From positions 12,364,850 to 12,428,849 of the forward strand of contig NC_134029.1 of NCBI RefSeq assembly GCF_964204645.1: DNA of 64,000 nucleotides, read 5' to 3'. This document shows positions 1-64,000 of this stretch, one piece after another. A program made the translations under genes and the position numbers. A model generated the notes under the pieces. That model did no database searches, had not been told where the DNA came from, and saw only the letters and a program-made list of their open reading frames with translations. The stretch is from Tubulanus polymorphus (taxonomy: Eukaryota; Animalia; Nemertea). The first letter of the stretch is position 1, and the number at the start of each line of letters is the position of its first letter.

Positions 1-3000
1 TCCTCTTTACTTGATTTGAAAATAACCTAGATTTACTATAGATTGTTGTGTCCAGGAAAATCCATTCGTCAAATCTTTTCAATAAGAAAGAGTAATAAAA
101 TGTTAAAATTATAGCATTTTATAGGATACTTTAACTGAAATCATAACTTGTGGTCTCATTATTTTATTGAGTGATTGTTGCCACAACTTTTATCAAAGCG
201 CTGCAACTGACTATGGATAAACAATCCACATAAATGTACGTATATTCAATATAAAAAATTTTTCTTAATGGAAACTACAAAATTACAATTATTAACAGGG
301 TTTTGATTACTTGAGGTAGATAATGCCAAATTCCCATGACCACAATTCAATTTTCAATTTACAACAGCTTTCATGAACAATAACAACCTTGATATGCTAT
401 TACTTATTGTAAAAGGTTGAAATTGGTGATTTATATCAGTAAAAGTAAAGCTGTTGTATTTGAGAAAAGAAAGTCTGCTAGGCAAACTGTATATAACATC
501 AATGGATGTCATCCTCTAGACTAGATACCTAAAACCTCAAGCAATCATGATTGCTCGTAGCTAAAACTGACTTTACGCTAGAAAATATCTCACATCATTA
601 TCGCAAAGCCAAAGAATTTCGGTCAGTATATATAGATGTTCCAACCACAAATTACAAATGGAGAGGGATAGATAAGAAAAAAAGCCACAATACGCAATAT
701 GGAACCAGGGACATACACAACCTGGGTCGCATATATAGGACTGTATATTGGGGTACATAAGTCCAGAAGCCCACTCAAATCTCATGCCGACATATATCTT
801 CGTTACTTTGAAACAGAACATTAAAATTGGAGTAGCTTCAAATCTCTCCTTAGAGCCTACGAGATCAATCACTCTTAATATTTAGAATCTGAACTCAAGC
901 ACATCAAACAATTCCTCTCTCAAATAGAATAGGGCCTGCTGATATATTACACTTATGTAATCTTATGTTAAAACAATGAATCCTGAGGACCTAATCAGAT
1001 GCGGTATACATAAAATTCCCAGTGGTTAATAAGAAAAGGTTTTTATTAGAGAAACTGGCTGATCACTCATCATATGAATAAAAGTACACAGATGTTCCAT
1101 GAATGATAAACCTGAAAGTTCATAGTTTTATCATAGTATCTTCGAAACTGGTCAAATTTTCAATTTCAATCACAGGTAATTAATTATCAGGGGTAGATCT
1201 AAGGGGGGTGAATAGGAGATAAAAATTTTCTGCGAGGGGCTTCTTCGTGTCAATATCCTCTAAGAAGATGAAATAAGAATGTTATTAGCTGCCTCAGAAT
1301 CAAAAATAACAGTAGCATTGCGACTTTATTGTATTATATACCTATTATATGACGCCGTACTATGCTACGAGCAATACGAGTTTGAGATCTCCAGGTGAAG
1401 ATATCATAAAATACACTTATGTACTGAATTGCTGATGACATTTTGACTGTGAAATAGTGATATTTAATACAGTTGATTGAACCATTTACGAGAGGTGCGG
1501 ATCTGCACTTACTTTACCGGACCATTCCGTTGTAGATGAGTTAGTGTATCTCCACCCATTCCGCTAGGCCGTATATGTATCCGATAAACGATTATTTTCC
1601 CAATCATAACTATTTGACTTCTTTCCCAATCTGTGTCAAAAATTTCCCAAAACAGTACCATGACAAATACTTGAGAAATGACCTGCTTCCCCTAATAATC
1701 TCATCAAAATTATCAATACCTCATCCTGGCCACGGCTCAGCAGGTTGTCATAATTTTCACAGAAACCATCGCACAAATACTGTCAAATTCCACCATTTTC
1801 CCAGAGGCTTTTTCAAAATTCGAGCTAATTGCAGTCTCTTCATTACGTTTCTTGTCAGCCATCCCCCTTGAAAAATCCTAGATCTGCCCCTGATTATATC
1901 CATGCAATGACCTTAGAAACTGACACATAGAATCAGCTATTATCACAGAAAATCTGAAAACTTTCAACTCTAATACGGGTTACTCTAGGCCTATAACAAA
2001 GTCTTATCTCCATACATTATCTGGAATAAACATACTGCTAAATAATCGTTGTCTATGTACCTATTTTGTCTTATCTTAGAAATTGTCTCTTAAGTGGCTT
2101 TCACTTGGGATTTTTGGCTTACAAAGTAACATACTTGTCCGGTACCAAATTAGCTTGAATACCACACTTTCGGGGTGTTTGCACATGATTCTGCACTTAG
2201 TGAGACAGCTTTAAAGTAATCTGATACTGAAAATGATTTAAAGATGGTGCTTCCAAGCTATCATCATTATGTTGTATATATTTTAAAATCCATTCTGAAC
2301 CAAATCTCCTACCTAGCGAACAGCAGTTTGACCATTTGGTGTACAACTAACTATCTAATGTCAGCGATAACCATCCAATGTCAGTGAAATACATTCATCA
2401 TCACATATTGTTGATAGTTAGGGTTTAACAATGCTAATAAGTATTTTCGTTCTTTTTAGTAGCTTCTTATGCTAATAACTATTGAAAAATCGGCCACATA
2501 TGTGAATAAATTACTCCAATCATCCTGGTTGAGTGTAGCGTACAAAGTACCATCTTGCTACGCGCCAAATCTGCGTTCAACCTATAGAAAATATACGGCC
2601 AGCTCAATGCCGTATTGACATGGGCTTTTTGGATTATATTACAATCATATTACGATTATATTACAATTTTCATTTCATTGATAATAGGATTTAGTTAAAA
2701 CCTCGAAACGTGAGAAAAACATCTATCTAATCATCATCATTGTGATTGCACGGGCCTAACAGTCATACATTCGAGAGAGCATCATATTTCAGGCAATAGG
2801 CATTCAAAATTGCCCTTGGTAACAATTGTTGAAACTATTTGTACTAGTACTCATGAAAACACTCAGTTTGGATTAGTGTTTTGTGAGGTAGAATAAGAAG
2901 GCAAAATATCTTCTAAGAGTAATTCGTAAGAAAAATTGGTAAATAGGAGATAATTTTTTCTCAAAATATTGCCACTTTTTAATTAGATTTGTTCATTCTA

Positions 3001-4113
3001 ACAAGCCTGAAGCTCCGTTTCTCGTCTTAAAATTATACAAATTGCAAAGATACATACAATATGTGCAGTATTTTTCAATTAACACAGACAGTGGTCGGCA
3101 GGAACAAACACTTCAGATCAATTTGCTCTTTCCCTATGAATTACGCTGAGTAGATTAAATAGACCTTTTTGCTGAATGAGATTTATTTGCAATGTCTTGA
3201 CAACTAAAAAATAATAATAATGGATTGTCAACCTAATGGACATAAATCCCCAATGATACCGCATATGACTCAATATCTGAAAGCTGTTTACAATTCAAAA
3301 ATTCAAAATTCAAATACGTCATGCAATTTGGTCAAAAGTTCAGAGGAAATATCCAATTAAGGAAATTAAATCTATAGTGAGTAGATTTTGGCATAAATAC
3401 ATAACATTATGTGCAGACATTACACACTGTAAACTGTCAATGGCCCTCTGCAACTTTATCATGTCCATGAGACCTTCTGCAACTTTAGGTAATAATCCCT
3501 ATGTAACTTTCAGTGAAAAACTTTCTGCAACTTTCTCATCAAAAACTTTATCCTCCTGTAGAGGACAGCACTTCCTGAAAATGTCCATAGTCCATAGAGA
3601 TCTGTCCATGCATTTTTGTCCAAGGGATTGTGCAACTTTCTGTGGAATCATTAATGTAATGCAATTATTTTGACAGCGGAAAAGAATTTTAAGATAATTT
3701 TTGGTCATTATGTCTTATTAATATGTTTTAGAAGATACTAAATCAACATTCTGGTGAAAATCAAACACTTTATAACATAAAATCATCTATAGAAATTTAC
3801 ATTGTTTATAAAGTTGCACAAGGTATTAAAGTTGCACAAGGGTTCATTCGTACAAACGCTACGACGGACGGACGGACAGACGGACGAAAAGTGAACGCAA
3901 GTGGGCTAAAGATTAGCGTAGTCTATTCAGAGTTAAGATATGACAATAAGAATGACATTCTTAAGCATTCACAAAATGATTGGGTATGTGACCCTGGAGA
4001 TAATATGCCATTTTAGTTTGAAATTCAGGCCTCCCAGTGCCCCTTACAAACCTTAGAGGATAGTTCTTAGGTTCTTAGAGGACATGATTTGAAAGGTAGA
4101 GGACATATAGGAA

Positions 4114-5790
4114 AACAAGAAAATTAATTCCAATAAATAATTTGACGTCTGCGAAAAAATGTAGAATTGCGGACTTGCAAATTTGAAACCGAAGTTTTAA
4201 GAAATTTTGGGAATTATGAGATTTGGGGATTGGTTAGGTGATACAGGTCTTCGACTGTAAAAAGTGGTTTAATTTTTTTAATTAGAAATTTTCAATAGTG
4301 ATAACTTGCCACCGACTTCATTCACTTTTGCCTCTAAGCTGGTCTGTAGCTTCATTGCCTCCATGGTTGAGGAAAGAGCCCTTCTGGTGTCTCCGACCAC
4401 GACTTTGGAGCTTATCATGTGGCCTAGCCCGGTCGGTTTGGTTGCCACTCGATATCCTCTCGAGTCTTGGTTGAAGTATGGCCATTGTCATTTGAAATAA
4501 CTTGCTTATGTAATGCTGTATGAATTATGTATGTGTTTTGTATGTTATATTTTCTTATTCTAAAATTTGTAACTTGTGTTTTGTATATTGTATTTTCTTA
4601 TTTCAAAATTTGTAACTTTATTGAATTTGGGAATTTTGGGAATTGCTAATGGGGATCGTTCTCACGAAACCAGCAAAATTACCCCAAATATCGAACATAT
4701 TTTCGAAAACATTTGAATATTGAAATTATAAGTTTACATATTTCTATATTGACCGCTTATAGCCGCTGATAAAATTCACGCCGGCCCTACACAGATGGCG
4801 GATAGATTGGTCATTTCACCAGCATCCCTATGTCAGGGTCTTACTTTTATTTCAGACTTCCCCATCGTGTATACATCCGTCATTTCAACCGAATAATCCA
4901 ATTTACTTATCATATCTATTTCAAATACAAATGATAAGATGCATGATGCATGATTATATCAGAAGTGGGAGAATTTTATGCCTGCCACTTCTGGTATAGT
5001 CATGCATCCATTACTATTACAATACGTCTTCTCATGATATTGCAATATAATATTTCGACGTTCAAATTGGGCTCATTATATTATCACAGGAAGACATTCT
5101 ACATCTTTGTCAATAATATTTGGCAAAATACCTTTTATGTGTACACATAGACCTGTGAAGTTTTGCACATCGGTTTACGGTTGAGATTTGTAAAATGATG
5201 CTGAATGGTTAAAGGGGAACTGCAGTCAAAAAATTTTAATTGGCCATTCATTTCTACTCTTGTTGTTTTTTAGAATAATGGTAGTTGAAATTTCCAATTC
5301 TTCCTAATTAACTTATATGTAAACATTGATGACGTATCCCGGCCCATAGATACACTCATTGAAGATCTCAGTTGAAAATTGCGACTAAAATACTCCTGCT
5401 GGGCTGTCAGTGAGGTCTTAACTTTTATTCATCCACTCACTGTATGAAACGTATCCAAATAATAGCTGATGTGGCATTATGCTGTAGTTTAGAACTGTTA
5501 TTAGACTTTAAGTGATGAAAACACTATGAGTAGCAGCAGTAATACGTATCGAAGTGGGCCGAAATACGTCACAGCCGAGAGAAAGCGTCTGCTACGCGGA
5601 GAAAATGGCGGCGGCCAGTCACTCTACAAAACCCTCTTTTTTGAGTATAAGATGAAATGTTTTTCTGCTGTTTTGAAAATGTATTTATAAAGGTTTCTAA
5701 CACATATAGATACAAAACATTTTTCACTGCAATTCCCCTTTAATATTGTTTGGGTTTCACAATGGAAACGTTTTATAAGGCGTCAAAAAA
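4114..5790 (+). repeat. Interspersed host repeat (Helentron/HINE-like), interrupted by a TTAA MITE
   Basis: Collinear homology with 59894-60603. Starts ACAAGAAAATTAAT, with subterminal inverted motif TTTGACG(T/C)CT ... AGGCGTCAAA. Family assignment is tentative. Confidence 0.6.
5213..5739. mobile_element. Non-autonomous DNA transposon with TTAA TSD (Kolobok-like MITE, 527 bp)
   Basis: TTAA-AGGGGAACTGCAGT ... ACTGCAATTCCCCT-TTAA. The paralogous repeat copy has the empty site GAATGGTTAACATTG near 60546-60560. Confidence 0.8.
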
Positions 5791-7504
5791 TTACTAACAT
5801 AATGTGTCGGTAACAAATATGCATATTTCAAGTCTGATAAAAGATTTTCGATAATCAATTTTAGGTAGTTAAATAATTGACCAAATCAAGGTATTTGCAG
5901 ACCAGTCATAATGCATATTACATGAAATTTGATTGGCTCAATTCACCCTTATGGCGAACCTTCAGTGACTTTGATGCAGAGAGCTCAACTTGAACAAAAT
6001 CAAAATGCATGAAAACAAAACAACAAGATGCGGTTGCATCTAAGCACGTTCAGTGAGGTGCTAAATAAAGGCACCGTATGTATAATTTCAGAATTAAAGA
6101 TGGCCACCAGTGGGCCATATTTGATGATATCATGACCTAGGTAGTTTGGTCATATAATACGTCATTCCATTTCACATGCTCATATGAAAAGCTCTACATG
6201 TTTGGGGAACAATGGCTATATCAGTTGATAGCCAAAACGCGCATTTTCAAAAACCAAGATGGCCACCAGTCGGCCATATTGGATGGAACCATGACCTACA
6301 TAGTTGGGCCATATGAAAGAGAGGGTTCTTACAGATCTGGACACCCAAGATTTCATGATAATTCCCGCATTTCCCTGATCCGTCATCACCAGCAAAAACG
6401 AGACACCAAGAATTCAAATTTGCTGATCAAATTATAAGGTTCCACAGTGGGGGCTATTTATCACTTCAATTCAGAGGGCATTAGAGGACACTTTTCCAAA
6501 TAAGAGGATTTAAAGGACATCTGGGAGCCCTGAAAGTTGTGTAGTTTATATGTTAAGATAAAGAAAATAAACAAACATGTCTTGGTTCTGCCCACTTAAC
6601 TTTTTATGGATCGAGACTCTGAAAAACTCCAGCCCTCGTCTGATATAAGTATTACACAGTGAAAAATTTTTGGATTCAAAAAGAAAAAACCCCCACCCTT
6701 GTCATCTTGGAAAATATGGGAATACGAGTTTATTTCCACTTTTTACCTTGAAAGCTAGAGGGTTGTTTGGAGGAAGGGCATTGCTTGAAAAATCTTTTTT
6801 ATTCGTGACTTCAAAGTTCTAGAAGTTTTTATCGTATTTTATCTTTCTTATAGAATTATTTTGTAGTCAAATAAGACCAAAGATAAACATTTGTTTACGG
6901 TCTATGTCCAAAATTTCGTAGGGTACAGGCAGGCGCGGCAGGAAAACAATTTCATATCTTCAAAAAAATATTTTTCACAATATGAAAAAATATTCAAATA
7001 AAATTCATACGATGTCACATATCAGAGGGTGGCTGAATATTGAGTCTTGGGAATGAAACCTCTTCCAATGTATGGCCGCGGAATATATAACACCGGGGCG
7101 TAGTATTAGATCGTTTTAAATCCTGGAATTTACCACTACAATATTCAGACCTCGACCTATACAGCTATAGTTTGCTGCTTAGTATTTTCAGGTCACAAGA
7201 AATTACAATTTATTACAAATTCTATCAAACAGAAAACACAGCACTCATCTTCTGCTACGACGATTATCATACCAAACGTGCACGCGCCAAGCAGCGTTAC
7301 AGCATCACCATATAGTATTCATTCTGTATGAGCGTGTGTTAGTGTGTGCAACAGTCTAATGTTCAGCACTTTTGCGCACATGGAGGCCTTGTGTAGTGAA
7401 CGTTTGCTTCACTTCAATCTCAATCACCGGGTATCAAAATGAAACAATACCTGTGGCGATATGTGAAATAATTATATTCTCACCAGCAATCACCATTTAA
7501 AATT

Positions 7505-7654
7505 TATTCTACTATTCAACGCCCCCTGGTGACCATATATACTATACCTTGAAGCGTCTTCAAAACTTCCCAAAATAACTGGATTCCGTCTACGGACGGA
7601 CGAAAAGTGAACGCAATAGCCCGCTGGGACTAAAGTCCCAAGTGGGCTAAAAAA
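7505..7654 (+). repeat. 3' fragment of the HINE-like family with terminal stem-loop
   Basis: (GACG)n followed by hairpin TAGCCCGCTGGGACT-AA-AGTCCCAAGTGGGCTA (7617-7649) and an A-run. The same end occurs near 26410 and 27573, and partially near 3910. Confidence 0.65.
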
Positions 7655-9003
7655 CGTACCGCGATTTTACATGAATTGGCTCAATGCCAACCTCATACTG
7701 CTGACAAAGGTAAACCAAAAAGCTCATGACAAAAAAATTCACCCGCCCTCGTCATGTCTAGAACAAGAGATCCACGGATCTTAATATCTCGGGCGCAGAA
7801 TGTTGTCTTTGTAATGTATAGGCGCCACCTGATTGATGCATCTGTAAGGTTTTCCTTGAACACTTCATGGATGTGTAAAATCTGCTGATTTCGGTGAACA
7901 ACATCATCGAATCTAATCAGCAATCATCACGAGGTTTGGGCCTATTCGATTGTGCGCGCATAATCTTCCGTGAAGTAGCATATCGATTGAATCTTCAGTT
8001 ATTTGCATAATGAAATAGATATGGGGAGACGGAATCGATACTACGGCTATCAAATTAAAAATGAACATATAAGACTCTCCCATGACTGAGAAATGAGAAA
8101 CTAGAACCGAGCAGATTAATAGATGAGAAGATTAAAAGACCGGTTTGTCTGCGTCAATCGAATATGCCCTTACATTGATTGACAGCGGGAGCTCAGCAAA
8201 CTGCAGGGAGCAGTTATTTTACTTCAATGTAACGTTGTACATCGGCCTTCTAGCCGTTTTATGAAACAAAATGCTCCTTGAAATTTCTTTAAAAATCGCC
8301 ACAAATTCGTCGATTTCTCTTAAATGAATGCAATATTCAAAATTCCATTTCCAACAGATTTTAGCCGCATGATAAAGCTACATTTTGCACATATACATAG
8401 TAGATTGCATGACTTCGTGTCAAAGTTATAACCCCATTTGTTCGCAAAAATTAGATTTTTGGACCAACTACAACATTTAGCCCTAGATAAAAAGGGGTTT
8501 GGATGAAAAACAAGGTATCACCTTTAAAGGGCATAAGCAAGCAATAATAAGGGATTAATATTGTGTGTGGAAACTAGTATTGTACGCCTTGTGAATTTGT
8601 TGTAATATTTGTGTACTGGTGTATTTGCATACTTGAATTTTTTGGTTGGATTATCCGGACAAAGATATAAGTTGCCAGTTTAGCAATAAAGTTATAGTTC
8701 ACGTTATCTACTCATTGTGGGTGGTTTTGCCAGTTCAAGTCGGTGCTGTTGGTGATGTTATCAGGTTGTTACAGTCGACAAGATAGTTAGACTTGAAGGA
8801 ACAAGAAAGGCCACCAGTCAGACAACTTGATCTGAATCAAGCCAAATTTTGGCTGGTGTCTAGGGCAAATATATGTACCAACCAAATATCCATATATGAT
8901 GAAAACTTCCTCAGAACTTGAATCTGAATAAGGAAGAACGGACGAGAACAATGCCCCTCACATCTTACGGCTGGGGGAAATATCAATAGAGTGATATACT
9001 TAC

Positions 9004-9095
9004 ACAGATTCATCCATCATCTCATAATGAAGATCATCCTCAGCATCCTCCTCCATTTCATCTTCTGAGCTATCATCAATCTCCTCATTACCCGC
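9004..9095 (-). CDS. UBE2Q: UBE2Q coding exon 4 (acidic linker); UBC-domain exons not found in this window
   Basis: Acceptor tttttgctttcAG and donor GTAAGT. Translates AGNEEIDDSSEDEMEEDAEDDLHYEMMDES, with the acidic linker and D-L-(D)-H-Y-E-M motif of UBE2Q. Confidence 0.82.
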
Positions 9096-9399
9096 CTGAA
9101 AGCAAAAATATCATCACTTCATGCATACTTGGAAGTTAATATAATGCTTGGCAATCAAGCAACTGTGAACTTGTACTTAGGTCAAATATAATCAATTTCA
9201 GAGATAATCCGTTTCTACAGATTCTGATTCTGTTCATGAACACTTCCTTCCGGATGATGACATCGAACAATCCTTTATATATTACAATGCAGAAGAACAT
9301 ATGAAGATTTGTTAACCTAAGTCAAGGGTTTAGGCGCCTGTTGGCCTGTTACGGCTACATCAGAATGGAAAATAAATGAAGTGGAAAGAAGTGAAACCG

Positions 9400-10950
9400 A
9401 AAATATGAAAATGATGATGGACAATTTCATCTAATTAAAATGAGCTTCCCGCAACAGGAGGTACTAACAAAAGGAAAACTACTAGCATCATTTATACTAA
9501 TTAATACAGTATACCAAGGGTGATGTTCGCCAGTTGGTCCATAGCTGTTTGGGACAGCAGCCCGACGAGGGTTGAACAGAAGCCAAGCAATTAATTAAAC
9601 AATACTATGGTAGCAGTTATGTGATTGCAATCATACTCCCAGACAAAATAATAAACAGGCCGATTGTTAGATCGGATGATGCTCACACCCTTACAAATTT
9701 GGCGATTCAGCTCATTAGCTGTAAGAATAGCTGTAAGAATACATTGACCATATTGGCTTCATTGGTGAAGTGGAAAACCCTGATAATCTACGAAAGATTA
9801 CGAATCGACTCCCGTTTGTTCTGCAAAAGAAATGGAGAACAAAAGCGGATTGTATCATCATATGTGAAGGCCATGAGATATCAATTGAAGACATTTCTAG
9901 GGTCCTATTTCTACTATGTCTAGATTCATACAAACATAGGCTTCAGTAATGTACCATCCTGTTTAGGGAATATTTCTGATGGGATTTCCTAAATCTCAAT
10001 CTTATACAAGCAATGCATGGGTCAACTCAGTTCGTAATCCGAGAATTTATAATCCGCCAACAAATAACTCAGCCAGTAAGACTATTACTAGTGTGTTGGT
10101 ACTTCCAGGGTACCTTTTATTTTCCAGAATTTATGATTATCTGGTGAATTTCCCAATATTTGCTAATAATTGATATGGGCAACGGGTGGAGTTTCTAAAG
10201 CTCAAGCCATTATGCTTTTTAAGTTTCGGTTCTAACCATACAGCTCAACAATGCAAAAGCAGAGTATTGTGTATTGTATGTAACGAGAAACATAACAATC
10301 TATTACATAGATACAATTTTCCTGCCACTATTAACTATGTAATTGTCAAGCCTACTTGGATCAACCCCACTGGTGTTTCTTCTTTACCCATGGCAACAAT
10401 TGGTAGTAACAGTCACTCAAAAAACCATGCTAAATCAATTCTTAAACTAAATAGGCCTACCATTGGTCTTATTGGTTAACCTATTTAACCGGTTAAAGTT
10501 TGGGGTAATGATAATGTAATTTTAGCCTATGCTTTGTTAGATTCGGGTAGTAACTCTATATTCTGCAAACAATCATTGCTCAATGACTTGGGTATTCACC
10601 TGACAGTTTAACTCGGGAAAAAGCTATCCCTGACAACGTTGATGGAAAATAACTGTTTGACTCAATCATATGTCACTAATTTGGAGTTATCCGACATCGA
10701 AGATAATTTTCAAGTGAACTGACTAATGTTTTTTCATGAAATTCATTGCCTATGACAAAAGACGAACTCCCACGACAAAGTGACATAGACGAATATTCTT
10801 ATCTGGGCGACATGATATTACCCTTTATTGATGCTGAGGACTGGTTATAGATGATAATCATCGGGTATTTGAACCTTTTATATGGGTAGTCATGACAGTG
10901 GACCTTTTGCAGTTAGAGCCCAATTTTTGGGTGGGCAATCAATACAGTGG
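9400..10950 (+). pseudogene. Degenerate BEL/Pao LTR retrotransposon gag-protease remnant
   Basis: Zinc-knuckle remnant LCFLSFGSNHTAQQCKSRVLCIVCNEKHNNLLH (ORF 10186) and protease motif YALLDSGSNSIFC near 10530-10566. Many stops; boundaries approximate. Confidence 0.7.
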
Positions 10951-11176
10951 GTGAACAATCGATAACCATTTTAAGTTAGATTTACCATGGACGAATCCGC
11001 CACTGATCTTACCAACAAGAGGCCCACGGGCCTTATACCTTCATGACGCAGTAGAAGAAGATTCAGTATTCAAAGTTTTACAGAAAGATTGACATTGTAA
11101 CGATGTAACAAGTTTTAAAATAGTTAAGATAGTATAGGCTATGTGGCGATAATGTTCATTTTCTGTTAATATATCC

Positions 11177-11900
11177 CACAGGGGCTTGTAAACTGGCTTG
11201 GATTTTACTTCCGGGTTGTTGATAATCTCGCGAGAATGGCGCTAAATTTAAACTGCAAATAAATTCAAAATATCACAGAAATACCTCTTGTTGATGTTGT
11301 TTATTTATCCACTATAGAGTTTCGATAAACAATTGGCTGTTAAGGATCAGTATCAGTAGGCGCGACGCCTTACTATATTAAAATAACAAGGGATGAAACG
11401 GCTTCGCTTTGGCCTGTGACCGTATTGATGCGGCGGAAACCACTGCGCATGCGCGGCAACTTTCCGAAAGGTAAGATCAGTTCAAGTTCAATTGATTCTT
11501 CTCAAAAACCTATGTCAAGCCAAGACAATCACACTTCTAAGGAAATTATCAATTTTTGAATTGATGTAGAAAAACTATAATGTGAAGTTTGATTGACAGC
11601 TCACTAGCGCTCGGAAGTTGCCGCGCATGCGCAGTGGTTTCCGCCGCATCAATACGGTCACAGGCAAAAGCGAAGCCGTTTCATCCCTTGTTATTTTAAT
11701 ATAGTAAGGCGTCGCGCCCGCTGATACTGATCCTTAACAGCTAATTTTTCATCGAAACTCTATAGTGATTAAATAAACAACATCAACAAGAGGTATTTCT
11801 GTGATATTTTGAATTTATTTGCAGTTTAAATTTAGCGCCATTCTCGCGAGATTATCAACAACCCGGAAGTAAAATCCAAGCCAGTTTACAAGCCCCTGTG
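11177..11900. mobile_element. Fold-back MITE, 724 bp, ~290-bp TIRs, 7-bp TSD (P-superfamily-like)
   Basis: CACAGGGGCTTG...CAAGCCCCTGTG. TIRs at 11177-11467 and 11611-11900 are nearly identical. TATATCC flanks both sides. Confidence 0.85.
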
Positions 11901-11959
11901 TATATCCTTACATGAAAAGACAAACCCATTTTAGCTGCCCCAAAGATCACATTACATGA

Positions 11960-12590
11960 AAAAATGCATCAAGAATTGGTGTAGGCATCGTGCTGAAAAG
12001 AAATCCAAGATGGTTGACAATCCTGGTGGCCATACTTGAACTCAATTTTCAATAAGGGGTAGACATTTCACCTACCAAAATTCTTACACCTAGTATCATG
12101 AAAATGCATCAAGAATTGCAGGCCGTTTCGTGCTAGAAATTCATTATGGCTGACCTGGCGGCCATATTAAAAAGCCGATGACCTCCAAATACTGAAGGCA
12201 TGGACAGCTTACCTACCCTGATCCTCAGACCAGAATTTTGTGATAATCCATCAAGAATTGCAGGCTGCATCGTGCAAACAAGACATTCAAGATGGCCACC
12301 CTAATGGTAGCCATATTTGATCACCAAAGACATTTTTTACAATTAGGGTGGACATCTCGCCAGAACCAATCTTCAAGCTTATTTTCAAACAGATTCATCG
12401 CAAATTACAGGCGAATTACTGTGTCGAATTCAATTCAATTCCGGAGGGCCTGACTTAGGCCTACAATAGGATTCGACTTTTTGAAAAACCAGCACAGATG
12501 CCTATTCAAATCACATTAAAAATCGTAATTAAAAGATTAAGAGCTTCTTAGTTTGATGTCCCTCTTTTCATCGAGCACGTGGTTAAAATT
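11960..12590 (+). repeat. Interspersed repeat with a second copy at ~15995-16580
   Basis: Long collinear similarity, e.g. CTCAATTTTCAATAAGGGGTAGACATTTCACCTACCAAAATTCT, plus internal CAAGATGGC repeats. Confidence 0.7.
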
Positions 12591-13691
12591 AATCATATAA
12601 TACATATTATTACATCGAACCTCTTCAACAGCTGATACAACCGCATCATCTTAATTGATTCATATACTAAAACGCTCACTTTGAAAAAACTATGTGGTAA
12701 ATCGATCTGGGATTTTTCAGTAGAATGTCAGACACTAGGTACCTTTCTTTAAAGGTTAATTCGTTGTATGTCATTAACAATCAGTTATATAATACTTTAT
12801 TCATGACTTTGAAGCGGCGCGCCGCTAGCGAACGCTCCAGCAAGGTCAGTCACGTAGGCCAACGCTAACACGAAACAGAGCACGGTTTTGCCGATTAAGA
12901 GCGTCTCTCCACATAAATTAGAGGGACTGTAATGGACCATTTGTTGACACTAACCTTTAATAAACTTCGTACGGATTCAATCAAGATAATTCAACCCTAT
13001 AATTCCACTATTCAACAATCCACGCGCAGCTTAAACATGGCGCCGCAATTCAATACGCTAGTCACGATGTATATATCTCTACACATATCAAAATCACACT
13101 TGAAATACAAGTGTTGACTTAAGAGAAATGATCAAAATCTAGCAATTTGATTGGGAAAATAGCAGCACTATAATTGAAAAAAGTTAATAAACCACCTCCG
13201 ACTGTCTAATCATTTAAAAGCTTTGTCTTCACATGAAGCTAATCCACCTTGTCACAGGTGCACTCTGCCGCCGTTATTCGCCCATTCAACGATAAAAACT
13301 TTCCCACGGTCTTACATCATCTTATGGCCAAATCTTTGGTTTTGGCCACTAAAATTTGTCGCTGCCTTTATGGGAACAGTTCATAGCTACATACAGCCAA
13401 AGCATTTCGAAAGATGGTAAAATTAGCCCGATATTCAACGAAAATGAGCATTGTATTATAACGCTTCTGAGTGTGCTGCAGGGGATGTGTTCTCAGAATT
13501 ACGTCATCAACATCACCGCGCAAACACGAGCGTCCTGTTGCTAGGGCCGTTGCTACAGGCTTTTCTCGAGTTTGGATGAAGATATTAAAAAAAATTTTTC
13601 ATGAGACTACTATAGATGCATACGGTGAATGTTTTATACAAAAAAGATATGATTTAAAAATTTTTTCAAAAACTCTTCATGACCCCTTTAA

Positions 13692-14618
13692 CCCTTTCAC
13701 TGCCAGTGTTTTGTAATCAATAAACCCTCTCCTGCCACTTGTAATCAGTGGTTTTTGTAGGTATAACATACAACATATTTAATTAGCTCCATGGCTTTTA
13801 CTACTGAATTTAAGTCAGGACAACTATATATGGTTAGGAAGTAAATATACTAAGCTATCTAATCCCACCAAAAAGTGATGCAGTATAAACTAGGTCAACC
13901 AATGACGTCTTCAAGATGGCCGCCAAACTCAGTTCCGTTCGAGAAATGAAATTTCAAACTCATACATCATGTTACAGTAAGCAAATATATGATTATTTTC
14001 AATCTAATACACTAATATGTAATGATTTCTTCACAATAAAGTATATTTCACGTTTATAACCATGGTAATTCAGTTTTTATTGATTTTTTTGTGCCAGAAT
14101 ATAGTCACTTCACTGAGAACAAAATTCTAGGATTTTGAACACATGTTCAATTTTCAGTCAAGACTCTTTTCAGGGTGCCATATTTTTAAACAAGAATAAG
14201 GACACAAGGGAATGTTACCACAAAAATTATGACCAGCTGGCTGATTTCCATTACTGTTATAATCATGATCAACGTTGCCATGGTTATTGTCAACATCATC
14301 ACCCTCAAAATCCAAACTATCCTCAACAGCAAACGATGAATACTCTTCTGACGCTTCATCACTCAGATGTCCAAAATGTGGTATCATTCTGATCAAAAAT
14401 ATCAACGACTTGGTCCAACCTTAGTCGCTTTGTTGTTCTAGCATTATCCATAAGACAATAAGCACACTTGTAAATACACATCAAGTCATTTTCTAAGTGT
14501 AAATATAATGTAAAAGCGGACGTTTTTCAATAAAAACTCTGCGACCTAGAAGTTGAGTTTGAGTCTGTACTACCGATATAGTTCTACCAATATCCGTCAG
14601 GTGCAGACAGTTATAGGG
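13692..14618. mobile_element. Possible degenerate piggyBac-like non-autonomous element
   Basis: TTAA-CCCTTTCACTGCC at the left end and GACAGTTATAGGG-TTAG at the right (imperfect). Internal acidic ORF remnant 14154-14405(-) resembles a transposase N-terminus. Confidence 0.4.
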
Positions 14619-15052
14619 TTAGGGTGAACAGAGTTACAATTTGAATATACAATGAAAATGAGAAGAGTTGGCACAATTTTTTCAGGAATACGACTTTCAA
14701 TCTATCTTACTAGCATTGGCATGAGGTCCTCGACGTCAACCAATGCTAAAAATTGAGGTGTCAGGGGAGGGTGGACGGCGCACAGTGGACACAATGAAAT
14801 ATACAGGGGAGACATAAATATAACATTTTTAGTACTGGAATTGGTATTTCAGAGATTTTAAAAACATAGATAGCCATTGTTTAGCTGGATTCATACCAGA
14901 ATGGATGACTTTTGAGTAACCAGCAGTCACAACGGCATCAAAAAGAGATTCCATCTTAAGACGCTTGGCTACGCTCGAATAAGGCCTACAAGTATCTACC
15001 AACAATAAAACAGATGGGTTTGTCAAAAAAATAACCCATTAGTAATACATAC

Positions 15053-15157
15053 CCGGTTTGAATGGTTGTATACATCAATAAAGTTTATCTCATCAGGAAT
15101 AATGACATTATGCATTCGGCATAGCAGAGTCACTAACAGCTTAATTTGTTTCAGTAT
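15053..15157 (-). CDS. UBE2Q: UBE2Q coding exon 3 (105 nt)
   Basis: Acceptor tgtgcttttgcAG and donor GTATGT. Translates ILKQIKLLVTLLCRMHNVIIPDEINFIDVYNHSNR, similar to the vertebrate LLQHLKRIISDLCKLYNLP segment. Phase 0. Confidence 0.82.
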
Positions 15158-15287
15158 CTGCAAAAGCACAACACAGATCATTTAATAATTCAACTGTGCC
15201 TTCTTAGGCATATGTGTGCACCAAGAAGAAAAGATAAGCGATTTATACATAATTGTTTCTGAGAAAACCCTTCATGGCAAACAATAT

Positions 15288-15444
<157 letters not shown>

Positions 15445-17907
15445 AGAAGTTTAGCACTCGCGATCCCCGCGCACGTGGAAGCCTTGTGTAGTGAACGTTC
15501 GCTTCACTTCAATCTCAATCAACATAATCACAGTATTAAAATGAAACAATACCTGGCGATATGTGAAATAATTATATTCTCACCAGCAATGAGCATTTAA
15601 AATTCGCACATATATGGCACCTAGTCCAATGAAACGTCCGCCATCAATGGCTTTCCCATAATTATTTTAGTAGCGCCAGAATTCCCTATATCCAAAAAAA
15701 ACAGCCAATCACATTCGCTCGTAGCGACGACGCCCCCCAATCAAGGTCATTGCAATTTTATACGCAAGAGCTAAGAATTTTCCCGCCAAAAACAGTTTTT
15801 CGTCTAATTTAAACTTAAGTTGACCATGTCATCGACGGAGGTTCGTCATGTCTTCAATCGCATCGATTATACGTCGTTTAATCCGAGAACCGATGAAAAA
15901 AATGCTCACATAAAAAAACGTACTGCGATTTTACATGAATTGGCTCAATGCTAACCTCATACTGCTGACAAAGGTAAACCAAAAATTCATAAAGAATTGA
16001 AGGCATCGTGCAGAAAAAAATCCATCTTGGATTTTTTTTCAGCCATACTTGACCTCAATTTTCAATAAGGGGTAGACATTTCACCTACCAAAATTCTGAC
16101 ACCTAGTATCATGAAAATGCATCATGAATTGCAGGCCGTTTCGTGCTAGAAACTCAAGATGGCTGCCCTGGTGGCCATATCTGAAAGCCGATGACCTCCA
16201 TATACAATAGGCATGGACAGCTTACCTACCCTGATCCTCACACCAAATTTTGCGGAAATTCATCAAGAATTACCGGCTGCATCGTGCAAACAAGAAATTC
16301 AAGATGGCCACCCATAATGCAGCCTTATTTGATCACCAATAACTTTTTTTACAATCGGGATGGACATCTCACCAGACCCAATCTTCAAGCAAATTTTCGA
16401 AGAATTACTGCGTCGAATTCAATTCAATTCCAAAGGGCCTGGCTAAGGCCTCTGCAATAGGAGTCAATTAAGATTCGACTTTTTGAGCAGCACAGGTGCC
16501 TATTCAAATCACATGTGATTCAAAAATTCAGAGCTTCTTAGTTTGTTGTCCCTGTTTGCATCGCACACGTGGTTTATATTATTGTTTACACTGAATGCCA
16601 AGCAGGTGTCAGGTTACAACGGCCTGATACCAGAAATTTTGATTAAGAATTCATATCTGAGAGAAAATGTACACCAAAACCTAAGTCGACATTTTATCAA
16701 ACCATTCAATTTTTATTGCTGAAATATATTGCCCTCTATAACCAGTATAAAAACCCTCAAAATGTGTGTCAATACACTGCTTGTTGATTGGCTTGATTTC
16801 TCTCTGTTTCTTGACTGAATTGAGAGAAATATAACGTTCCATTTCTCTCAACTTATCAACAGCCATGTGTGTCGGGAAATATCGTGTGTGAACCAAGCAT
16901 AATGCTGCAGAGAGGCCGAATTGGAGGAAATAAATTGGATTCAATGTTTTTTGCAGAATAAAGTCAATTGGATTTAAAATTCAATTGCATGGGTAATTTG
17001 CACATCAGAATCCACAGAAATCGACCTTGAAATACAGTGTTTTATCATTGAATAAACCCAGAGGTAAAACACCAATACCACTGATCCCGTTTCACATAAA
17101 TACCTGCTGATATTTTCCCACAATGATTTGAATTAAAAATCAATGAAAATCATGCTTTTTATTTTATCTTTTTTGAAATAAGAAAACATCATTTTATAGA
17201 TATTAACCTAAAAACTAATGGCTTCGTATTTTCTTTTATTCCGGAATGAACATACACAAGAAATCAATCATACAACTTTTGGTGAAGCCGAAAGTAACCA
17301 GTAATTGGGATTATTGTTCACATCTAGGGTAACTCCACGTAATTTCGGAAAGGTATTTTCGGATGCACTGTTTTGACGGATGATTTTCGGCATGAGTAAA
17401 TGCGCTGAGAGGCGGATATTTTTACAGCCAGATATTTCTATTTATTACTCCAGAATCGATTTAAAACATATTTATTAAAATTACTTACCAGTTGGAGACA
17501 TTTACAGACACAACATAATTTCGGAAGCCCAGGTTACGTAATTTGGAAATGGTCAACATAAATTCGGAAATGCAAATATTTGTTACTTTTGTGTCTGTAC
17601 TATATGAAACTAGGCCAAGAACATAGTTGGGTCATACTTATCGCTTCTACGGGGGTGGTAGCATTATTGAGTAACAACTGGTTAGATCAGATACTTCTAT
17701 GGATAACACACCATTTGGGTTCGAATCCCATGAATAATTATTTTTTAATGGAGCAGAAAAATCTCTACAACTTACTAGATGGTTGATATATTATGAAAAA
17801 ATTCGAATTTTGTCCGTTAGTGTTCATCAGGATAAAAGGAAGACCTTTGAAAGTGCAACAAACCACAAACCACAGCTGCAATCTATCAGATTATGTCAGC
17901 AACCTAC

Positions 17908-18012
17908 ATTGAAATTATCTGGAGTTGTTTCACAAAGTTCAGTAATAGCAGAGGAGACAATGGTATCTTCAACTTCAGCAAACCAAATTGGCGCCGTTTG
18001 TGGATATGTTCC
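17908..18012 (-). CDS. UBE2Q: UBE2Q coding exon 2 (105 nt)
   Basis: Acceptor ttttcttcaccttctAG and donor GTAGGT. Translates GTYPQTAPIWFAEVEDTIVSSAITELCETTPDNFN, containing the RWD YPxxxPxW motif, in frame with exon 1. Confidence 0.88.
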
Positions 18013-20681
18013 CTAGAAGGTGAAGAAAAATGAATGTGTGATATGGAAAAATATATGTATCTCAATGACTGTACACAAATTGAAAATTAAAGGCCCTATG
18101 GTTCAAACTTTTAAATTTTAGCAAAATGAACAGGAACTATCAGTCCAGGGACACCATGCCCACTTGAAAGTGGTCTGAAATGCTCAAAAATCTGACAATT
18201 ACATTATTAAGTTTTCTCTTAAAATCTATTCTATTTTCTTTCATTTGAATTCATTTTATTATAGTCGTTCTAAAACCTCTTTAAAAATATTCATTTTAAA
18301 TCTCAATCACCTAATTCATTTAAAGCCCCTCATGATAATCTATGATTCATAAGGACTTCATTTTAGGCGTCAAACCCACGAAGTTGCACCATGAAATTCC
18401 AATATTGATATGCAGCAGGTTTACGTGGCATGACTCACTACTGCTGGCTGGCAACATACCGTGAATACCAGTGCATTGTGCTGAACAATCTCATTTATTA
18501 TAGGCCTAGTCACACAATACATTGATTTCTTTTTTTCCAAATAAAATTCATTCCAGAATATTCATTCTGCCTATCCCATGATGGGATATGTAAGGTGCTC
18601 TAGTTTTAGGATTACGTGCATGGATTTAGGCAGGCTGTTGCGTTAACTTTGGCGAAGGATTTTAAGGTGTGTGTTCTTGGTGATCTGAGGTGCACAATTC
18701 TTTTCCTGGGGATTGAATTCAATGATGAGAAAACTTCCTTTATGCAAATAATTGGATCGAAAATTAAGACGGAAATATCAAGAAAAAAGTATTAGTCAGC
18801 CAGCCAATCATGGAAAATTCGACGATCACGGCATTTTTTGTTACAGCTTGGCATCTGGGCTCATTTGATAGCAGAGTATGTGGGCTATCATGTGTGGTGG
18901 ATGCCTTTTACAATTTTTTCGTTTTTTGGCCTACAGGGGGCGCTAAAGTCAGACATTTTGAAATTTAAACATCTTCATTTTCATTCGGCAAGGAAATACA
19001 CTTTAAACTACTTTTGCTAAATAATTCAAATATCTCATCTTGGGTTTGGAGTAATTTTACAATCTAAACCTTTTCTGAGTTGGGGGATTGCAGCGCATAT
19101 AGCGCAACGTTAATTTTATGCATACATTCATTTGTTACCTAGTTACAGCAGCAACAATCGTGTAATATTCACTTGAAAATAGCAATTTCATATGAAATAT
19201 TCATTTTAAAGGTTATTAGCTCAAATAGTGATGTTGTTAATGTTTTTTGTTGATTATTTTGATATTTCTTTAAACTTACTTATAACTCGTATGTACTTGG
19301 TCAATATCGGGATTAACTATTTATTGGTTTCTATGGTAACAGCAATTCAAATCTGCGTTCTTCATCCGTCAGGTACCGGTATTTTGGGCGTTGGGTCTTT
19401 TGTGACATTCCAAATGGTCTCAAACTTGCCTAAAGTCTTCGGCCATGTATTGGGCCGCTTATTACTACGTCTTGCTAACAATTGAATTGCAACAATGGTA
19501 ACCATTGTTGCAATTGCAGAAAAATCGCGTAATTTGTCCACATTCTTGACGTAACCAATGGATTAATTGAGGATGTGTTTATCTAAAACCATATCTAATC
19601 TTTTTTCTTTAAAATTTTAAAATCATTCCATATTCGTTTCACGAGTAAATTATAACTAAACGTTGTCACCATGGTAACCATACATTATATGCGTTTATTT
19701 GAAAAAAATCTTTTTTCCCCATATCTTTTGAACCCTTTCACCAAATTTGTCGAATGAAAGCTCATATTTGAGGCAATTTCTTGAATTTTCTTTACCTCTA
19801 GGGCATGACATTGATGATTCTAACGTTGGAGTTTGTCAGGATATATGCTGTTCAGTGAAAATGATTGTCTTTCGAATAATAGACACTTCATTATCACCAA
19901 AACTTGTGTCAATGAAATATTTCATAGTTGTAGCTTGACTGATCAATTTTTGATGAAGAAATTGCAACAGCTTCAATAATTGTCAGAGTTGGCTTGAAAA
20001 TGTCATGAAGAAGGAATGAGACTCTATGATTAGGAAAAGATGGGATTCAATAGTTGAGGAAGGATGGAATTCTAAGATATTTGAGTGGAGAATAGGCCTT
20101 ATAACTAATAGGTAGGCAGGCCTCATATAATACTTATATATAATACTATTTGATTTTGTCAATGTATGGACATTTTTGTTGCTGAAAACCCCAAATCATT
20201 ATCACTATGTTATGTAGACCAAGCACGGCCAGGGCCTGGCCAGCAATAGTTTCTAAATCATAAGCGAAATGACGCAGTTGAGGCGGTAGGGTTTGAATAA
20301 TTTGCTCGATCTCTAGAAAACCTTTAATTATACAGCGTAAGCTGCTTGCACTAATTCCTTTGTCTTTTTGTCTAAAGTCATGTTAAATTTGTGAGGCCCA
20401 GTGAAGTTCCAGGTTCTTCACTGACTGATAGTCGGTGGACCGGTGTTTAAATCTGCAGACTTAGGCCTGTACATGGGTTTGGAGGAACCCCCTTATAGGT
20501 GAACTTGCCCATTTCAAATTTTCAACGTCCAAAAAACCTTCCACATTCCGTGTCCGACATGTGGTCCGTATACCATTCACATTACTAAGTTCGTTGACGT
20601 AGTTTTAATAACCAGAATCAATTAAAATGTTGTCAAAGTGGTATAGGGCACCACAATAGCAGACTAAAAAGGTCTTCGGGC

Positions 20682-20725
<44 letters not shown>

Positions 20726-22613
20726 GTAATAATAATAATAAACATTTATAAGGCGCCTGTTTCTTAAAAGATAAGTTCACCGGCGCACTGCAATGGTTCA
20801 TAGTCACTAAGTATAGGCACGTTGAAAGAGTAGATGTTTTAGTGAACGTTTAAACTGGTTGACATCGTGAATATTACGCAGGTGGTTATCAATGTTATTC
20901 CAAAGGGAAGCAGCAACTACAGTAAATGAACGTCCACTAAAAGTACTTAGGTTGTAATGGGCTGCAGACAGTAAATTTTGAGATGATGATCTTAGTGCAC
21001 GAACTGAATTGTACTGAAAGAGTAGATCTTTCAAGTAGACTGGAGCCAACAAGTGGAGGCACTTAAAAACAAGGAGAATAACTTTGAACTCTTTGCGCTG
21101 TTTCACAGGCAACCAGTGAAGGGACCTAAGCACAGGTGTTATACGCTCATATTTCTTTGTTTTGGTGACAATACGAGCGGCACGGTTCTGTATTAATTGC
21201 AGTCTGTGAAGAGAAGAAAAAGACGATCCTGCCAAGCATGCGTTACAGTAGTCAATCCTCGACAAAACTAGGGACTGCATCAACAGTTTCGCAGCCGCAT
21301 CAGACAAGTAGTCCCGGATGCTACCTATCGCCCTAAGATAATAGGACGTAGCACAGACAACACTACTAACATGTGCCTCCATATTGAGCTGAGGGTCAAA
21401 AATTACTCCAAGATTTCGGATAGGTTTATTCGATAACGGAATCTCAAAGTCGTCAGTCGCGAATACTACGTATGTTGATTGAACGCAGTATATGCATTGT
21501 TCCAAACAACATTGCCTCGAACTTATCCACATTGCACATCAACTTATTGTCAATAAGCCACTTGTTGACTTGAGAACATGTAAGCTCGATAACATTAACT
21601 TGTCTACTGATGTCCAATGATTTGCATTTGATTGCCATATACAGTTGACCATCGTCCGCAAAACCATGACGTGAAACGTTGCTATCCTCAAATAACTGCA
21701 CTAAGGGCAATATATAAATGAGGAACAATAGTGGCCCCAGCACGAAGCCTTGGGGCACACCATACTCAACTTTGCAGAAATCAGAGTAATGTCCCTTGAT
21801 AACGACACGATGCGTTCGATTCTCAAGGTACGATATTAACCACTGAAGTGCTGAACCACGAATACCGAGCACTACCTGAAGTCGATTTACAAGGATGAGA
21901 TGGTCCACAGTATCGAAGGCAGCACTCAGGTCTAAAAGGACAAGTATGGCAGCACCATCAGCGTCAACCATGTTACGAATGTCACTTTGAACCTTGACAA
22001 GAGCTGTCTCGGTGCTGTGACAGGTTTTGTACGCAGACTGGTTAATATCATGTAAATTGTTAGCATCCATAAAAGCGGTTATACGAGCAGCGTCAACACG
22101 CTCCAGTACCTTGGAGATAAACGGGAGGTTACTGACTGGACGGTAGTTTTTGAGAACGGAAGTATCTAAGCTCTGTTTTTTAATGAGCGGGGTTATCAAC
22201 GCAGTCTTCATAGACACGGGAACGAATCCTTCCAACAACGATTTTTTTAATAATGTCCAAATAGAGAGGAATGACAGCAGGTAGGATGGCTTTCAGCATC
22301 CAAGTAGGCAAAGCATCAAGCTCACATGACTTACTTGGCGATTACCCTATTATTGATACAAGCTCTTTCTCCAAGACTGGCTCAAATTCCGCTAACTCAC
22401 AATCTCCGAAATGCATCGTTTCAGGACCCAAACACGAGTCTGGGAAAGATAGTCTAATCCTCTCAATTTTGTCAGCAAAGAAAGTTGCAAATCTATTTGC
22501 AAGTTCTTCCCAATCATCACTATCTGGCAGCTTTCTACTAACATCTTTCAGAAGAAGTTCATCAAACACTTTCTGCATAGCTTTTCCATCCGAACCCTGC
22601 ATCACTAATCCTG
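20682..22613 (-). mobile_element. 5'-truncated L2/CR1-group LINE (frameshifted RT ORF2) with (TTA)n tail
   Basis: ORFs 22342-22605, 21453-22238 and 20807-21532 carry NYRPVSNLPF, LLDLSAAFDTVDH, GVPQGxVLGP, FADD and LHWLPV. The tandem tail is at 20682-20740. Confidence 0.92.
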
Positions 22614-22804
22614 GTATTGTAGTACTGCCTCTTGGAATGCTTTATAAGTTTATTATAATGCAATTTGGCAGTATGGAAAATTTCGGGCTAAAGTATTTTT
22701 ACAAGAGGAGGTAGATAATTTTCAACAAAATGGTACATTCAGTCGTTCCTAGTTCCATAAAAGCAAGAAAGGGCACTTTGAGTCCCTATCAATATCAAAA
22801 GTAG

Positions 22805-22970
22805 AAAGATGCATTACAACGTCATATAGCCCGTGCAAACTATCAAGCAAAAATGCATGTTCAGCATGTCCTGAATTGGTTTCTTGTAAATGCAAGACTG
22901 ATTGCAGCCGCGCCAATTGTAAATGCAGAAAGAATTATGTCACTTGTACATCTGCATGTGGCTGTTGCCA
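22805..22970 (+). pseudogene. Academ transposase C-terminal remnant
   Basis: KDALQRHIARANYQAK followed by ACPELVSCKCKTDCSRANCKCRKNYVTCTSACGC, the Cys-rich tail typical of Academ proteins. Confidence 0.75.
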
Positions 22971-22994
22971 CGAAAACTGCCTAGATAATGATAA

Positions 22995-23961
22995 ACTAGG
23001 GGTCCAGGGACACCATGCCCACTAGGGAAGTGGTTCCAAATGCTCAACAATCTACAATTTCAATATTCCCCCTGGTGACCATATGCAAAAACCAATGACC
23101 TTGAAACTCAATACAATCATAAAACATGTCAGCAGCTACGATTTTGTAATTGATTGTGGTAACAAAATATGCCTCGTTACCAATTTAATATGGAAATACT
23201 AAGTTAATCTACTATTCAACGCCCCCTGGTGACCATATTCAAAACCCAATGACCTTGAAACTCACCGCAATCATAGAACACGTCACGAACTATAACTTTG
23301 TAATTGATCATGGTAACAAAATATGCCTAGGTACCAATATAATAAGGAGATACTAAGTTATTCTACTATTCAACGCCCCCTGGTGACCATATAGAATAAC
23401 TAATGGCCTTTAAACTTGCGACAATCATAGATGATGTCATGAACTACAACTTTGCAATTGATTGTCGTTACAAAATATGCATTGATACGAATATAATATA
23501 GAAATACTAAGATATTGTATTATTCAACGCCCCCTGGTGGCCATATACAAAAACCAATGACCTTGAAACTCACCACAATCATGGAACACGTTATGAGCTA
23601 CAAGTTACTAATTGATTGTGGTAACAAAATACGCTTAGGTATCAATATAATGTGGAAAAACATTTTCCCACCTACGAATGAGTACTGATGACACCAAAAT
23701 GGCCGCCAATTGCGTCATAATTGGCTGATCAAAAATACCTGTCTCAGGTATAAAACATCCCTTTTCAAAGAATACCCATCACAAATTGCAATGAGAAATG
23801 GCAAACCAGTAGGGAGCTACAGCACTCAGAATTCGGGCCAATATTGACATTTTTGGGCACTAAAAAGGTCATAGGACGGTCATCTTGAGTCCGATCGACC
23901 CAATTTTTGCTATGCTGATGGGCCCTGGGGGGTATTCACATACATCCGAAAGATCAAGGTT
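22995..23961 (+). repeat. HINE/Helentron-like element with internal ~155-bp tandem units
   Basis: Starts ACTAGGGGTCCAGGGACACCATGC, as at 63246 and near 18138. About 4 tandem units containing TTCAACGCCCCCTGGTGACCATAT. Confidence 0.7.
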
Positions 23962-25827
23962 ATGGTTACCATTGTTGCAATTCAATTGTTAGCAAGACGT
24001 AGTAATAAGCGGCCCAATACATGGCCGAAGACTTTAGGCAAGTTTGAGAACATTTGGAATGTCACAAAAGACCCAACGCCCAAAATACCGGTACCTGACG
24101 GATGAAGAACGCAGATTTGAGTTGCTGTTACCATAGAAACCAATAAACAGTTAATCCCGATATTGACCAAGTACATACGAGTTATAAGTAAGTTTAAAGA
24201 AATATCAAAATAATCAACAAAAAACATTAACAACATCACTATTTGAGCTAATAACCTTTAAAATGAATATTTCATATGAAATTGCTATTTTCAAGTGAAT
24301 ATTACACGATTGTTGCTGCTGTAACTAGGTAACAAATGAATGTATGCATAAAAGTAACGTTGCGCTATATGCACTGCAATCCCCCAACTCAGAAAAGGTT
24401 TAGATTGTAAAATTACTCCAAACCTAAGATGAGATATTCGAATTATTTAGCAAAAGTAGTTTAAAGTGTATTTCCTTGACGAATGAAAATGAAGATGTTT
24501 AAATTTCAAAATGTCTGACTTTAACGCCCCCTGTAGGCCAAAAAACGAAAAAATTGTAAAAGGCATCCACCACACATGATAGCCCACATACTCTGCTATC
24601 AAATGAGCCCGGATGCCAAGCTGTAACAAAAAATGCCGTGATCGTCGAATTTTAGGATAGTTTTTTAAGGTTGGCTGGCTGACTATATGTTCTTAATTCA
24701 ATCTAATGAGAACACTTAAACTTGATACGACATGGTATTTTTGGTGGAATTTCAGAGGGGATCAGTGGTCAAGTCAATTGACACGATCTCTGTGAAGTGC
24801 TCTTAACATGCAGTAACAGTCGCTTTTTGACCCTACTTTCTTTGAATACCTGGACCATGCGGTCTGCATGTGGAAAACTAATGTTTTGTTTACCGGTGTA
24901 GTCTCCACATCAAGGCGGTGGTATAGCTTCACTTTAACAGTTTCCATTACCTCGTAATTCACAGTCTGAATAGCAGAGAACGTACTAGCATGCATTCTGT
25001 ATGACCTTTTGTCAATAACTTCAATCATTATGGAGGATGACTGCATTACCCGTGGACGGTGAATATGCTCACGCAAGCTTTGATGACCTTGGCTAAGACT
25101 GGGTATTTGCAGGAACAAAACACCGCTGCCCACCATGTGTCCAGACATGTATTTCCCTCAACTTCGGGAAGACTGCAGTCAAGTTGCAGTTTGGTTACCT
25201 CATTTAAAGGCTGACTTCGAGTATAAAATGCCCATCATGTGTCAGACATGGCATTAACTCTAAACCCATGGAGCAGTCAAGAGCTCCAGCAGTTGAAACT
25301 GGTATTTCCCTAATATCTCTGTCAGTTAACCGATTTGGACCCTCCTTTTTGTCAGAAATATGCATAAACATGTAATATAGTCATATCTATAAAATAAAAT
25401 TTAGTTTAAGCGCTCCTTCATGCATAAATAACCAATTTACTTAGTGCATTCTTCAAATTTTCAAATCTTTGAATGACAAGACAGGAGGAGTTATCCACTG
25501 CAACAACAGTGAGCACAATAACCTATAGTCATAAACCTATATAAACGAAACTGTTGCAGCTCTCTAGTGCGTAATTTTGGGGGGTTACAAAACTTTTTTC
25601 CGGAAAGTTGAATCAAATTGCGGGCCACCCTGCTAAAATTTAATGCCGCCCTGCTAAAAACGCAGCGCCCTGCCTTATGTTTTTACTGCCCTGTTTAATT
25701 TTTTTTCTGTTTCGTTTTCAGTTTGATTTTCTGTCTCAGACATTCTGAGGGGCGTTAAATTTTAAAATTTTCTTGGGGAGGACCCCCACATCCCCCGCAA
25801 TGGCTTCGCACCTTCAGTGCTCTGAAT

Positions 25828-27573
25828 TTTTTCCCACCTACGAATGAGTACTAATGACACCATGATGGCCACCAACTGCGCCATAATTGGTTGATCAAAA
25901 ATACCTGTCTCAGTTATAACATCCCTTTCCAAAGAATACCCATCACAAATTGCAATGAGAAATGGCAAACCAGTAGGAAGCTAGAGACTCAGAATTCGGG
26001 TCAAAATTGACATTTTTGGGCACTAAAAAGGTCATAGGATGGCCACCTTGAGTCCGATCGACCCAATTTTTGTTATGCTCATGGACCCTGGGGGGAATCA
26101 AATATAAACGAAAGATCAAGGTAATTGATCAAAGCGTCTTCAAAATTTCCCTCAATAAGTTCAAAACGTGTAAAAAAAGCTGATTTTGGCAAACAACAAC
26201 GGCTGCCAGTCGGCCAGCTTGATTCTGACAGGGCCAGTTTTTGGGCTGAAGATGTGTCTAGGGTAGATACATGTGTAAACCAAATATCAAGACATTGCAT
26301 TGAAGCGTCTTCAAAACTTCCCAAAATAACTGGATTCCGTCTACGGACGGACGATGGACAAAAAGTGAACGAAATAGCCTGCTGGGACTAAAGTCCCGAG
26401 TGGGCTAAAAATGGATGAGGTCAATTTTAATTTTTCATTAATCATTATTTTGTCTAACTGGTGAAACCAACGGAATAAAGTCTAGGCTTTTTAAATAATG
26501 CCTAGGTACCAATACGATATGGAAATACTAAGTTATTCTACTATTCAACGCCCCCTAGTGACCATATGCTAAGCCTGTGACATTGACTCTCACCATCATC
26601 ATAGAACATGTCATGAGCTACAACTTTGCTATTGATCATGGTAACAAAATATGCCTAGGTACCAAAATAATAAGGAAATACTACGTTATTCTATTATTCA
26701 ACACCCCCTAGTGACCATATAGAATAATTCATGTCCTTGAAACTTACCACAATCAGAGACCATGTCATGAGCTGCAACTTTCTAATTGATTGTGGTATCA
26801 AAATATGCATATATATGAATATACATAGAAATACTAAGTTATTGCATTGTTCAACGCCCCCTGGTGGCCATATACAAAAACCAATGTGTTCGAAACTCAT
26901 CACAATCAAAGAACATGCCATGAGCTACAACTTTGCAATTGATTGTGGCAAAAAAATATGCTTAAGTATCAATATAATATGGGAAAACCTTTTTCCACCT
27001 ACAAATGAGTACTGATGACACCAAGATGGCTGCCAATTGCGTCATAATTGCCTGATCAAAAATACCTTTCTCGGGTATAAAAGATCCCTTTTCAAAGAAT
27101 CCCCATCACAAATAGCAATGAGAAATGGCAAACCAGTAGGAAACTACAGGACTTAGAATTCGGGCCAAAATTTACATTTTTTAGCACTAAAAACGGTCAT
27201 AGGTCCGCCATCTTGAGTCCGATCGACCCAATTTTTCTGTAGGTGATGGGCCCTAGGGCGATTCAAATATATACGAAAGATCAAGGTAATTGATATAAGC
27301 ATCTTCAAAATTTCCCTCAAAAAGTTCAAAAATTTGTAAAAACAACAATGGCTGCCAGTCGGCCATCTTGAATCTGACAGGGCCAGTTTTTGGGCTGAAG
27401 ATGTGTCTAGGGTAGATACATGTATGAACCAAATATGAAGACATTACATTGAAGCGTCTTCAAAACTTCCCAAAATAACTGGATTCCGTCTACGGACGGA
27501 CAGACGGACGTATGACGGACGAAAAGTGAACGCAATAGCCCGCTGGGACTAAAATCCCAAGTGGGCTAAAAAA
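25828..27573 (+). repeat. Two adjacent partial copies of the same HINE-like family
   Basis: Homologous to 23060-23960. Each ends in (GACG)n plus a stem-loop and A-run (near 26410 and 27573). Confidence 0.7.
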
Positions 27574-27670
27574 GTAGAAATCCACTGAAAAATAAATTGA
27601 CTGATATGTGGGATTCGAAACCAATAGCTTAGAACGTGGATTGCTTGGAAAAGGTCAAGGTCGTATGTTA

Positions 27671-27810
27671 ATGCATACATACAGACGAACCTTGGTAACT
27701 TTTATAATCGGTACTACAAATATGCACTAACCATCCATGATTTAAAAACTTCTACCATGCTCTTTTGTACCCATTATAAAAGTTACCAAGATTCGTCTGT
27801 ATGTATGCAT
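27671..27810. repeat. Small inverted-repeat element (~44-bp arms)
   Basis: ATGCATACATACAGACGAACCTTGGTAACTTTT...AAAAGTTACCAAGATTCGTCTGTATGTATGCAT. Confidence 0.7.
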
Positions 27811-28995
27811 CCCTGTTCATTTTTGGCAGTGGATATTTTGCCAATGCGGCATTATTCCTGTTAACACTATTTTGCCAATGGCGCGTTCCGATTGGCTAAT
27901 TGACGATGCCGACTAGCAAATTGCTAGCCGAGCGTCTTTCCACTAGACCACAGGGCTCACTCAAAACCACCCGTAAGATTTCAATATATATAGCCTTACC
28001 TTACCCTAACCGGTAAAAGTACAGATCCGCACCTCTTGTTAAATGGTTCAATCAATTAAATTAAATATCACTGATTCAGACCCAAAATGTCATCAGCAAT
28101 TCAGGACACTGGTTTATTTTATGGTATCTACACTAGAAATAGTCAGTAACCTGACTGTGGTTTAGTTTCACGATCGGATATTTTCACAAACCAGTCAGGA
28201 ATGGGAAGGTCATTTTCAATGAAATCTTTGCGAGTCAATTTGACTCACGAGTAATTTGCCTGGCATTTCATTGTCTCTTAAGATATCCGTCTAATTTTTG
28301 TTGTAATCAACGCACAACAGATTCGTAGTTTATTTGATACCTATAACACCTCACCTGACGATCTTAATCCATGTGCAAATCGGCTGTAAAGTGAGAGTAA
28401 ATTTCCGTCGATTCAACCGCGGCCATTTAAAAAACGTGTGGAGGGTGCTGGCACCTGTGGACTGAACCCAGGACCACAACACAAACTAACGAAACGAAAC
28501 GACGAAATTGAAAAAATTAAGAAATCAACACTTATTCACATTTATTTTTCTTCAAGGAGAATTTATTTTTTATCTTTTATTATGGAAAACACGAAGATTT
28601 GAAATATAAGTTGGAAACCTATCAAAAATAAAAATTGTCGTTTCGTTTTGAAAGTTTTATATAAATCCTTGTAGGTCACCTAGTCTATCATGCCACATGT
28701 ATGCAATACAGAGAAATGGCGGCCAATGGCGAAATTTGTGGAGAAATTTATTAATTTCTCAAAATAATGTTGATTAATCGCTCGTAACATACATAAAATT
28801 GGATTATTTCAAAAGGTACCTGTGTTAGTTTGTGATTTAAGCCATTAATTGTGGACTGAAGTGCATAGAAAGTATATTTTTGAAGTGTTACTTTTTTCAA
28901 CTGTGTTTTGGCCCTTGTCATCCCTAACGTTGGTATAAGCCCATCTGATAATAAAAAGCATAGGCTACCACCAACGATTAGGTAAATAACTACAC

Positions 28996-29371
28996 TAGAA
29001 AGTACATTTTAGCCTGGATTTTGTCTCGAGATCGTCACGATTTTTGAACCGGATGCCATATTGGATGGGTCAATCTAAAGTGAAGATTTGTTTAGAATAT
29101 TTGCTGAAGCAATGTTTCATGACTCACTCATTTTGAGGAAGAAAAATATAAATTTCTTGTCTATTTCAACGATATCTTGAAATTTGGTTAGCATTAATAA
29201 CCCGTGACAGTTGACGTAAATTTGATTAGTTTTATGTACTGATTACCCTCACATCATTTCAGTAAAAACTTAAGACAAATCTTCACTTTAGATTTCCTAA
29301 TCCAATATGGCGTCCTATCGAAAGATCATCACGATTCCGAGATAAAAACCGGGCCAAAAATCTGCTTTCTA
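28996..29371. repeat. Old MITE-like element with degenerate ~95-bp TIRs
   Basis: GCCATATTGGA...ATCTAAAGTGAAGATTTGT is mirrored by ACAAATCTTCACTTTAGAT...TCCAATATGGC. Confidence 0.55.
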
Positions 29372-30140
29372 GAAGAGATATCATAAAATAAATCACTGCA
29401 ATGGATTCTGTGAGACATTCTGAAGTTAGAACAATGATTTGTAATTCAGTAGATTGCGTCAATCACGAGAGGTGCGGATCTGCACTTTTACCCCCTAACC
29501 CTATCCCTAGGGGTAAAAACGGACCCTTAACCTCTATCCCTAAAACCTAACGCTTACCCTCTGAACCCTAACATAATGAAGTTATTTTTGATTGTTATAT
29601 ATTACTACTAGTACTATATCTTATTATATACGCTGTGGCTACTCGTACGGACCTGTACCGATTACTCTGGAGGCTATTCGTACGGGACTAGGATCTGTAC
29701 GCTAATAACTGTCACTGATTGGCCGATTAACGCTGCGCATGCGTACAAAGGTGCACGACTTAGAAAATTCAAGGAAAGTGTGGAGAATAGAGTTAGAGAA
29801 AAATAGCGGATAGAGCGAGACTCGAGCCCGGGCCAGTAAATTACTAGCGCAGCATCATACCACTAGACCACCGAGCTCGCTGACAGTCAGTCGAATGTTT
29901 TAACTACATATAGCCTCACCTTACCCTAACCCTATCCCTTCCCGTACACATAATTCCAGAGTTATCCGACGGGTGCGCACGAATAGCCTACGGAATTATT
30001 CGTACGGGTCCGTACGAGTAGCCACTTCGTATTATATATAGCCGTTCGTTGGTAAAATAGCGTTTACTAAAATAATGCCGCATTGGCAAAACATCGACTT
30101 CCTTCATTTTTTCAACAAAGCTTCCATCTTCTGGCCTTAC

Positions 30141-30302
30141 AGTGATATTAGCGTTTATGTCGAACTTCTCTCCTGTCTTCCCAATGAAACGACAGCATAT
30201 CTCGTCAACTGAAGCATTTATAATCTGGAATCTAGGGTGAGTTTTCGGAAATTTGTCTTCTAACAATTTAATATCTGTCTTTAACTGAGCAAGGCATGCC
30301 AT
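30141..30302 (-). CDS. UBE2Q: Ubiquitin-conjugating enzyme E2 Q, coding exon 1 (N-terminal RWD domain, 54 aa)
   Basis: MACLAQLKTDIKLLEDKFPKTHPRFQIINASVDEICCRFIGKTGEKFDINANIT matches the UBE2Q N-terminus. The exon ends at a GTAAGG donor (30140), phase 0. Confidence 0.88.
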
Positions 30303-30889
30303 GATGTGATATTTGGAGCATATTTGGGCCCAAACATGAATTGTAATGCTCTTCTCCGGCAGTGACTTCAGTACACAGCGATCCTGGAGTAGGCCTAGTG
30401 TGATGGGATGTAAATATAATGGCGTCTATTATGCGAATCCCACTAGCGTTGGGGTCTGACTATATCGTGATACTCACAACCACTTTTCTTTATTCCGTCG
30501 ATTCGGGTAGTTCAATTCCTGTTAGCATTTTATACTTTTCTAAATATATATGACTGGTTGCCTTTCCAATTCTAGGCTAGACTGGTTGCAGGTCTCTACC
30601 TTAAGTTAGAGACAGTCAGGCATCAGACCACAATTGATAGGTTAGAGCTCAAACCACTATTCCAATAACTTCTATATCCTATAGTAAAAACAAGAAATTC
30701 GAGAGTTTAGTTCATATATAAGCGCGTAAATTCAGGGAGGCCAGCTTCTTAGGCCAGCATCTTAGCTACGCGAAGTGGTTTTCCATTATGAGAATGCCGG
30801 TTTCTCTAGCGTATCTATTTAACACCCGTATTGCTAGGGTTAGTATTACTAAAAACGGGTGGCGCTGTATTAATGCTCACACATCGTGT

Positions 30890-33800
30890 ATGCCAGATTT
30901 TATAGAGCCAGATAATCAGATGATAGACGATCTCCCCACTATTGATTCACAGCTTTAATTTAGCTTAGACATTCCGACTGTAAGAAATAATCAGGACAAA
31001 AGAACGAATAACACTGGCTATCAGTTAATTGATTTCTGTAAGAATCATTCATTAATTATACTCAATGGCAGATGTGGCAGGGACCAGTCTGGTGATTATA
31101 CTTTTAAGGGAACTAGTGTTTTAGGCCTATTGATTACTTTATATGCGATATTGACCTGTTTGAATGTATTTGCGATTTTCAGATAATGCCTTTTGAACCT
31201 CTATTGTCTGATGGACATAACTCTTTTAGGCTTTGTTTAAGCAGAAATTCTAGGGACCCTATTATTGCCGATAATGCGAACAATGCGCAGGTAAATGGAA
31301 AGCCATCAATTAGATGGGACAATAGTAGATCGGATCAGTTTTTCGCGACGGTAGAATCAAGATTATATGACATTGGCCTCAATGATTCACTTATGGATGG
31401 ATTGCAGGACCTAGGTAGTCAATCTCTAAACAAAGTAAACGAACTCACTGATAGATTTGTATCTTCCCTGTTGTTAAGTGCCGAAAAATGTAACTTGGTG
31501 CTCGATAGGAAAAATAGAAGACGTAAAAGCCCGGTTCATAACAAGTGGTTCAATCATAGCTGTAGGGATGCGCGTAAAGATTATAATTATAGTAAAAACA
31601 GATATGAGGCTGCCCCACTCCTTCTAACTTTGATGCTTTCAAGAACTCGCGTCAAAGAAATCATCCGGGAAAGTAAGAGAAAACAGAAGGAAACCTTTAT
31701 TAAAGAACTACGAGATTGTGAAATCAATAATCCGAAAAAGTATTGGGCTATGCTTAATTATGCAACTTGTGCAAACACCAAGGACTCTAATATTGATATT
31801 GATATTTTTCTTGAACACTTTATGCAATTAAATGACTTAAATGGTGTACGCGGTAAACGAAGGGAACGATAATATTGAACAACAGAATGACGATCCTCCC
31901 CCCGGAAAAAATCCCACAACCATATTTTAAACTGCCACATCACAGCTGATGAAGTAACGAAAACTCTCATTGCTTTAGAACAATAAGGCACCTGGTATAG
32001 ATGGAATCACTAATGAGTTATCAAAATTTAGTCGGTATCCGTGCTTAGTTAATATATTACAAAACCTATCTAATTTAGTTCTTAAGACTGGACATGTTCC
32101 GGAGACGTGGTCTATAGGGATAATTAAACCTGTTTTTAAAAAGAAAGGCGATCCTACTAATCCTGATAATTATAGAGGTATAACACGAATGTAGGTAAAA
32201 ATACCCCCGGTAAATATACCCCCGGTAAAAATCCCACAAGGTAAAAATCCCCCCAGGTAAAAATCCCCCGGTAAAAGTCCCCCCTAGGTAAAAAATCCCC
32301 CCTTTTTACAACATTATTTAGGAATACATAAGTACATTAGATATCTTATTTTTACTTTTAAACCATAGTTTTTATAGAAAATTTCAAAATTATGATAGTG
32401 TCATTTTTGATGCATGTAGCTTGCATGTCGTATATGCTAAGTCACATAATAATGTCATTTTTATGCACATAGCTTGTTAAATGTCACAGATTATCCGAAA
32501 AAAAGGCCAAGGAAAATTTATGAGAACTACTGCCAATGTTAATAAAACATTAAGCTTTCAAGTTAATGACATCACATATTTTTCATGGGGCTTGAAACAA
32601 TTAAAATCGGTATTAATGAGTTCAGAAATGTGATGAACTTACATTTCATTTCATTGCATACCATGAATAAGTATTTTGTCTCTACACTTATTATTCTTTA
32701 TTAAACGTTTGGTAACCGTATTTAATGGATGGAATTACTATACTAGAGTTAAATAAAGCAATAAAGTGCAATAAAATTTCGAATCTATATTTTTTTAAAC
32801 ATAATAGCTGTTGAAAATTTTAGTGAAATCAATTAGGCCTATGGGGGGATTTTTACCAGGGGGGATTTTTACCTAGGGGGGATTTTTACCGGGGGGATTA
32901 TTACCTAGGGGGGATATTTACCGGGGGGATTTTTACCGGGGGGATATTTACCGGGGGGATTTTTACCTGTTACCGTATAACACTAGTTAGCTGTCTTGGT
33001 AAATTATTCACAAGTATCCCTAACTAAAGGTGAAAGGTGAAAATTTATGACCTATCCTATTTTCCTTATTCTTAAACGATATAGAAGACTTTTTTGCTAC
33101 GTGCGGTAAACCAACTTTGTCGTATATTGAAAAGCTTAATGTGAATTGTGACCCAGAACTAGGGACTTTACTTAACTTACTCATTATCCTTATGCGGTCC
33201 CTTTATGCGGATGACACAGTCATTCTTGCTGAAGATGAGAAATCTCTCACATTTAGATACATTATTTGAATATTGCGCCGACAACGGCCTCACGGTGAAT
33301 GTTGATAAAACTAAAATATTAGTCTTCGCTCGAAGTAAAAGTAGGATTAAACGAATTTCGAAATTCATTTTCGGTAATCAGAAGTTAGAGATAGTTGAGG
33401 ATTATGTGTATCTCAATTGGAAATTCTCAGTGAAATTCAATTGGAACGGTAGTTTCGCTATAGCAAAAAAATTTCTCTATGATAAAGCTATGAAAGCTAT
33501 GTATTCTATTATTCAAAAGGGCATACGTCTGAAACTTCCAGTAGATTTAATGTTTAAACTATTTGACATGTGTTTCGCTCCTATCGCGTTGTACGGTTGC
33601 GAAATCTGGGGATATGAAAACCTTGACTCATTAGAAAACCTCCACTGTTTATTTTGTAAAATTATCATGAAAGTTACTAGATATTCCCATAACCTTCAAG
33701 TATTAGGAGTTAGGACGTTATCCTATGTATGTAAGCGTAAAGCGTAGAATGATTAATTTTTGGGTCAAAACGATTGAGTGCAAACAAAGTAAACTTAGTT

Positions 33801-34300
33801 CAATTCTCTATAAGATATCATATAATTTAGCTGAATGATAGGTTTAAGAGCCCCTGGCTGTTATTTATTAAGAAGACTTTTGATGACTGTGGCCTTTCGT
33901 ATATCTAGGCACAACAATCTATGGTAAACTCTAGGACTTCTCCAAAACAATAACACCGTATACTCCGTGATCAGCATGTGCAAGAGACAGAATTTAGGCT
34001 AAATAATAACCCGTTATACATTAATTCTAGACAATATTAGAAATTTGAAAACTATATAAATCGGCTTGATGACGACTTAGTGACCAGTTTATTCCAGTTC
34101 AGGATTGGGTCTTATCTCTTACCTGTAAATAAATGTCAAATCTCCATCTACCGAGAACCGATAGATTATGTCCCACCTGTAACGTTTTAGGCGACGAACT
34201 ACATTTCATTTTTGACTGTAAATTACTTACCGTATTCCGTGAAAGCTACCTAAATTCAAATACCTTTCGGAATCTTGATGTTTTAAAAAATCCAACTTTA
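30890..34300 (+). mobile_element. Decayed RTEX-like non-LTR retrotransposon (APE-RT-CCHC)
   Basis: APE end GYQLIDFCKNHSLIILNGR; RT motifs PDNYRGITLVSCLGKLF, YADD, LTVNVDKTK and LYGCEIWG; C-terminal RLCPTCNVLGDELHFIFDC. Frameshifts and an internal deletion are present. Confidence 0.85.
32187..32974. mobile_element. MULE-like MITE (788 bp) with subterminal tandem repeats, inserted in the LINE RT
   Basis: 9-bp TSD GTATAACAC (32178-32186, 32975-32983). Arrays of GGTAAAAATCCCCC units are inverted at the two ends. Removing it restores NYRGITLVS. Confidence 0.85.
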
Positions 34301-37300
34301 AGGGATATAGTAGTTCAGTGAGAGTTCAAACTTATGGGTAATTTTGAGTGATCACAACGCTGACCAATAGAGAAACCTGTATCACAACAAAAGTGCGACT
34401 TATCTTATTGAAAAATACCGGAGAGTCAATGGGAGAACCCTGAATTCGAAACAATTCCACACTGGAATCGTCTACTTTGAAAACACAATTTGGAATTTGT
34501 GGACATGCATTATTTCTGCACCAAAAGCATGAAGTATATTATCCTTGCTTGTAAAAATTTGAAATTTTGAGGAAGATTTTTGGCCTCGTTAACCTGTGAA
34601 CATACAGTCCTTCATACATTTTCTAAGACCGACCCTTGAAATAATGCTGAGAGTTTAGAGGAAAATTATGGTAGAATGTAAACTTAGGCCGCTTCGTATC
34701 CGTGGAAGGTTGCTAATTATTGATTTTATGCACAATAATCATAAGTACCATAGGATCCATAGAATATCGTTTATCAATCATACGTTCACAAACTATCGCG
34801 ATATAAAGATAAATAGTACTTAATATACTTTTTACTTCTCATACGGTATATTTCTTTAGTAGTATAAATAAAGAGTGGATCAGCAGGCCACCTGAGACCA
34901 TTCCACGATCTAGGTCAGTTGCCAAATGTTAGTAAGTTTACTTACCAGTGGATAGTTAAAACAACTTTGTATATGGACAATAGTCACACTCAAATGCGGA
35001 GAATTGATAATACGATAATACGATACGATCACTGTGTACAAATTCAAAAAGATGATCTCTAGTGAGAGATCGAACGTTAAGTCGTTATTTTCTAATGGTG
35101 AAACTTGGTTTGAAATTTGAAATGTGCACATAGTGGATCTTCTTCATATTAACAGTGTATTTGGTCATGTATCATATTGTATAATGGTTAACTTAAACTA
35201 ACTGGTCCCAGAGTTGTATCCTTAATTCCTGTAATAGAGGATGCAATCTTTTTGCGACTAACAGTACAAATAGCTAGAAAAAGCAACGATAGTGCATTGG
35301 CAAACTAAAAGCAAGCGTACATTGGTTGTTTAAGTTTTTCTTTGGGAAAATTAATGTTTAATCATTATTGAAATATCCGAGGCGAGCTTTTCCAGGAATT
35401 TATGAAGTTGAGCTTACAAATATTTTACCACAATTTTTTATGATTAGTAAAAAGATTAAGTAATAGACATACATGCAAACAGTAATATCTGAAGTCCACT
35501 CCATTTCAAACTCATTCATCTTTACACAAACTCCAACTTGTTGAACAGTTCAAAATCGCGTGGCTTGAATTATTACGATAACTAAAATCAGGGACCACGA
35601 TACTTGCTCATCTACACTGGCTACCAATTTAACAAAGGATTGAATTTGAGTGTTTGATGTTGTAACAAAAGGCCTACCATACTGAATGATAGATTCAGTT
35701 TCTACTTTTTGATTGAACATTTATATCACATATTGGGTCATTTTTACTGGTATATATGGAAGAACCTATCCATATATCATGTTTAATTTTATATAATCTG
35801 ACTTTTGAGATGTCATTCAACCAATGCATTCATATGCGGCCGTCACGTTCAATCGCCACCACGGACTGGCTCCTTATTAGGCCCATCTCCTTGGCGATAC
35901 CTTGGCGGACGATCCCACACGTTTCTTGCACCAGCCCTAGAATCAGTGAAATTGGCGCTTTTCAGTTGTATTCATCATTCAAATCCACAATTCTCCTATC
36001 CTAAAAATGTGGAGACCCATCCTCGTATGAGAATGAATATAATATAGGCTCTGTTGCGTTCATATCATTTGATATGAGGCTCCGTGTCATCTTTAATTGA
36101 AATCTTGTGATTTCAATTAAAGATGACACGATGCCCTATATTATTACGTTATGTTTTTTAACGGGTGGGTGAGAATATATTCTTATGATTTTGTTGCTCT
36201 GAATGTTGCTATTTAAGAGTTCAATCATTTCAGTCTACCAAACAAAGGATTTTTCTGTATGTTTCGTGTCCTGTTTTTCCATAACCCTAGGACTGCATTT
36301 TAGGTATTTTTCGCGGATGACCGAAAGCTGCTGTCCCTTTCTAGTAATTTGACATATCTCCTTGTTTGACTAAGTATGAACTCAACTTTGAGGGACACTC
36401 CCTTAAAAGGCACCGAAATAAAACATGTGTTGAGTGGAGATGATATTGTGTCAGAATTTCTTCAAAAGCGGAGGAACTTGAATATTTTGAAAATAATGAT
36501 CTTACATTTATGTTTAAATCCGTTATAACTGGAGCAATTTTCATAAAAACATATCTATGGAATCAGCGAAATGTAATTAAGAAGAATACTATGTTTAAGA
36601 TGTTATCAAATACATTTGAAAAAAGTTTTCTGAATTCGTCAACTGTGAAACTAGTGTCAACCAGATGTGTTCCCATTAAACAACCGACCGCGAGCCGAGT
36701 CGATGTGAGATGAAAATCTCAAGCGCTACCACCGGTTTTTAGGTGCCTCTGAATAACGGCCGTTAAAAAACTGAACAATTGCCACTTGGAAAGGGCCTAG
36801 TGAGAGAAAATGCTAGATGTGTATATCGTGTGATACAGGCTCCATATTTCATGTGCGTTTGGAATTTAACCTTGTTTATAACGAAACACACATGTTTTTT
36901 TTCTACTTAGATTTAAAAAGAGCGCATGATAGTGCAATAAAGAACTGACAACGAAAAAGGGGTAACAGGTGACTGATATCACACCGAATTTCAATTCCTC
37001 TATGAACACTTTTCATATAGTGAATTCAATACATGAGTAAAAAAACTTGAAATATTAACGAAACAGTTTTTTGACGGACAAATCGTTACCATCGAATTTT
37101 CAAAACTTTTTTAATGCCTTGGTGACCACTGGTCTAGTACGCGGTTTTCTGAAACAAAAGTGACCAAGTCTAAAGAACAACTATTGTAACAAATCATTTC
37201 AAATATTAGGAGCCTAATGCGTTTAATGCTTTAATTAATTGGTATCGCGCTGATTGGTTGAAAGATGGGTAGTAGGGAATATGTTTGTTCAGGCCAGAGG

Positions 37301-37529
37301 TCGAGAGGTCGAGCTCACTCAACCTCTCTCCCTCTGACCTGAACAAACATATTCCTTATTACTCTATCCAATCACAAGTCTCCTAATTTACAAGTCTCAA
37401 CACGCTGGGGATTCCCCATTACTGTTGAGTAGTATAAATAAGCGGGTATTTCTGCTATACTCATAGGTGGCGGGGACGCGTTGAGCGGTAAGTGTTATTT
37501 TCAATTTTAATAAAAAATTTGATATTTAA

Positions 37530-37883
37530 ATGGAGAGTAAACAAGTACACAGTGAGAACAACAAATCATTTCTAGATAGAATAAAAGATACTACAAATGT
37601 AAAATCTGTAGATTATAAATTTAAGAATTTAAATGAACTAACAATTCATAAGAAATATTTAATTACAAATATTAAAGCAGTTACTAATAGATATAGTGAT
37701 AAATTAGTAATTCACTTAGAATATGAAGGATTAAGAGGAAATAAATATAAATTCAGAACATATTTACCAGATAGATTTCATAGATTATCAAGTGAAGATC
37801 TAGAAGAATTATGTTCTGGTGATTTCTATTTCATTTATAAAGGTAAGAATGAAAAAGGGCACAATGAAATAGATTTCGAATAA
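37530..37883 (+). CDS. Maverick small conserved protein (paralogue of 44124-44486), function unknown
   Basis: Intact 117-aa ORF with a TAAATG start. Highly similar to the inner-copy gene. Confidence 0.75.
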   Translation: MESKQVHSENNKSFLDRIKDTTNVKSVDYKFKNLNELTIHKKYLITNIKAVTNRYSDKLVIHLEYEGLRGNKYKFRTYLPDRFHRLSSEDLEELCSGDFYFIYKGKNEKGHNEIDFE

Positions 37884-37897
37884 AATATGTAAAATAA

Positions 37898-38656
37898 ATG
37901 GTAAAATTAAGAGAATATAGAATATTTGTTGATTCAAGAAGACTTACAAATTATAAATCTCATAATTTATTGATACAACTAGATAGAGAATTTAAGAATT
38001 GTGTAGATTTAAAATTAGTAAATGTAAGTTTATGTAATTCTTTTTATAATGTATCGAATAAAACTCTTGAACATAGAGCCTTTTTAATTTCTAATAAAAG
38101 TAAAAATAAATGGTATCATCTATCCCTAAAACCAGGGTTATATAATTTAGATACATTGTCACAAGAAATTAATAGAAAAGCCTGGCACAAATTAGGTAGT
38201 GATTCTGGGTTTGGCATTATATTTTTAAAAAGTGAGAGTTTTGATAAAATAAAGATAAGGTTAGCTCATGGTGAAAAACATCAATTTTTAGTTAAAAAAC
38301 CTATGGCTAAACTGTTAGGAATTACACCAGATAAACTTGATTCAAATATTGATGCTACACCAAACTTAATACCGTACACACATTTTTATATTTATTGCAA
38401 TTTAATTGATACTACAAAAACATTCGAAGCAACTAAAGATACAATTTGTAATTCTAGTATATTGAATATTTTACCATTGAAGAACGTTAAAGAATTTGGA
38501 ATGCAAATAAATTATAATTTAACAGAATGTGATTTTAAGCCTTGTATTCCACATTTCAATAATTTTAAATTAGAAATTAGAAATCACAATGGATACTTAA
38601 CTGATTTGAATAAATTTCCTGTAATTTATGAATTAGTTATAAGATGTAAAGAATAA
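37898..38656 (+). CDS. Minor capsid protein (penton, single jelly-roll), intact
   Basis: Motif order IFVDS..., PGLY, LLG, FYIYCNLI, ILNILP, LEIRNHNG..DLN..PV..EL fits Polinton/PLV pentons. Confidence 0.75.
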   Translation: MVKLREYRIFVDSRRLTNYKSHNLLIQLDREFKNCVDLKLVNVSLCNSFYNVSNKTLEHRAFLISNKSKNKWYHLSLKPGLYNLDTLSQEINRKAWHKLGSDSGFGIIFLKSESFDKIKIRLAHGEKHQFLVKKPMAKLLGITPDKLDSNIDATPNLIPYTHFYIYCNLIDTTKTFEATKDTICNSSILNILPLKNVKEFGMQINYNLTECDFKPCIPHFNNFKLEIRNHNGYLTDLNKFPVIYELVIRCKE

Positions 38657-38672
38657 TTTTTTCACTATATAA

Positions 38673-40113
38673 ATGAATATAACTGTTGGACCGAGTATAT
38701 GTTTTGGGTTTGATTTTAAAAATGGTAAAGAAATGAGGATTAAATTAAATTATGTAATTACTGATATAAAAAGTAAGTCATTTAATAATGCATCAATGAT
38801 TAATAAAGAAAATTATGATATAGAAAAAGTAATTGATTTAATTAAATCATCTTTAGAATATTATGAATTAAATGAAGATGGAATTATCGATGATATGAAA
38901 AACATATTATCTAAAATATATGATAATCATAAAAGTAGTAATAAAATAAATGTTGAAATAATTATAACAAAAATAAAAAAAATATTTTGATGATAGTATT
39001 TCCGTTGATAAATAAATGGCGGATCAGAAGTGGATAACCACTGGTTTATATAATGGAGCATTACTATCAGTTGGAACTGTTGGATATACAATGGTATTAA
39101 AAAAGTATTTAGAGTGAGAAGTATTAACGTTGATAGATTTGATATTAATGATATTTTAAAATTAACATTAGCAGTTACTTTATCTAATTTAACAATTGAT
39201 TATTTAGAAAAACAAAAATATATTCCTCCTATATAAATGCGTAATTTTTCTGCAATTATAACTATTATAGGATCAGCAATTGTTAACGCTTTAGAATTTA
39301 CAGGTGGTGGTTATTTATTTAAGCATATTGATAAAAATAGTTCAATAGCAGAACAAAGAAGACATAACTTAGCGTTAGAAAAATACAATAAAGCTGCAGA
39401 ATAATACAGAGAAAAGAGACAAAACTATATGGATTATATCAATAAAGAATTACATAATCAGAAAGTTACACATAGAGATTTTCAATCAGTTGATGAAGCT
39501 TTGAGTTTATATAATGCAGTAACAAATAAAGAAAAATTACATCTATACAAACCTAAATTATCAGATTATTATACACCAAGTAAAGAACAACAAAAATATG
39601 AAATAATTTGGATTTTAGGTGGAACAGTTATTGTATTATTTGTAGCATATAAATTTACTAAATAGTAATTTTTTTGCTACATAAATGGGTGATAAAGTTG
39701 ATAATAATGATATTATTCCTCATGATATTAATGAAATTAAATCAAAATTATATTTTGAAAAACAAATATTAGAAAATGATTTAAAAGTTAAAAAAAAAAA
39801 ATATTTAAAACGTAAAATTATATATTATTTTATTATAAGTGGTTCAGTAACAATTAGTTTTGTAATAACATTTCTAGCAATATTCAGTCCATTAACACCT
39901 TTAGCTATATCAATTGGTGTGCTAGGATTATCATCAAGTGTTTTAACCGGAATAAGTTCAAAATTAAATATAAAAGGTAATAAAGAAAAAATAAAATCTA
40001 ATATAAAAGAAATTAATAAATTAAAAAATACATACGATTATATTATAAGTTTAAATGGTAATATAACAATTCAAGAGCAGGATAAATTATTAAAAGAATT
40101 AATAAATTATTAA
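38673..40113 (+). pseudogene. Four small outer-copy genes (38673-38990, 39016-39236, 39237-39665, 39685-40113), some frameshifted or stopped
   Basis: Paralogues, in the same order, of 45266, 45622, 45868 and 46332. Confidence 0.75.
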
Positions 40114-40161
40114 TTTTTTTATTATATAAATGGCAATTAGTTTTCCAAAAGCTTTTCAATA

Positions 40162-40370
40162 AGTAATAGGGGTAATGGGCTTTCAGGCCAAAGGTCGAAG
40201 GGTCGAGCTCGTAAAAAAATGAAAATAACAATAATTTCCAGTTGAATTAGTCGCGCACACTCCTAATTCAACTGGAAATTATTGTTATTTTCATTTTTTA
40301 CTCACTCGCCCCTTCAACCTTTAGCCTGAAAGCCCATTACCCCTATTACTCTTAAAATATTCATATACAT
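40162..40370 (+). repeat. Left TIR (209 bp) containing a 189-bp hairpin
   Basis: Reverse complement of 61103-61310, with a single 1-nt indel seen. Confidence 0.95.
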
Positions 40371-43300
40371 TACTTATAAACACATACCTTTGTAATATAT
40401 CTTTGTAGAAAATGTTTACATAAATTCAGTAAATGAAAGTACATTATTAAATCATAAACAATTATGTGAAAATCATGATTATTGTAAATTAGTTTTACCA
40501 AATGAAAAGGATAAAATATTAGAATTCAAAAAATATGATTACAAAAATAAAGTACTATTTGTAATATATGGAGATTTTGAATCATTAAATAAAGAACTAA
40601 CTGATCAAGATATATATTATATAAGAAGAAATATATTATAAAAGAAAGAAATTAAACTCTAATGAAAATGATTTTTCAGTTGAACCACCAAAAACAAATA
40701 CAATTAAAATGATTAATCAATCAGCTGCTGCTTTCGGGTTATATATTAAATCTGATTATCCAGAACTAATTGAAAGTGAATATTATCATTATAGAAATGA
40801 AAATGTTATCAATCATTTTTGTGACTTATTAATTGAATATGAAATAAGATTTAATGAAAAGTTAAATAAAAATATAAAAATTATAATGACAGAAGAAGAT
40901 AACGAAGCATTTGAGTTTGCAGATAAATGTTATTATTGTGAAAAGATATTTAATTATAAAGATAAAAATGTAAGAGACCATGATCATTTGAATGGAAAGT
41001 TTAGAGGCGCTGCACATGAGAATTGTAACTTACAAGCTAAGAAAATTAACTTTGTACCAGTTATATTTCATAATCTATCAGGATATGATGCTCATTTATT
41101 TATCAAACAGCTATGTTATAAAATAGAAGAAATCAATAATGAAATAGAAAGATTAAATTCAAATAGATCAAAAGATAAAATACCAACTTATAAATTTAAA
41201 ATGTTAGCTAGAACATCTGAGAATTGTATATCATTCCAATTTGGGTGTTTAAGATTTATAGATTTTTATATAGTTCATTAGATAACTTATCAAAATCATT
41301 AGTTGATGATGAATTAAAAATATTAAAACAACACTACCCAAATAATGATGATTTCCAATTAATGAGATATAAAGGCGCAATTCCATATTCTTTCTATAAA
41401 TCACATAATGATTTTAACATAAATGAATTATTGAACAATTCTATGATGAATTAAAAAATGAATATGTTAAAGATGAAGTCTATAATAGAACATTGAATAT
41501 TTGGAATCATTTCAAAATAGAAAATCATGGACAATTAGTAGATTCATATCTAAAATCAGATGTATTATCATTAGCCGATATATTCGAAAGGTTTAGAGAT
41601 GTAAACCTAAAATATTTCAATATTGATCCTTGTCATTGTTATTCTAGTCCAGGTTTAACATGGGATTGTGGATTAAAATTTACAGATATAAAAATGGATT
41701 TGTTAACAAATATAGATCAATTATTATTATTTGAAAAATCTATAAGAAGAGGAGTTTCAGGTGTATTAGGGGATAGATATTTCAATGTAAATGATAACCC
41801 TGGATATAAATTATTATATATAGATGCAAATAATTTCGGTGTTGTCATATCGCGGAAAGACGGAATCGCGGAATTTTCCAAAAACGCGGAATTTCTTCAT
41901 TTCTACTTTAAATAGTAAACGGATTTTTTCCACGGGGATACCCACTGTCGGACAAGGCACCGGACCGATCGATGCAACGAGTTAGGTTCGAATCCCATTA
42001 TTTGCAGGCAATTTTATATGGAATTATTATATTACGATACCGTTGACTGAGCCAAATTCGGTTTTCGTATCTAGTCGACTAGTAGTCGAAACTAATAACC
42101 GAATGCGCTTGATTTTCGAACTATTTCCGGAAGTCACAAAGTAAACATTAAAAAAAACGAAACCATTTTATAATCTTTCATATCATTTAATTCAAAAAGA
42201 TAAACCACATTCGCTTATAACAACAATGTAGACACACAACACGCATGAACAATCCTAAGCCAGAATGAAATATACATAATGTCTATTTATTTTCGTCTGA
42301 CATCGATCCAGTTCCACAGTTGTGAGCTAACTCTCAGTTACTTAGAATCAATTCATTTCCAATGTTTTAAATCCAGAGACCAGAGTCAAATCTTAACTTG
42401 GAAATGAGTCCCGAAGAATGATCCATGGTGTCATCACAAATCCTACGTTTACGTACCATCGATTTGTATTCCTTCAGTTAATGCAGCGATACTCTGTATC
42501 ACTGAATTCGCAAAGCACGTATTGCCTAGGTTCTCCATTATTTGGAACAGTATCGTTAAGTTGTTGACTGGCGATATAGTTAACTATCAAATACTAATTC
42601 CCGGTGTTGAAAACCTGGGTCCGGTGCCCTGTCCGACAGTGGGTATCCCCGTGGGAAAACCCCGTTTACTATTTATAGTAAAAATGAAGAAATTCCGCGT
42701 TTTTGGAAAATTCCGCGATTCCGTCTTTCCGCGATATGACAACACCGAAATAATTTGTATGGTTGGGCAATGATGGAACCACAACCTTATGGAGTATTTG
42801 AAATAAGTGAAGTTTCACAACATGAAAATAATGATAAATTTGATTGGAAGAAAAGAATCCTAGATATTGCAGATGATTCAGATACTGGTTACTTCTTTGT
42901 TGTAGATTTAGAATATCCTGAACATATTAAATTTAAATCTAGAAATCTAGCATACTGTCCAGAACATAAAACTGTAACTCATGAAGAATTATCAAATTAT
43001 CAAAAAAGAATTAAACCCGAAAATCATATTCATACAGAAAAGTTAATGGTAACTCAAGAAGATAAATATAATTATGTAGTACATTATAGAATGTTAAAGT
43101 TTTATCTAAAACAAGGAATGACCCTAAAAAAAGTACATAGTTATATTTCATTCAGTCAATCTAAGTGGTTAGAAAAATATATAGATTTTAACACCAAACA
43201 AAGAACTGAAGCTAAAATTGATTTTGAGAAAGATTTCTTCAAACTAATGAACAATGCATTCTATGGTAAGACTTAGTGAAAATATTAGAAATAGAAATGA

Positions 43301-44094
43301 TATTGAGTTAGTTAGTAATGGTAAAATGATAAGGCATTTACAATCATATCCTAAGTTTTTAGGTAACAGAATATTTGATGAAAATTTAGCTGCAGTTAAA
43401 ATGAGAAGAACTTCTATGAAATTTAATAAATCAATTTATGTTGGAGCATCAGTTTTAGAAATATCAAAATTACTAATGTATGAATTCTATTATAATGTAT
43501 TACAACCTCATTTTGGAGAAAAACATATAGAAATCTTATATTTTGATACAGATTCTTACATATTAAAGATAAAAACTAATAACATAACTGATGATTTAAA
43601 AACATTAAAACATCATTTTGATTTCAGTAATTATCCTAAAAATCATGAATTGTTTAGCAATGATAATAAAAAGCGTCCCGGTAAATTCAAAGATGAATTA
43701 GGTGGTGAAGAAATGATAGAGTTCATTGGTATTAGATCCAAAATGTATTCATATAAAACTAAAGAATATGAAGCTAAAGGAATAACGTTAAATAAAGTTA
43801 AAAGGAATAACCAAAAGTGTAGTAGAAAAGAATATTCATTTCAAAGATTACATCAATTGTATATTCAAAGAAGAAGTTAGAAAACATAAAATGAGATGTT
43901 TAAGATCTGAAGATCATGAAATGTTTATTGAAGAGATAGAGAAGATAAGTCTAAACCCATTTGATGATAAAAGATATATTCTGGATGATGGAATTCATAC
44001 AGTTGCTTATGGTTGTAATTTAGATGAATACTTAAAATTTAAAAGAGAAGAAACAAAAGAGAACGAGATAATGAAAAGAATTCTAACGTGTTAA
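40371..44094 (+). pseudogene. polB: Protein-primed family B DNA polymerase with endonuclease-VII-like Zn insert; 5'-deleted, frameshifted and MITE-interrupted
   Basis: Motifs YGDFES, CYYC...RDHDHLNGKFRGAAHENCN, FHNLSGYD, YLKSDV, YIDANN|LYGWAM, KLMNNAFYGKT, YFDTDS, GKFKDE and RSKMYS. Confidence 0.95.
41837..42747. mobile_element. MULE-like MITE (911 bp, ~130-bp TIRs, 9-bp TSD) inside polB motif A
   Basis: CGGTGTTGTCATATCGCGG...CCGCGATATGACAACACCG flanked by AAATAATTT (41828-41836, 42748-42756). Confidence 0.92.
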
Positions 44095-44123
44095 TCAAAT
44101 TTTAATAAAAATATGTATTATAA

Positions 44124-44486
44124 ATGGAGAGTAAACAAGCAAACAGTGAGAACAACAAATTATTTCTAGATAGAATAAAAGATACTTCAAATGTCAAATC
44201 AGTAGATTATAAATTTAAGAAGTTAAAAGAATTAATAATCCATAAGAAATATCTAATTACAAATATTGATACAGTTACTAACAAATATGGAGATAAATTA
44301 GTTATACACTTAGAATATGAAGGATTAAAAGGAAATACATATAAATTCAGAACATATTTACCAGATAGATTTCATAGATTATCAAGTGAAGATCTAGAAG
44401 AATTATGTTCTGGAGATTTCTATTTCGTATACAAAGGTAAGAATGAAAAGGGGCATCATAAAATAGATTTCGAAAAAAATATGTAA
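44124..44486 (+). CDS. Maverick small conserved protein, function unknown
   Basis: Intact 120-aa ORF; paralogue at 37530. Confidence 0.75.
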   Translation: MESKQANSENNKLFLDRIKDTSNVKSVDYKFKKLKELIIHKKYLITNIDTVTNKYGDKLVIHLEYEGLKGNTYKFRTYLPDRFHRLSSEDLEELCSGDFYFVYKGKNEKGHHKIDFEKNM

Positions 44487-44491
44487 AATAA

Positions 44492-45249
44492 ATGGTAGAA
44501 TTAAAAGAATACAAAATATTTGTTGATTCTAGAAGACTTACAAATTATAAATCACATAATTTACTAGTACAATTAGATAGAGAATTTAAGAATTGTGTAG
44601 ATTCAAAATTAGTAAATATAAGTTTATGTAATTCTTTTTACAATATATCGAATAAAACTATTGAAGATAATACTTTTTTAATTCATATTAGAAATGTAAA
44701 TAAATGGTTTCATCTAATTTTAAAACCAGGATTATATAATTCAGATACATTAGCTCAAGAAATTATCAGAAGAGCACGGTTGAAAATTAGAAGTGAAGAT
44801 AAATTTATAATTAGATTTATAAAAAGTGATAGCACAAATAAAATTAAAATAAAGTTACATGATGAAAGTCAACATGCATTAATGGTAAAAAACCTATAGC
44901 TAAACTGTTAGGAATTGTACCAGATACTGTGACAGGAAACGTAGATGGTAATTCAAATTTAATGACTTTTACGCACTTTTATATTTATTGCAATTCAATT
45001 GATCCTACAAAAACATTTGAAGCAACTAAAGAAACAATTTGTAGTTCTAGTATACTAAATATTTTACCGCTAAAAAATGTTAAACAATTTGGAACGCAAA
45101 TAAATTATAATTTAACAGAATGTGATTTTAAACCTTGCATTCCTAAATTTAATAATTTTAAGTTAGAAGTAAGAAATCATAATGGATACTTAATTGATTT
45201 AAATAACTTTCCTGTGATATATGAATTAGTTATAAGATGTAGAGAGTAA
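44492..45249 (+). pseudogene. Penton (minor capsid), 1-nt frameshift near 44890
   Basis: ORFs 44492-44899 and 44929-45249 join to match the intact 37898-38656 protein. Confidence 0.8.
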
Positions 45250-45265
45250 TTTTTTCATTATATAA

Positions 45266-45625
45266 ATGAATATAACTGTTGGACCGAGTATATGTTTTGG
45301 GTTTGATTTTAAACGTGAGAAAGAAATGAAATTTAACATTAATGATGTAATTACACATATTAGAAATATTGCATTTTCTAATGAAACAACATTTGAGTAT
45401 GAAACAACAATAGATAAAGAAACTTTAAATGTAGAAAAGATTACTAATTTAATTAGAGAATCTTTAAGATTTTATGAATTAGATGAAGATTTTATCATCG
45501 ATGATATTAAAAAAATAATAATTGAAATATATACAAATGAAACTAGTAATGAAATAAATGTTGAATTAATCATAAATAAGATAACTAAATATTTTGAAGA
45601 TAGTAATTTTTTGATAAATAAATGA
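45266..45625 (+). CDS. Hypothetical Maverick protein (119 aa)
   Basis: TAAATG start. The paralogue at 38673 shares MNITVGPSICFGFDFK. Confidence 0.65.
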   Translation: MNITVGPSICFGFDFKREKEMKFNINDVITHIRNIAFSNETTFEYETTIDKETLNVEKITNLIRESLRFYELDEDFIIDDIKKIIIEIYTNETSNEINVELIINKITKYFEDSNFLINK

Positions 45626-45843
45626 GTGATAATAAGTGCATAATAACTGGATTATATAATGGAGCATTACTATCAGTTGGAACTGTTGGTTATTCAAGGG
45701 TATTAAAAAAAGTATTCAAATTGGGAAGTGTTAATGTTGATAGATTTGATATAAATGATATCTTAAAATTAACATTAGCAGTTACTTTATCTAATTTAAC
45801 TATTGATTATTTGGAAAAACAAAACTATATTCCTCCCATATAA
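45622..45843 (+). CDS. Small hydrophobic/amphipathic protein (73 aa)
   Basis: Two hydrophobic helices; paralogue at 39016. Confidence 0.7.
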   Translation: MSDNKCIITGLYNGALLSVGTVGYSRVLKKVFKLGSVNVDRFDINDILKLTLAVTLSNLTIDYLEKQNYIPPI

Positions 45844-45867
45844 ATGCGCAATTATTTTACTAAATAA

Positions 45868-46311
45868 ATGGCTTCTGCAATTATAACTATTATAGGATCG
45901 GCAATTGTTAACGCTTTAGCATTTACTGGTGGCGGTTATTTATTTAAGCATATTGATAAAAATAGTTCATTAGGAGAACAAAGAAGACATAACTTAGCAT
46001 TAGAGAAATACAATAAAGCAGCAGAAGAATACAGCGAAAAACGACAAAACTATATGGATTATATCAGGGAAGTCCCTGATTATATTAACAAGGAATTATA
46101 TGATCAGAAGATTTCACATAGAGATTTTCAATCAGTTGATGATGCAATGAGTTTAGATAACGCAGTAACCAATAAAGAAAAATTACATCTTTACAAACCT
46201 AAATTATCAGATTATTATACACCAAGTAATGAACAGAAGAAACATGAAATAATTTGGATTTTAGGCGGAACTGTTATTGTTATATTTGTTTCTTATAAGT
46301 TTACTAATTAG
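45868..46311 (+). CDS. Membrane protein with N- and C-terminal hydrophobic helices (147 aa)
   Basis: MASAIITIIGSAIVNALAFTGGGYLF ... IIWILGGTVIVIFVSYKF; paralogue at 39237. Confidence 0.75.
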   Translation: MASAIITIIGSAIVNALAFTGGGYLFKHIDKNSSLGEQRRHNLALEKYNKAAEEYSEKRQNYMDYIREVPDYINKELYDQKISHRDFQSVDDAMSLDNAVTNKEKLHLYKPKLSDYYTPSNEQKKHEIIWILGGTVIVIFVSYKFTN

Positions 46312-46331
46312 TAATTTTTTTTGATAAATAA

Positions 46332-46766
46332 ATGGATGATAAAGTTGATAATATTGATATCATTGCTCATGATATAAATAAAACTGAATTAAAAATATAT
46401 TTAGAAAAACAAATATTAGAATTTGAAAGTGATTTAAAGATAAAAAAGAAAAAATATTTAAAAAGTAAAATTATATATTATTTTATTATCAGCGGTTCAG
46501 TTACAATTAGTTCTGTAATAACATTTCTAGCAATATTCAGTCCATTAACACCTTTAGCTATATCAATTGGTGTATTAGGATTAAGTTCAAGTGTTTTAAC
46601 TGGTATAAGTTCAAAATTAAATATAAAAAGTAATAAAGAAAAAATTAAAAGTAATATAAAAGAAATTAATAAATTAAAAAATACACTAGATTATATAATA
46701 AGTTTAAATGGTCATATAACAGTTGAAGAAAAAAATAAATTATTAAAAGAATTCGTTAATTATTAA
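46332..46766 (+). CDS. Coiled-coil protein with two transmembrane helices (144 aa)
   Basis: Hydrophobic hairpin IIYYFIISGSVTISSVITFLAIFSPLTPLAISIGVLGLSSSVLTGI; paralogue at 39685. Confidence 0.75.
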   Translation: MDDKVDNIDIIAHDINKTELKIYLEKQILEFESDLKIKKKKYLKSKIIYYFIISGSVTISSVITFLAIFSPLTPLAISIGVLGLSSSVLTGISSKLNIKSNKEKIKSNIKEINKLKNTLDYIISLNGHITVEEKNKLLKEFVNY

Positions 46767-46782
46767 TTTTTTTATTATATAA

Positions 46783-48110
46783 ATGGTATATAGTTTTCCA
46801 AAAGCTTTCCAATATAATAAATCAATGAAATATAATATTCCAGCAATAGATTTTAATAAAGATATTTCATATAGAAATGAAGTTTTAAATTCATTAATTG
46901 ATTTATATATTTATGTTACTGAAAGTAATAATTTTCATGTAAAGATGGAAAATATATTTCATGTGTATACAATTAATTTTAAAAATCTAAATGAGGCAAA
47001 ACAATGGTTATTAAAATCTAATATGAAGTATTGGCAGAACCAATTAAATTTTGCTGTTTATTGCGCAACAACAGGATGTGGAATAAGTTGGAATGATCAT
47101 TTAAATAAACCAAGTTTACCATTGATGTTATCACTTTTTAGATTTCATACTTATTTTCAAATAAAATTAATATTAGATGAATTAGAATGTCCTTTACCAG
47201 GTTCAAAATATTTTTAAGAATTGAATAATAATATTAATTTTTCTAAGTTTTATAAAATATGTAATGAATTTAATATTAATTCAAATAAAGATTTTAGAGC
47301 AAAAATTGGAACAATGGGTGGATTAGGAATATTATATACTAAAGAATTTGGAAAAATAATGACAAATTCAGATATAAGAATACTAAATTGGAATGAATTA
47401 CCAAAATATTATAATAATATACAACAACAAAATAATAATGGTTGGGTTTATTTCATTTTAGAAAATAGTGAAGGTTTTACTAAAGCTGGTATACAAAGAA
47501 TAAATCAATCAATTAGAACTTATTTGATATGTATTTTAGGTGCGCAAGTTGAAACAAGATCGCCAATAGTTGGAAATGATAACGCTTCATTCGATGCGCA
47601 GAAACAATTCAAAGTATTATTTGAAGATTCCATTCATAATGATAAAAATAGATCGATTCCAGAAAACATTGTAAGATATCAAAATTATTTAGATAAATCC
47701 CATATTAGACTTAATTATTGTATAGGCCCTAATCTATTAATTATTTCTAATGATTTAGTATTAAAGATGGGAAATATAATTGGTTATAATAATCTAATTA
47801 AAAACTGCAACAATAAATAATTCATTTGGATTGAATGATATAAATAAAAAGATTATTACTGCTCCAAAATTAATGGAAGGTGAAAAAAAATAAAAAACAT
47901 ATTCAATCAACAGAAACTAAAACTAAGAATATTAAATTAAATAATGATTCTAAAATAAGAGATTACAATACTACAGAAAATATAGAAACTGATATTATTC
48001 AACATGAAATAATTAAACTAAATGATGATAATAAATCCCATGAAAATACTAAATTAGCTATAACCTGTATAGGAATTGTAATCGGAGGAATATTATATTT
48101 TAAATTTTAA
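46783..48110 (+). pseudogene. Conserved Maverick protein (~440 aa) with C-terminal TM anchor; one stop and a frameshift
   Basis: WQNQLNFAVYCATTGCGISW, ILGAQ and FDAQKQF motifs. Fragments 46783, 47221 and 47880 are collinear with 61317-62578. Confidence 0.8.
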
Positions 48111-48125
48111 TTTTTTATTATGTAA

Positions 48126-49720
48126 ATGGCAGAAGGTGGAGAAGATATTCCATTGGATGGCATGGGAAATAATAATGAAGGATATATTGATGATGAACCG
48201 CAACCCAATTTAAATGAAACTAATATTGAAGATGATAATTCATCAGCATATAATTCTAATTTAGCAGATAGTGGTTCTAAACCATCAACAGAGGAATATA
48301 TTAGAAAAACTAGATCGAGAATAAAACCTGAAAATGAAAATCAAGGTTTATCAAGACAAGATTTAGAAAATAATGAATTTATATATAAATTCAAACCTGT
48401 ATTTAAAGATTCTGGATATAATATCAATGATAGAGGCGCCAGACTTTTAGTACGACAATTAAAGTTTTTAGATGGTGAATATTATTATCGTTTGAAAGAT
48501 GATTATTATATTAATATCTCTTATAAAAATCAAGATAAAATATTAGCGGAATCAACTTTGGAAAAATTAGAACAAGATAGAATTAAAAAAATAAGTATTA
48601 ATAATGAAATAGAAAATGTAACACAAGAAGAAATAAATCACTATAAAAATAAAAAAGTATTTAAACAAAGACTTAATGAATTATTTGAAACAATCGATAA
48701 TAATTTAGAACCAGAAATGGAAGAGTATGGGGATCGATTAGATAAATTAAAATCTTCAACACCCGAAACATCGAGAAGAGATATTCAACAAATTGATAAT
48801 GATTCAAGTCAATTACAATTAGGAAAACGTTTAGATAACTTACTGGATACAATGAATTCATTTGAAGAAGATAAGATTAGTGTTTTAGATACACCCGGTA
48901 CTGAAACTGGAATAAATCGAATACAATCTTTACTAGAAAAAGAATTACTTGATCTAACTTATGATGCATTAGAAGCATTTCCTGAAAAAGCACGTAAAGA
49001 AATTAAAGGTATGCAAGAATCATCTGTTGAAATTGCTAATATTAAGATGAGATTTTCTAAAAATAACCATGTTAGAAGAAGAATTAACTAATGCAAATGA
49101 AGAATTAAAACAATTAGAATTAAATAAAGATCTTCAAGTAATTGATGAAGTTGAATATGAATGCAGAAAGTTAGCTTTAGAAAAAGAAATTGATGATTTA
49201 AAATATAATATAGAATTACAGAAAGAAGAAAGAGATACATTATTAAAATCATATGATCTTAATCATATTAAAAAATTAAAAATTATTTTTAAAGATTTGT
49301 TGAAAAAACCAGATTCTAAAATATCATTAAAAGATAGAATAAGATTATTATTTAAGTTAGAAGGAATAACAATTCTTTCAATTCTAACAGCTGTAACTAT
49401 GTTATTTACAACAATTGGTTTAGCAATATCAAATTCTTTGAAATCTACTCCTACTCCAAATAAACCAGATAAACCTCCAGATAATTCTATACAAGATACA
49501 GTTAAGGATGGTTTAAAGAAATTAGCAAAATATTTATGGGAACTATCTAAAAAAATCTGCTGCAGCATTGCCAGGAATTATTGCATCAATTGTTGGTTTT
49601 ATATTGAAATCTGCAGGAAACATTATTAACTTTGCTGCTGAACATATTATTTTATTTTTAATTACAGTTGTAAGTGCAATTATTTTTGGGTTAGTAAACA
49701 TGATAAAAAATAAGTTATAA
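48126..49720 (+). pseudogene. Long acidic coiled-coil protein with a multi-helix hydrophobic C-terminus; two frameshifts
   Basis: ORFs 48126 and 49069 continue in a shifted frame as KSAAALPGIIASIVGFILKSAGNIINFAAEHIILFLITVVSAIIFGLV. Confidence 0.7.
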
Positions 49721-49794
49721 GTTAGTAAATATGATATCAAAAGATATCAAGTAACCATGATTAAAAATAGATAATTAATTTTTTTGTTAAATAA

Positions 49795-51040
49795 ATGAGT
49801 GGGAGTTATATCAATCCTTCTAAGAATCATAGAATATCTAATGCTATTAAAGCAGAAAGATCACATCATATAATTACTCATAACCCTTCTAATATTAATC
49901 CCGATGAAACTCTATATGTTAGAATCCATCGATTAACAGAAAAATACTTTTTATGTTCCAAATAGTATTTATTTATCAGCCGATATAAAAGTAACCGGTA
50001 ATAATAATAATTATGTTGTTGATAATGTTGGAAGATATTTGATTAAAAAATTAACAATAAAGATCGGTCCAGAAACAGTTTTCTCATTAGATGATTATAA
50101 TTTATTTATGCATTATAAAGATTTATGGTTAACTAAAGAAAACAGAAATAATATGATATTTCAAGGAATCCAATCAGAAAACCAAAATAAATTAAGATCA
50201 GAAGCGCATAATGCAATATTAACTAATGCTATAGATAAATTGATAAAAAGTATACATGGAAGCAAATATAAAATTCCATTAGACTTTGAATTGATAAATA
50301 ATAATGCGCCTTTATATAAATACGCAATTCAAGAAGACGTTATATTCGAAATAACATTTGCTCCTGTTAATGAAATTGTAATATCTAGCGTTAATAAAGA
50401 TATGGGTTATAAATTATCGAATATATGTTAAGATATGATACAGTAACTGATGAAAATATTTCAAGTATAATTCAAACTAAATACAATCAAGGATTTTCAT
50501 TATTATATGATTATATTGATAAATTTAAAACTGTAACTATTAATGCAAATGATGAAATTATTAATGAGAAAATTAACTTCCCAAGAAGATCTATTAAAGG
50601 TTTATTAATATTTTTTACCATTGCAACATATACTAATGGCGCAATAAATGTTGATAATTATTATAATCCTTAAAAAGCAAAAGTAGAAATAACTATCGAA
50701 GGAATAGCAAATAAAATATTTTGTCAAGGAATGAGAATGATAGATCAATGGCCAGAAATTAGAAAACATTTTATGAATGAAAAAGTAAAATCATCTGAAA
50801 ATTGTAATATTAATCAAATTGATTATTATACCGGCAATAAATATGCATTATGGTTAGATTTTAGAACAACAGAGGATAATTCATTACATGGTTCTGGAAA
50901 AAAATTACAGAACACTAAAGATGGAATACAATTATTCATGAAAAAGAAGAGGAGACAAATATTTTAAAATGCACATTTATATTACATCTGACGCGCAATT
51001 AAATATTGTAAATTCTAAATTAAATAGTGTTATGTATTAA
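49795..51040 (+). pseudogene. Major capsid protein (double jelly-roll), frameshifted
   Basis: MSGSYINPSKNHR...ITHNPSNI...NVGRYLIKKL...YKDLW...YKIPLDFEL...RSIKGLL...YALWLDFRT..DNSLHGSG...YITSDAQLNI. The size and motifs match invertebrate Maverick hexons as I recall them. Confidence 0.78.
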
Positions 51041-51072
51041 AATTTTAACTTTAATAAAAATTTATATAATAA

Positions 51073-51918
51073 ATGGAAGGAGGTAAAGTATATAAGCATA
51101 TTCCATACATCGATACACATGAAAATAATGATGGTTTATATTATGTAATACCTTGTAATATAGCTTTGATATTTGATCCTATTTTCAAAATTTATAAAAC
51201 TAAACTAATAGAAATCGATAATAATAAAAGTGGTGTTGTTGATAATTTAAGTAATGTAATTGATAATAATGTAATACCTTCTACATCTAATAATGTAATA
51301 CCTTCTACATCTAATAATGTAATACCTTCTACATCTAATAATGCAATACCTTCTACATCTAATAATGTAATACCTTCTACATCTAATAATGTAATACCTT
51401 CTACATCAAATAATGAAATAATATTAAATATTAGTGAAAATAGAAATTATTGTGATTATTGTAAAGGTGAATTTTCAAACGCCCCATCAAATTGGAATAA
51501 ACATATGAATACAAAGGTACATATTACTAATGTAATAGAACGTGTTGGTTTAAGAGAATTTATAGAACACCCATTTAAATATGTTACAAAGTTTGTTTCA
51601 AATAAAAAAGTAAATGGTAAAGAATTATATGAAGATTTATTATTAGCAACACCTAATAAAGATGAATTAGATTTAACCGATGCTAATAAAAAATTAGGAT
51701 CAAACACTGTAAATGAAATATTAGGAGCAAACACTAATAAAGATGATAATGAAAATAAAGTTACAGATAAGCATATTGATAATAAAGATTCTATGAAACA
51801 TAAAGTAGAAAATAATGATAAATTTGATTGGATGAATAAGCATAACAATGAAACAACTATTGATGATGCGGTAAAAAGGGTGAAGAATAAGTATAAAATA
51901 AAACAACTATTGATGTAG
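51073..51918 (+). CDS. Accessory protein with (NNVIPSTS)x6 repeat and a C2H2-like zinc finger
   Basis: 24-nt repeat x6 at 51265-51408 and CDYC...WNKHMNTKVH. An acidic tail in a shifted frame to ~51989 suggests a 3' frameshift. Confidence 0.7.
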   Translation: MEGGKVYKHIPYIDTHENNDGLYYVIPCNIALIFDPIFKIYKTKLIEIDNNKSGVVDNLSNVIDNNVIPSTSNNVIPSTSNNVIPSTSNNAIPSTSNNVIPSTSNNVIPSTSNNEIILNISENRNYCDYCKGEFSNAPSNWNKHMNTKVHITNVIERVGLREFIEHPFKYVTKFVSNKKVNGKELYEDLLLATPNKDELDLTDANKKLGSNTVNEILGANTNKDDNENKVTDKHIDNKDSMKHKVENNDKFDWMNKHNNETTIDDAVKRVKNKYKIKQLLM

Positions 51919-52019
51919 ATTCGGTAGAGCATTTGAATAAATTGTTGGGGCCTGATAGTGAATTGGAGAGTGATGATGAAAGTGATTAAGATATTAATTA
52001 TATTTAACTCAAATAATAA

Positions 52020-52520
52020 TATTAGTTGAAAATTGTATAAAATAATAGTAAATAAAAAAGGGTTTTTTAAGTATTTAAGGTATTTAAGGTATCTAATACA
52101 TATCTAATACAATCTAATACATAAAATATCCTATTTTATAAACTGATATTCATATGGAAATTGAAACCTCAGTAATAATAAATAACCTTTATTATTTTCA
52201 AACTTATTCATATATTAGTTGAAAAAATAAAAATAAATTGGTTGAAAATTGTATAAATAATATTTATTTTGAAAAAGGGGTTTTAAGTATTTAAGGTATC
52301 TAGTAGGGTATCAGGTATTAGGGTATCAGGTATTAGGGTATCTAATAGGGTATCAGGTATTAGGGTATCTAATAGGGTATCAGGTATTAGGGTATCTAAT
52401 AGGGTATCTAATACATAGGTATACAAATAGTTATTTTACAAATTTATATTCATAGGGAAATATATTCATCTCAGTAATAATTTTGAACCTTTATTATTCT
52501 TTAATTTATTCATATATTCA
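52020..52520. repeat. Intergenic duplication with an expanded TAGGGTATC minisatellite between convergent gene blocks
   Basis: Unit GTTGAAAATTGTATAAA...CTCAGTAATAAT...TTATTCATATATT occurs twice. The second copy carries the array at ~52300-52412. Confidence 0.75.
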
Positions 52521-52529
52521 TCATGAAAT

Positions 52530-53039
52530 TCAGTAGGTATAATTTGATTCCAATGATTGTTGCATAGATTTTTTATCTTTGTTATAAAATAAAACTAGAA
52601 ATCTTATATTCTCCCTAAAGTCTTTAACAATTGAATTATATTTTTGATTTAAAACCCATGTTGTTATCCCAAAATGTCTCCCAGAGAAAGCTAAATAACA
52701 TAACTCACTTTCTCTCACTTTTGAATCATGTAAATTAGCGCAAACATCTACAATGAATAATGTATTTGATCCTTTATAGATATCAATTGCTATTTTTAAA
52801 CAATTATCTAAATTTTCTTTTACTGTTTTAGGATCTAATATAATAAACTTTTTTATCTTAATTATATCTCTATTATATGTTTTATTCATTTCATAAGTAG
52901 GACAGAATAATATTATATTATCAAAATGATTCTTATAAATAGTTTCTAACAAATCTAATATGAAATGTGTTTTACCACAGTTTGTTACCCCAGTAACTAA
53001 CATATTATGCGGTTCAAATATAAATAAATCTTTATTCAT
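52530..53039 (-). CDS. A32/FtsK-like genome-packaging ATPase (probably degenerate)
   Basis: Walker A GVTNCGKT, Walker B LFIVDV (DD expected), and GRHFGI...LNQ. Confidence 0.88.
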   Translation of the reverse strand: MNKDLFIFEPHNMLVTGVTNCGKTHFILDLLETIYKNHFDNIILFCPTYEMNKTYNRDIIKIKKFIILDPKTVKENLDNCLKIAIDIYKGSNTLFIVDVCANLHDSKVRESELCYLAFSGRHFGITTWVLNQKYNSIVKDFRENIRFLVLFYNKDKKSMQQSLESNYTY

Positions 53040-53169
53040 TTATTCTTTTAATTTTACTAGATAAAATCCATTCATTAAATTTATCATCATACCCTTTATA
53101 TTTCACCAAAGAATACTTTTTTCCTTTTAGAGTTTTTGTTTTCAATACTTTTTCTATTTTGTATTCTAT
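53032..53169 (-). pseudogene. Chromodomain C-terminus of the Maverick integrase, separated by the BEL insertion
   Basis: IEYKIEKVLKTKTLKGKKYSLVKYKGYDDKFNEWI continues NLDEI from 56171 once the LTR element and one TSD are removed. Confidence 0.88.
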
Positions 53170-53416
53170 TGTTGAATATTGTAAGCAAGCTTATCTGTAT
53201 ATCCTGTTGTTACGGTTTATGGTCGAGTTAGTTCACGGTTTATTACTCACATTATTTGTACCTTATATAAATACAGTATTGGGAATGAATTCTATGTCAT
53301 TTGTATCTGCGATATACGTGTGTGTGTTATTGGTCTCTGGTGCGCCCGTTTAAGGGCCCGATCGTCGCAGAGTTTTCTACATTTTTGGTCCCTCAAGCCC
53401 TCGAGCCTGGAAGTAC

Positions 53417-54541
53417 GTGATGGCAGAAGACGGACGGCAAAGCGAAGGCTACAAAGGCCTTGTGCGGAAGAGGACAGCCCAGCGGGGACAAGTCACGATG
53501 ATTTTGAATGACGCAGATTCGGTGGTCAACTCAAGAACAACTCAGGCGCCGGACATCGCGAAACTCGAACGATTGGCGCAGCGACTCGAGAGCAAGATCA
53601 CGCTTCTGACTGACATAAATGAAGAAATGTTGGTGATGATAAAAGATGACAGCGTCTACATGCAAGTTTCGAATGAAGCAGAAGAGGCCATTTCGAATGC
53701 CACTGATCGTAAGTTGTTTTATGAACAATATTTGAAAAATACGACGTTAACCGCTACTAAAGTTAGAACTGAAGGATTTCGGAAATCCACACTTCCGACG
53801 CTTAAATTGCCCACGTTTACTGGGAATCTGCTTGAATGGTCTACCTTTTGGGGGTTGTTTGAATCAACAGTGCATAATAATTCAGCGTTTTCTAACATTG
53901 AGAAATATAGTTATTTGCTCGGTCAAATTTGTGGTGACGCTAGAAGTTGTATTGACGGTCTTCCTATGACTTCAGACAACTATGATAGTGCCGTTGAATT
54001 ATTACAAAATCGTTTTGGTCAGACGCACCGTTTGTCAAAAGCATATTTGCAGGCTTTAACTGAATTGAATCCGCCAACAGCTGAAGTTTCGTCGTTAAGG
54101 CGTTTTTATGATAGTTCTGAAACGTATATTCGACATCTCGGTTCAATTGGTATTTCTACGGAATCCTACGGCGTGATGCTTGTTCCAGCTATGTTGGACA
54201 AGTTACCTTACGATGTTAAAATGTCTATGGAAATTATGTGTAATAAACCTGATAGTGATTGGTGTTTATCTGAGCTCAGAGAAGCTTTGCTTGTCCAAAT
54301 TCAATTAAAGGAATCATGCATGTCACCAGAAACGAACGCGCCTATTCAATCGTTGCATTTAAATATCAATTCAAAACAATCTGTTAATTCGAAACCCGTC
54401 AGGAATGTTACTCGAAACTGTGTGTACTGTTGTAAATCTCATTTGCCATCAGATTGTTTTTATGTTACCGACGTTAGGAAGAGAAAGGACATCGTTCAGA
54501 AGGCAGGCTTATGTTTTAATTGCAACGAGGCTTCACGGTAG
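53417..54541 (+). CDS. gag: BEL/Pao Gag (DUF1759-type), truncated within the zinc knuckles
   Basis: LPTLKLPTFTGNLLEWSTFWGLFESTVH, NYDSAVELLQNRFG, and CVYC..SH...DC...LCFNC. Confidence 0.9.
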   Translation: MMAEDGRQSEGYKGLVRKRTAQRGQVTMILNDADSVVNSRTTQAPDIAKLERLAQRLESKITLLTDINEEMLVMIKDDSVYMQVSNEAEEAISNATDRKLFYEQYLKNTTLTATKVRTEGFRKSTLPTLKLPTFTGNLLEWSTFWGLFESTVHNNSAFSNIEKYSYLLGQICGDARSCIDGLPMTSDNYDSAVELLQNRFGQTHRLSKAYLQALTELNPPTAEVSSLRRFYDSSETYIRHLGSIGISTESYGVMLVPAMLDKLPYDVKMSMEIMCNKPDSDWCLSELREALLVQIQLKESCMSPETNAPIQSLHLNINSKQSVNSKPVRNVTRNCVYCCKSHLPSDCFYVTDVRKRKDIVQKAGLCFNCNEASR

Positions 54542-55805
54542 AATTACAGCGGAAGAAATGCATTCCGCAGAATATTGGTGGATAAAATTCATTCAGGATT
54601 CTGAGTTTCCAAAGGTACGCGAACAATTGACGAAGGTTCAGGGTAACAAAGGTTCTTGCTTGGCCATTGTTAATCAATTACAATTATATATAGGTAACGA
54701 TAATTTGATAAGATGTAGAGGGAGATTGCAAAATGCTCCTATTATCGATTCTGCTAAGACTCCAATATTACTCCCAAAATATCATTACCTTACTCGTTTG
54801 ATAGTGTACAGAGAGCATTGTTACAACTTCCATTCTGGAGTTAATTCTACTATCGCAAAACGCGGTGAGCCGTGCAGTTCATTTGGAGCTTGTGTCAGAT
54901 CTTACTACAGAACAATTCATATTAGCATTTAAGAGATTTGTGTCACGTAGGTCCGTACCTAGACAGCTCATTTCTGATAATGCATCTACGTTCACTTGTG
55001 CTAATGATATTCTGATCCGCATTTTTTCTGCAGTAGAATTTTCGACATATTCATCCCAACGAGGGATTAGTTGGAGATTCATTCCAAAACGTGCGCCGTG
55101 TCACGGCGGATTTTATGAACGATTAGTAGCTTTGGTGAAATCATCAATTTATAAGGTGCTAGGTAGAACCTCCGTGACATTTGATGAGTTGCATACTTTA
55201 GTTACGCAGATTGAAAGTCGATTAAATAACCGTCCAATTACGTATATATCTGATGATCTACGCGACCCGGAACCTCTGACTCCGTCCATGCTCCTTTGTG
55301 GACACCGTCTTACTTCTGTTCCGGTTGCAGATTTTGATAATACTGATCCAGACTTTCGTGTTGATAATGAGAAATTTGTGAAAAGATATAATTATTTGGA
55401 TTCATTGATTACACAATTTTGGAATAGATGGAAGGTGAATATGTGTTAAGTTTACGTGAGTTTCACTGTACTACGGGCCATAATTGATGTGATATTAAGG
55501 TCGGTTCAGTAGCTCAAATTCACGATAGCGGTCCTGGTTTAAGGTGGCGTCTAGGTGTAGTTACTGAATTACAGCTGGGAAACGATGGCCACGTGAGATC
55601 CGCATCTCTTAAAACATCAACCGGATTTACGAATAGAGCTATAAGTTGTTTGTATCCGTTAGAGGTTTGCGCTAAGGAACCCGTAATAAGTTCTTCAGTG
55701 AATGATGCTCCAGTATCAACACGTCCGAAGAGAGCAGCGGCAGTTGCAGCAGAAGCAAAAATTCGTCAACTTTCGCGCCGGGCGGAGGAGTCGGATGATG
55801 ATTAA
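54540..55805 (+). pseudogene. BEL/Pao integrase remnant
   Basis: LIRCRGRL, HSGV, RAVHLELV, SDNA, GGFYERLV, LNNRP and LYPLEV motifs, with an internal deletion and stops. Confidence 0.88.
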
Positions 55806-56170
55806 TTGCGCTCTTGAAATATTTATAATACTTGCTGTTTAAATCGAATTTAATTATTGTATGTATATCTGTATTTTTATTTGAGGTAAACTTGAATGGT
55901 GTAAGAAAATGAAATTGTTATATCAAATTTGAGATTTATATATTTGCGGCGGGAGAAATGTTGAATATTGTAAGCAAGCTTATCTGTATATCCTGTTGTT
56001 ACGGTTTATGGTCGAGTTAGTTCACGGTTTATTACTCACATTATTTGTACCTTATATAAATACAGTATTGGGAATAAATTCTATGTCATTTGTATCTGCG
56101 ATATACGTGTGTGTGTTATTGGTCTCTGGTGCGCCCGTTTAAGGGCCCGATCGTCGCAGAGTTTTCTACA

Positions 56171-56994
56171 TCTATTTCATCTAGATTTGGTACAAGTGAT
56201 AATTCTTGTTCATAGAAATAACCTAATATTTCTTCGTCTTTTAGATCTTCTAGTTTATAAACAAAAGGTTTAGTTAATATTATCTTTTTAATCTTGAATA
56301 TTTCTTCTGTAAAATTAGGGGTATAACCTTTATAAAATGTTTTTCTATATTTAGATATTCTGACATGTTGCCTAATTTTAAATTTAGGTTCTCCGAAATC
56401 ATGTGTAACAAACGCACCATATAAATTATTCCAAACTATTTCCGAATTATCTTCTTTTCTAGATTGTATAGGTTTCATATTTGCTTTTTTATCTGAGTGT
56501 GTTGAAAAATAATCTACATCGTTATCAGATAATAGTTTTTTGAAATGTTTGTTATAAAATTCTTTACCTTCATCAAATTGTATCTTATCTGGAATAGCTT
56601 CTTTAAATATTGATTAAAAAGCATTTTTTACTTCTATACAAGTTTTATTTTTGATTGGAATTGACCATGCGTATCTACTGAATATGTCTATAACATTCAG
56701 TATCCAGAAATATCCTTTGTTGTATTCCTCTAAGTTCTTCATGTCAATTAAATCTGCTTGCCATTGTTGATCGATATATGAAACCATAACTTTTCTTGTT
56801 AAATAAGTTTTATCCATTTTCTTGTGGATTTGATATGTTGGTTGATTTTGTAACCATGATTTTAATTCACTATATTTTATATTACCATTTTCCTTATCAG
56901 ATTTAATTTTATTCCATAATTCTGAAACGTTAGAATATGATACTTCACTTTCTGGGTAATAATATAACTCTCTTAAATATTGTTCTTTTTTCAT
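56171..56994 (-). pseudogene. Maverick retroviral-like (rve) integrase, frameshifted and internally deleted
   Basis: WQADLIDM, VIDIFSRYAW, IQFDEGKEFYN and KGYTPNFTEEIF are present. The ERFNRT segment carrying the catalytic Glu appears deleted (reads SDKKA-NMKP). Confidence 0.9.
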
Positions 56995-57000
56995 CTTATT

Positions 57001-57372
57001 TTAATCCATTATTAATAATTTAGATTTTGTTTCAATGGCTTTATGATTTGACTTATTTTCTGGTATAATAGGTTTATTATCATTGGAATCATTATTGTTA
57101 TAATCAGATTTATACTTATATTTATATATTACACCAGATAATATAATAGTTGTGATTAACCCAATTGTAATATATATGTAATTATTTCTTCCACTATTAG
57201 AAGAATTAGATGGATTATTATTTGAATTAATATCAGATAAAGTCTGTGATTCATTTATATCAGTTAATTTCTTTTTCTTAGCTTTTTTTAATTCTGAAGA
57301 TCTTTTACCTAATTCTCTTGCCCATTTAATTTGTTTTTCAGATCTAACCTTTTTCTTAACGTCATCACTCAT
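57001..57372 (-). CDS. Small basic protein with a single TM helix (123 aa)
   Basis: Lys-rich N-terminus and YIYITIGLITTIILSGVIY. Confidence 0.65.
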   Translation of the reverse strand: MSDDVKKKVRSEKQIKWARELGKRSSELKKAKKKKLTDINESQTLSDINSNNNPSNSSNSGRNNYIYITIGLITTIILSGVIYKYKYKSDYNNNDSNDNKPIIPENKSNHKAIETKSKLLIMD

Positions 57373-57973
57373 TTGTTTTAGTTAATTTTTGTTCTGATTC
57401 ATTTTCTGTTTCGCCATTTGGTTGTAGTACAGCGTCATCTGTTTCGTTCTTACCTGATTTATATTCCATAGGTTTGATATTCGAAAATGTTATGACGCCA
57501 GTAGAAATTAATGTCATAACCGATCCTAATTGAAATGAAGCATATCCGACCCATTTTTGTAATTCAGTCATAACTAAGTAGTCATTTTTCAAATCACTAT
57601 ATAATTTATTTTCATCATCAATTGGTATTAACTGGTTACATAACTTAGAGTAACATTTTATAATACCATCACTTATAGAGTCGTTTATTCTAGCTAATCT
57701 AGCTTCTTCATAAATCTTAAAATATTTTATTACTTTATCGGGTTTCATAGCATCTAATTCTTGAAAAGTTATTATTTTCCCGATAAACTGATTACATTTA
57801 CCACTAGCAATTAATAATTCTAGATGGTGCTTACAATATAAATAGTATTCATAATCAATATAACAATAAATATTATTTTCAATTTTGATTGGAATATCCT
57901 TATTATCACCAATACCTAAATCATCTAATGTTTTTTCAATATCAATACTATTCTTACTCGATTTCTTTGACAT
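57365..57973 (-). CDS. Hypothetical Maverick protein (202 aa) with a hydrophobic C-terminal helix
   Basis: Intact ORF with a TAAATG start, overlapping the next gene. Confidence 0.65.
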   Translation of the reverse strand: MSKKSSKNSIDIEKTLDDLGIGDNKDIPIKIENNIYCYIDYEYYLYCKHHLELLIASGKCNQFIGKIITFQELDAMKPDKVIKYFKIYEEARLARINDSISDGIIKCYSKLCNQLIPIDDENKLYSDLKNDYLVMTELQKWVGYASFQLGSVMTLISTGVITFSNIKPMEYKSGKNETDDAVLQPNGETENESEQKLTKTNE

Positions 57974-58231
57974 TTATATTAGAGAAATTTAATAAGAAAA
58001 ATATTATAAGTATTATAAAATGATATCAGTATCTCTTTAGATTAATACTAGCTTAGTTAAAGGTAAATAATTTTAGTATTAGTTATTGTTTTTTTAGTAT
58101 TTTTTATTTGTGATATAAAGTATTCTTTTTGAAAAGAAAATATTAAAAAAACAATAACTAATACTGGCTAGTTGAAGATATGTAATTTTTAATACTTTTT
58201 ATTTAAAATCTATTATTCTTTAACCACTCAT

Positions 58232-58882
58232 TTAAGACTCAACGTATTGTTCATTATTTGGATCATTGTTCCATTGATCAATAAATTTCTTTGCCTTTGT
58301 TAACTGCTCTAAATATAAATGTAAATCTAGTTTATTAGATTTGATTTGATTTTCTTTCTTTTCTAGAGGTCTTAAATTTTTCCAACCCCAAATAAGGTTT
58401 TTATTGTATTCATCATTCTTGTTAAATTTAGATAACACATGATCAATATGGTAATAATCCCCATAATTATCTATGTTCATTTTATCGTCGAATTGAAATA
58501 TAATCCATGATTTGAGAAATTCATCTGAACAACCCAACAAATTAGATAATGTTTCTGAATGTGTTTCTTTGTTGAATAATTGTGTTAATCTAGATCTTAA
58601 GCATTGTTTCAATCTAAAATTAAGATCTATTTGATATCTTTCTCTCATATATTCTGCCATATAATAATTATAATGTTCTATATTATCTTCTCGGTATTGT
58701 TTGGTATATAGCTTAGTGCAAGTTTTACAGCAATATTGAAAACCATCTTTGCTAATCTTACGCTTACTAAATTCTGTTAAAGCTAATTTATCTAATTCAC
58801 ATTTAGAACACTTCTTGTAGTATATATTTATAACACCAGTGTTATTTGTAATATTAATACTTTGTGGTTGTTCTGGCTCCAT
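58232..58882 (-). CDS. Zn-ribbon plus HNH/endonuclease-VII-like protein of the type common in large DNA viruses
   Basis: KKCSKC...KDG...CKTC, LLGCS, NYG.YYHIDHV and NLRPL...EN..KSNK. Confidence 0.78.
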   Translation of the reverse strand: MEPEQPQSINITNNTGVINIYYKKCSKCELDKLALTEFSKRKISKDGFQYCCKTCTKLYTKQYREDNIEHYNYYMAEYMRERYQIDLNFRLKQCLRSRLTQLFNKETHSETLSNLLGCSDEFLKSWIIFQFDDKMNIDNYGDYYHIDHVLSKFNKNDEYNKNLIWGWKNLRPLEKKENQIKSNKLDLHLYLEQLTKAKKFIDQWNNDPNNEQYVES

Positions 58883-59039
58883 TTATTATACATATTTTTT
58901 TACTAAATTGGTTAATATTTTAGAATCCTCTTCCATTTCTTCGACCAACGTCATCCTTTTTCATTCCTCGCTGCTTTTGATAAGTCGTTTCGATTCTTTG
59001 ATATCTAAATCATACCAGTTACAATACCCGCGTCACATG

Positions 59040-59460
59040 CGGGCATACAGGAGCGCTTTTGCTTAATGCGCATGCGTTAATCATAATTATATATTCATTC
59101 TATAAATTCTGTAAAATAGAAACGACCGGCATAAAATATCAAACCGTGTTCGCATTAGGCAAGACCGGGCATTCAGGCGCGCTTTTGCTTAATGCGCATG
59201 CGTTAATCATAATTATATATTCATTATGCAAATAGAAACGACTGAACATAAAATATCAAAACGTGTTCGCATTAGGCAAGACCGGTCATTCAGGCCCGGT
59301 TTGGATCAATGCGCATGCGCTAATCATAATTATATATTCATTATGTAAATAGAAACAATCGACATGAAATATCTAAATCATACCACTAGGCAAGACCGGG
59401 CATTCAGGCCCGGTTTGGATCAATGCGCATGCGCTAATCATAATAGAAACGACTGAACAT
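59040..59460. repeat. Four ~115-125-bp tandem units, each containing AATGCGCATGCG
   Basis: Unit GGCAAGACCGGGCATTCAGG...AATGCGCATGCG(T/C)TAATCATAAT...TAGAAAC is repeated. Confidence 0.85.
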
Positions 59461-59893
59461 AAAAATTCACCAAACAGATTTACACAATACATTATACAAG
59501 TATGTTCAGTCGTTTCTTCCAATACATCATTTGATTTCTACATATAAAATCTATAATTACAAACATTTTTTCAATTGCTGGTTAATATTCAACTACATCA
59601 ACAAATGTTAAACTTAATCATTGGAGTCTTAATGTTTTTGAAATTCTTATATAGTTTCTTCGTCGATCTTTTGGTGATTCTTATGGTTCTACGCCAGTTT
59701 CTATTGGTTCGATATCCATTGCTGTTGATTCCACAGTCAGAAAGAGTATCTTGAGTTTCTCTATCGCTTCTTGATGCGTATGACATTTTATTAATCTAAA
59801 AGATATCAGCGGTAACTCTAATTATCTAAATGATATACTAAATACACTTAAATATATCTAAAGGTTTCATATTTAATAGCCCTAATAACTACA

Positions 59894-60603
59894 AACAAGA
59901 AAATTAATTTTAGAAAATTATTTGACGCCTGCGAAAAAAATGTATAATTTCTGGGCTAAGCTAATGTGGAATTGCAAATTTGAAATCGAAGTTTTTGGAA
60001 ATTTGGGGAATGATGAGATTTGGCGATTGGGTAGATGATACAGCGGGTCTTCGACTCTAGTAGTGGTTTAAATTTTTTTATTGAAAATTCTCAATAATTG
60101 ATCGCGAACTTGCGACCGACTTCATTTACTTACACATTTTCATATTGACCGCTTGTAGCCGCTGATGAAATTCACGCCGGCCCTACACACATCGTAGATA
60201 GCTTCGTCATTCCACCGGCATGCCCACGTCAGGGTCTGACTTTTATATCAGACTTCCAAATCGTGTATACATCCGCCATTTAACCGAATAATCCGATTTA
60301 CTTATCATTTCTATTTATGCCTGCCGCTTCTGATATAATCATACATCCTTTACTATTACAATACGTCTTCTAATGATATTCAATGCAATATAACATTTCG
60401 ACGTTCAAATATAGGTCATTATATAATCACAGGAAGCCATTCTACATCTATGTCAATAATATTTTGCCGGATAGCTTGTTTGTGTACACATAGACCTGTG
60501 ACGTTTTGCACATCGATTTACGGCTGTCGTTTGTAAAATGACGCTGAATGGTTAACATTGAGTAGGTTTCATAATGGTAACGTTTTATAAGGCGTCAAAA
60601 AAC
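59894..60603 (+). repeat. Host interspersed repeat inserted in the Maverick
   Basis: Collinear with 4114-4325, 4733-5212 and 5744-5790 in the UBE2Q intron. Confidence 0.75.
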
Positions 60604-61102
60604 AGTACTTACATTTAGATTTAGAATTGTAAACTATAAACTCCTAATTGCGTTTCGAGAGAGAATATCTTAAGCGTTATGTTACAGCGCCTATTCAGTT
60701 CCAGTGCGATTTCGAAATGAACACGTCGTCGATTATGACACGTCATCTAGTTCCGGTACACCTTCTAGAATGCTGTACGCGTTTGCAATAGTATGTCTCA
60801 TATGTCTCGGCGTCATAGTAACAGCTGTAACAGCTGTGAATTTATAGATTTATTCAATAGTTCATTACATTAAATGTATATAGGCTCAAATAGAATCATG
60901 TTCTAGTATAAACAGCTATGATTTAAATATGTATTATTTCAATCACACTTTACTAACACTTTTAATGTTTAAAAATCTAACTCATACAAATATGAATATT
61001 GAAATAATGTTTAAAATATATCTATATATCTATTCTATAAGAGCTCACACTTTTATATTGAATAATCTGTCAATTTAAATGTTATTCATTTATATTTTAT
61101 TC

Positions 61103-61310
61103 ATGTATATGAATATTTTAAGAGTAATAGGGGTAATGGGCTTTCAGGCTAAAGGTTGAAGGGGCGAGTGAGTAAAAAATGAAAATAACAATAATTTCCA
61201 GTTGAATTAGGAGTGTGCGCGACTAATTCAACTGGAAATTATTGTTATTTCATTTTTTTACGAGCTCGACCCTTCGACCTTTGGCCTGAAAGCCCATTAC
61301 CCCTATTACT
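61103..61310 (-). repeat. Right TIR (208 bp) containing the same hairpin
   Basis: Reverse complement of 40162-40370. Confidence 0.95.
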
Positions 61311-61316
61311 TCAATA

Positions 61317-62578
61317 TAAAAAATCAATTGAATATAATTTTCCTGCAATAGATTTTAATAAAGATATTTCATACAGAAATGAAGTTTTAGATTCATTAAT
61401 TAATTTAGAAATTCATGTTACTGAAATTAATAATTTTAATGCAAAGATGGAAAATATATTTCATGTATATTTAATTGATTTTAAAAAATTGAAAGATGAA
61501 AAACAATGGTTATTAAAATCTAATATGAAGTATTGGCAAAACCAATTAAATTTTGCTGTTTATTGTGCAACAACAGGATGTGGAATTAGTTGGAATGATC
61601 ATTTGAATAATTCTAAATATGAATTAATTCAAAGTTTATTTAGATTCCATACATACTTTCAAATAAGATTAATATTAAATGAATTAGAGACCCCTTTACC
61701 AGGATCTAGATATTTTAAAGAATTAGGTAATAATATTAATTTATCAAAGTTTTATGAAATTTGTAATGAATTTAATATAGATATAAATAATTTTGATTTT
61801 AGAGCAAAACTTGGAACAATAAGATCACTTCCTTGCCCTAAAAATATTGCGGAATATTGTGCACTTCCCATGCCCATTAATAGTTATTACAATATCTATA
61901 ATAATAAATTAGGTTATGGTAAAATAGAAACTAAGGATTTAGAAACATTAAATTTTAATTACCGAAATTTTATGATAATTTAAAACAAGAAAACAATAAT
62001 GGTTGGGTTTATTTTATTTTAGAAAATAGTGAAGGTTTTACTAAAGCTGGTATACAAAGAATAAATCAATCAATTAGAACTTATTTGATTTGCATATTAT
62101 GATCACAGGTTGAAACAAGATCCCCAATAATTGGAAATTCAAATACATCATTTGATACACAAAAACAAGTATTATTTGAAGATTCCATTTATAATGATGT
62201 AAATAGATCAATTCCAGAAAATATAGTAAGATATCAAAATTATTTAGATAAATCTCATGTAAGATTAAATTATTGTATAGGACCCAATTTATTAATTATT
62301 TCTGATGATTTAATATTAAAGATGGAAAATATAATTGGTTATAATAATCTAATTAAAACCGCAACAATGAATAATAAGTTTGGATTAAATGATATAAATA
62401 AAAAGATTATCACTGCTCCAAAATTAATGGAAGGTGAAAAAAATTAAAAAACATATTCAATCAACAGAAACTAAAACTAAGAATATTAGATTGGATAATG
62501 ATTCTAAAATAAAAGATTACAATACTACAGAAAATATAAAAACTGATATTATTCAACATGAAATAATTAAAACTAAAT
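61317..62578 (+). pseudogene. 3' part of the outer-copy gene whose first 10 codons lie at 40130-40161
   Basis: MAISFPKAFQ (40130) joined to YKKSIEYNFPAIDFNKDISYRNEV matches MVYSFPKAFQYNKSMKYNIPAIDFNKDISYRNEV (46783). Confidence 0.88.
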
Positions 62579-62957
62579 ATACCTGCAAAGCAGCGATAAC
62601 AGGTTTTCTGCACAGTCTTAGAATCCTGTTCAACGGTGGATTTCGACATAGCATTTGATAATGCACAACATCAGCCATTACTAACTAAACAGGCTATTAG
62701 GAAACAGTATCAATGACAGGTCGCCCAAATGGCTCAGCAGTTATCTCTGAACGAAAACTTGTAGCCGAAATCAACGGAACGCCTCATTTTGGAATGAGTC
62801 GGTCTAACGCAAGGTAGTATCCTAAGTCGTCTTCTGTTCAATGTCCTGACAAATGACATACACAGTAATCCAAAATATACCAGACCGAGTAAATTTCCAA
62901 AACGACCTTAACACACTGTTCGACCAAAAAACTTAATGTTCCGACAAAACCACGGGG

Positions 62958-63245
62958 ACAAAACCAAAATTATGAATTGTCGCGGGTGACAAAACCAAAA
63001 TATTGAATTGTCACGGGCGACAAAACAAAAATAATGAATTGTCGCGGGCGATAAAACCAAAATAATGAATTGTAGCGGGCGATAAAACCACAATAATGAA
63101 TTGTCGCGGACGTTAAAACCAAAATATTGAATTGTCGCGGCGATAAAACCAAAATAATGAATTGTCGCGGACGACAAAAACAAAATATTGAATTGTTGCG
63201 TGCGACAAAACCAGAATAATGAATTGTCGCGGGAGACAAAACCAA
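62958..63245. repeat. ~31-bp minisatellite (~9 units), probably a DNA-transposon subterminal array
   Basis: Unit AAAACCAAAATAATGAATTGTCGCGGGCGA(C/T). Confidence 0.85.
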
Positions 63246-64000
63246 ACTAGGGGTCCAGGGACACCATGCTCACTTGGGAAGTGGTTTCAAATGCTCTACA
63301 ATCTAACAATTCCAATACTTAACGCCCTCTAGTGACCATATACAAAAACCAATGACCTTGAAACCCACCACAATCATAGAACATGTGAGCAGCTATGATT
63401 TTGTAATTGATTGTGATAACAAAATATGCCTCGTTACCAATTTAATATGGAAATACTAAGTTATTCTACTATTCAACGCCCCCTGGTGACCATATGCAAA
63501 ACCCAATGGCCTTAAAACTCACCACAATCGTAGTACATGTCATGAAATACAACTTTGCAATTGATCATAGTAACAAAATATGCCTAGGTACCAATCTAAT
63601 AAGGAAATACTAAGCCATTCTACTATTCAACGCCCCCTGGTGACTATATGGAATAACTAATGTCCTTAAAAACTCACCACAATCATAGACGATGTCATGA
63701 TCTACAACTTTGCAATGGATCATGGTAACAAACTATGCCTAGGTACCAATCTAATAAGGAAAAACTAAGCTTTTCTACTATTCAACGCCCCGTGGTGACT
63801 ATATGGAATAACTAATGTCCTTGAAAACTCACCACAATCATAGACGATGTCATGAACTACAACTTTGCAATGGATCATGGTAACAAAATATGCCTTGGTA
63901 CAAATATAATATAGCAATACTAAGTTATTGTATAATTCAACGCCCCCTGATGGCCACATGCTAAAACTAATGACCTTGAAACTCACTAAAATCATAGAAC
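63246..64000 (+). repeat. HINE/Helentron-like element with ~155-bp tandem units, running off the window
   Basis: Same 5' end and unit as 22995-23961. Confidence 0.75.

Follow-up and report, generated by a model that had tools for sequence, protein, structure and literature searches.

The hairpin at positions 37268-37363 of the window (by which we mean the whole 64-kb stretch of DNA that was analysed) represents a conserved terminal structure of a clade of Mavericks (Polintons), and comparison of sequences indicates that it is likely to be the left tip of one such element, termed here the outer Maverick (Table 1). Hairpins of this design are likely to work as end signals for replication or excision, because related elements keep the same design, with arms that co-vary in sequence and a motif that is intact solely on the outer arm. 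Three points are new: the asymmetry of the arms, which fall into two zones; a related locus (L005) without a hairpin, which constitutes a natural control; and the link between the hairpins and the protein-primed DNA polymerase (pPolB).

Table 1. Features of the outer and inner Mavericks and of the adjoining DNA (positions in the window)
Feature	Position	Strand	Remarks
Left flank, separate multi-copy host repeat	36300..37270	.	other copies agree to 37270, then diverge
Predicted left TSD of outer element, ATGGGT (if start is 37271)	37265..37270	+	inferred; alternative AAGATG at 37262-37267
Outer hairpin, terminal arm	37268..37313	+	positions 1-46 of the register; element probably begins at 37271 (AGT)
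Double CG box of outer terminal arm	37294..37313	+	positions 27-46
Outer hairpin, loop CTCA, 4 nt	37314..37317	+	place where 93 bp of the inner hairpin are missing, at a CTC microhomology
Outer hairpin, internal arm	37318..37363	-	inverted copy of the end; minus strand reads AGTAAT; both boxes broken
Spacer and promoter region	37364..37529	+	AT-rich tract ending TAAATG
Outer Maverick, left part	37271..40161	+	84% identical to inner 44098-46819
ORF117, predicted OB-fold SSB, phi29/PRD1-P12 type	37530..37883	+	first gene inside the hairpin, likewise in L001 and L004
ORF252, minor-capsid-like	37898..38656	+	feature score 0.97 to a cluster of Sputnik V18/19 (26% of its members), with a recognition value under the threshold
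Inner left TSD, TCAATA	40156..40161	+	matches right TSD
Inner left TIR, 209 bp	40162..40370	+	bases 1-189 form the long hairpin
Inner pPolB, broken	40395..44091	+	first ~437 residues missing, frameshifts, 0.9-kb TIR element inserted
Inner A32-like packaging ATPase	52530..53039	-	Pox_A32, E 2.5e-10
Inner rve integrase, in pieces	56476..56994	-	Pfam rve, E 0.0018, below Pfam cut-off
Stand-alone endonuclease-VII/HNH-like gene	58232..58882	-	phrog_1035, E 6.6e-13
Inner right TIR, 208 bp	61103..61310	-	same hairpin, same orientation; one 1-nt indel
Inner right TSD, TCAATA	61311..61316	+	matches left TSD
Outer Maverick, continuation	61317..62578	+	homology ends without a TIR

The outer hairpin

A first-pass annotation of this DNA had described a hairpin with 46-bp arms and a CTCA loop at this place, and its sequence, coordinates and pairing were all confirmed. 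The 46 arm positions comprise 39 Watson-Crick pairs, three G-T pairs and four mismatches; the DNA fold reaches -35.8 kcal/mol compared with -11.4 +/- 2.6 kcal/mol in shuffled sequences (z about -9), and none of 200 shuffles folded as well. A scan of the whole window for hairpins with 40-bp arms and at least 32 pairs returned five clusters, which correspond to the outer hairpin, both terminal inverted repeats (TIRs) of the inner element, an (AT)n run and the region 58074-58166; ten shuffled windows served as controls and gave none (0/10). The motifs that the annotation had seen in both the outer hairpin and the inner TIR were recovered as well: exact matches to the box pattern occur in the window solely at 37289, 40183 and 61289 (minus strand), with none expected by chance, and matches with three mismatches are the two inner internal arms. 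The outer double box equals that of the related locus L005 at 20/20 positions and shows at most three differences from the inner TIR and from the related locus L004.

The outer copy is 93 bp shorter than the inner hairpin and the junction lies at a CTC microhomology, in line with the central segment of about 90 bp that had been annotated as missing. This short form is likely to be derived by loss of the central stem, because the inner element as well as loci L001 and L004 carry long middles, and it may represent a deletion confined to one outer copy. Contig depth over the bin containing the hairpin was 2417, 253, 54 and 1 in four contig sets (X1 to X4), values that do not represent a copy number and give a hint that the outer hairpin sequence is present in several copies. 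One X1 contig shows a joint at 37316, which was discarded as its short side comprises only 23 letters.

Relatives of the hairpin ends

Relatives were obtained solely through alignment of pPolB, which yielded 124 loci (80 from metagenomes, where 80 of 103 matches were kept, 29 viral and 15 from genomes), most of which stop short of an element end. A scan with single proteins detected no relatives, and the exact box patterns had no match in viral_contigs or metagenome_contigs. Fifteen pPolB contigs (L110-L124) had been assigned to MAGs of bacteria or archaea, which probably reflects contamination of these MAGs by eukaryotic viruses.

Three of the six closest loci (L001-L006) include enough upstream DNA for a comparison. 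L004, whose pPolB is 78% identical to P0003 (P0001, a near-twin of P0003, is 81% identical to the window), contains a 257-bp hairpin at 190-446 that starts with AGTAAT and is followed by an ORF117 homologue and then by pPolB. The L001 contig begins within the hairpin and displays the tip and the internal arm, again followed by ORF117 and pPolB. The outer element, L004 and L001 thus have a common layout of hairpin, spacer of 120-220 bp and ORF117 homologue; since L001 and L004 show the same order of hairpin and ORF117, we dropped the idea that the outer element had lost a pPolB gene between the two. In L005 (pPolB identity 63%) a terminal arm with boxes in register is present, there is no return arm, and a full-length pPolB ORF follows.

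When all 124 loci were scanned for hairpins bounded by AGTA and TACT, requiring 21 or more pairs among the 26 end positions and using five shuffles as control, such hairpins were found in three loci (L004, L008 and L042), each at most 190 bp from a contig end, and in none of the shuffles (0/5). The pPolB identity is 48% for L008 and 34% for L042, and the L042 hairpin shows AGTAGT; the stem of L008 continues 9 bp beyond AGT, and the position of its end is uncertain. pPolB is present together with the hairpin in the inner element, L001, L004, L008 and L042, and hairpin lengths across the elements studied here range from 93 to 257 nt. Long TIRs that lack such a hairpin were seen in two further loci, L081 and L104, whose extreme ends are not established. 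Box matches with three mismatches in L089 and L112 were taken as chance, there being no AGT at the right distance. Hairpins that are not tied to an element end were seen in L050, L090, L093, L094, L097 and L109. The one in L090 (4657-4840) is 184 bp long, lies between integrase and pPolB and has ACTACT and AGTAGT at its borders, opposite to what an element end shows; the one in L109 lies within coding DNA and looks like an artefact. L075 was excluded from the hairpin list as a dinucleotide repeat.

Two zones of the arms

The arms of three distinct full-length copies with unrelated middles were compared by positions anchored at the element end; MAFFT misaligned the hairpins. Between families, the terminal arms diverge at 8-13 of the 23 sites in positions 4-26 (35-57%), and within a single element the two arms disagree at 0-2 of them. 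The first-pass annotation had pointed to a stem that departs from the inner TIR and still pairs, and seven of the eight differences between the outer and inner terminal arms at these positions are indeed matched on the partner arm. Its broader statement that pairing is kept despite sequence change also holds, as the arms co-vary well beyond chance expectation in permutation tests (7/8, 10/13 and 10/12 differences compensated; P 2e-4, 2e-3 and 5e-4, by position alone).

Positions 27-46, which hold the two CG boxes, are invariant in the terminal arms of four families at 15 of 20 sites compared with 6 of 23 sites at positions 4-26 (Fisher P 0.002, for zones that were drawn post hoc and with L004 and L005 spotted via the box). 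The full box motif is absent from all internal arms examined (outer, inner, L004 and L001), where CG often reads TG in register, and at position 26/27 the arms abruptly cease to match, a change that recurs in three families. We found no flip-flop forms: all five boxed ends (outer, inner left, inner right, L004 and L001, representing four families) keep the intact box outside, which weakly suggests that the orientation of the hairpin is fixed in these four families. In 5/5 families, the strand with its 3' end at the terminus forms a fold at least as good as that of the other strand, with one tie, which is a weak hint. The central stem varies from a 4-nt loop to about 165 bp.

Probable left end of the outer element

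The hairpin had been proposed as the left end of an outer Maverick, and this assignment is supported by the layout common to L004 and L001, by the separate repeat that makes up the DNA to its left and by the six bases on either side (AAGATG or ATGGGT before the hairpin, CTATCC after it), which do not make a target site duplication (TSD) for the hairpin by itself. As to other copies that might extend leftward of the hairpin, the flank is a multi-copy repeat that continues differently past 37270. The evidence for this boundary comes from the four contig sets, which stem from one study and at most two samples and were compared over 36300-39600, most pieces being less than 99% alike. The flank repeat is covered in 4/4 sets; one X4 contig tracks the flank to 37270, beyond which its 130 further letters are unrelated, and an X3 contig (record 22) terminates at 37270. 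A continuation of the flank representing the empty site was not found within the 64-kb window. At 37.3 kb the GC content drops from about 36% to 22-30%.

If the element starts at 37271, its end is AGT and falls three bases short of the register seen in the family. The outer end reads AGTAGG from 37271 or GGTAGT from 37268, and the internal arm reads AGTAAT; for comparison, the ends (AGT)2 and (AG)3 are given in the accessible text of a vertebrate Maverick survey (PMC8097293). We consider it probable, with some reserve, that the outer element starts at 37271 rather than at 37268, which predicts the TSD ATGGGT; a start at 37268 is less likely because it requires that the invariant first base changed from A to G and, in addition, that three bases match the empty site by chance. 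The spacer that follows the hairpin contains words which we take to be CCAAT- and TATA-like.

Gene content and architecture

The inner element (40162-61310, 21 kb), bounded by TIRs and by a 6-bp TSD (TCAATA) on both sides, sits inside the outer element, and the two share 84-90% DNA identity over about 3.8 kb. The right end of the outer element falls beyond the window. Segments of the inner pPolB are 64-86% identical to P0001, homologues carry PF03175, and pPolB matches at 43-45% identity have spider and crinoid names among them; together with the repeat content, these names point to a host that is probably an invertebrate animal. The rve integrase has tblastx matches in many pPolB loci. Pieces of a candidate major capsid protein at 50108-50967 match L027, match no named family or structure and gave no hit in a search of PDB sequences; an adenain-type protease had no Pfam match among 30 ORFs. 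In the relatives L001, L002 and L004, the order TIR-SSB-pPolB-endonuclease-ORF202-ORF123-integrase forms one run, pieced together from three contigs, and comparison with it suggests that the inner element underwent an inversion or module swap. A 75-bp remnant of the pPolB end is located at 58859-58933 in the inner element, whose pPolB lies on the opposite arm relative to these loci.

ORF117 is predicted to be a single-stranded DNA-binding protein (SSB) of the phi29/PRD1-P12 type. It has 18 remote homologues, its modelled fold (pLDDT 73) is derived from a 22-row alignment, and it matches an SSB of a staphylococcal podophage with an E value of 3.5e-4; matches below significance include PrgE, Teb1, PRD1 P12 and bacterial SSBs, and the nearest Atlas family is Phi29 SSB (0.82, a lead only). 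A fold search of the PDB gave no match at E <= 0.001, with mostly OB-fold SSBs on the top ranks, and the ORF117 profile had no match in the PDB sequence search. The second gene product of interest is an endonuclease-VII-like nuclease, which is found above the cut-off as a domain within the inner pPolB (ORF 40709-41281). Besides the window, L001, L004, L005 and L042 show the corresponding motif in pPolB. A stand-alone gene is present in the window and, next to pPolB, in L001, L002 and L004 (3/124 loci). No resolvase was matched by the nuclease domain in the PDB sequence search.

Several further features were observed. A 0.9-kb element with 143-bp inverted repeats (94%) at 41824-42760 is inserted into the inner pPolB, and a remnant of an LTR retrotransposon with 213-bp LTRs (99.5% alike) and a DUF1759 gag-like ORF occupies 53170-56171 within the inner element. 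An AT-rich internal hairpin at 58075-58165, between the endonuclease gene and ORF202, starts with AGTA, ends with TACT and has 25/26 pairs. AT-rich tracts ending in TAAATG, which we take to resemble a poxvirus late promoter, stand at most inspected ORF starts of both elements (37530, 37898, 38673, 39685 and 40130; ORF starts of this type also at 44124-46783, 48126, 51073, 53039, 57973 and 58882); raw counts of TAAATG, not adjusted for composition, are 70 in 25 kb of element and 32 in 37 kb of host DNA. At 18814-24653, inverted repeats of 692 bp (99% complementary) surround reverse-transcriptase ORFs and a 154-bp satellite. A 154-bp tandem repeat family, probably associated with a Helitron, is found at 23068-23675, 26493-26881 and 63304-64000, and its core presumably resembles a CTCF site. 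An element with 286-bp inverted repeats (97%) is located at 11177-11900 in the host part.

Possible functions of the hairpin

To our knowledge, excision of Polintons/Mavericks and the start of their replication have been modelled and never demonstrated. By analogy with adenovirus, we tentatively favour, with a confidence just short of even, a protein-primed origin that is supplemented by an inverted back-up copy, which would rebuild the duplex end locally. The terminal arm would act as origin and integrase site, composed of the AGT start, a variable spacer and the two CG boxes at positions 27-46. pPolB would replicate the element by strand displacement with the help of the predicted SSB encoded next to it, and the displaced or excised strand would fold its 3' end onto the internal arm, forming a local panhandle that would substitute for a 20-kb panhandle between both ends. 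If the end were trimmed and synthesised anew on this fold, both arms would stay identical over their outer ~26 nt. The boxes, as candidate sites, may bind a replication or integration factor, and the broken internal boxes would keep the pseudo-end from being used. This model is supported by the co-variation of the arms, the boxes being terminal only, the apparently fixed orientation and the SSB-like first gene. Against it stand the absence of such a hairpin from most of the 124 loci (few of which include an end), the freedom of the central stem to vary, the number of only three distinct full-length boxed hairpins and the fact that ordinary TIRs already supply a panhandle; in addition, decay of the internal boxes could be due to relaxed constraint and CpG loss. 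Because L005 has boxes and a full-length pPolB ORF without a return arm, the hairpin is not obligatory, unless the L005 copy is defective. An adenovirus-style jump-back of 3 nt does not fit well because AGTAAT is an imperfect triplet repeat.

It is unlikely, in our estimation, that the pPolB Maverick clade uses polar hairpins for both excision and regeneration of its ends, in such a way that the ends would extrude or fold locally and the element would supply its own enzyme for the cut, an endonuclease-VII-like nuclease or the integrase, the internal arm serving as master template of the tip with its boxes disabled so that solely the true end is used. If true, this would provide a testable answer to the question of how Polintons exit from the chromosome.

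Alternatively, the boxes might be the functional signal and the hairpin a dispensable by-product of recurrent template switching or fold-back synthesis that is kept symmetric by copying. We regard this as doubtful, though deserving attention: the best evidence for it is L005 with its boxes and without hairpin, and it is also consistent with the middle stems of the inner element, L004, L001 and L008, which are unrelated palindromes, and with the loss of 93 bp on a microhomology in the outer copy. Accidental annealing is listed as an alternative in the accessible part of a preprint on palindromes of Halocafeteria elements (10.64898/2026.07.28.741278). However, the layout is kept over a span of pPolB identity from 78-81% to 34% (L004, L008 and L042), and the sharp change in arm matching at 26/27 recurs in three families. 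Furthermore, long palindromes are normally unstable. That a solo MITE-like hairpin landed beside Maverick genes by chance is very improbable and largely refuted; it does begin and end like a tiny element (AGT...ACT), but it has no TSD of its own on either side, the order of hairpin, spacer and ORF117 is repeated in L001 and L004, and a homologue of the hairpin forms both inner TIRs.

Two other proposals assign the hairpin an active role. Terminal palindromes could be excision handles that extrude as cruciforms, with an endonuclease-VII-like nuclease cutting at the base and protein priming by pPolB opening the hairpin-capped ends. The coincidence of the hairpin base with the TSD boundary and the presence of an endonuclease-VII-like domain in pPolB and in stand-alone copies would suit such a process, and T4 endonuclease VII is known to cleave cruciforms. 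Nevertheless, we consider it improbable, given that L005 has the domain and no hairpin, that mismatches between the arms hinder cruciform extrusion, that the nuclease domain matches no resolvase by sequence and that the window contains no footprint of a solo hairpin. Moreover, endonuclease insertions in pPolB are known and, in the accessible part of one study, are interpreted as homing elements, that is, as invasions by homing endonucleases or inteins (10.1101/2024.03.18.585575), and the domains also occur in nematode and oomycete Polintons, with no mention of hairpins in the main text of a report on nematode pPolB2 Polintons (10.1101/2023.08.22.554363). Still less probable is a self-priming telomere similar to those of parvoviruses and poxviruses, in which the folded 3' end primes synthesis and a nuclease resolves the product later. 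The geometry would yield a base-paired 3'-OH, the accessible part of the Halocafeteria preprint proposes this model for virophage and PLV palindromes (10.64898/2026.07.28.741278), and parvovirus ends of which a single form occurs are on record (PMC8242256); yet flip-flop was not seen in five ends from four families, no HUH/Rep match was obtained among 30 ORFs (the outer element being incomplete), and the clade keeps a full-length pPolB and the AGT terminus typical of protein priming.

Whichever of these explanations applies, the ends provide a short comparative and testable substrate, with a co-varying tip, a box on one arm, L005 as control without hairpin and a natural short form. Terminal palindromes have so far been reported mainly for protist elements without pPolB; the ends described here add elements that carry pPolB and whose host is probably an animal. 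The internal pseudo-end can mislead the annotation of TIRs and TSDs.

Comparison with known systems

The elements analysed here share with known Mavericks/Polintons the 6-bp TSD, the AGT...ACT ends, the rve integrase, the A32 ATPase, a size of about 21 kb and a pPolB with an HNH-type insertion. In contrast to known Maverick/Polinton TIRs, each TIR here starts with a long palindrome, has a double box at positions 27-46 and begins with AGTAAT instead of (AGT)2. No account of asymmetric boxed hairpins in animal Mavericks came up among the papers covered by our literature search; palindromic TIRs may be described in the founding Polinton papers or in Repbase. The words 'hairpin' and 'palindrom' are absent from the main texts of the vertebrate survey (PMC8097293), of a study of adintoviruses (PMC8502044) and of the nematode Polinton report (10.1101/2023.08.22.554363), and a figure legend in a further preprint marks palindromic repeats (10.64898/2026.10.13.758929). 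Related literature, available in part, also includes PMC11296320, PMC12721341 and 10.1101/2022.07.28.501842.

An imperfect terminal palindrome is also found in the hairpins of parvoviruses (the left end of MVM, bocavirus). In the left end of MVM, asymmetry marks one arm as the active one. Unlike in parvoviruses, there is no HUH nickase (among 30 ORFs) and no flip-flop here, and the element is an integrating one of double-stranded DNA. The adenovirus ITR resembles the ends described here in belonging to a system with a polymerase of the protein-primed family and an SSB partner, in the terminal A that is repeated at position 4, in a conserved subterminal block and in the displaced strand that needs a duplex end. 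In adenovirus, however, two distant ends are paired and a local inverted copy is absent, and the boxes here are putative binding sites; the adenoviral panhandle, the factors NFI and Oct-1 and the jumping-back mechanism are treated in the accessible parts of PMC12116113 and PMC5175343.

A parallel in position is provided by virophages of Halocafeteria seosinensis and one PLV subtype, for which the accessible part of the preprint describes terminal palindromes beside TSDs, mostly in elements without pPolB, together with a hairpin-priming model (10.64898/2026.07.28.741278). As in our inner element, these palindromes are located inside the TIR and adjoin the TSD, and a role as hairpins has been proposed for them. 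They measure 52 nt (in subtype 5) and belong mostly to non-pPolB elements, whereas the hairpins described here are 93-257 nt long, have asymmetric arms and belong to elements with pPolB.

Follow-up and report, generated by a model that had tools for sequence, protein, structure and literature searches.

The question raised by this locus is what a palindrome built into each TIR could do for a Maverick/Polinton element. In the Polinton model, an excised strand pairs its two TIRs with each other and is then copied by protein priming. To our knowledge, excision, replication and re-integration of Mavericks/Polintons have never been demonstrated experimentally, and the standing model is one of simple TIR panhandles.

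The element and its palindromic ends

Unless another contig is named, coordinates refer to the window, i.e., the whole stretch of 64,000 nucleotides that was analyzed. The element and its ends comprise the following features:

40162-61310, forward strand: whole Maverick/Polinton copy, defective, 21,149 bp
40156-40161: left copy of the TSD TCAATA, 6 bp
40162-40250, forward strand: outer arm of the left terminal palindrome
40251-40262, forward strand: loop of the left terminal palindrome
40263-40350, forward strand: inner arm of the left terminal palindrome
40211-40300, forward strand: AT-rich apical palindrome, hairpin positions 50-139, with CTC on each side, missing from the short hairpin type
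40351-40370, forward strand: inboard 20 bp of the left TIR, non-palindromic, from end-to-end comparison
61103-61122, reverse strand: inboard 20 bp of the right TIR, from end-to-end comparison
61123-61310, reverse strand: right terminal palindrome, 188 nt, which in reverse complement equals the left palindrome save for one A-run base
61311-61316: right copy of the TSD TCAATA, 6 bp

The left end (40162-40350, forward strand) is an imperfect palindrome of 189 nt, in which arms of 88 nt enclose a 12-nt loop, TCGCGCACACTC, and the outer arm contains two intact GGTCGA repeats. When the right palindrome is read as its reverse complement, the sole difference between the ends is one base in an A run (A7 versus A6). 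Identity of both ends runs 20 bp past the palindrome, to 40351-40370 and 61103-61122. The TIR hence measures about 209 bp, with self-complementarity in its outer 189 bp. Mismatches between the arms lie at hairpin positions 28, 35, 42 and 47-49 and are joined by an A-run bulge, the same set being found at both ends. DNA folding yielded -80.4 and -85.0 kcal/mol for the two ends, compared with -14.3 ± 3.1 kcal/mol for 200 shuffles (z = -23.8). The terminal 26-mer occurs four times in the window (none expected from 100 shuffles), and a repeat finder recovered both palindromes as well as the long-range inverted repeat. Contigs from three sequencing runs and raw Illumina reads from a fourth cover the palindrome, which excludes an assembly artefact. 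The terminal palindrome thus is a real and well-supported structural feature. The preliminary description had read each Maverick TIR as a fold-back hairpin, with mismatches preserved identically at the other end and a terminal sequence present four times, and our analyses bear out all three statements. An Rfam search and a tRNA scan over the window returned no family and no tRNA, respectively, and the conserved motif of the outer arm had no exact match among viral contigs.

The TSD directly abuts the outer arms on both sides, and neither palindrome is flanked by a duplication of its own. The flanking sequences 37501-40161 and 61311-62571 have an internal counterpart in the element, 44095-48017, with 84-94% identity, and there both flank halves are contiguous around a single CCAATA:

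46809-46814, forward strand: paralogous uninterrupted ('empty') site CCAATA, within the element

From this contiguity at the internal paralogue it follows that the entire 21,149-bp unit entered a fragment of a related, older element in a single insertion. Alternatively, an independent palindromic MITE or foldback element could sit at both ends, or have been recruited to them as in a composite transposon, and each palindrome does bear a left-type and a right-type terminus. Such an origin is opposed by the lack of a TSD for the hairpin alone and by a TIR that reaches 20 bp beyond the hairpin.

Several other repeats are present in the window. Two inverted repeats, 18814-19505/23962-24653 (692-nt arms, 99% complementary, 4.5 kb apart) and 11177-11462/11615-11900 (286-nt arms, 97% complementary, 152 nt apart), are probably other transposons. 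A 154-bp satellite-like tandem repeat was found at 23068-23675, 26493-26881 and 63325-64000, and a 31-bp tandem array (62922-63280) closely follows the truncated fragment of the older Maverick on its right side. The many 'perfect palindrome' entries listed by the repeat finder stem from a (TA)n microsatellite of about 150 bp (15291-15442).

The recognizable genes of the element are as follows:

40395-44091, forward strand: pPolB, broken, matching residues 429-1365 of the closest full-length homologue
about 40889-41035, forward strand: EndoVII-like segment inside pPolB
52530-53039, reverse strand: A32-like packaging ATPase (PF04665, E 2.5e-10, 40.7 bits with a cut-off of 22.8)
56116-57000, reverse strand: two-piece rve integrase that lacks about 49 internal residues when compared with the integrase of L095, an IMG/VR contig
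58232-58882, reverse strand: stand-alone EndoVII/HNH-like nuclease ORF (phrog_1035, E 6.6e-13)

The pPolB gene lacks its N-terminal ~430 residues; its frame changes several times, and it is interrupted by one transposon. The shortfall is seen against the closest full-length homologues (P0006, P0004 and P0011), with homology beginning 45 bp inboard of the hairpin, and the missing N-terminus has no match anywhere in the window. The inserted sequence, a 913-bp non-autonomous DNA transposon (41836-42748) with 143-nt TIRs that are 94% complementary and a 7-bp duplication AATAATT, splits pPolB in motif A. Read directly, the pPolB pieces carry the family B polymerase motifs NNLYGWAM, KLMNNAFYGKT and YFDTDS. 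At E<=1e-5, 61 homologues of 1,200-1,400 aa were listed, up to 81% identical; PF03175 and PF02945 are flagged in some of them, the latter in 9 of the 61 listed. Named homologues come from spiders, aphids and a brittle star, with about 42% identity. Taken by itself, one polymerase piece gave a weak Pfam match (E 0.026). A PDB sequence search with a polymerase piece yielded chance-level matches only (E >= 0.22), and PHROGs returned no match for the polymerase pieces. With the EndoVII-like segment in pPolB and a second EndoVII/HNH-like gene, the nuclease content of the element is as the preliminary description had it.

For both integrase pieces the L095 integrase, of the rve+chromo type, gave a match (E 9e-25 and 3e-29), and Pfam rve scored below its cut-off (E 0.0018). 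Candidate ORFs for a capsid or an adenovirus-type protease gave no Pfam or PHROG match. Among the ORFs scanned, many of them without any match, there was no HUH/Rep domain. Mavericks/Polintons as a family have TIRs, a 6-bp TSD and a 5'-AG terminus. Here we find pPolB, an rve integrase, an A32-like ATPase, TIRs, a 6-bp TSD and 5'-AG...CT-3' termini. By its sequence the element is hence classed as a Maverick/Polinton, and this copy, with its truncated, broken pPolB and broken integrase, as defective. With both genes broken, it would depend on proteins from other copies.

The element also hosts an LTR retroelement remnant (53170-56171) with 213-bp direct repeats (53170-53382 and 55959-56171) that are 100% identical; its gag-like ORF carries DUF1759 (E 3e-34), a BEL/Pao-type domain. 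Taken together with the polymerase homologues, this remnant points to a probable invertebrate host. Beside the ATPase gene, a tandem array of 12-15-bp units (TAATAGGGTATC / GGTATTAGGGTATC) at 52274-52408 contains the octamer TAATAGGG, which also stands at the very terminus of the TIR; the array could be another cluster of putative binding sites.

Pairing across hairpin types and copies

A third hairpin allows the arms to be compared between two types:

37268-37363, forward strand: third, short terminal hairpin, 96 nt, marking the left end of the host of the insertion, an older Maverick-like fragment

It folds with -34.2 kcal/mol (shuffles -8.0 ± 2.5) and has the same polarity as the 189-nt ends, so that all three ends in the window are alike. 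Its outer-arm core is common to the 189-nt form, it has no AT-rich apex, and its centre is CTCA. The 189-nt form would accordingly be described as the short hairpin with a 90-nt, CTC-flanked palindrome inserted at its apex, in which case the mismatch block 47-49 would correspond to the loop of the short form. Arm by arm, the 46 stem pairs of the short and the long form compare as follows:

unchanged between the two forms: 27 of 46
changed on both sides, pair kept: 10 of 46
changed on one side, pair kept: 3 of 46
mispaired in one form: 6 of 46

Ten of the 12 outer-arm differences between the types are thus mirrored on the inner arm, the kind of compensatory change for which the preliminary description had proposed to look. 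Stem pairing has been maintained through the sequence divergence of the hairpin types. Across both types there are seven mismatches (28, 35 and 42 in one, 27, 34, 35 and 43 in the other), and at all seven the outer arm has the state common to both types while the inner arm deviates. If they were independent neutral changes, this would have a chance of (1/2)^7, about 0.008. The GGTCGA copies of both hairpin types are intact in the outer arm (4/4), and those of the inner arm are broken by these mismatches (4/4). The mirrored changes are clustered in blocks (11-13 and 17-20), which may reflect arm-to-arm copying instead of selection on pairing.

The palindrome might also be a neutral by-product, i.e., a past snap-back or template-switch error of a strand-displacing polymerase that was followed by apex expansions and has been hitch-hiking since. 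Its nested build from a short hairpin and a 90-nt CTC-flanked apical palindrome, the hypervariable apex seen in reads and the absence of a palindrome from other Polinton relatives would agree with such a history. We nevertheless consider it quite unlikely in view of the ten of 12 differences mirrored between two diverged types and of mismatches that occur in the inner arm only, at corresponding places in both types (27/28, 34/35 and 42/43; chance ~0.008).

How these features behave among copies can be judged from sequencing reads. We used three contig sets (X1-X3) from runs of one study with search word shares of 0.31-0.47, together with one raw-read run of the same species label. The X1-X3 contigs, of about 60-300 nt, are too short to bridge the hairpin. 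Summed read depth over 39800-40800 was distributed as follows:

flank: ~520-630
interior: ~420-550
loop bin: ~1061
40174-40207: ~3,270

Depth at the hairpin apex is about twice that of the interior, as follows from two ends per element. With reads mapped to 40145-40375, 1606 among the loose ends listed continue from 40162 into unlike flanks (flank agreement 0.34), which indicates many insertion sites and hence a multi-copy family. Also among the loose ends listed, about 1,130 reads depart from the reference at 40218/40219 into other apical sequences, and the apices seen in joint reads are shorter but likewise palindromic about a similar loop. It is hence the outer 57 nt that are conserved and the apex that varies; with read joints and loose ends at 40218/40219 and 40285-40304, the apical palindrome 40211-40300 is the variable portion among copies. 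The depth of the left arm is two to three times that of the right arm, and other apical variants account for only part of this difference.

Across the inner boundary at 40350 depth changes from 1379 to 1285, and at most ~94 reads (~7%) thus end there. This sets a ceiling on solo hairpins and on copies of opposite polarity. For the MITE explanation, read depth above expectation in the outer arm could be a point in favour. On the other hand, the apical depth of ~1061 over an interior of ~420-550 is the 2:1 ratio expected from two ends, at most ~7% of reads leave at 40350, and the diverged Maverick type carries its own, co-diverged hairpin at its end. With solo copies missing, an independent MITE is disfavoured, and we regard it as highly improbable. 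The same read data, i.e., the twofold apical depth and the few reads leaving at the inner boundary, speak against the earlier suggestion that the hairpin moves alone.

Polarity was equally uniform. At the positions that distinguish flip from flop (40189, 40196, 40203 and 40208-10) no variant reached 8%, and the loop showed no inversion and no variant of at least 8% except one C>T at 12%. The GGTCGA cores of the outer arm were without any variant of at least 8% among ~2,900 reads. These observations bear on a rolling hairpin of the parvovirus or poxvirus kind, in which the 3' end would prime itself and the hairpin would be transferred or resolved in each round. The architecture, a palindrome and a 20-bp inboard unique stretch within an inverted terminal repeat, is alike, and in a preprint a hairpin-priming model is proposed for protist elements (10.64898/2026.07.28.741278). 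However, flip and flop forms were not seen here (less than ~8% in reads, three of three window ends alike), no HUH nickase domain was found among the ORFs scanned, and the element encodes a protein-primed polymerase. The fixed polarity refutes a rolling hairpin unless resolution were strictly one-sided, so that we rate it as very unlikely. Self-priming, as put forward in the preliminary description, is thereby not supported, as all three ends share one polarity and no variant of at least 8% exists at the asymmetry positions.

Pairing between the arms could also be followed in the reads, which are 150 nt long and pooled over copies, so that linkage within a copy is outside their reach and placement on the wrong arm is conceivable. 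In these pooled reads, 16 stem pairs are variable; eight show complementary variants, and in five of the eight the two partners are about equally frequent:

40172 G>A (662/2414) with 40340 C>T (380/1327)
40177 (921/2497) with 40335 (494/1285)
40238 (523/922) with 40275 (425/813)
40239 (206/913) with 40274 (238/807)
40241 (179/906) with 40272 (160/808)

Two more variants, 40309 C>A and 40323 A>G, repair mismatches of the reference, and six pairs are unmirrored (positions 25, 26, 39/151, 50, 52 and 145). The genomic libraries showed no excess of molecule ends at 40162, and no folded-back reads were detected at the ends.

It is conceivable that the palindrome is never extruded and acts as duplex only. 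It would offer inverted sites to an integrase or terminal-protein complex, and occasional gene conversion would keep its arms alike. The conservation of the outer 57 nt including their invariant GGTCGA repeats, mirrored changes in blocks as conversion predicts, and the failure to detect molecule ends or fold-back reads are in agreement with this. Yet the inner-arm GGTCGA is broken in both hairpin types, and the inner arm is hence no second good site. Furthermore, the AT-rich apex changes in sequence and length yet remains palindromic in the variants seen, which points to pairing, not sequence, as the property that is kept. We therefore consider a function as duplex only rather unlikely.

Relatives of the polymerase and a proposed end mechanism

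Distant relatives were surveyed at 95 pPolB loci (656,634 bases) with 31-46% identity, except for the near-identical L001. An ungapped palindrome scan of these loci found four strong palindromes; they are rare, clustered upstream of the polymerase, and none is demonstrably terminal. A complete 5' ORF with at least 200 bp upstream was present at 47 of the 95 loci, and at three of these 47 (L040, L083 and L095) a palindrome precedes the polymerase by no more than 1.2 kb, that of L083 being almost pure AT. At L052, with 128 bp upstream only, a perfect 58-nt palindrome (17-74) lies 55 bp before the ATG. G+C-rich palindromes on metagenome contigs are those of L052 (17-74, 58 nt), L040 (134-192, 59 nt) and L079 (9623-9722, 100 nt), and those of L052 and L040 sit just upstream of the polymerase ORF. 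On L095, the best of them, a branched palindrome of 184 nt (4657-4840, fold -63 kcal/mol), is located between an rve+chromo integrase and an EndoVII-containing pPolB. As element genes lie on both sides of it, its terminal position is not established, and it could be an internal origin or a head-to-tail junction. The palindromes of L040, L083, L095 and L052 were not counted as terminal hairpins.

The closest metagenome relative, L001, is 99% identical to P0006; it begins inside the polymerase gene, and its end is therefore out of view. Long TIR pairs were present at two of 26 loci checked (L086 and L047), both non-palindromic (z -2.2 to +0.1). Terminal hairpins are thus not general among pPolB Polintons, nor are they generally required. 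In line with the preliminary expectation, hairpins are not routine in Polinton TIRs, judged from these two distant relatives with both TIRs captured.

The nuclease segments suggest another use for a palindrome, namely that integrated palindromes extrude as cruciforms, which the EndoVII-like domain of pPolB or the stand-alone nuclease would cut for excision or junction resolution. Two EndoVII-family segments in the element, PF02945 in 9 of 61 listed pPolB homologues and again in L095, whose pPolB follows a 184-nt palindrome, would all suit such a role, and the AT-rich apex would ease extrusion. Symmetric resolution, however, would yield hairpin-capped halves and, after copying, both polarities, whereas polarity here is fixed. 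The TSD moreover abuts the outer arm, so that the integrated unit retains both arms, and we found no literature that links Polintons with cruciforms. Cutting of an extruded palindrome hence appears unlikely to us.

Being integral to the TIR, with its pairing kept and its polarity fixed, the hairpin is a TIR module and neither a MITE nor a flip-flop telomere of the parvovirus or poxvirus type. Maintained pairing, a constrained outer arm and a spoiled inner arm are best fitted by a polar end module. We thus tentatively prefer, with somewhat less than even confidence, to view the 189-bp palindrome as an inherited, integral part of the outer TIR that likely allows local snap-back for protein-primed initiation. 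The outer arm, which alone keeps intact GGTCGA repeats, would be the recognized terminus, and GGTCGA a putative protein-binding site. With the inner arm, a displaced single-stranded end would be able to fold back on itself locally and form a duplex terminus, and this rebuilt terminus could then serve pPolB for protein-primed initiation or for end repair. Local snap-back would in this way replace the long-range TIR panhandle. We infer that the terminal strand folds in vivo, and that folding probably serves replication initiation, or end repair, by pPolB. Against local snap-back stand reads that never show folded or single-stranded ends and the six of 16 variable stem pairs that are unmirrored, and also the changes mirrored in blocks, the only partly explained depth of the left arm, the two relatives with ordinary TIRs and the preference of the Halocafeteria palindromes, discussed below, for non-pPolB replication genes.

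By analogy, we may further speculate about an animal Maverick lineage with a hybrid telomere, in which an asymmetric hairpin with conserved mismatch bubbles that disable the inner arm, as at the one-sided parvoviral origin, would be read by a pPolB carrying an EndoVII junction nuclease. We give this extension little credence. If it were true, hairpin or cruciform chemistry and protein priming would cooperate at one end, and the lineage would supply a missing mechanistic link from Polinton-type to hairpin-type linear DNA replicons. In any case, the ends of this family supply concrete cis-elements that can be tested, namely the outer as against the inner arm, the GGTCGA repeats and the apex. They also help to tell apart two current ideas, of which hairpin self-priming is disfavoured by the present data; local fold-back may still act as an origin or in end repair.

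Comparison with known systems

With classical Mavericks/Polintons the element has pPolB, an rve integrase, an A32-like ATPase, a 6-bp TSD, TIRs and the 5'-AG terminus in common. In contrast to them, each TIR here is self-complementary, which allows either end to fold locally. Palindromic MITEs and foldback elements likewise are short elements of two inverted termini; theirs, however, are solo copies with their own TSDs, of which none was seen for the Maverick hairpin in reads.

Parvovirus ends such as the AAV ITR and the MVM left end combine an imperfect palindrome with a short unique inboard stretch in the terminal repeat. In MVM, a mismatched bubble leaves one arm of the duplex palindrome as active origin, and a single orientation is kept. 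The Maverick hairpin similarly has one intact and one broken arm, although this is a resemblance of logic only. Parvoviruses have ssDNA genomes, self-priming and an HUH nickase, whereas the Maverick polymerase is protein-primed and no HUH nickase was found among the ORFs scanned. Poxvirus telomeres are AT-rich imperfect palindromes with extrahelical mismatches, whose duplex form is the substrate of a junction resolvase; they are covalently closed, with flip and flop in equal amounts. The AT-rich imperfect palindrome with mismatches is alike, but the Maverick has a fixed polarity and is an integrated element flanked by a TSD. PMC11296320 refers to the hairpin telomeres and the concatemer junctions of poxviruses.

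For endogenous virophages and a polinton-like virus of Halocafeteria seosinensis, a preprint of July 2026 describes ~52-nt terminal palindromes beside TSDs that go preferentially with non-pPolB replication genes, proposes hairpin priming and discusses hairpin formation after excision (10.64898/2026.07.28.741278). The preliminary description had set simple panhandles for Polintons against hairpins elsewhere; panhandles are still the standing model, but given these palindromes in virophage and polinton-like virus TIRs the opposition is outdated. These elements resemble ours in a palindrome at the TIR extremity that adjoins the TSD, in being integrated and in their rve integrases. Unlike theirs, the palindrome described here measures 189 nt (or 96 nt in the older type), belongs to a pPolB Maverick from what is probably an invertebrate genome, has a fixed polarity and carries conserved mismatches confined to one arm. 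Without flip and flop forms here, the self-priming model of the preprint does not fit this Maverick. Two further preprints mention palindromes merely in passing. In the literature searched, with Repbase and Dfam outside its scope and preprint supplements that may contain more, there was no report of self-complementary TIRs in pPolB Mavericks. New here are the short third hairpin, the mirrored differences, the one-arm mismatches, the multi-copy family in reads and the low flop and solo fractions. Terminal palindromes, recently reported for virophages and polinton-like viruses of protists, are thereby documented in a pPolB Maverick as well, whose host is probably an invertebrate.

Linear replicons of Streptomyces are protein-primed, and their 3' single-stranded ends fold into palindromic hairpins for end patching primed by a terminal protein. 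They are unlike the Maverick in being bacterial, with several short palindromes, replication from an internal origin and no integrase. Streptomyces telomeres are the closest functional analogue of the mechanism proposed for the Maverick ends, the likeness being drawn from mechanism.

Follow-up and report, generated by a model that had tools for sequence, protein, structure and literature searches.

Poxvirus-type promoter-like motifs at the start codons of a nested Maverick pair in the nemertean Tubulanus polymorphus

It has long been asked whether Mavericks (Polintons) live as autonomous nuclear viruses or parasitize large DNA viruses, and the question becomes directly testable with pox-type promoter grammar in an integrated family that encodes capsids. 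The window in which such a grammar was recognized is a stretch of 64,000 nucleotides from Tubulanus polymorphus (contig NC_134029.1). An earlier note on it had described a T-run, a short spacer and TAAATG at seven consecutive gene starts, and had proposed transcription by a cytoplasmic pox-like virus. Literature searches found no paper on pox-type promoter grammar in Mavericks.

The locus is a decayed, nested pair of Mavericks. The inner element (40162-61310) has AG...CT ends and is bounded by terminal inverted repeats, 40162..40370 and 61103..61310, that are 99.5% identical, with the same 6-bp target duplication just before the left repeat and just after the right one; the first 190 nt of the left repeat are an imperfect hairpin. 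Its insertion split a gene of an outer copy, the left part of which (37269..40161, plus strand) has a hairpin end and is without PolB, and this gene, the homologue of gene 46783 of the inner element, continues at 61311..62580 (plus strand). The remnant of the protein-primed PolB (pPolB) of the inner element (40395..44091, plus strand) corresponds to about residues 438-1363 of the 1363-aa homologue P0307, to which it aligns at 64-86%; its 5′ part and promoter are missing, an inverted-repeat element near 41838-42748 interrupts it, and PF03175 is present in several homologues. The retroviral-type integrase is also a remnant (56116..56994, minus strand), its rve match being weak in the window and reaching E 1.5e-10 in the relative L001; TAAATG is lacking at its start in the inner copy and at three of five integrase starts in all. 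Together with an A32-type ATPase, a double jelly-roll major capsid protein (MCP), a minor capsid protein, the terminal inverted repeats and the 6-bp duplication, these are the features of a Maverick/Polinton. Profiles of the adenain cysteine protease, which the adintovirus definition of the group includes, gave no match in the window or in the 14 relatives L001-L014, which are partial loci, compared with 19 in control loci, and the protease has probably been lost in this family. An Rfam search of the window returned no match.

The MCP gene (49795..51040, plus strand), recognized by tblastn with the natural homologue P0106, is frameshift-broken in the inner copy. Statements on its structure use a model of pLDDT 94, an earlier one of pLDDT 49 having been set aside, and in Foldseek it resembles the capsids of an iridovirus and of PBCV-1. 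The minor capsid gene (44492-45249, plus strand), also broken, was recognized through an iterated profile from L016, and L007:1669 and L014:923 are minor capsids by iterated profile. The packaging ATPase gene (52530-53039, minus strand) matches PF04665 with E 2.5e-10, and the ORF that starts at 58882 (minus strand) is endonuclease VII/HNH-like. ORF 46332 has a weak match, below the cut-off, of the SLATT-like type with two membrane segments. Genes 46783 and 48126, both broken in the inner copy, encode 442 and 485 aa, respectively, in L001, and 46783 has no match in Pfam, PHROGs, Atlas or PDB. The label ‘structural block’, given earlier to the seven genes, is shown for MCP only, the other six being without a family match at curated cut-offs.

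All seven motifs described for the inner element are present, on the plus strand. ORF 45266 has T6, a 7-nt spacer and TAAATG (45250..45268), and with a 6-nt spacer the same arrangement is found at ORFs 45622 (45607..45624; T6), 45868 (45855..45870; T4) and 46332 (46315..46334; T8), at the broken genes 46783 (46767..46785; T7) and 48126 (48111..48128; T6), and at MCP (49779..49797; T7; start 49795). The three outer starts cited with them, 38673, 39685 and 40130, bear the T-run motif as described. Further TAAATG starts of the outer copy are 37530 and 37898, with A-runs, and 39016, the homologue of 45622, where the T-run is lost; the start of the 45868 homologue is deleted. Intergenic spacing is indeed tight (gaps of 16-24 nt at four junctions). 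The motif of 45622 lies inside the upstream ORF, as had been noted, in the inner copy but not in the outer copy or L001, where that ORF ends before it.

Enrichment over AT-matched background, on which the earlier note had made its case depend, was found. In 200 dinucleotide shuffles of the AT-rich element 42761-53150, T4-N5-8-TAAATG had a mean of 1.32 sites and a maximum of 6, and none reached the 8 that are present; the strict form, T6-N6-7-TAAATG, occurs 6 times against 0.12 expected from dinucleotide shuffles. The looser form has 12 distinct sites in the whole window, 10 of which are the noted starts. Counted by itself, TAAATG shows no clear excess in the element (28 against 21.9, with 26 of 200 shuffles reaching 28), a point against the reading; the non-random feature is its position, and it stands at 13 of the 15 curated starts of the inner Maverick.

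This position is kept in relatives. TAA lies immediately 5′ of ATG at 64 of 70 curated starts, as against 105 of 1686 other ATGs picked by the identical rule of first ATG after a stop; as the starts are homologues and so not independent, very small p-values overstate the case. Among automatic ORF calls TAAATG is found in 49 of 58 in the 14 relatives (20-44% GC) and in 24 of 330 in 41 control loci with a distant polinton-type PolB, or 12 of 309 when L037 and L016 are left out. A further control, L015, a locus of an unrelated large DNA virus that was the only match to the dNK of L001 (37% identical), has it at 1 of 15 ORFs. A T4 run lies 5-8 nt upstream at 37 of the 64 TAAATG starts, compared with 9 of 104 other TAAATG sites, and T is found at −9 in 90% of starts, at −10 in 76% and at −3 in 65 of 70. 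AT richness, which had been counted in favor of the pox-like connection, is no evidence for it, because TAAATG persists in relatives of 36-44% GC (at 9 of 10 curated starts) and is mostly missing from controls with 22-29% GC (1 of 10 in L052, 2 of 9 in L040 and none of 9 in L032).

Other starts have an A-run. The minor capsid (44492) and ATPase (53039) starts are TAAATG with an A-run, not a T-run, the former at 44473..44494 (plus strand; A7, 9 nt) and the latter at 53037..53055 (minus strand). The A-run motif is also present at ORF 44124 (44104..44126, plus strand; A5, 9 nt, TAAATG), ORF 51073 (51053..51075, plus strand; A5, 9 nt) and ORF 58882 (58880..58901, minus strand; A7, 9 nt), while the TAAATG start of ORF 57973 (57971..57990, minus strand) belongs to neither class here and to the T-run class in three of four relatives. 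By classes defined post hoc, the 64 TAAATG starts comprise 37 with a T-run, 20 with an A-run and 7 others; in the 20, the A-run lies at −10 to −15 and ends 9-11 nt before the initiator, compared with a 12-bp spacer in vaccinia virus. Taken alone, the A-run class stands out only marginally from shuffles in the window, which has 3 sites compared with 0.71, a count that 7 of 200 shuffles reach. MCP starts are of the T-run class in 9 of 12 cases and ATPase starts of the A-run class in 4 of 5, and class can vary within a gene, both the minor capsid gene and 48126 having two of each. Head-to-head ATG pairs are 28, 28 and 30 bp apart and share one tract, which on one strand reads T5-8 plus 6-7 nt and on the opposite strand A5-8 plus 10 nt.

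Vaccinia late promoters consist of TAAAT(G) preceded, at a distance of about 10 nt, by T residues, and intermediate promoters of TAAA with an A-rich upstream part and then T (PMC11980589, PMC5294985). The sites described here agree with the published late promoters in having TAAAT(G) at the start codon and a T-rich core 5-7 nt upstream, the best-conserved T being at −9, one base off the 10th nucleotide named in a review (PMC11980589). The likeness extends to a T-rich or A-rich element about one helical turn upstream of the TAAAT that overlaps the ATG, and to compact divergent pairs (PMC11980589, PMC12917281, PMC5294985); read by eye, the G8R promoter of vaccinia carries TAAATG on the opposite strand, 30 nt away from the ATG (PMC12917281). 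Salmon gill poxvirus and an entomopoxvirus have TAAATG as well (PMC4542343, PMC3061580). The Maverick differs from vaccinia in that no polymerase was detected in it, nearly all its genes have the full TAAATG and the promoter role is a predicted one.

No RNA polymerase or TBP family was matched in the element or in the partial loci L001-L014, where no stop-free frame exceeds 485 aa, and this, together with the poxvirus-type starts, makes it likely that the family borrows the machinery of a co-infecting pox-like virus. The TAAATG sites with T- or A-runs are probably post-replicative promoters read by the pox-type polymerase of such a helper, the Maverick being provirophage-like. Pox-like cytoplasmic transcription in trans, as proposed earlier, is the best-supported reading, by virtue of conservation in the family, the control polintons, the A-run class and the divergent promoters, and it is what we infer. 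During helper infection element DNA would reach the cytoplasmic factory, where helper polymerase would initiate in the AAA of TAAATG and slip to give a poly(A) leader, so that the T at −3 would never be in the message. The A-run promoters, of the ATPase among other genes, may be of intermediate type and the T-run promoters, of MCP and membrane proteins, of late type, with a single A/T tract perhaps serving both directions in head-to-head pairs. Scans of viral contigs with capsid and ATPase queries found neither relatives of these proteins nor a helper virus sequence; a capsid query of genome contigs gave no relative either, and the phage collection yielded none. Against the reading, the element and its (partial) relatives yielded no gene in common with poxviruses, TAAAT-like words are present in iridovirus promoters too (PMC5294985), and the element integrates, for which the nucleus is needed. 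A search for a short entomopoxvirus repeat pattern gave no match.

The helper could instead be another cytoplasmic large DNA virus, asfarvirus-like or of an unnamed lineage, with the same mechanism, though we regard this as unlikely. African swine fever virus (ASFV) late promoters are bipartite and T/A-rich with short leaders (PMC7458399, PMC5294985), a transpoviron has promoters in common with pacmanvirus (PMC11788076), and 29 of 70 starts have TATA no more than 10 nt from the ATG. Against it, the near-invariant word is TAAATG and not TATA, and ASFV genes end in 6-7 T (PMC7458399), compared with T6 at just 2 of the 36 gene ends here that have no start close behind them, so that an ASFV-type unit of TATA initiator and poly-T terminators is not what is found.

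Quite unlikely is transcription by host Pol II in the nucleus with a specificity factor encoded by the element. Mavericks integrate, several conserved ORFs have no assigned function, leaving room for a divergent factor, and 23 of 70 starts have a TATA-like word in TATAAATG; a cluster at the left end of the outer copy (37368-37495), which we take to be Pol II-like, also favors it. With a TATA box overlapping the ATG, though, transcripts would begin within the ORF, some 25-30 nt further downstream; the 28-30 bp between divergent ATGs are too short for two Pol II promoters with leaders, and the search for TBP in element and relatives gave no match. AATAAA is not avoided on coding strands (138 against 147 expected), being present in 29 of 36 CDS of at least 600 nt.

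A very improbable view, which the controls have already weakened, is that dense gene packing and the needs of translation (an in-frame stop and an A-rich context at the start) produce the motif incidentally in AT-rich DNA, and that a few promoters lying upstream give all messages through splicing or trans-splicing. In its favor, TAA is an in-frame stop, G is at +4 in 47 of 70 starts and the element has 23.5% GC, but stop usage before control ATGs (TAA 105, TAG 49 and TGA 47 of 1686) is unlike that before the starts (TAA 64 and TGA 1 of 70), and the AT-rich controls and GC-richer relatives behave contrary to it. The T at −3, a poor Kozak base, argues against translation context, and the shortage of AG acceptors (within 14 nt in just 9 of 70 starts) against splicing. 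It is scarcely credible that the T-run terminates the upstream gene and only TAAATG signals the start, since, although several T-runs come straight after a stop codon and coding strands have fewer exact TTTTT-N-T than expected (11 against 20.9), T-runs track starts rather than stops, T6 following the stop in 13 of 35 genes with a close downstream start compared with 2 of 36 without (p 0.0013), and they occur also in head-to-head promoters, where no gene ends. The shortage of TTTTTNT is not specific and was not accepted as evidence, since homopolymers in general, A5 and A6 runs included, are depleted.

Mavirus carries a pPolB and an integrase, as does the Maverick family here. With Sputnik, Gezel-14T (PgVV) and the pacmanvirus transpoviron it shares with our pox-helper reading the pattern of a small dsDNA parasite bearing its helper's promoter words, but their helpers infect protists and are related to mimivirus or asfarvirus, and the words are AAAATTGA, TCTA and TATATA, in contrast to the pox-type word here (10.1101/2022.07.28.501842, PMC11788076). 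Polinton-like viruses (PLVs) associated with entomopoxviruses are polinton-type elements proposed as poxvirus parasites (Barth et al. 2024, PMC11296320); the link between them given in the earlier note stands, whereas its promoter-motif part is not in the main text of that paper, where the words promoter, motif, TAAA and upstream have no occurrence. As described there, they have capsids of ~370 aa, a protease and no rve integrase, compared with a 415-aa capsid, an rve integrase and no detected protease here, the capsids being compared by eye. Adintoviruses share the pPolB, rve integrase, packaging ATPase, major and minor capsids, terminal inverted repeats and 6-bp duplication (Starrett et al. 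2021, PMC8502044), and the family here differs in its pox-type starts, in having no detected adenain and in a capsid without a PF21738 match in 67 aligned relatives. Yeast killer plasmids are linear, have promoter motifs akin to the vaccinia and ASFV ones and encode their own minimal polymerase; the Maverick has none detected, has capsid genes and integrates (PMC7458399).

If the pox-helper reading is true, the provirophage idea, which comes from protists and relatives of mimivirus, would take in poxvirus-type helpers as well, an inherited anti-poxvirus defence would become possible, and the motifs would hint at pox-like viruses in hosts where none may be known. It is conceivable, though we would stop short of calling it probable, that a whole lineage of Mavericks in animal genomes consists of provirophages whose pox-like hosts have so far gone unrecognised, with a two-step intermediate-to-late programme run on helper polymerase, and that start-codon grammar predicts which elements are autonomous, which helper-dependent and on which helper. 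The trait would then have arisen or persist in at least two polinton lineages, the L001-L014 family and L037, a control locus with distant PolB in which all seven starts have TAAATG.

The TAAATG motif at gene starts is a real, family-wide feature of this Maverick/Polinton and its relatives. The ten starts described in the earlier note as a T-run, a spacer and TAAATG were all found, with runs and spacers as given there, and they account for 10 of the window's 12 distinct T4-N5-8-TAAATG sites. The T-run pattern exceeds a shuffled background, with 8 occurrences in the AT-rich element against a mean of 1.32 and none of 200 shuffles reaching 8. TAAATG alone is not over-abundant there (28 against 21.9 in shuffles, 26 of 200 reaching that count), and therefore the signal is one of position, not abundance. 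The motif of gene 45622 does lie inside the upstream coding sequence in the inner copy, but neither the outer copy nor the relative L001 keeps this placement. In the outer copy the T-run at 39016 is gone, as is the start of the 45868 homologue.

Capsid alignment yielded 14 related metagenome loci (L001-L014; GC 0.20-0.44), 53-83% identical to the natural capsid homologue P0106, its own locus excepted; the named PolB homologues, of spider and crinoid, are only 43-45% identical. Of 70 curated starts, 15 belong to the inner copy and 55 to the relatives. Excluded were duplicates in L003 of L002, ORFs truncated at contig ends or opening with an internal methionine, short overlapping ORFs lacking a homologue, and L009:1359, a gene 46783 homologue whose first ATG lacks TAA. 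TAA immediately precedes the ATG in 64 of the 70 (by group 13/15 for the inner copy, 28/30, 9/10 at GC 36-44%, and 14/15). Because TAA is an in-frame stop, the comparison was with every other first ATG following a stop, where it occurs in 105 of 1686; as the starts are homologous, p-values are descriptive only. Uncurated automatic ORF calling put TAAATG at 49 of 58 starts in L001-L014; the fragmented inner copy gave 11 of 21.

Of the 64 TAAATG starts, 37 show a T4 run whose end lies 5-8 nt upstream of the motif, compared with 9 among 104 other TAAATG sites, and T occupies position -9 in 90% of these starts. A further 20 have an A-run at about -10 to -15 and seven fall in neither class, the classes having been defined post hoc after inspection of the starts; in the window alone the A-run class is marginal (7 of 200 shuffles reach its count). 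Capsid starts favor the T-run (9/12), while ATPase (4/5) and gene 51073 (3/3) have the A-run, and the minor capsid gene and gene 48126 are each split two and two. In the available text of PMC11980589, vaccinia late promoters combine TAAAT(G) with a T that is conserved at nucleotide 10 upstream, and intermediate promoters have TAAA with an upstream part preferring A; the corresponding portions of PMC12917281 and PMC5294985 give, respectively, a spacer of 12 bp and a core containing T that lies 5-7 bp ahead of TAAAT. Set against these published descriptions, the family motif is close, with apparent offsets of 1-3 bases.

Divergent gene pairs lie only 28 bp (L007 and L011) or 30 bp (L008) apart, ATG to ATG, and the tract between them reads as T5-8 plus a 6-7 nt spacer toward the capsid gene and as an A-run plus a 10-nt spacer the opposite way. 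Head-to-head distances elsewhere are 19 bp (L003) and 34 bp (L037). As the ATGs sit so close, two Pol II promoters with their leaders would not fit. By eye, the vaccinia G8R promoter as presented in PMC12917281 has a TAAATG in reverse orientation, 30 nt away from its own ATG.

Among 41 control polinton loci fetched by PolB alignment (27-39% identity), TAAATG precedes 24 of 330 ORFs, and 12 of 309 in the 39 loci besides L037 and L016. The motif is mostly missing from AT-rich controls (L052, GC 0.22, 1/10; L040, 0.26, 2/9; L032, 0.29, 0/9), and the trait is therefore lineage-bound rather than an effect of composition; the AT enrichment formerly offered in support of a pox-like reading lends it none. 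The trait is present in at least one further polinton lineage: the distant L037 (1-9034; PolB 29% identical, GC 0.38) encodes a protease fused to integrase, and 7 of its 7 ORFs, PolB included, begin with TAAATG, mostly without a T-run. In the polinton L016 (1-13457), which combines a PF21738 capsid with a protease, most starts read TAATAAATG or TAAAATG and 5 of 14 the strict TAAATG; this is possibly a third, looser case.

Beyond what was directly observed, namely the anatomy, the motif, its conservation, the controls and no detected polymerase, the motif suggests that the Maverick was probably transcribed by a helper's pox-type polymerase. Initiation would occur in the AAA of TAAATG with addition of a poly(A) leader, and expression would proceed in two steps, intermediate and then late, in a cytoplasmic factory. 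Another cytoplasmic virus as helper is unlikely; units of the ASFV type, described in the accessible part of PMC7458399 as starting at a TATA initiator and ending in poly-T, are a poorer fit, since TATA occurs in only 29 of 70 starts. Host Pol II acting with an element-encoded factor could draw on the ORFs still without assigned function, but is quite improbable given that no TBP or polymerase family match was found and that AATAAA shows no depletion (138 against 147 expected). As a translation context the motif would be odd, base -3 being T, a poor Kozak base, in 65 of 70 starts, which fits a transcription start within AAA. Nor is the T-run readily a terminator of the upstream gene, since T6 follows the stop in 13 of 35 genes with a close downstream start against 2 of 36 without, counts that use approximate ends for the window's broken genes. 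A splice acceptor is disfavored, with AG within 14 nt in only 9 of 70 starts. A deoxynucleoside kinase (PF01712) in L001 (10340-10981), with a T-run promoter-like motif upstream, and in L006 (2895-3377) would suit cytoplasmic replication.

Sharing of helper promoters is already well documented in Mavirus, Sputnik and Gezel-14T (10.1101/2022.07.28.501842) and in a pacmanvirus transpoviron (PMC11788076), as far as the available text of each goes; what appears to be new is a pox-type start motif in a Maverick family. Literature on polintons, Mavericks, adintoviruses and poxvirus promoters, mostly from outside subscription journals and available in part, contains no report of such a motif, and the words promoter and helper are absent from the accessible portion of Starrett et al. 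Of the earlier note's link between motif-bearing Polinton-like viruses and entomopoxviruses, Barth et al. bear out the presence of such viruses in entomopoxvirus occlusion bodies but not the motif: their main text lacks the words promoter, motif, TAAA and upstream.

The inner copy (40162-61310), with terminal inverted repeats 99.5% identical and an identical hexamer at either side, is a dead Maverick/Polinton inserted in the gene 46783 homologue of the outer copy. It holds minor capsid, double jelly-roll capsid (homologue model pLDDT 94, with Foldseek support), A32 ATPase, rve integrase and a PolB remnant missing its first ~437 residues; six of its genes have no family match at curated cut-offs. 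GC is 23.5% against 36.8% in the flanks. An inverted-repeat element interrupts it, as does a recent insertion at the integrase 3′ end, a DUF1759-bearing LTR retroelement (53170-56171; two identical 213-nt repeats) that we take to be Bel/Pao-type. The adenain profile has no match in the window or L001-L014, against 19 in the control loci, and this apparent absence is accompanied by a conserved block (45622-49750; L001 1733-5785) of genes with hydrophobic, by eye likely membrane-spanning ends and one weak SLATT match. For genes 45868 and 46783 the 41 control loci yielded no homologue.

Each terminal repeat carries a 190-nt imperfect hairpin (40162-40351 and 61123-61310; DNA fold -80.6 kcal/mol, z -23). 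Both arms have an A-rich word broken by TG (40214, 40299 on the minus strand, and 61174) that fits the vaccinia early consensus as given in the available parts of PMC5294985 and PMC11980589. It is directed into the hairpin and, on the left, toward the PolB side. Four GC-richer copies of a 114-126-nt repeat (59004-59470) lie in the right end, followed by a host repeat also present at 4113-5800. Behind the outer copy's left hairpin, 37360-37500 holds what we take to be CCAAT-like, palindromic kappaB-like (37407), TATA-like (37433) and splice-donor-like words where PolB, absent from the outer copy and without its 5′ part in the inner, would begin; they might form a host Pol II promoter that infection induces to express PolB, or else be unrelated DNA. 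Elsewhere in the window, 692-nt inverted repeats (99%) at 18814-24653 surround 4.5 kb that includes an ORF for reverse transcriptase; this may be a DIRS-type or composite element.
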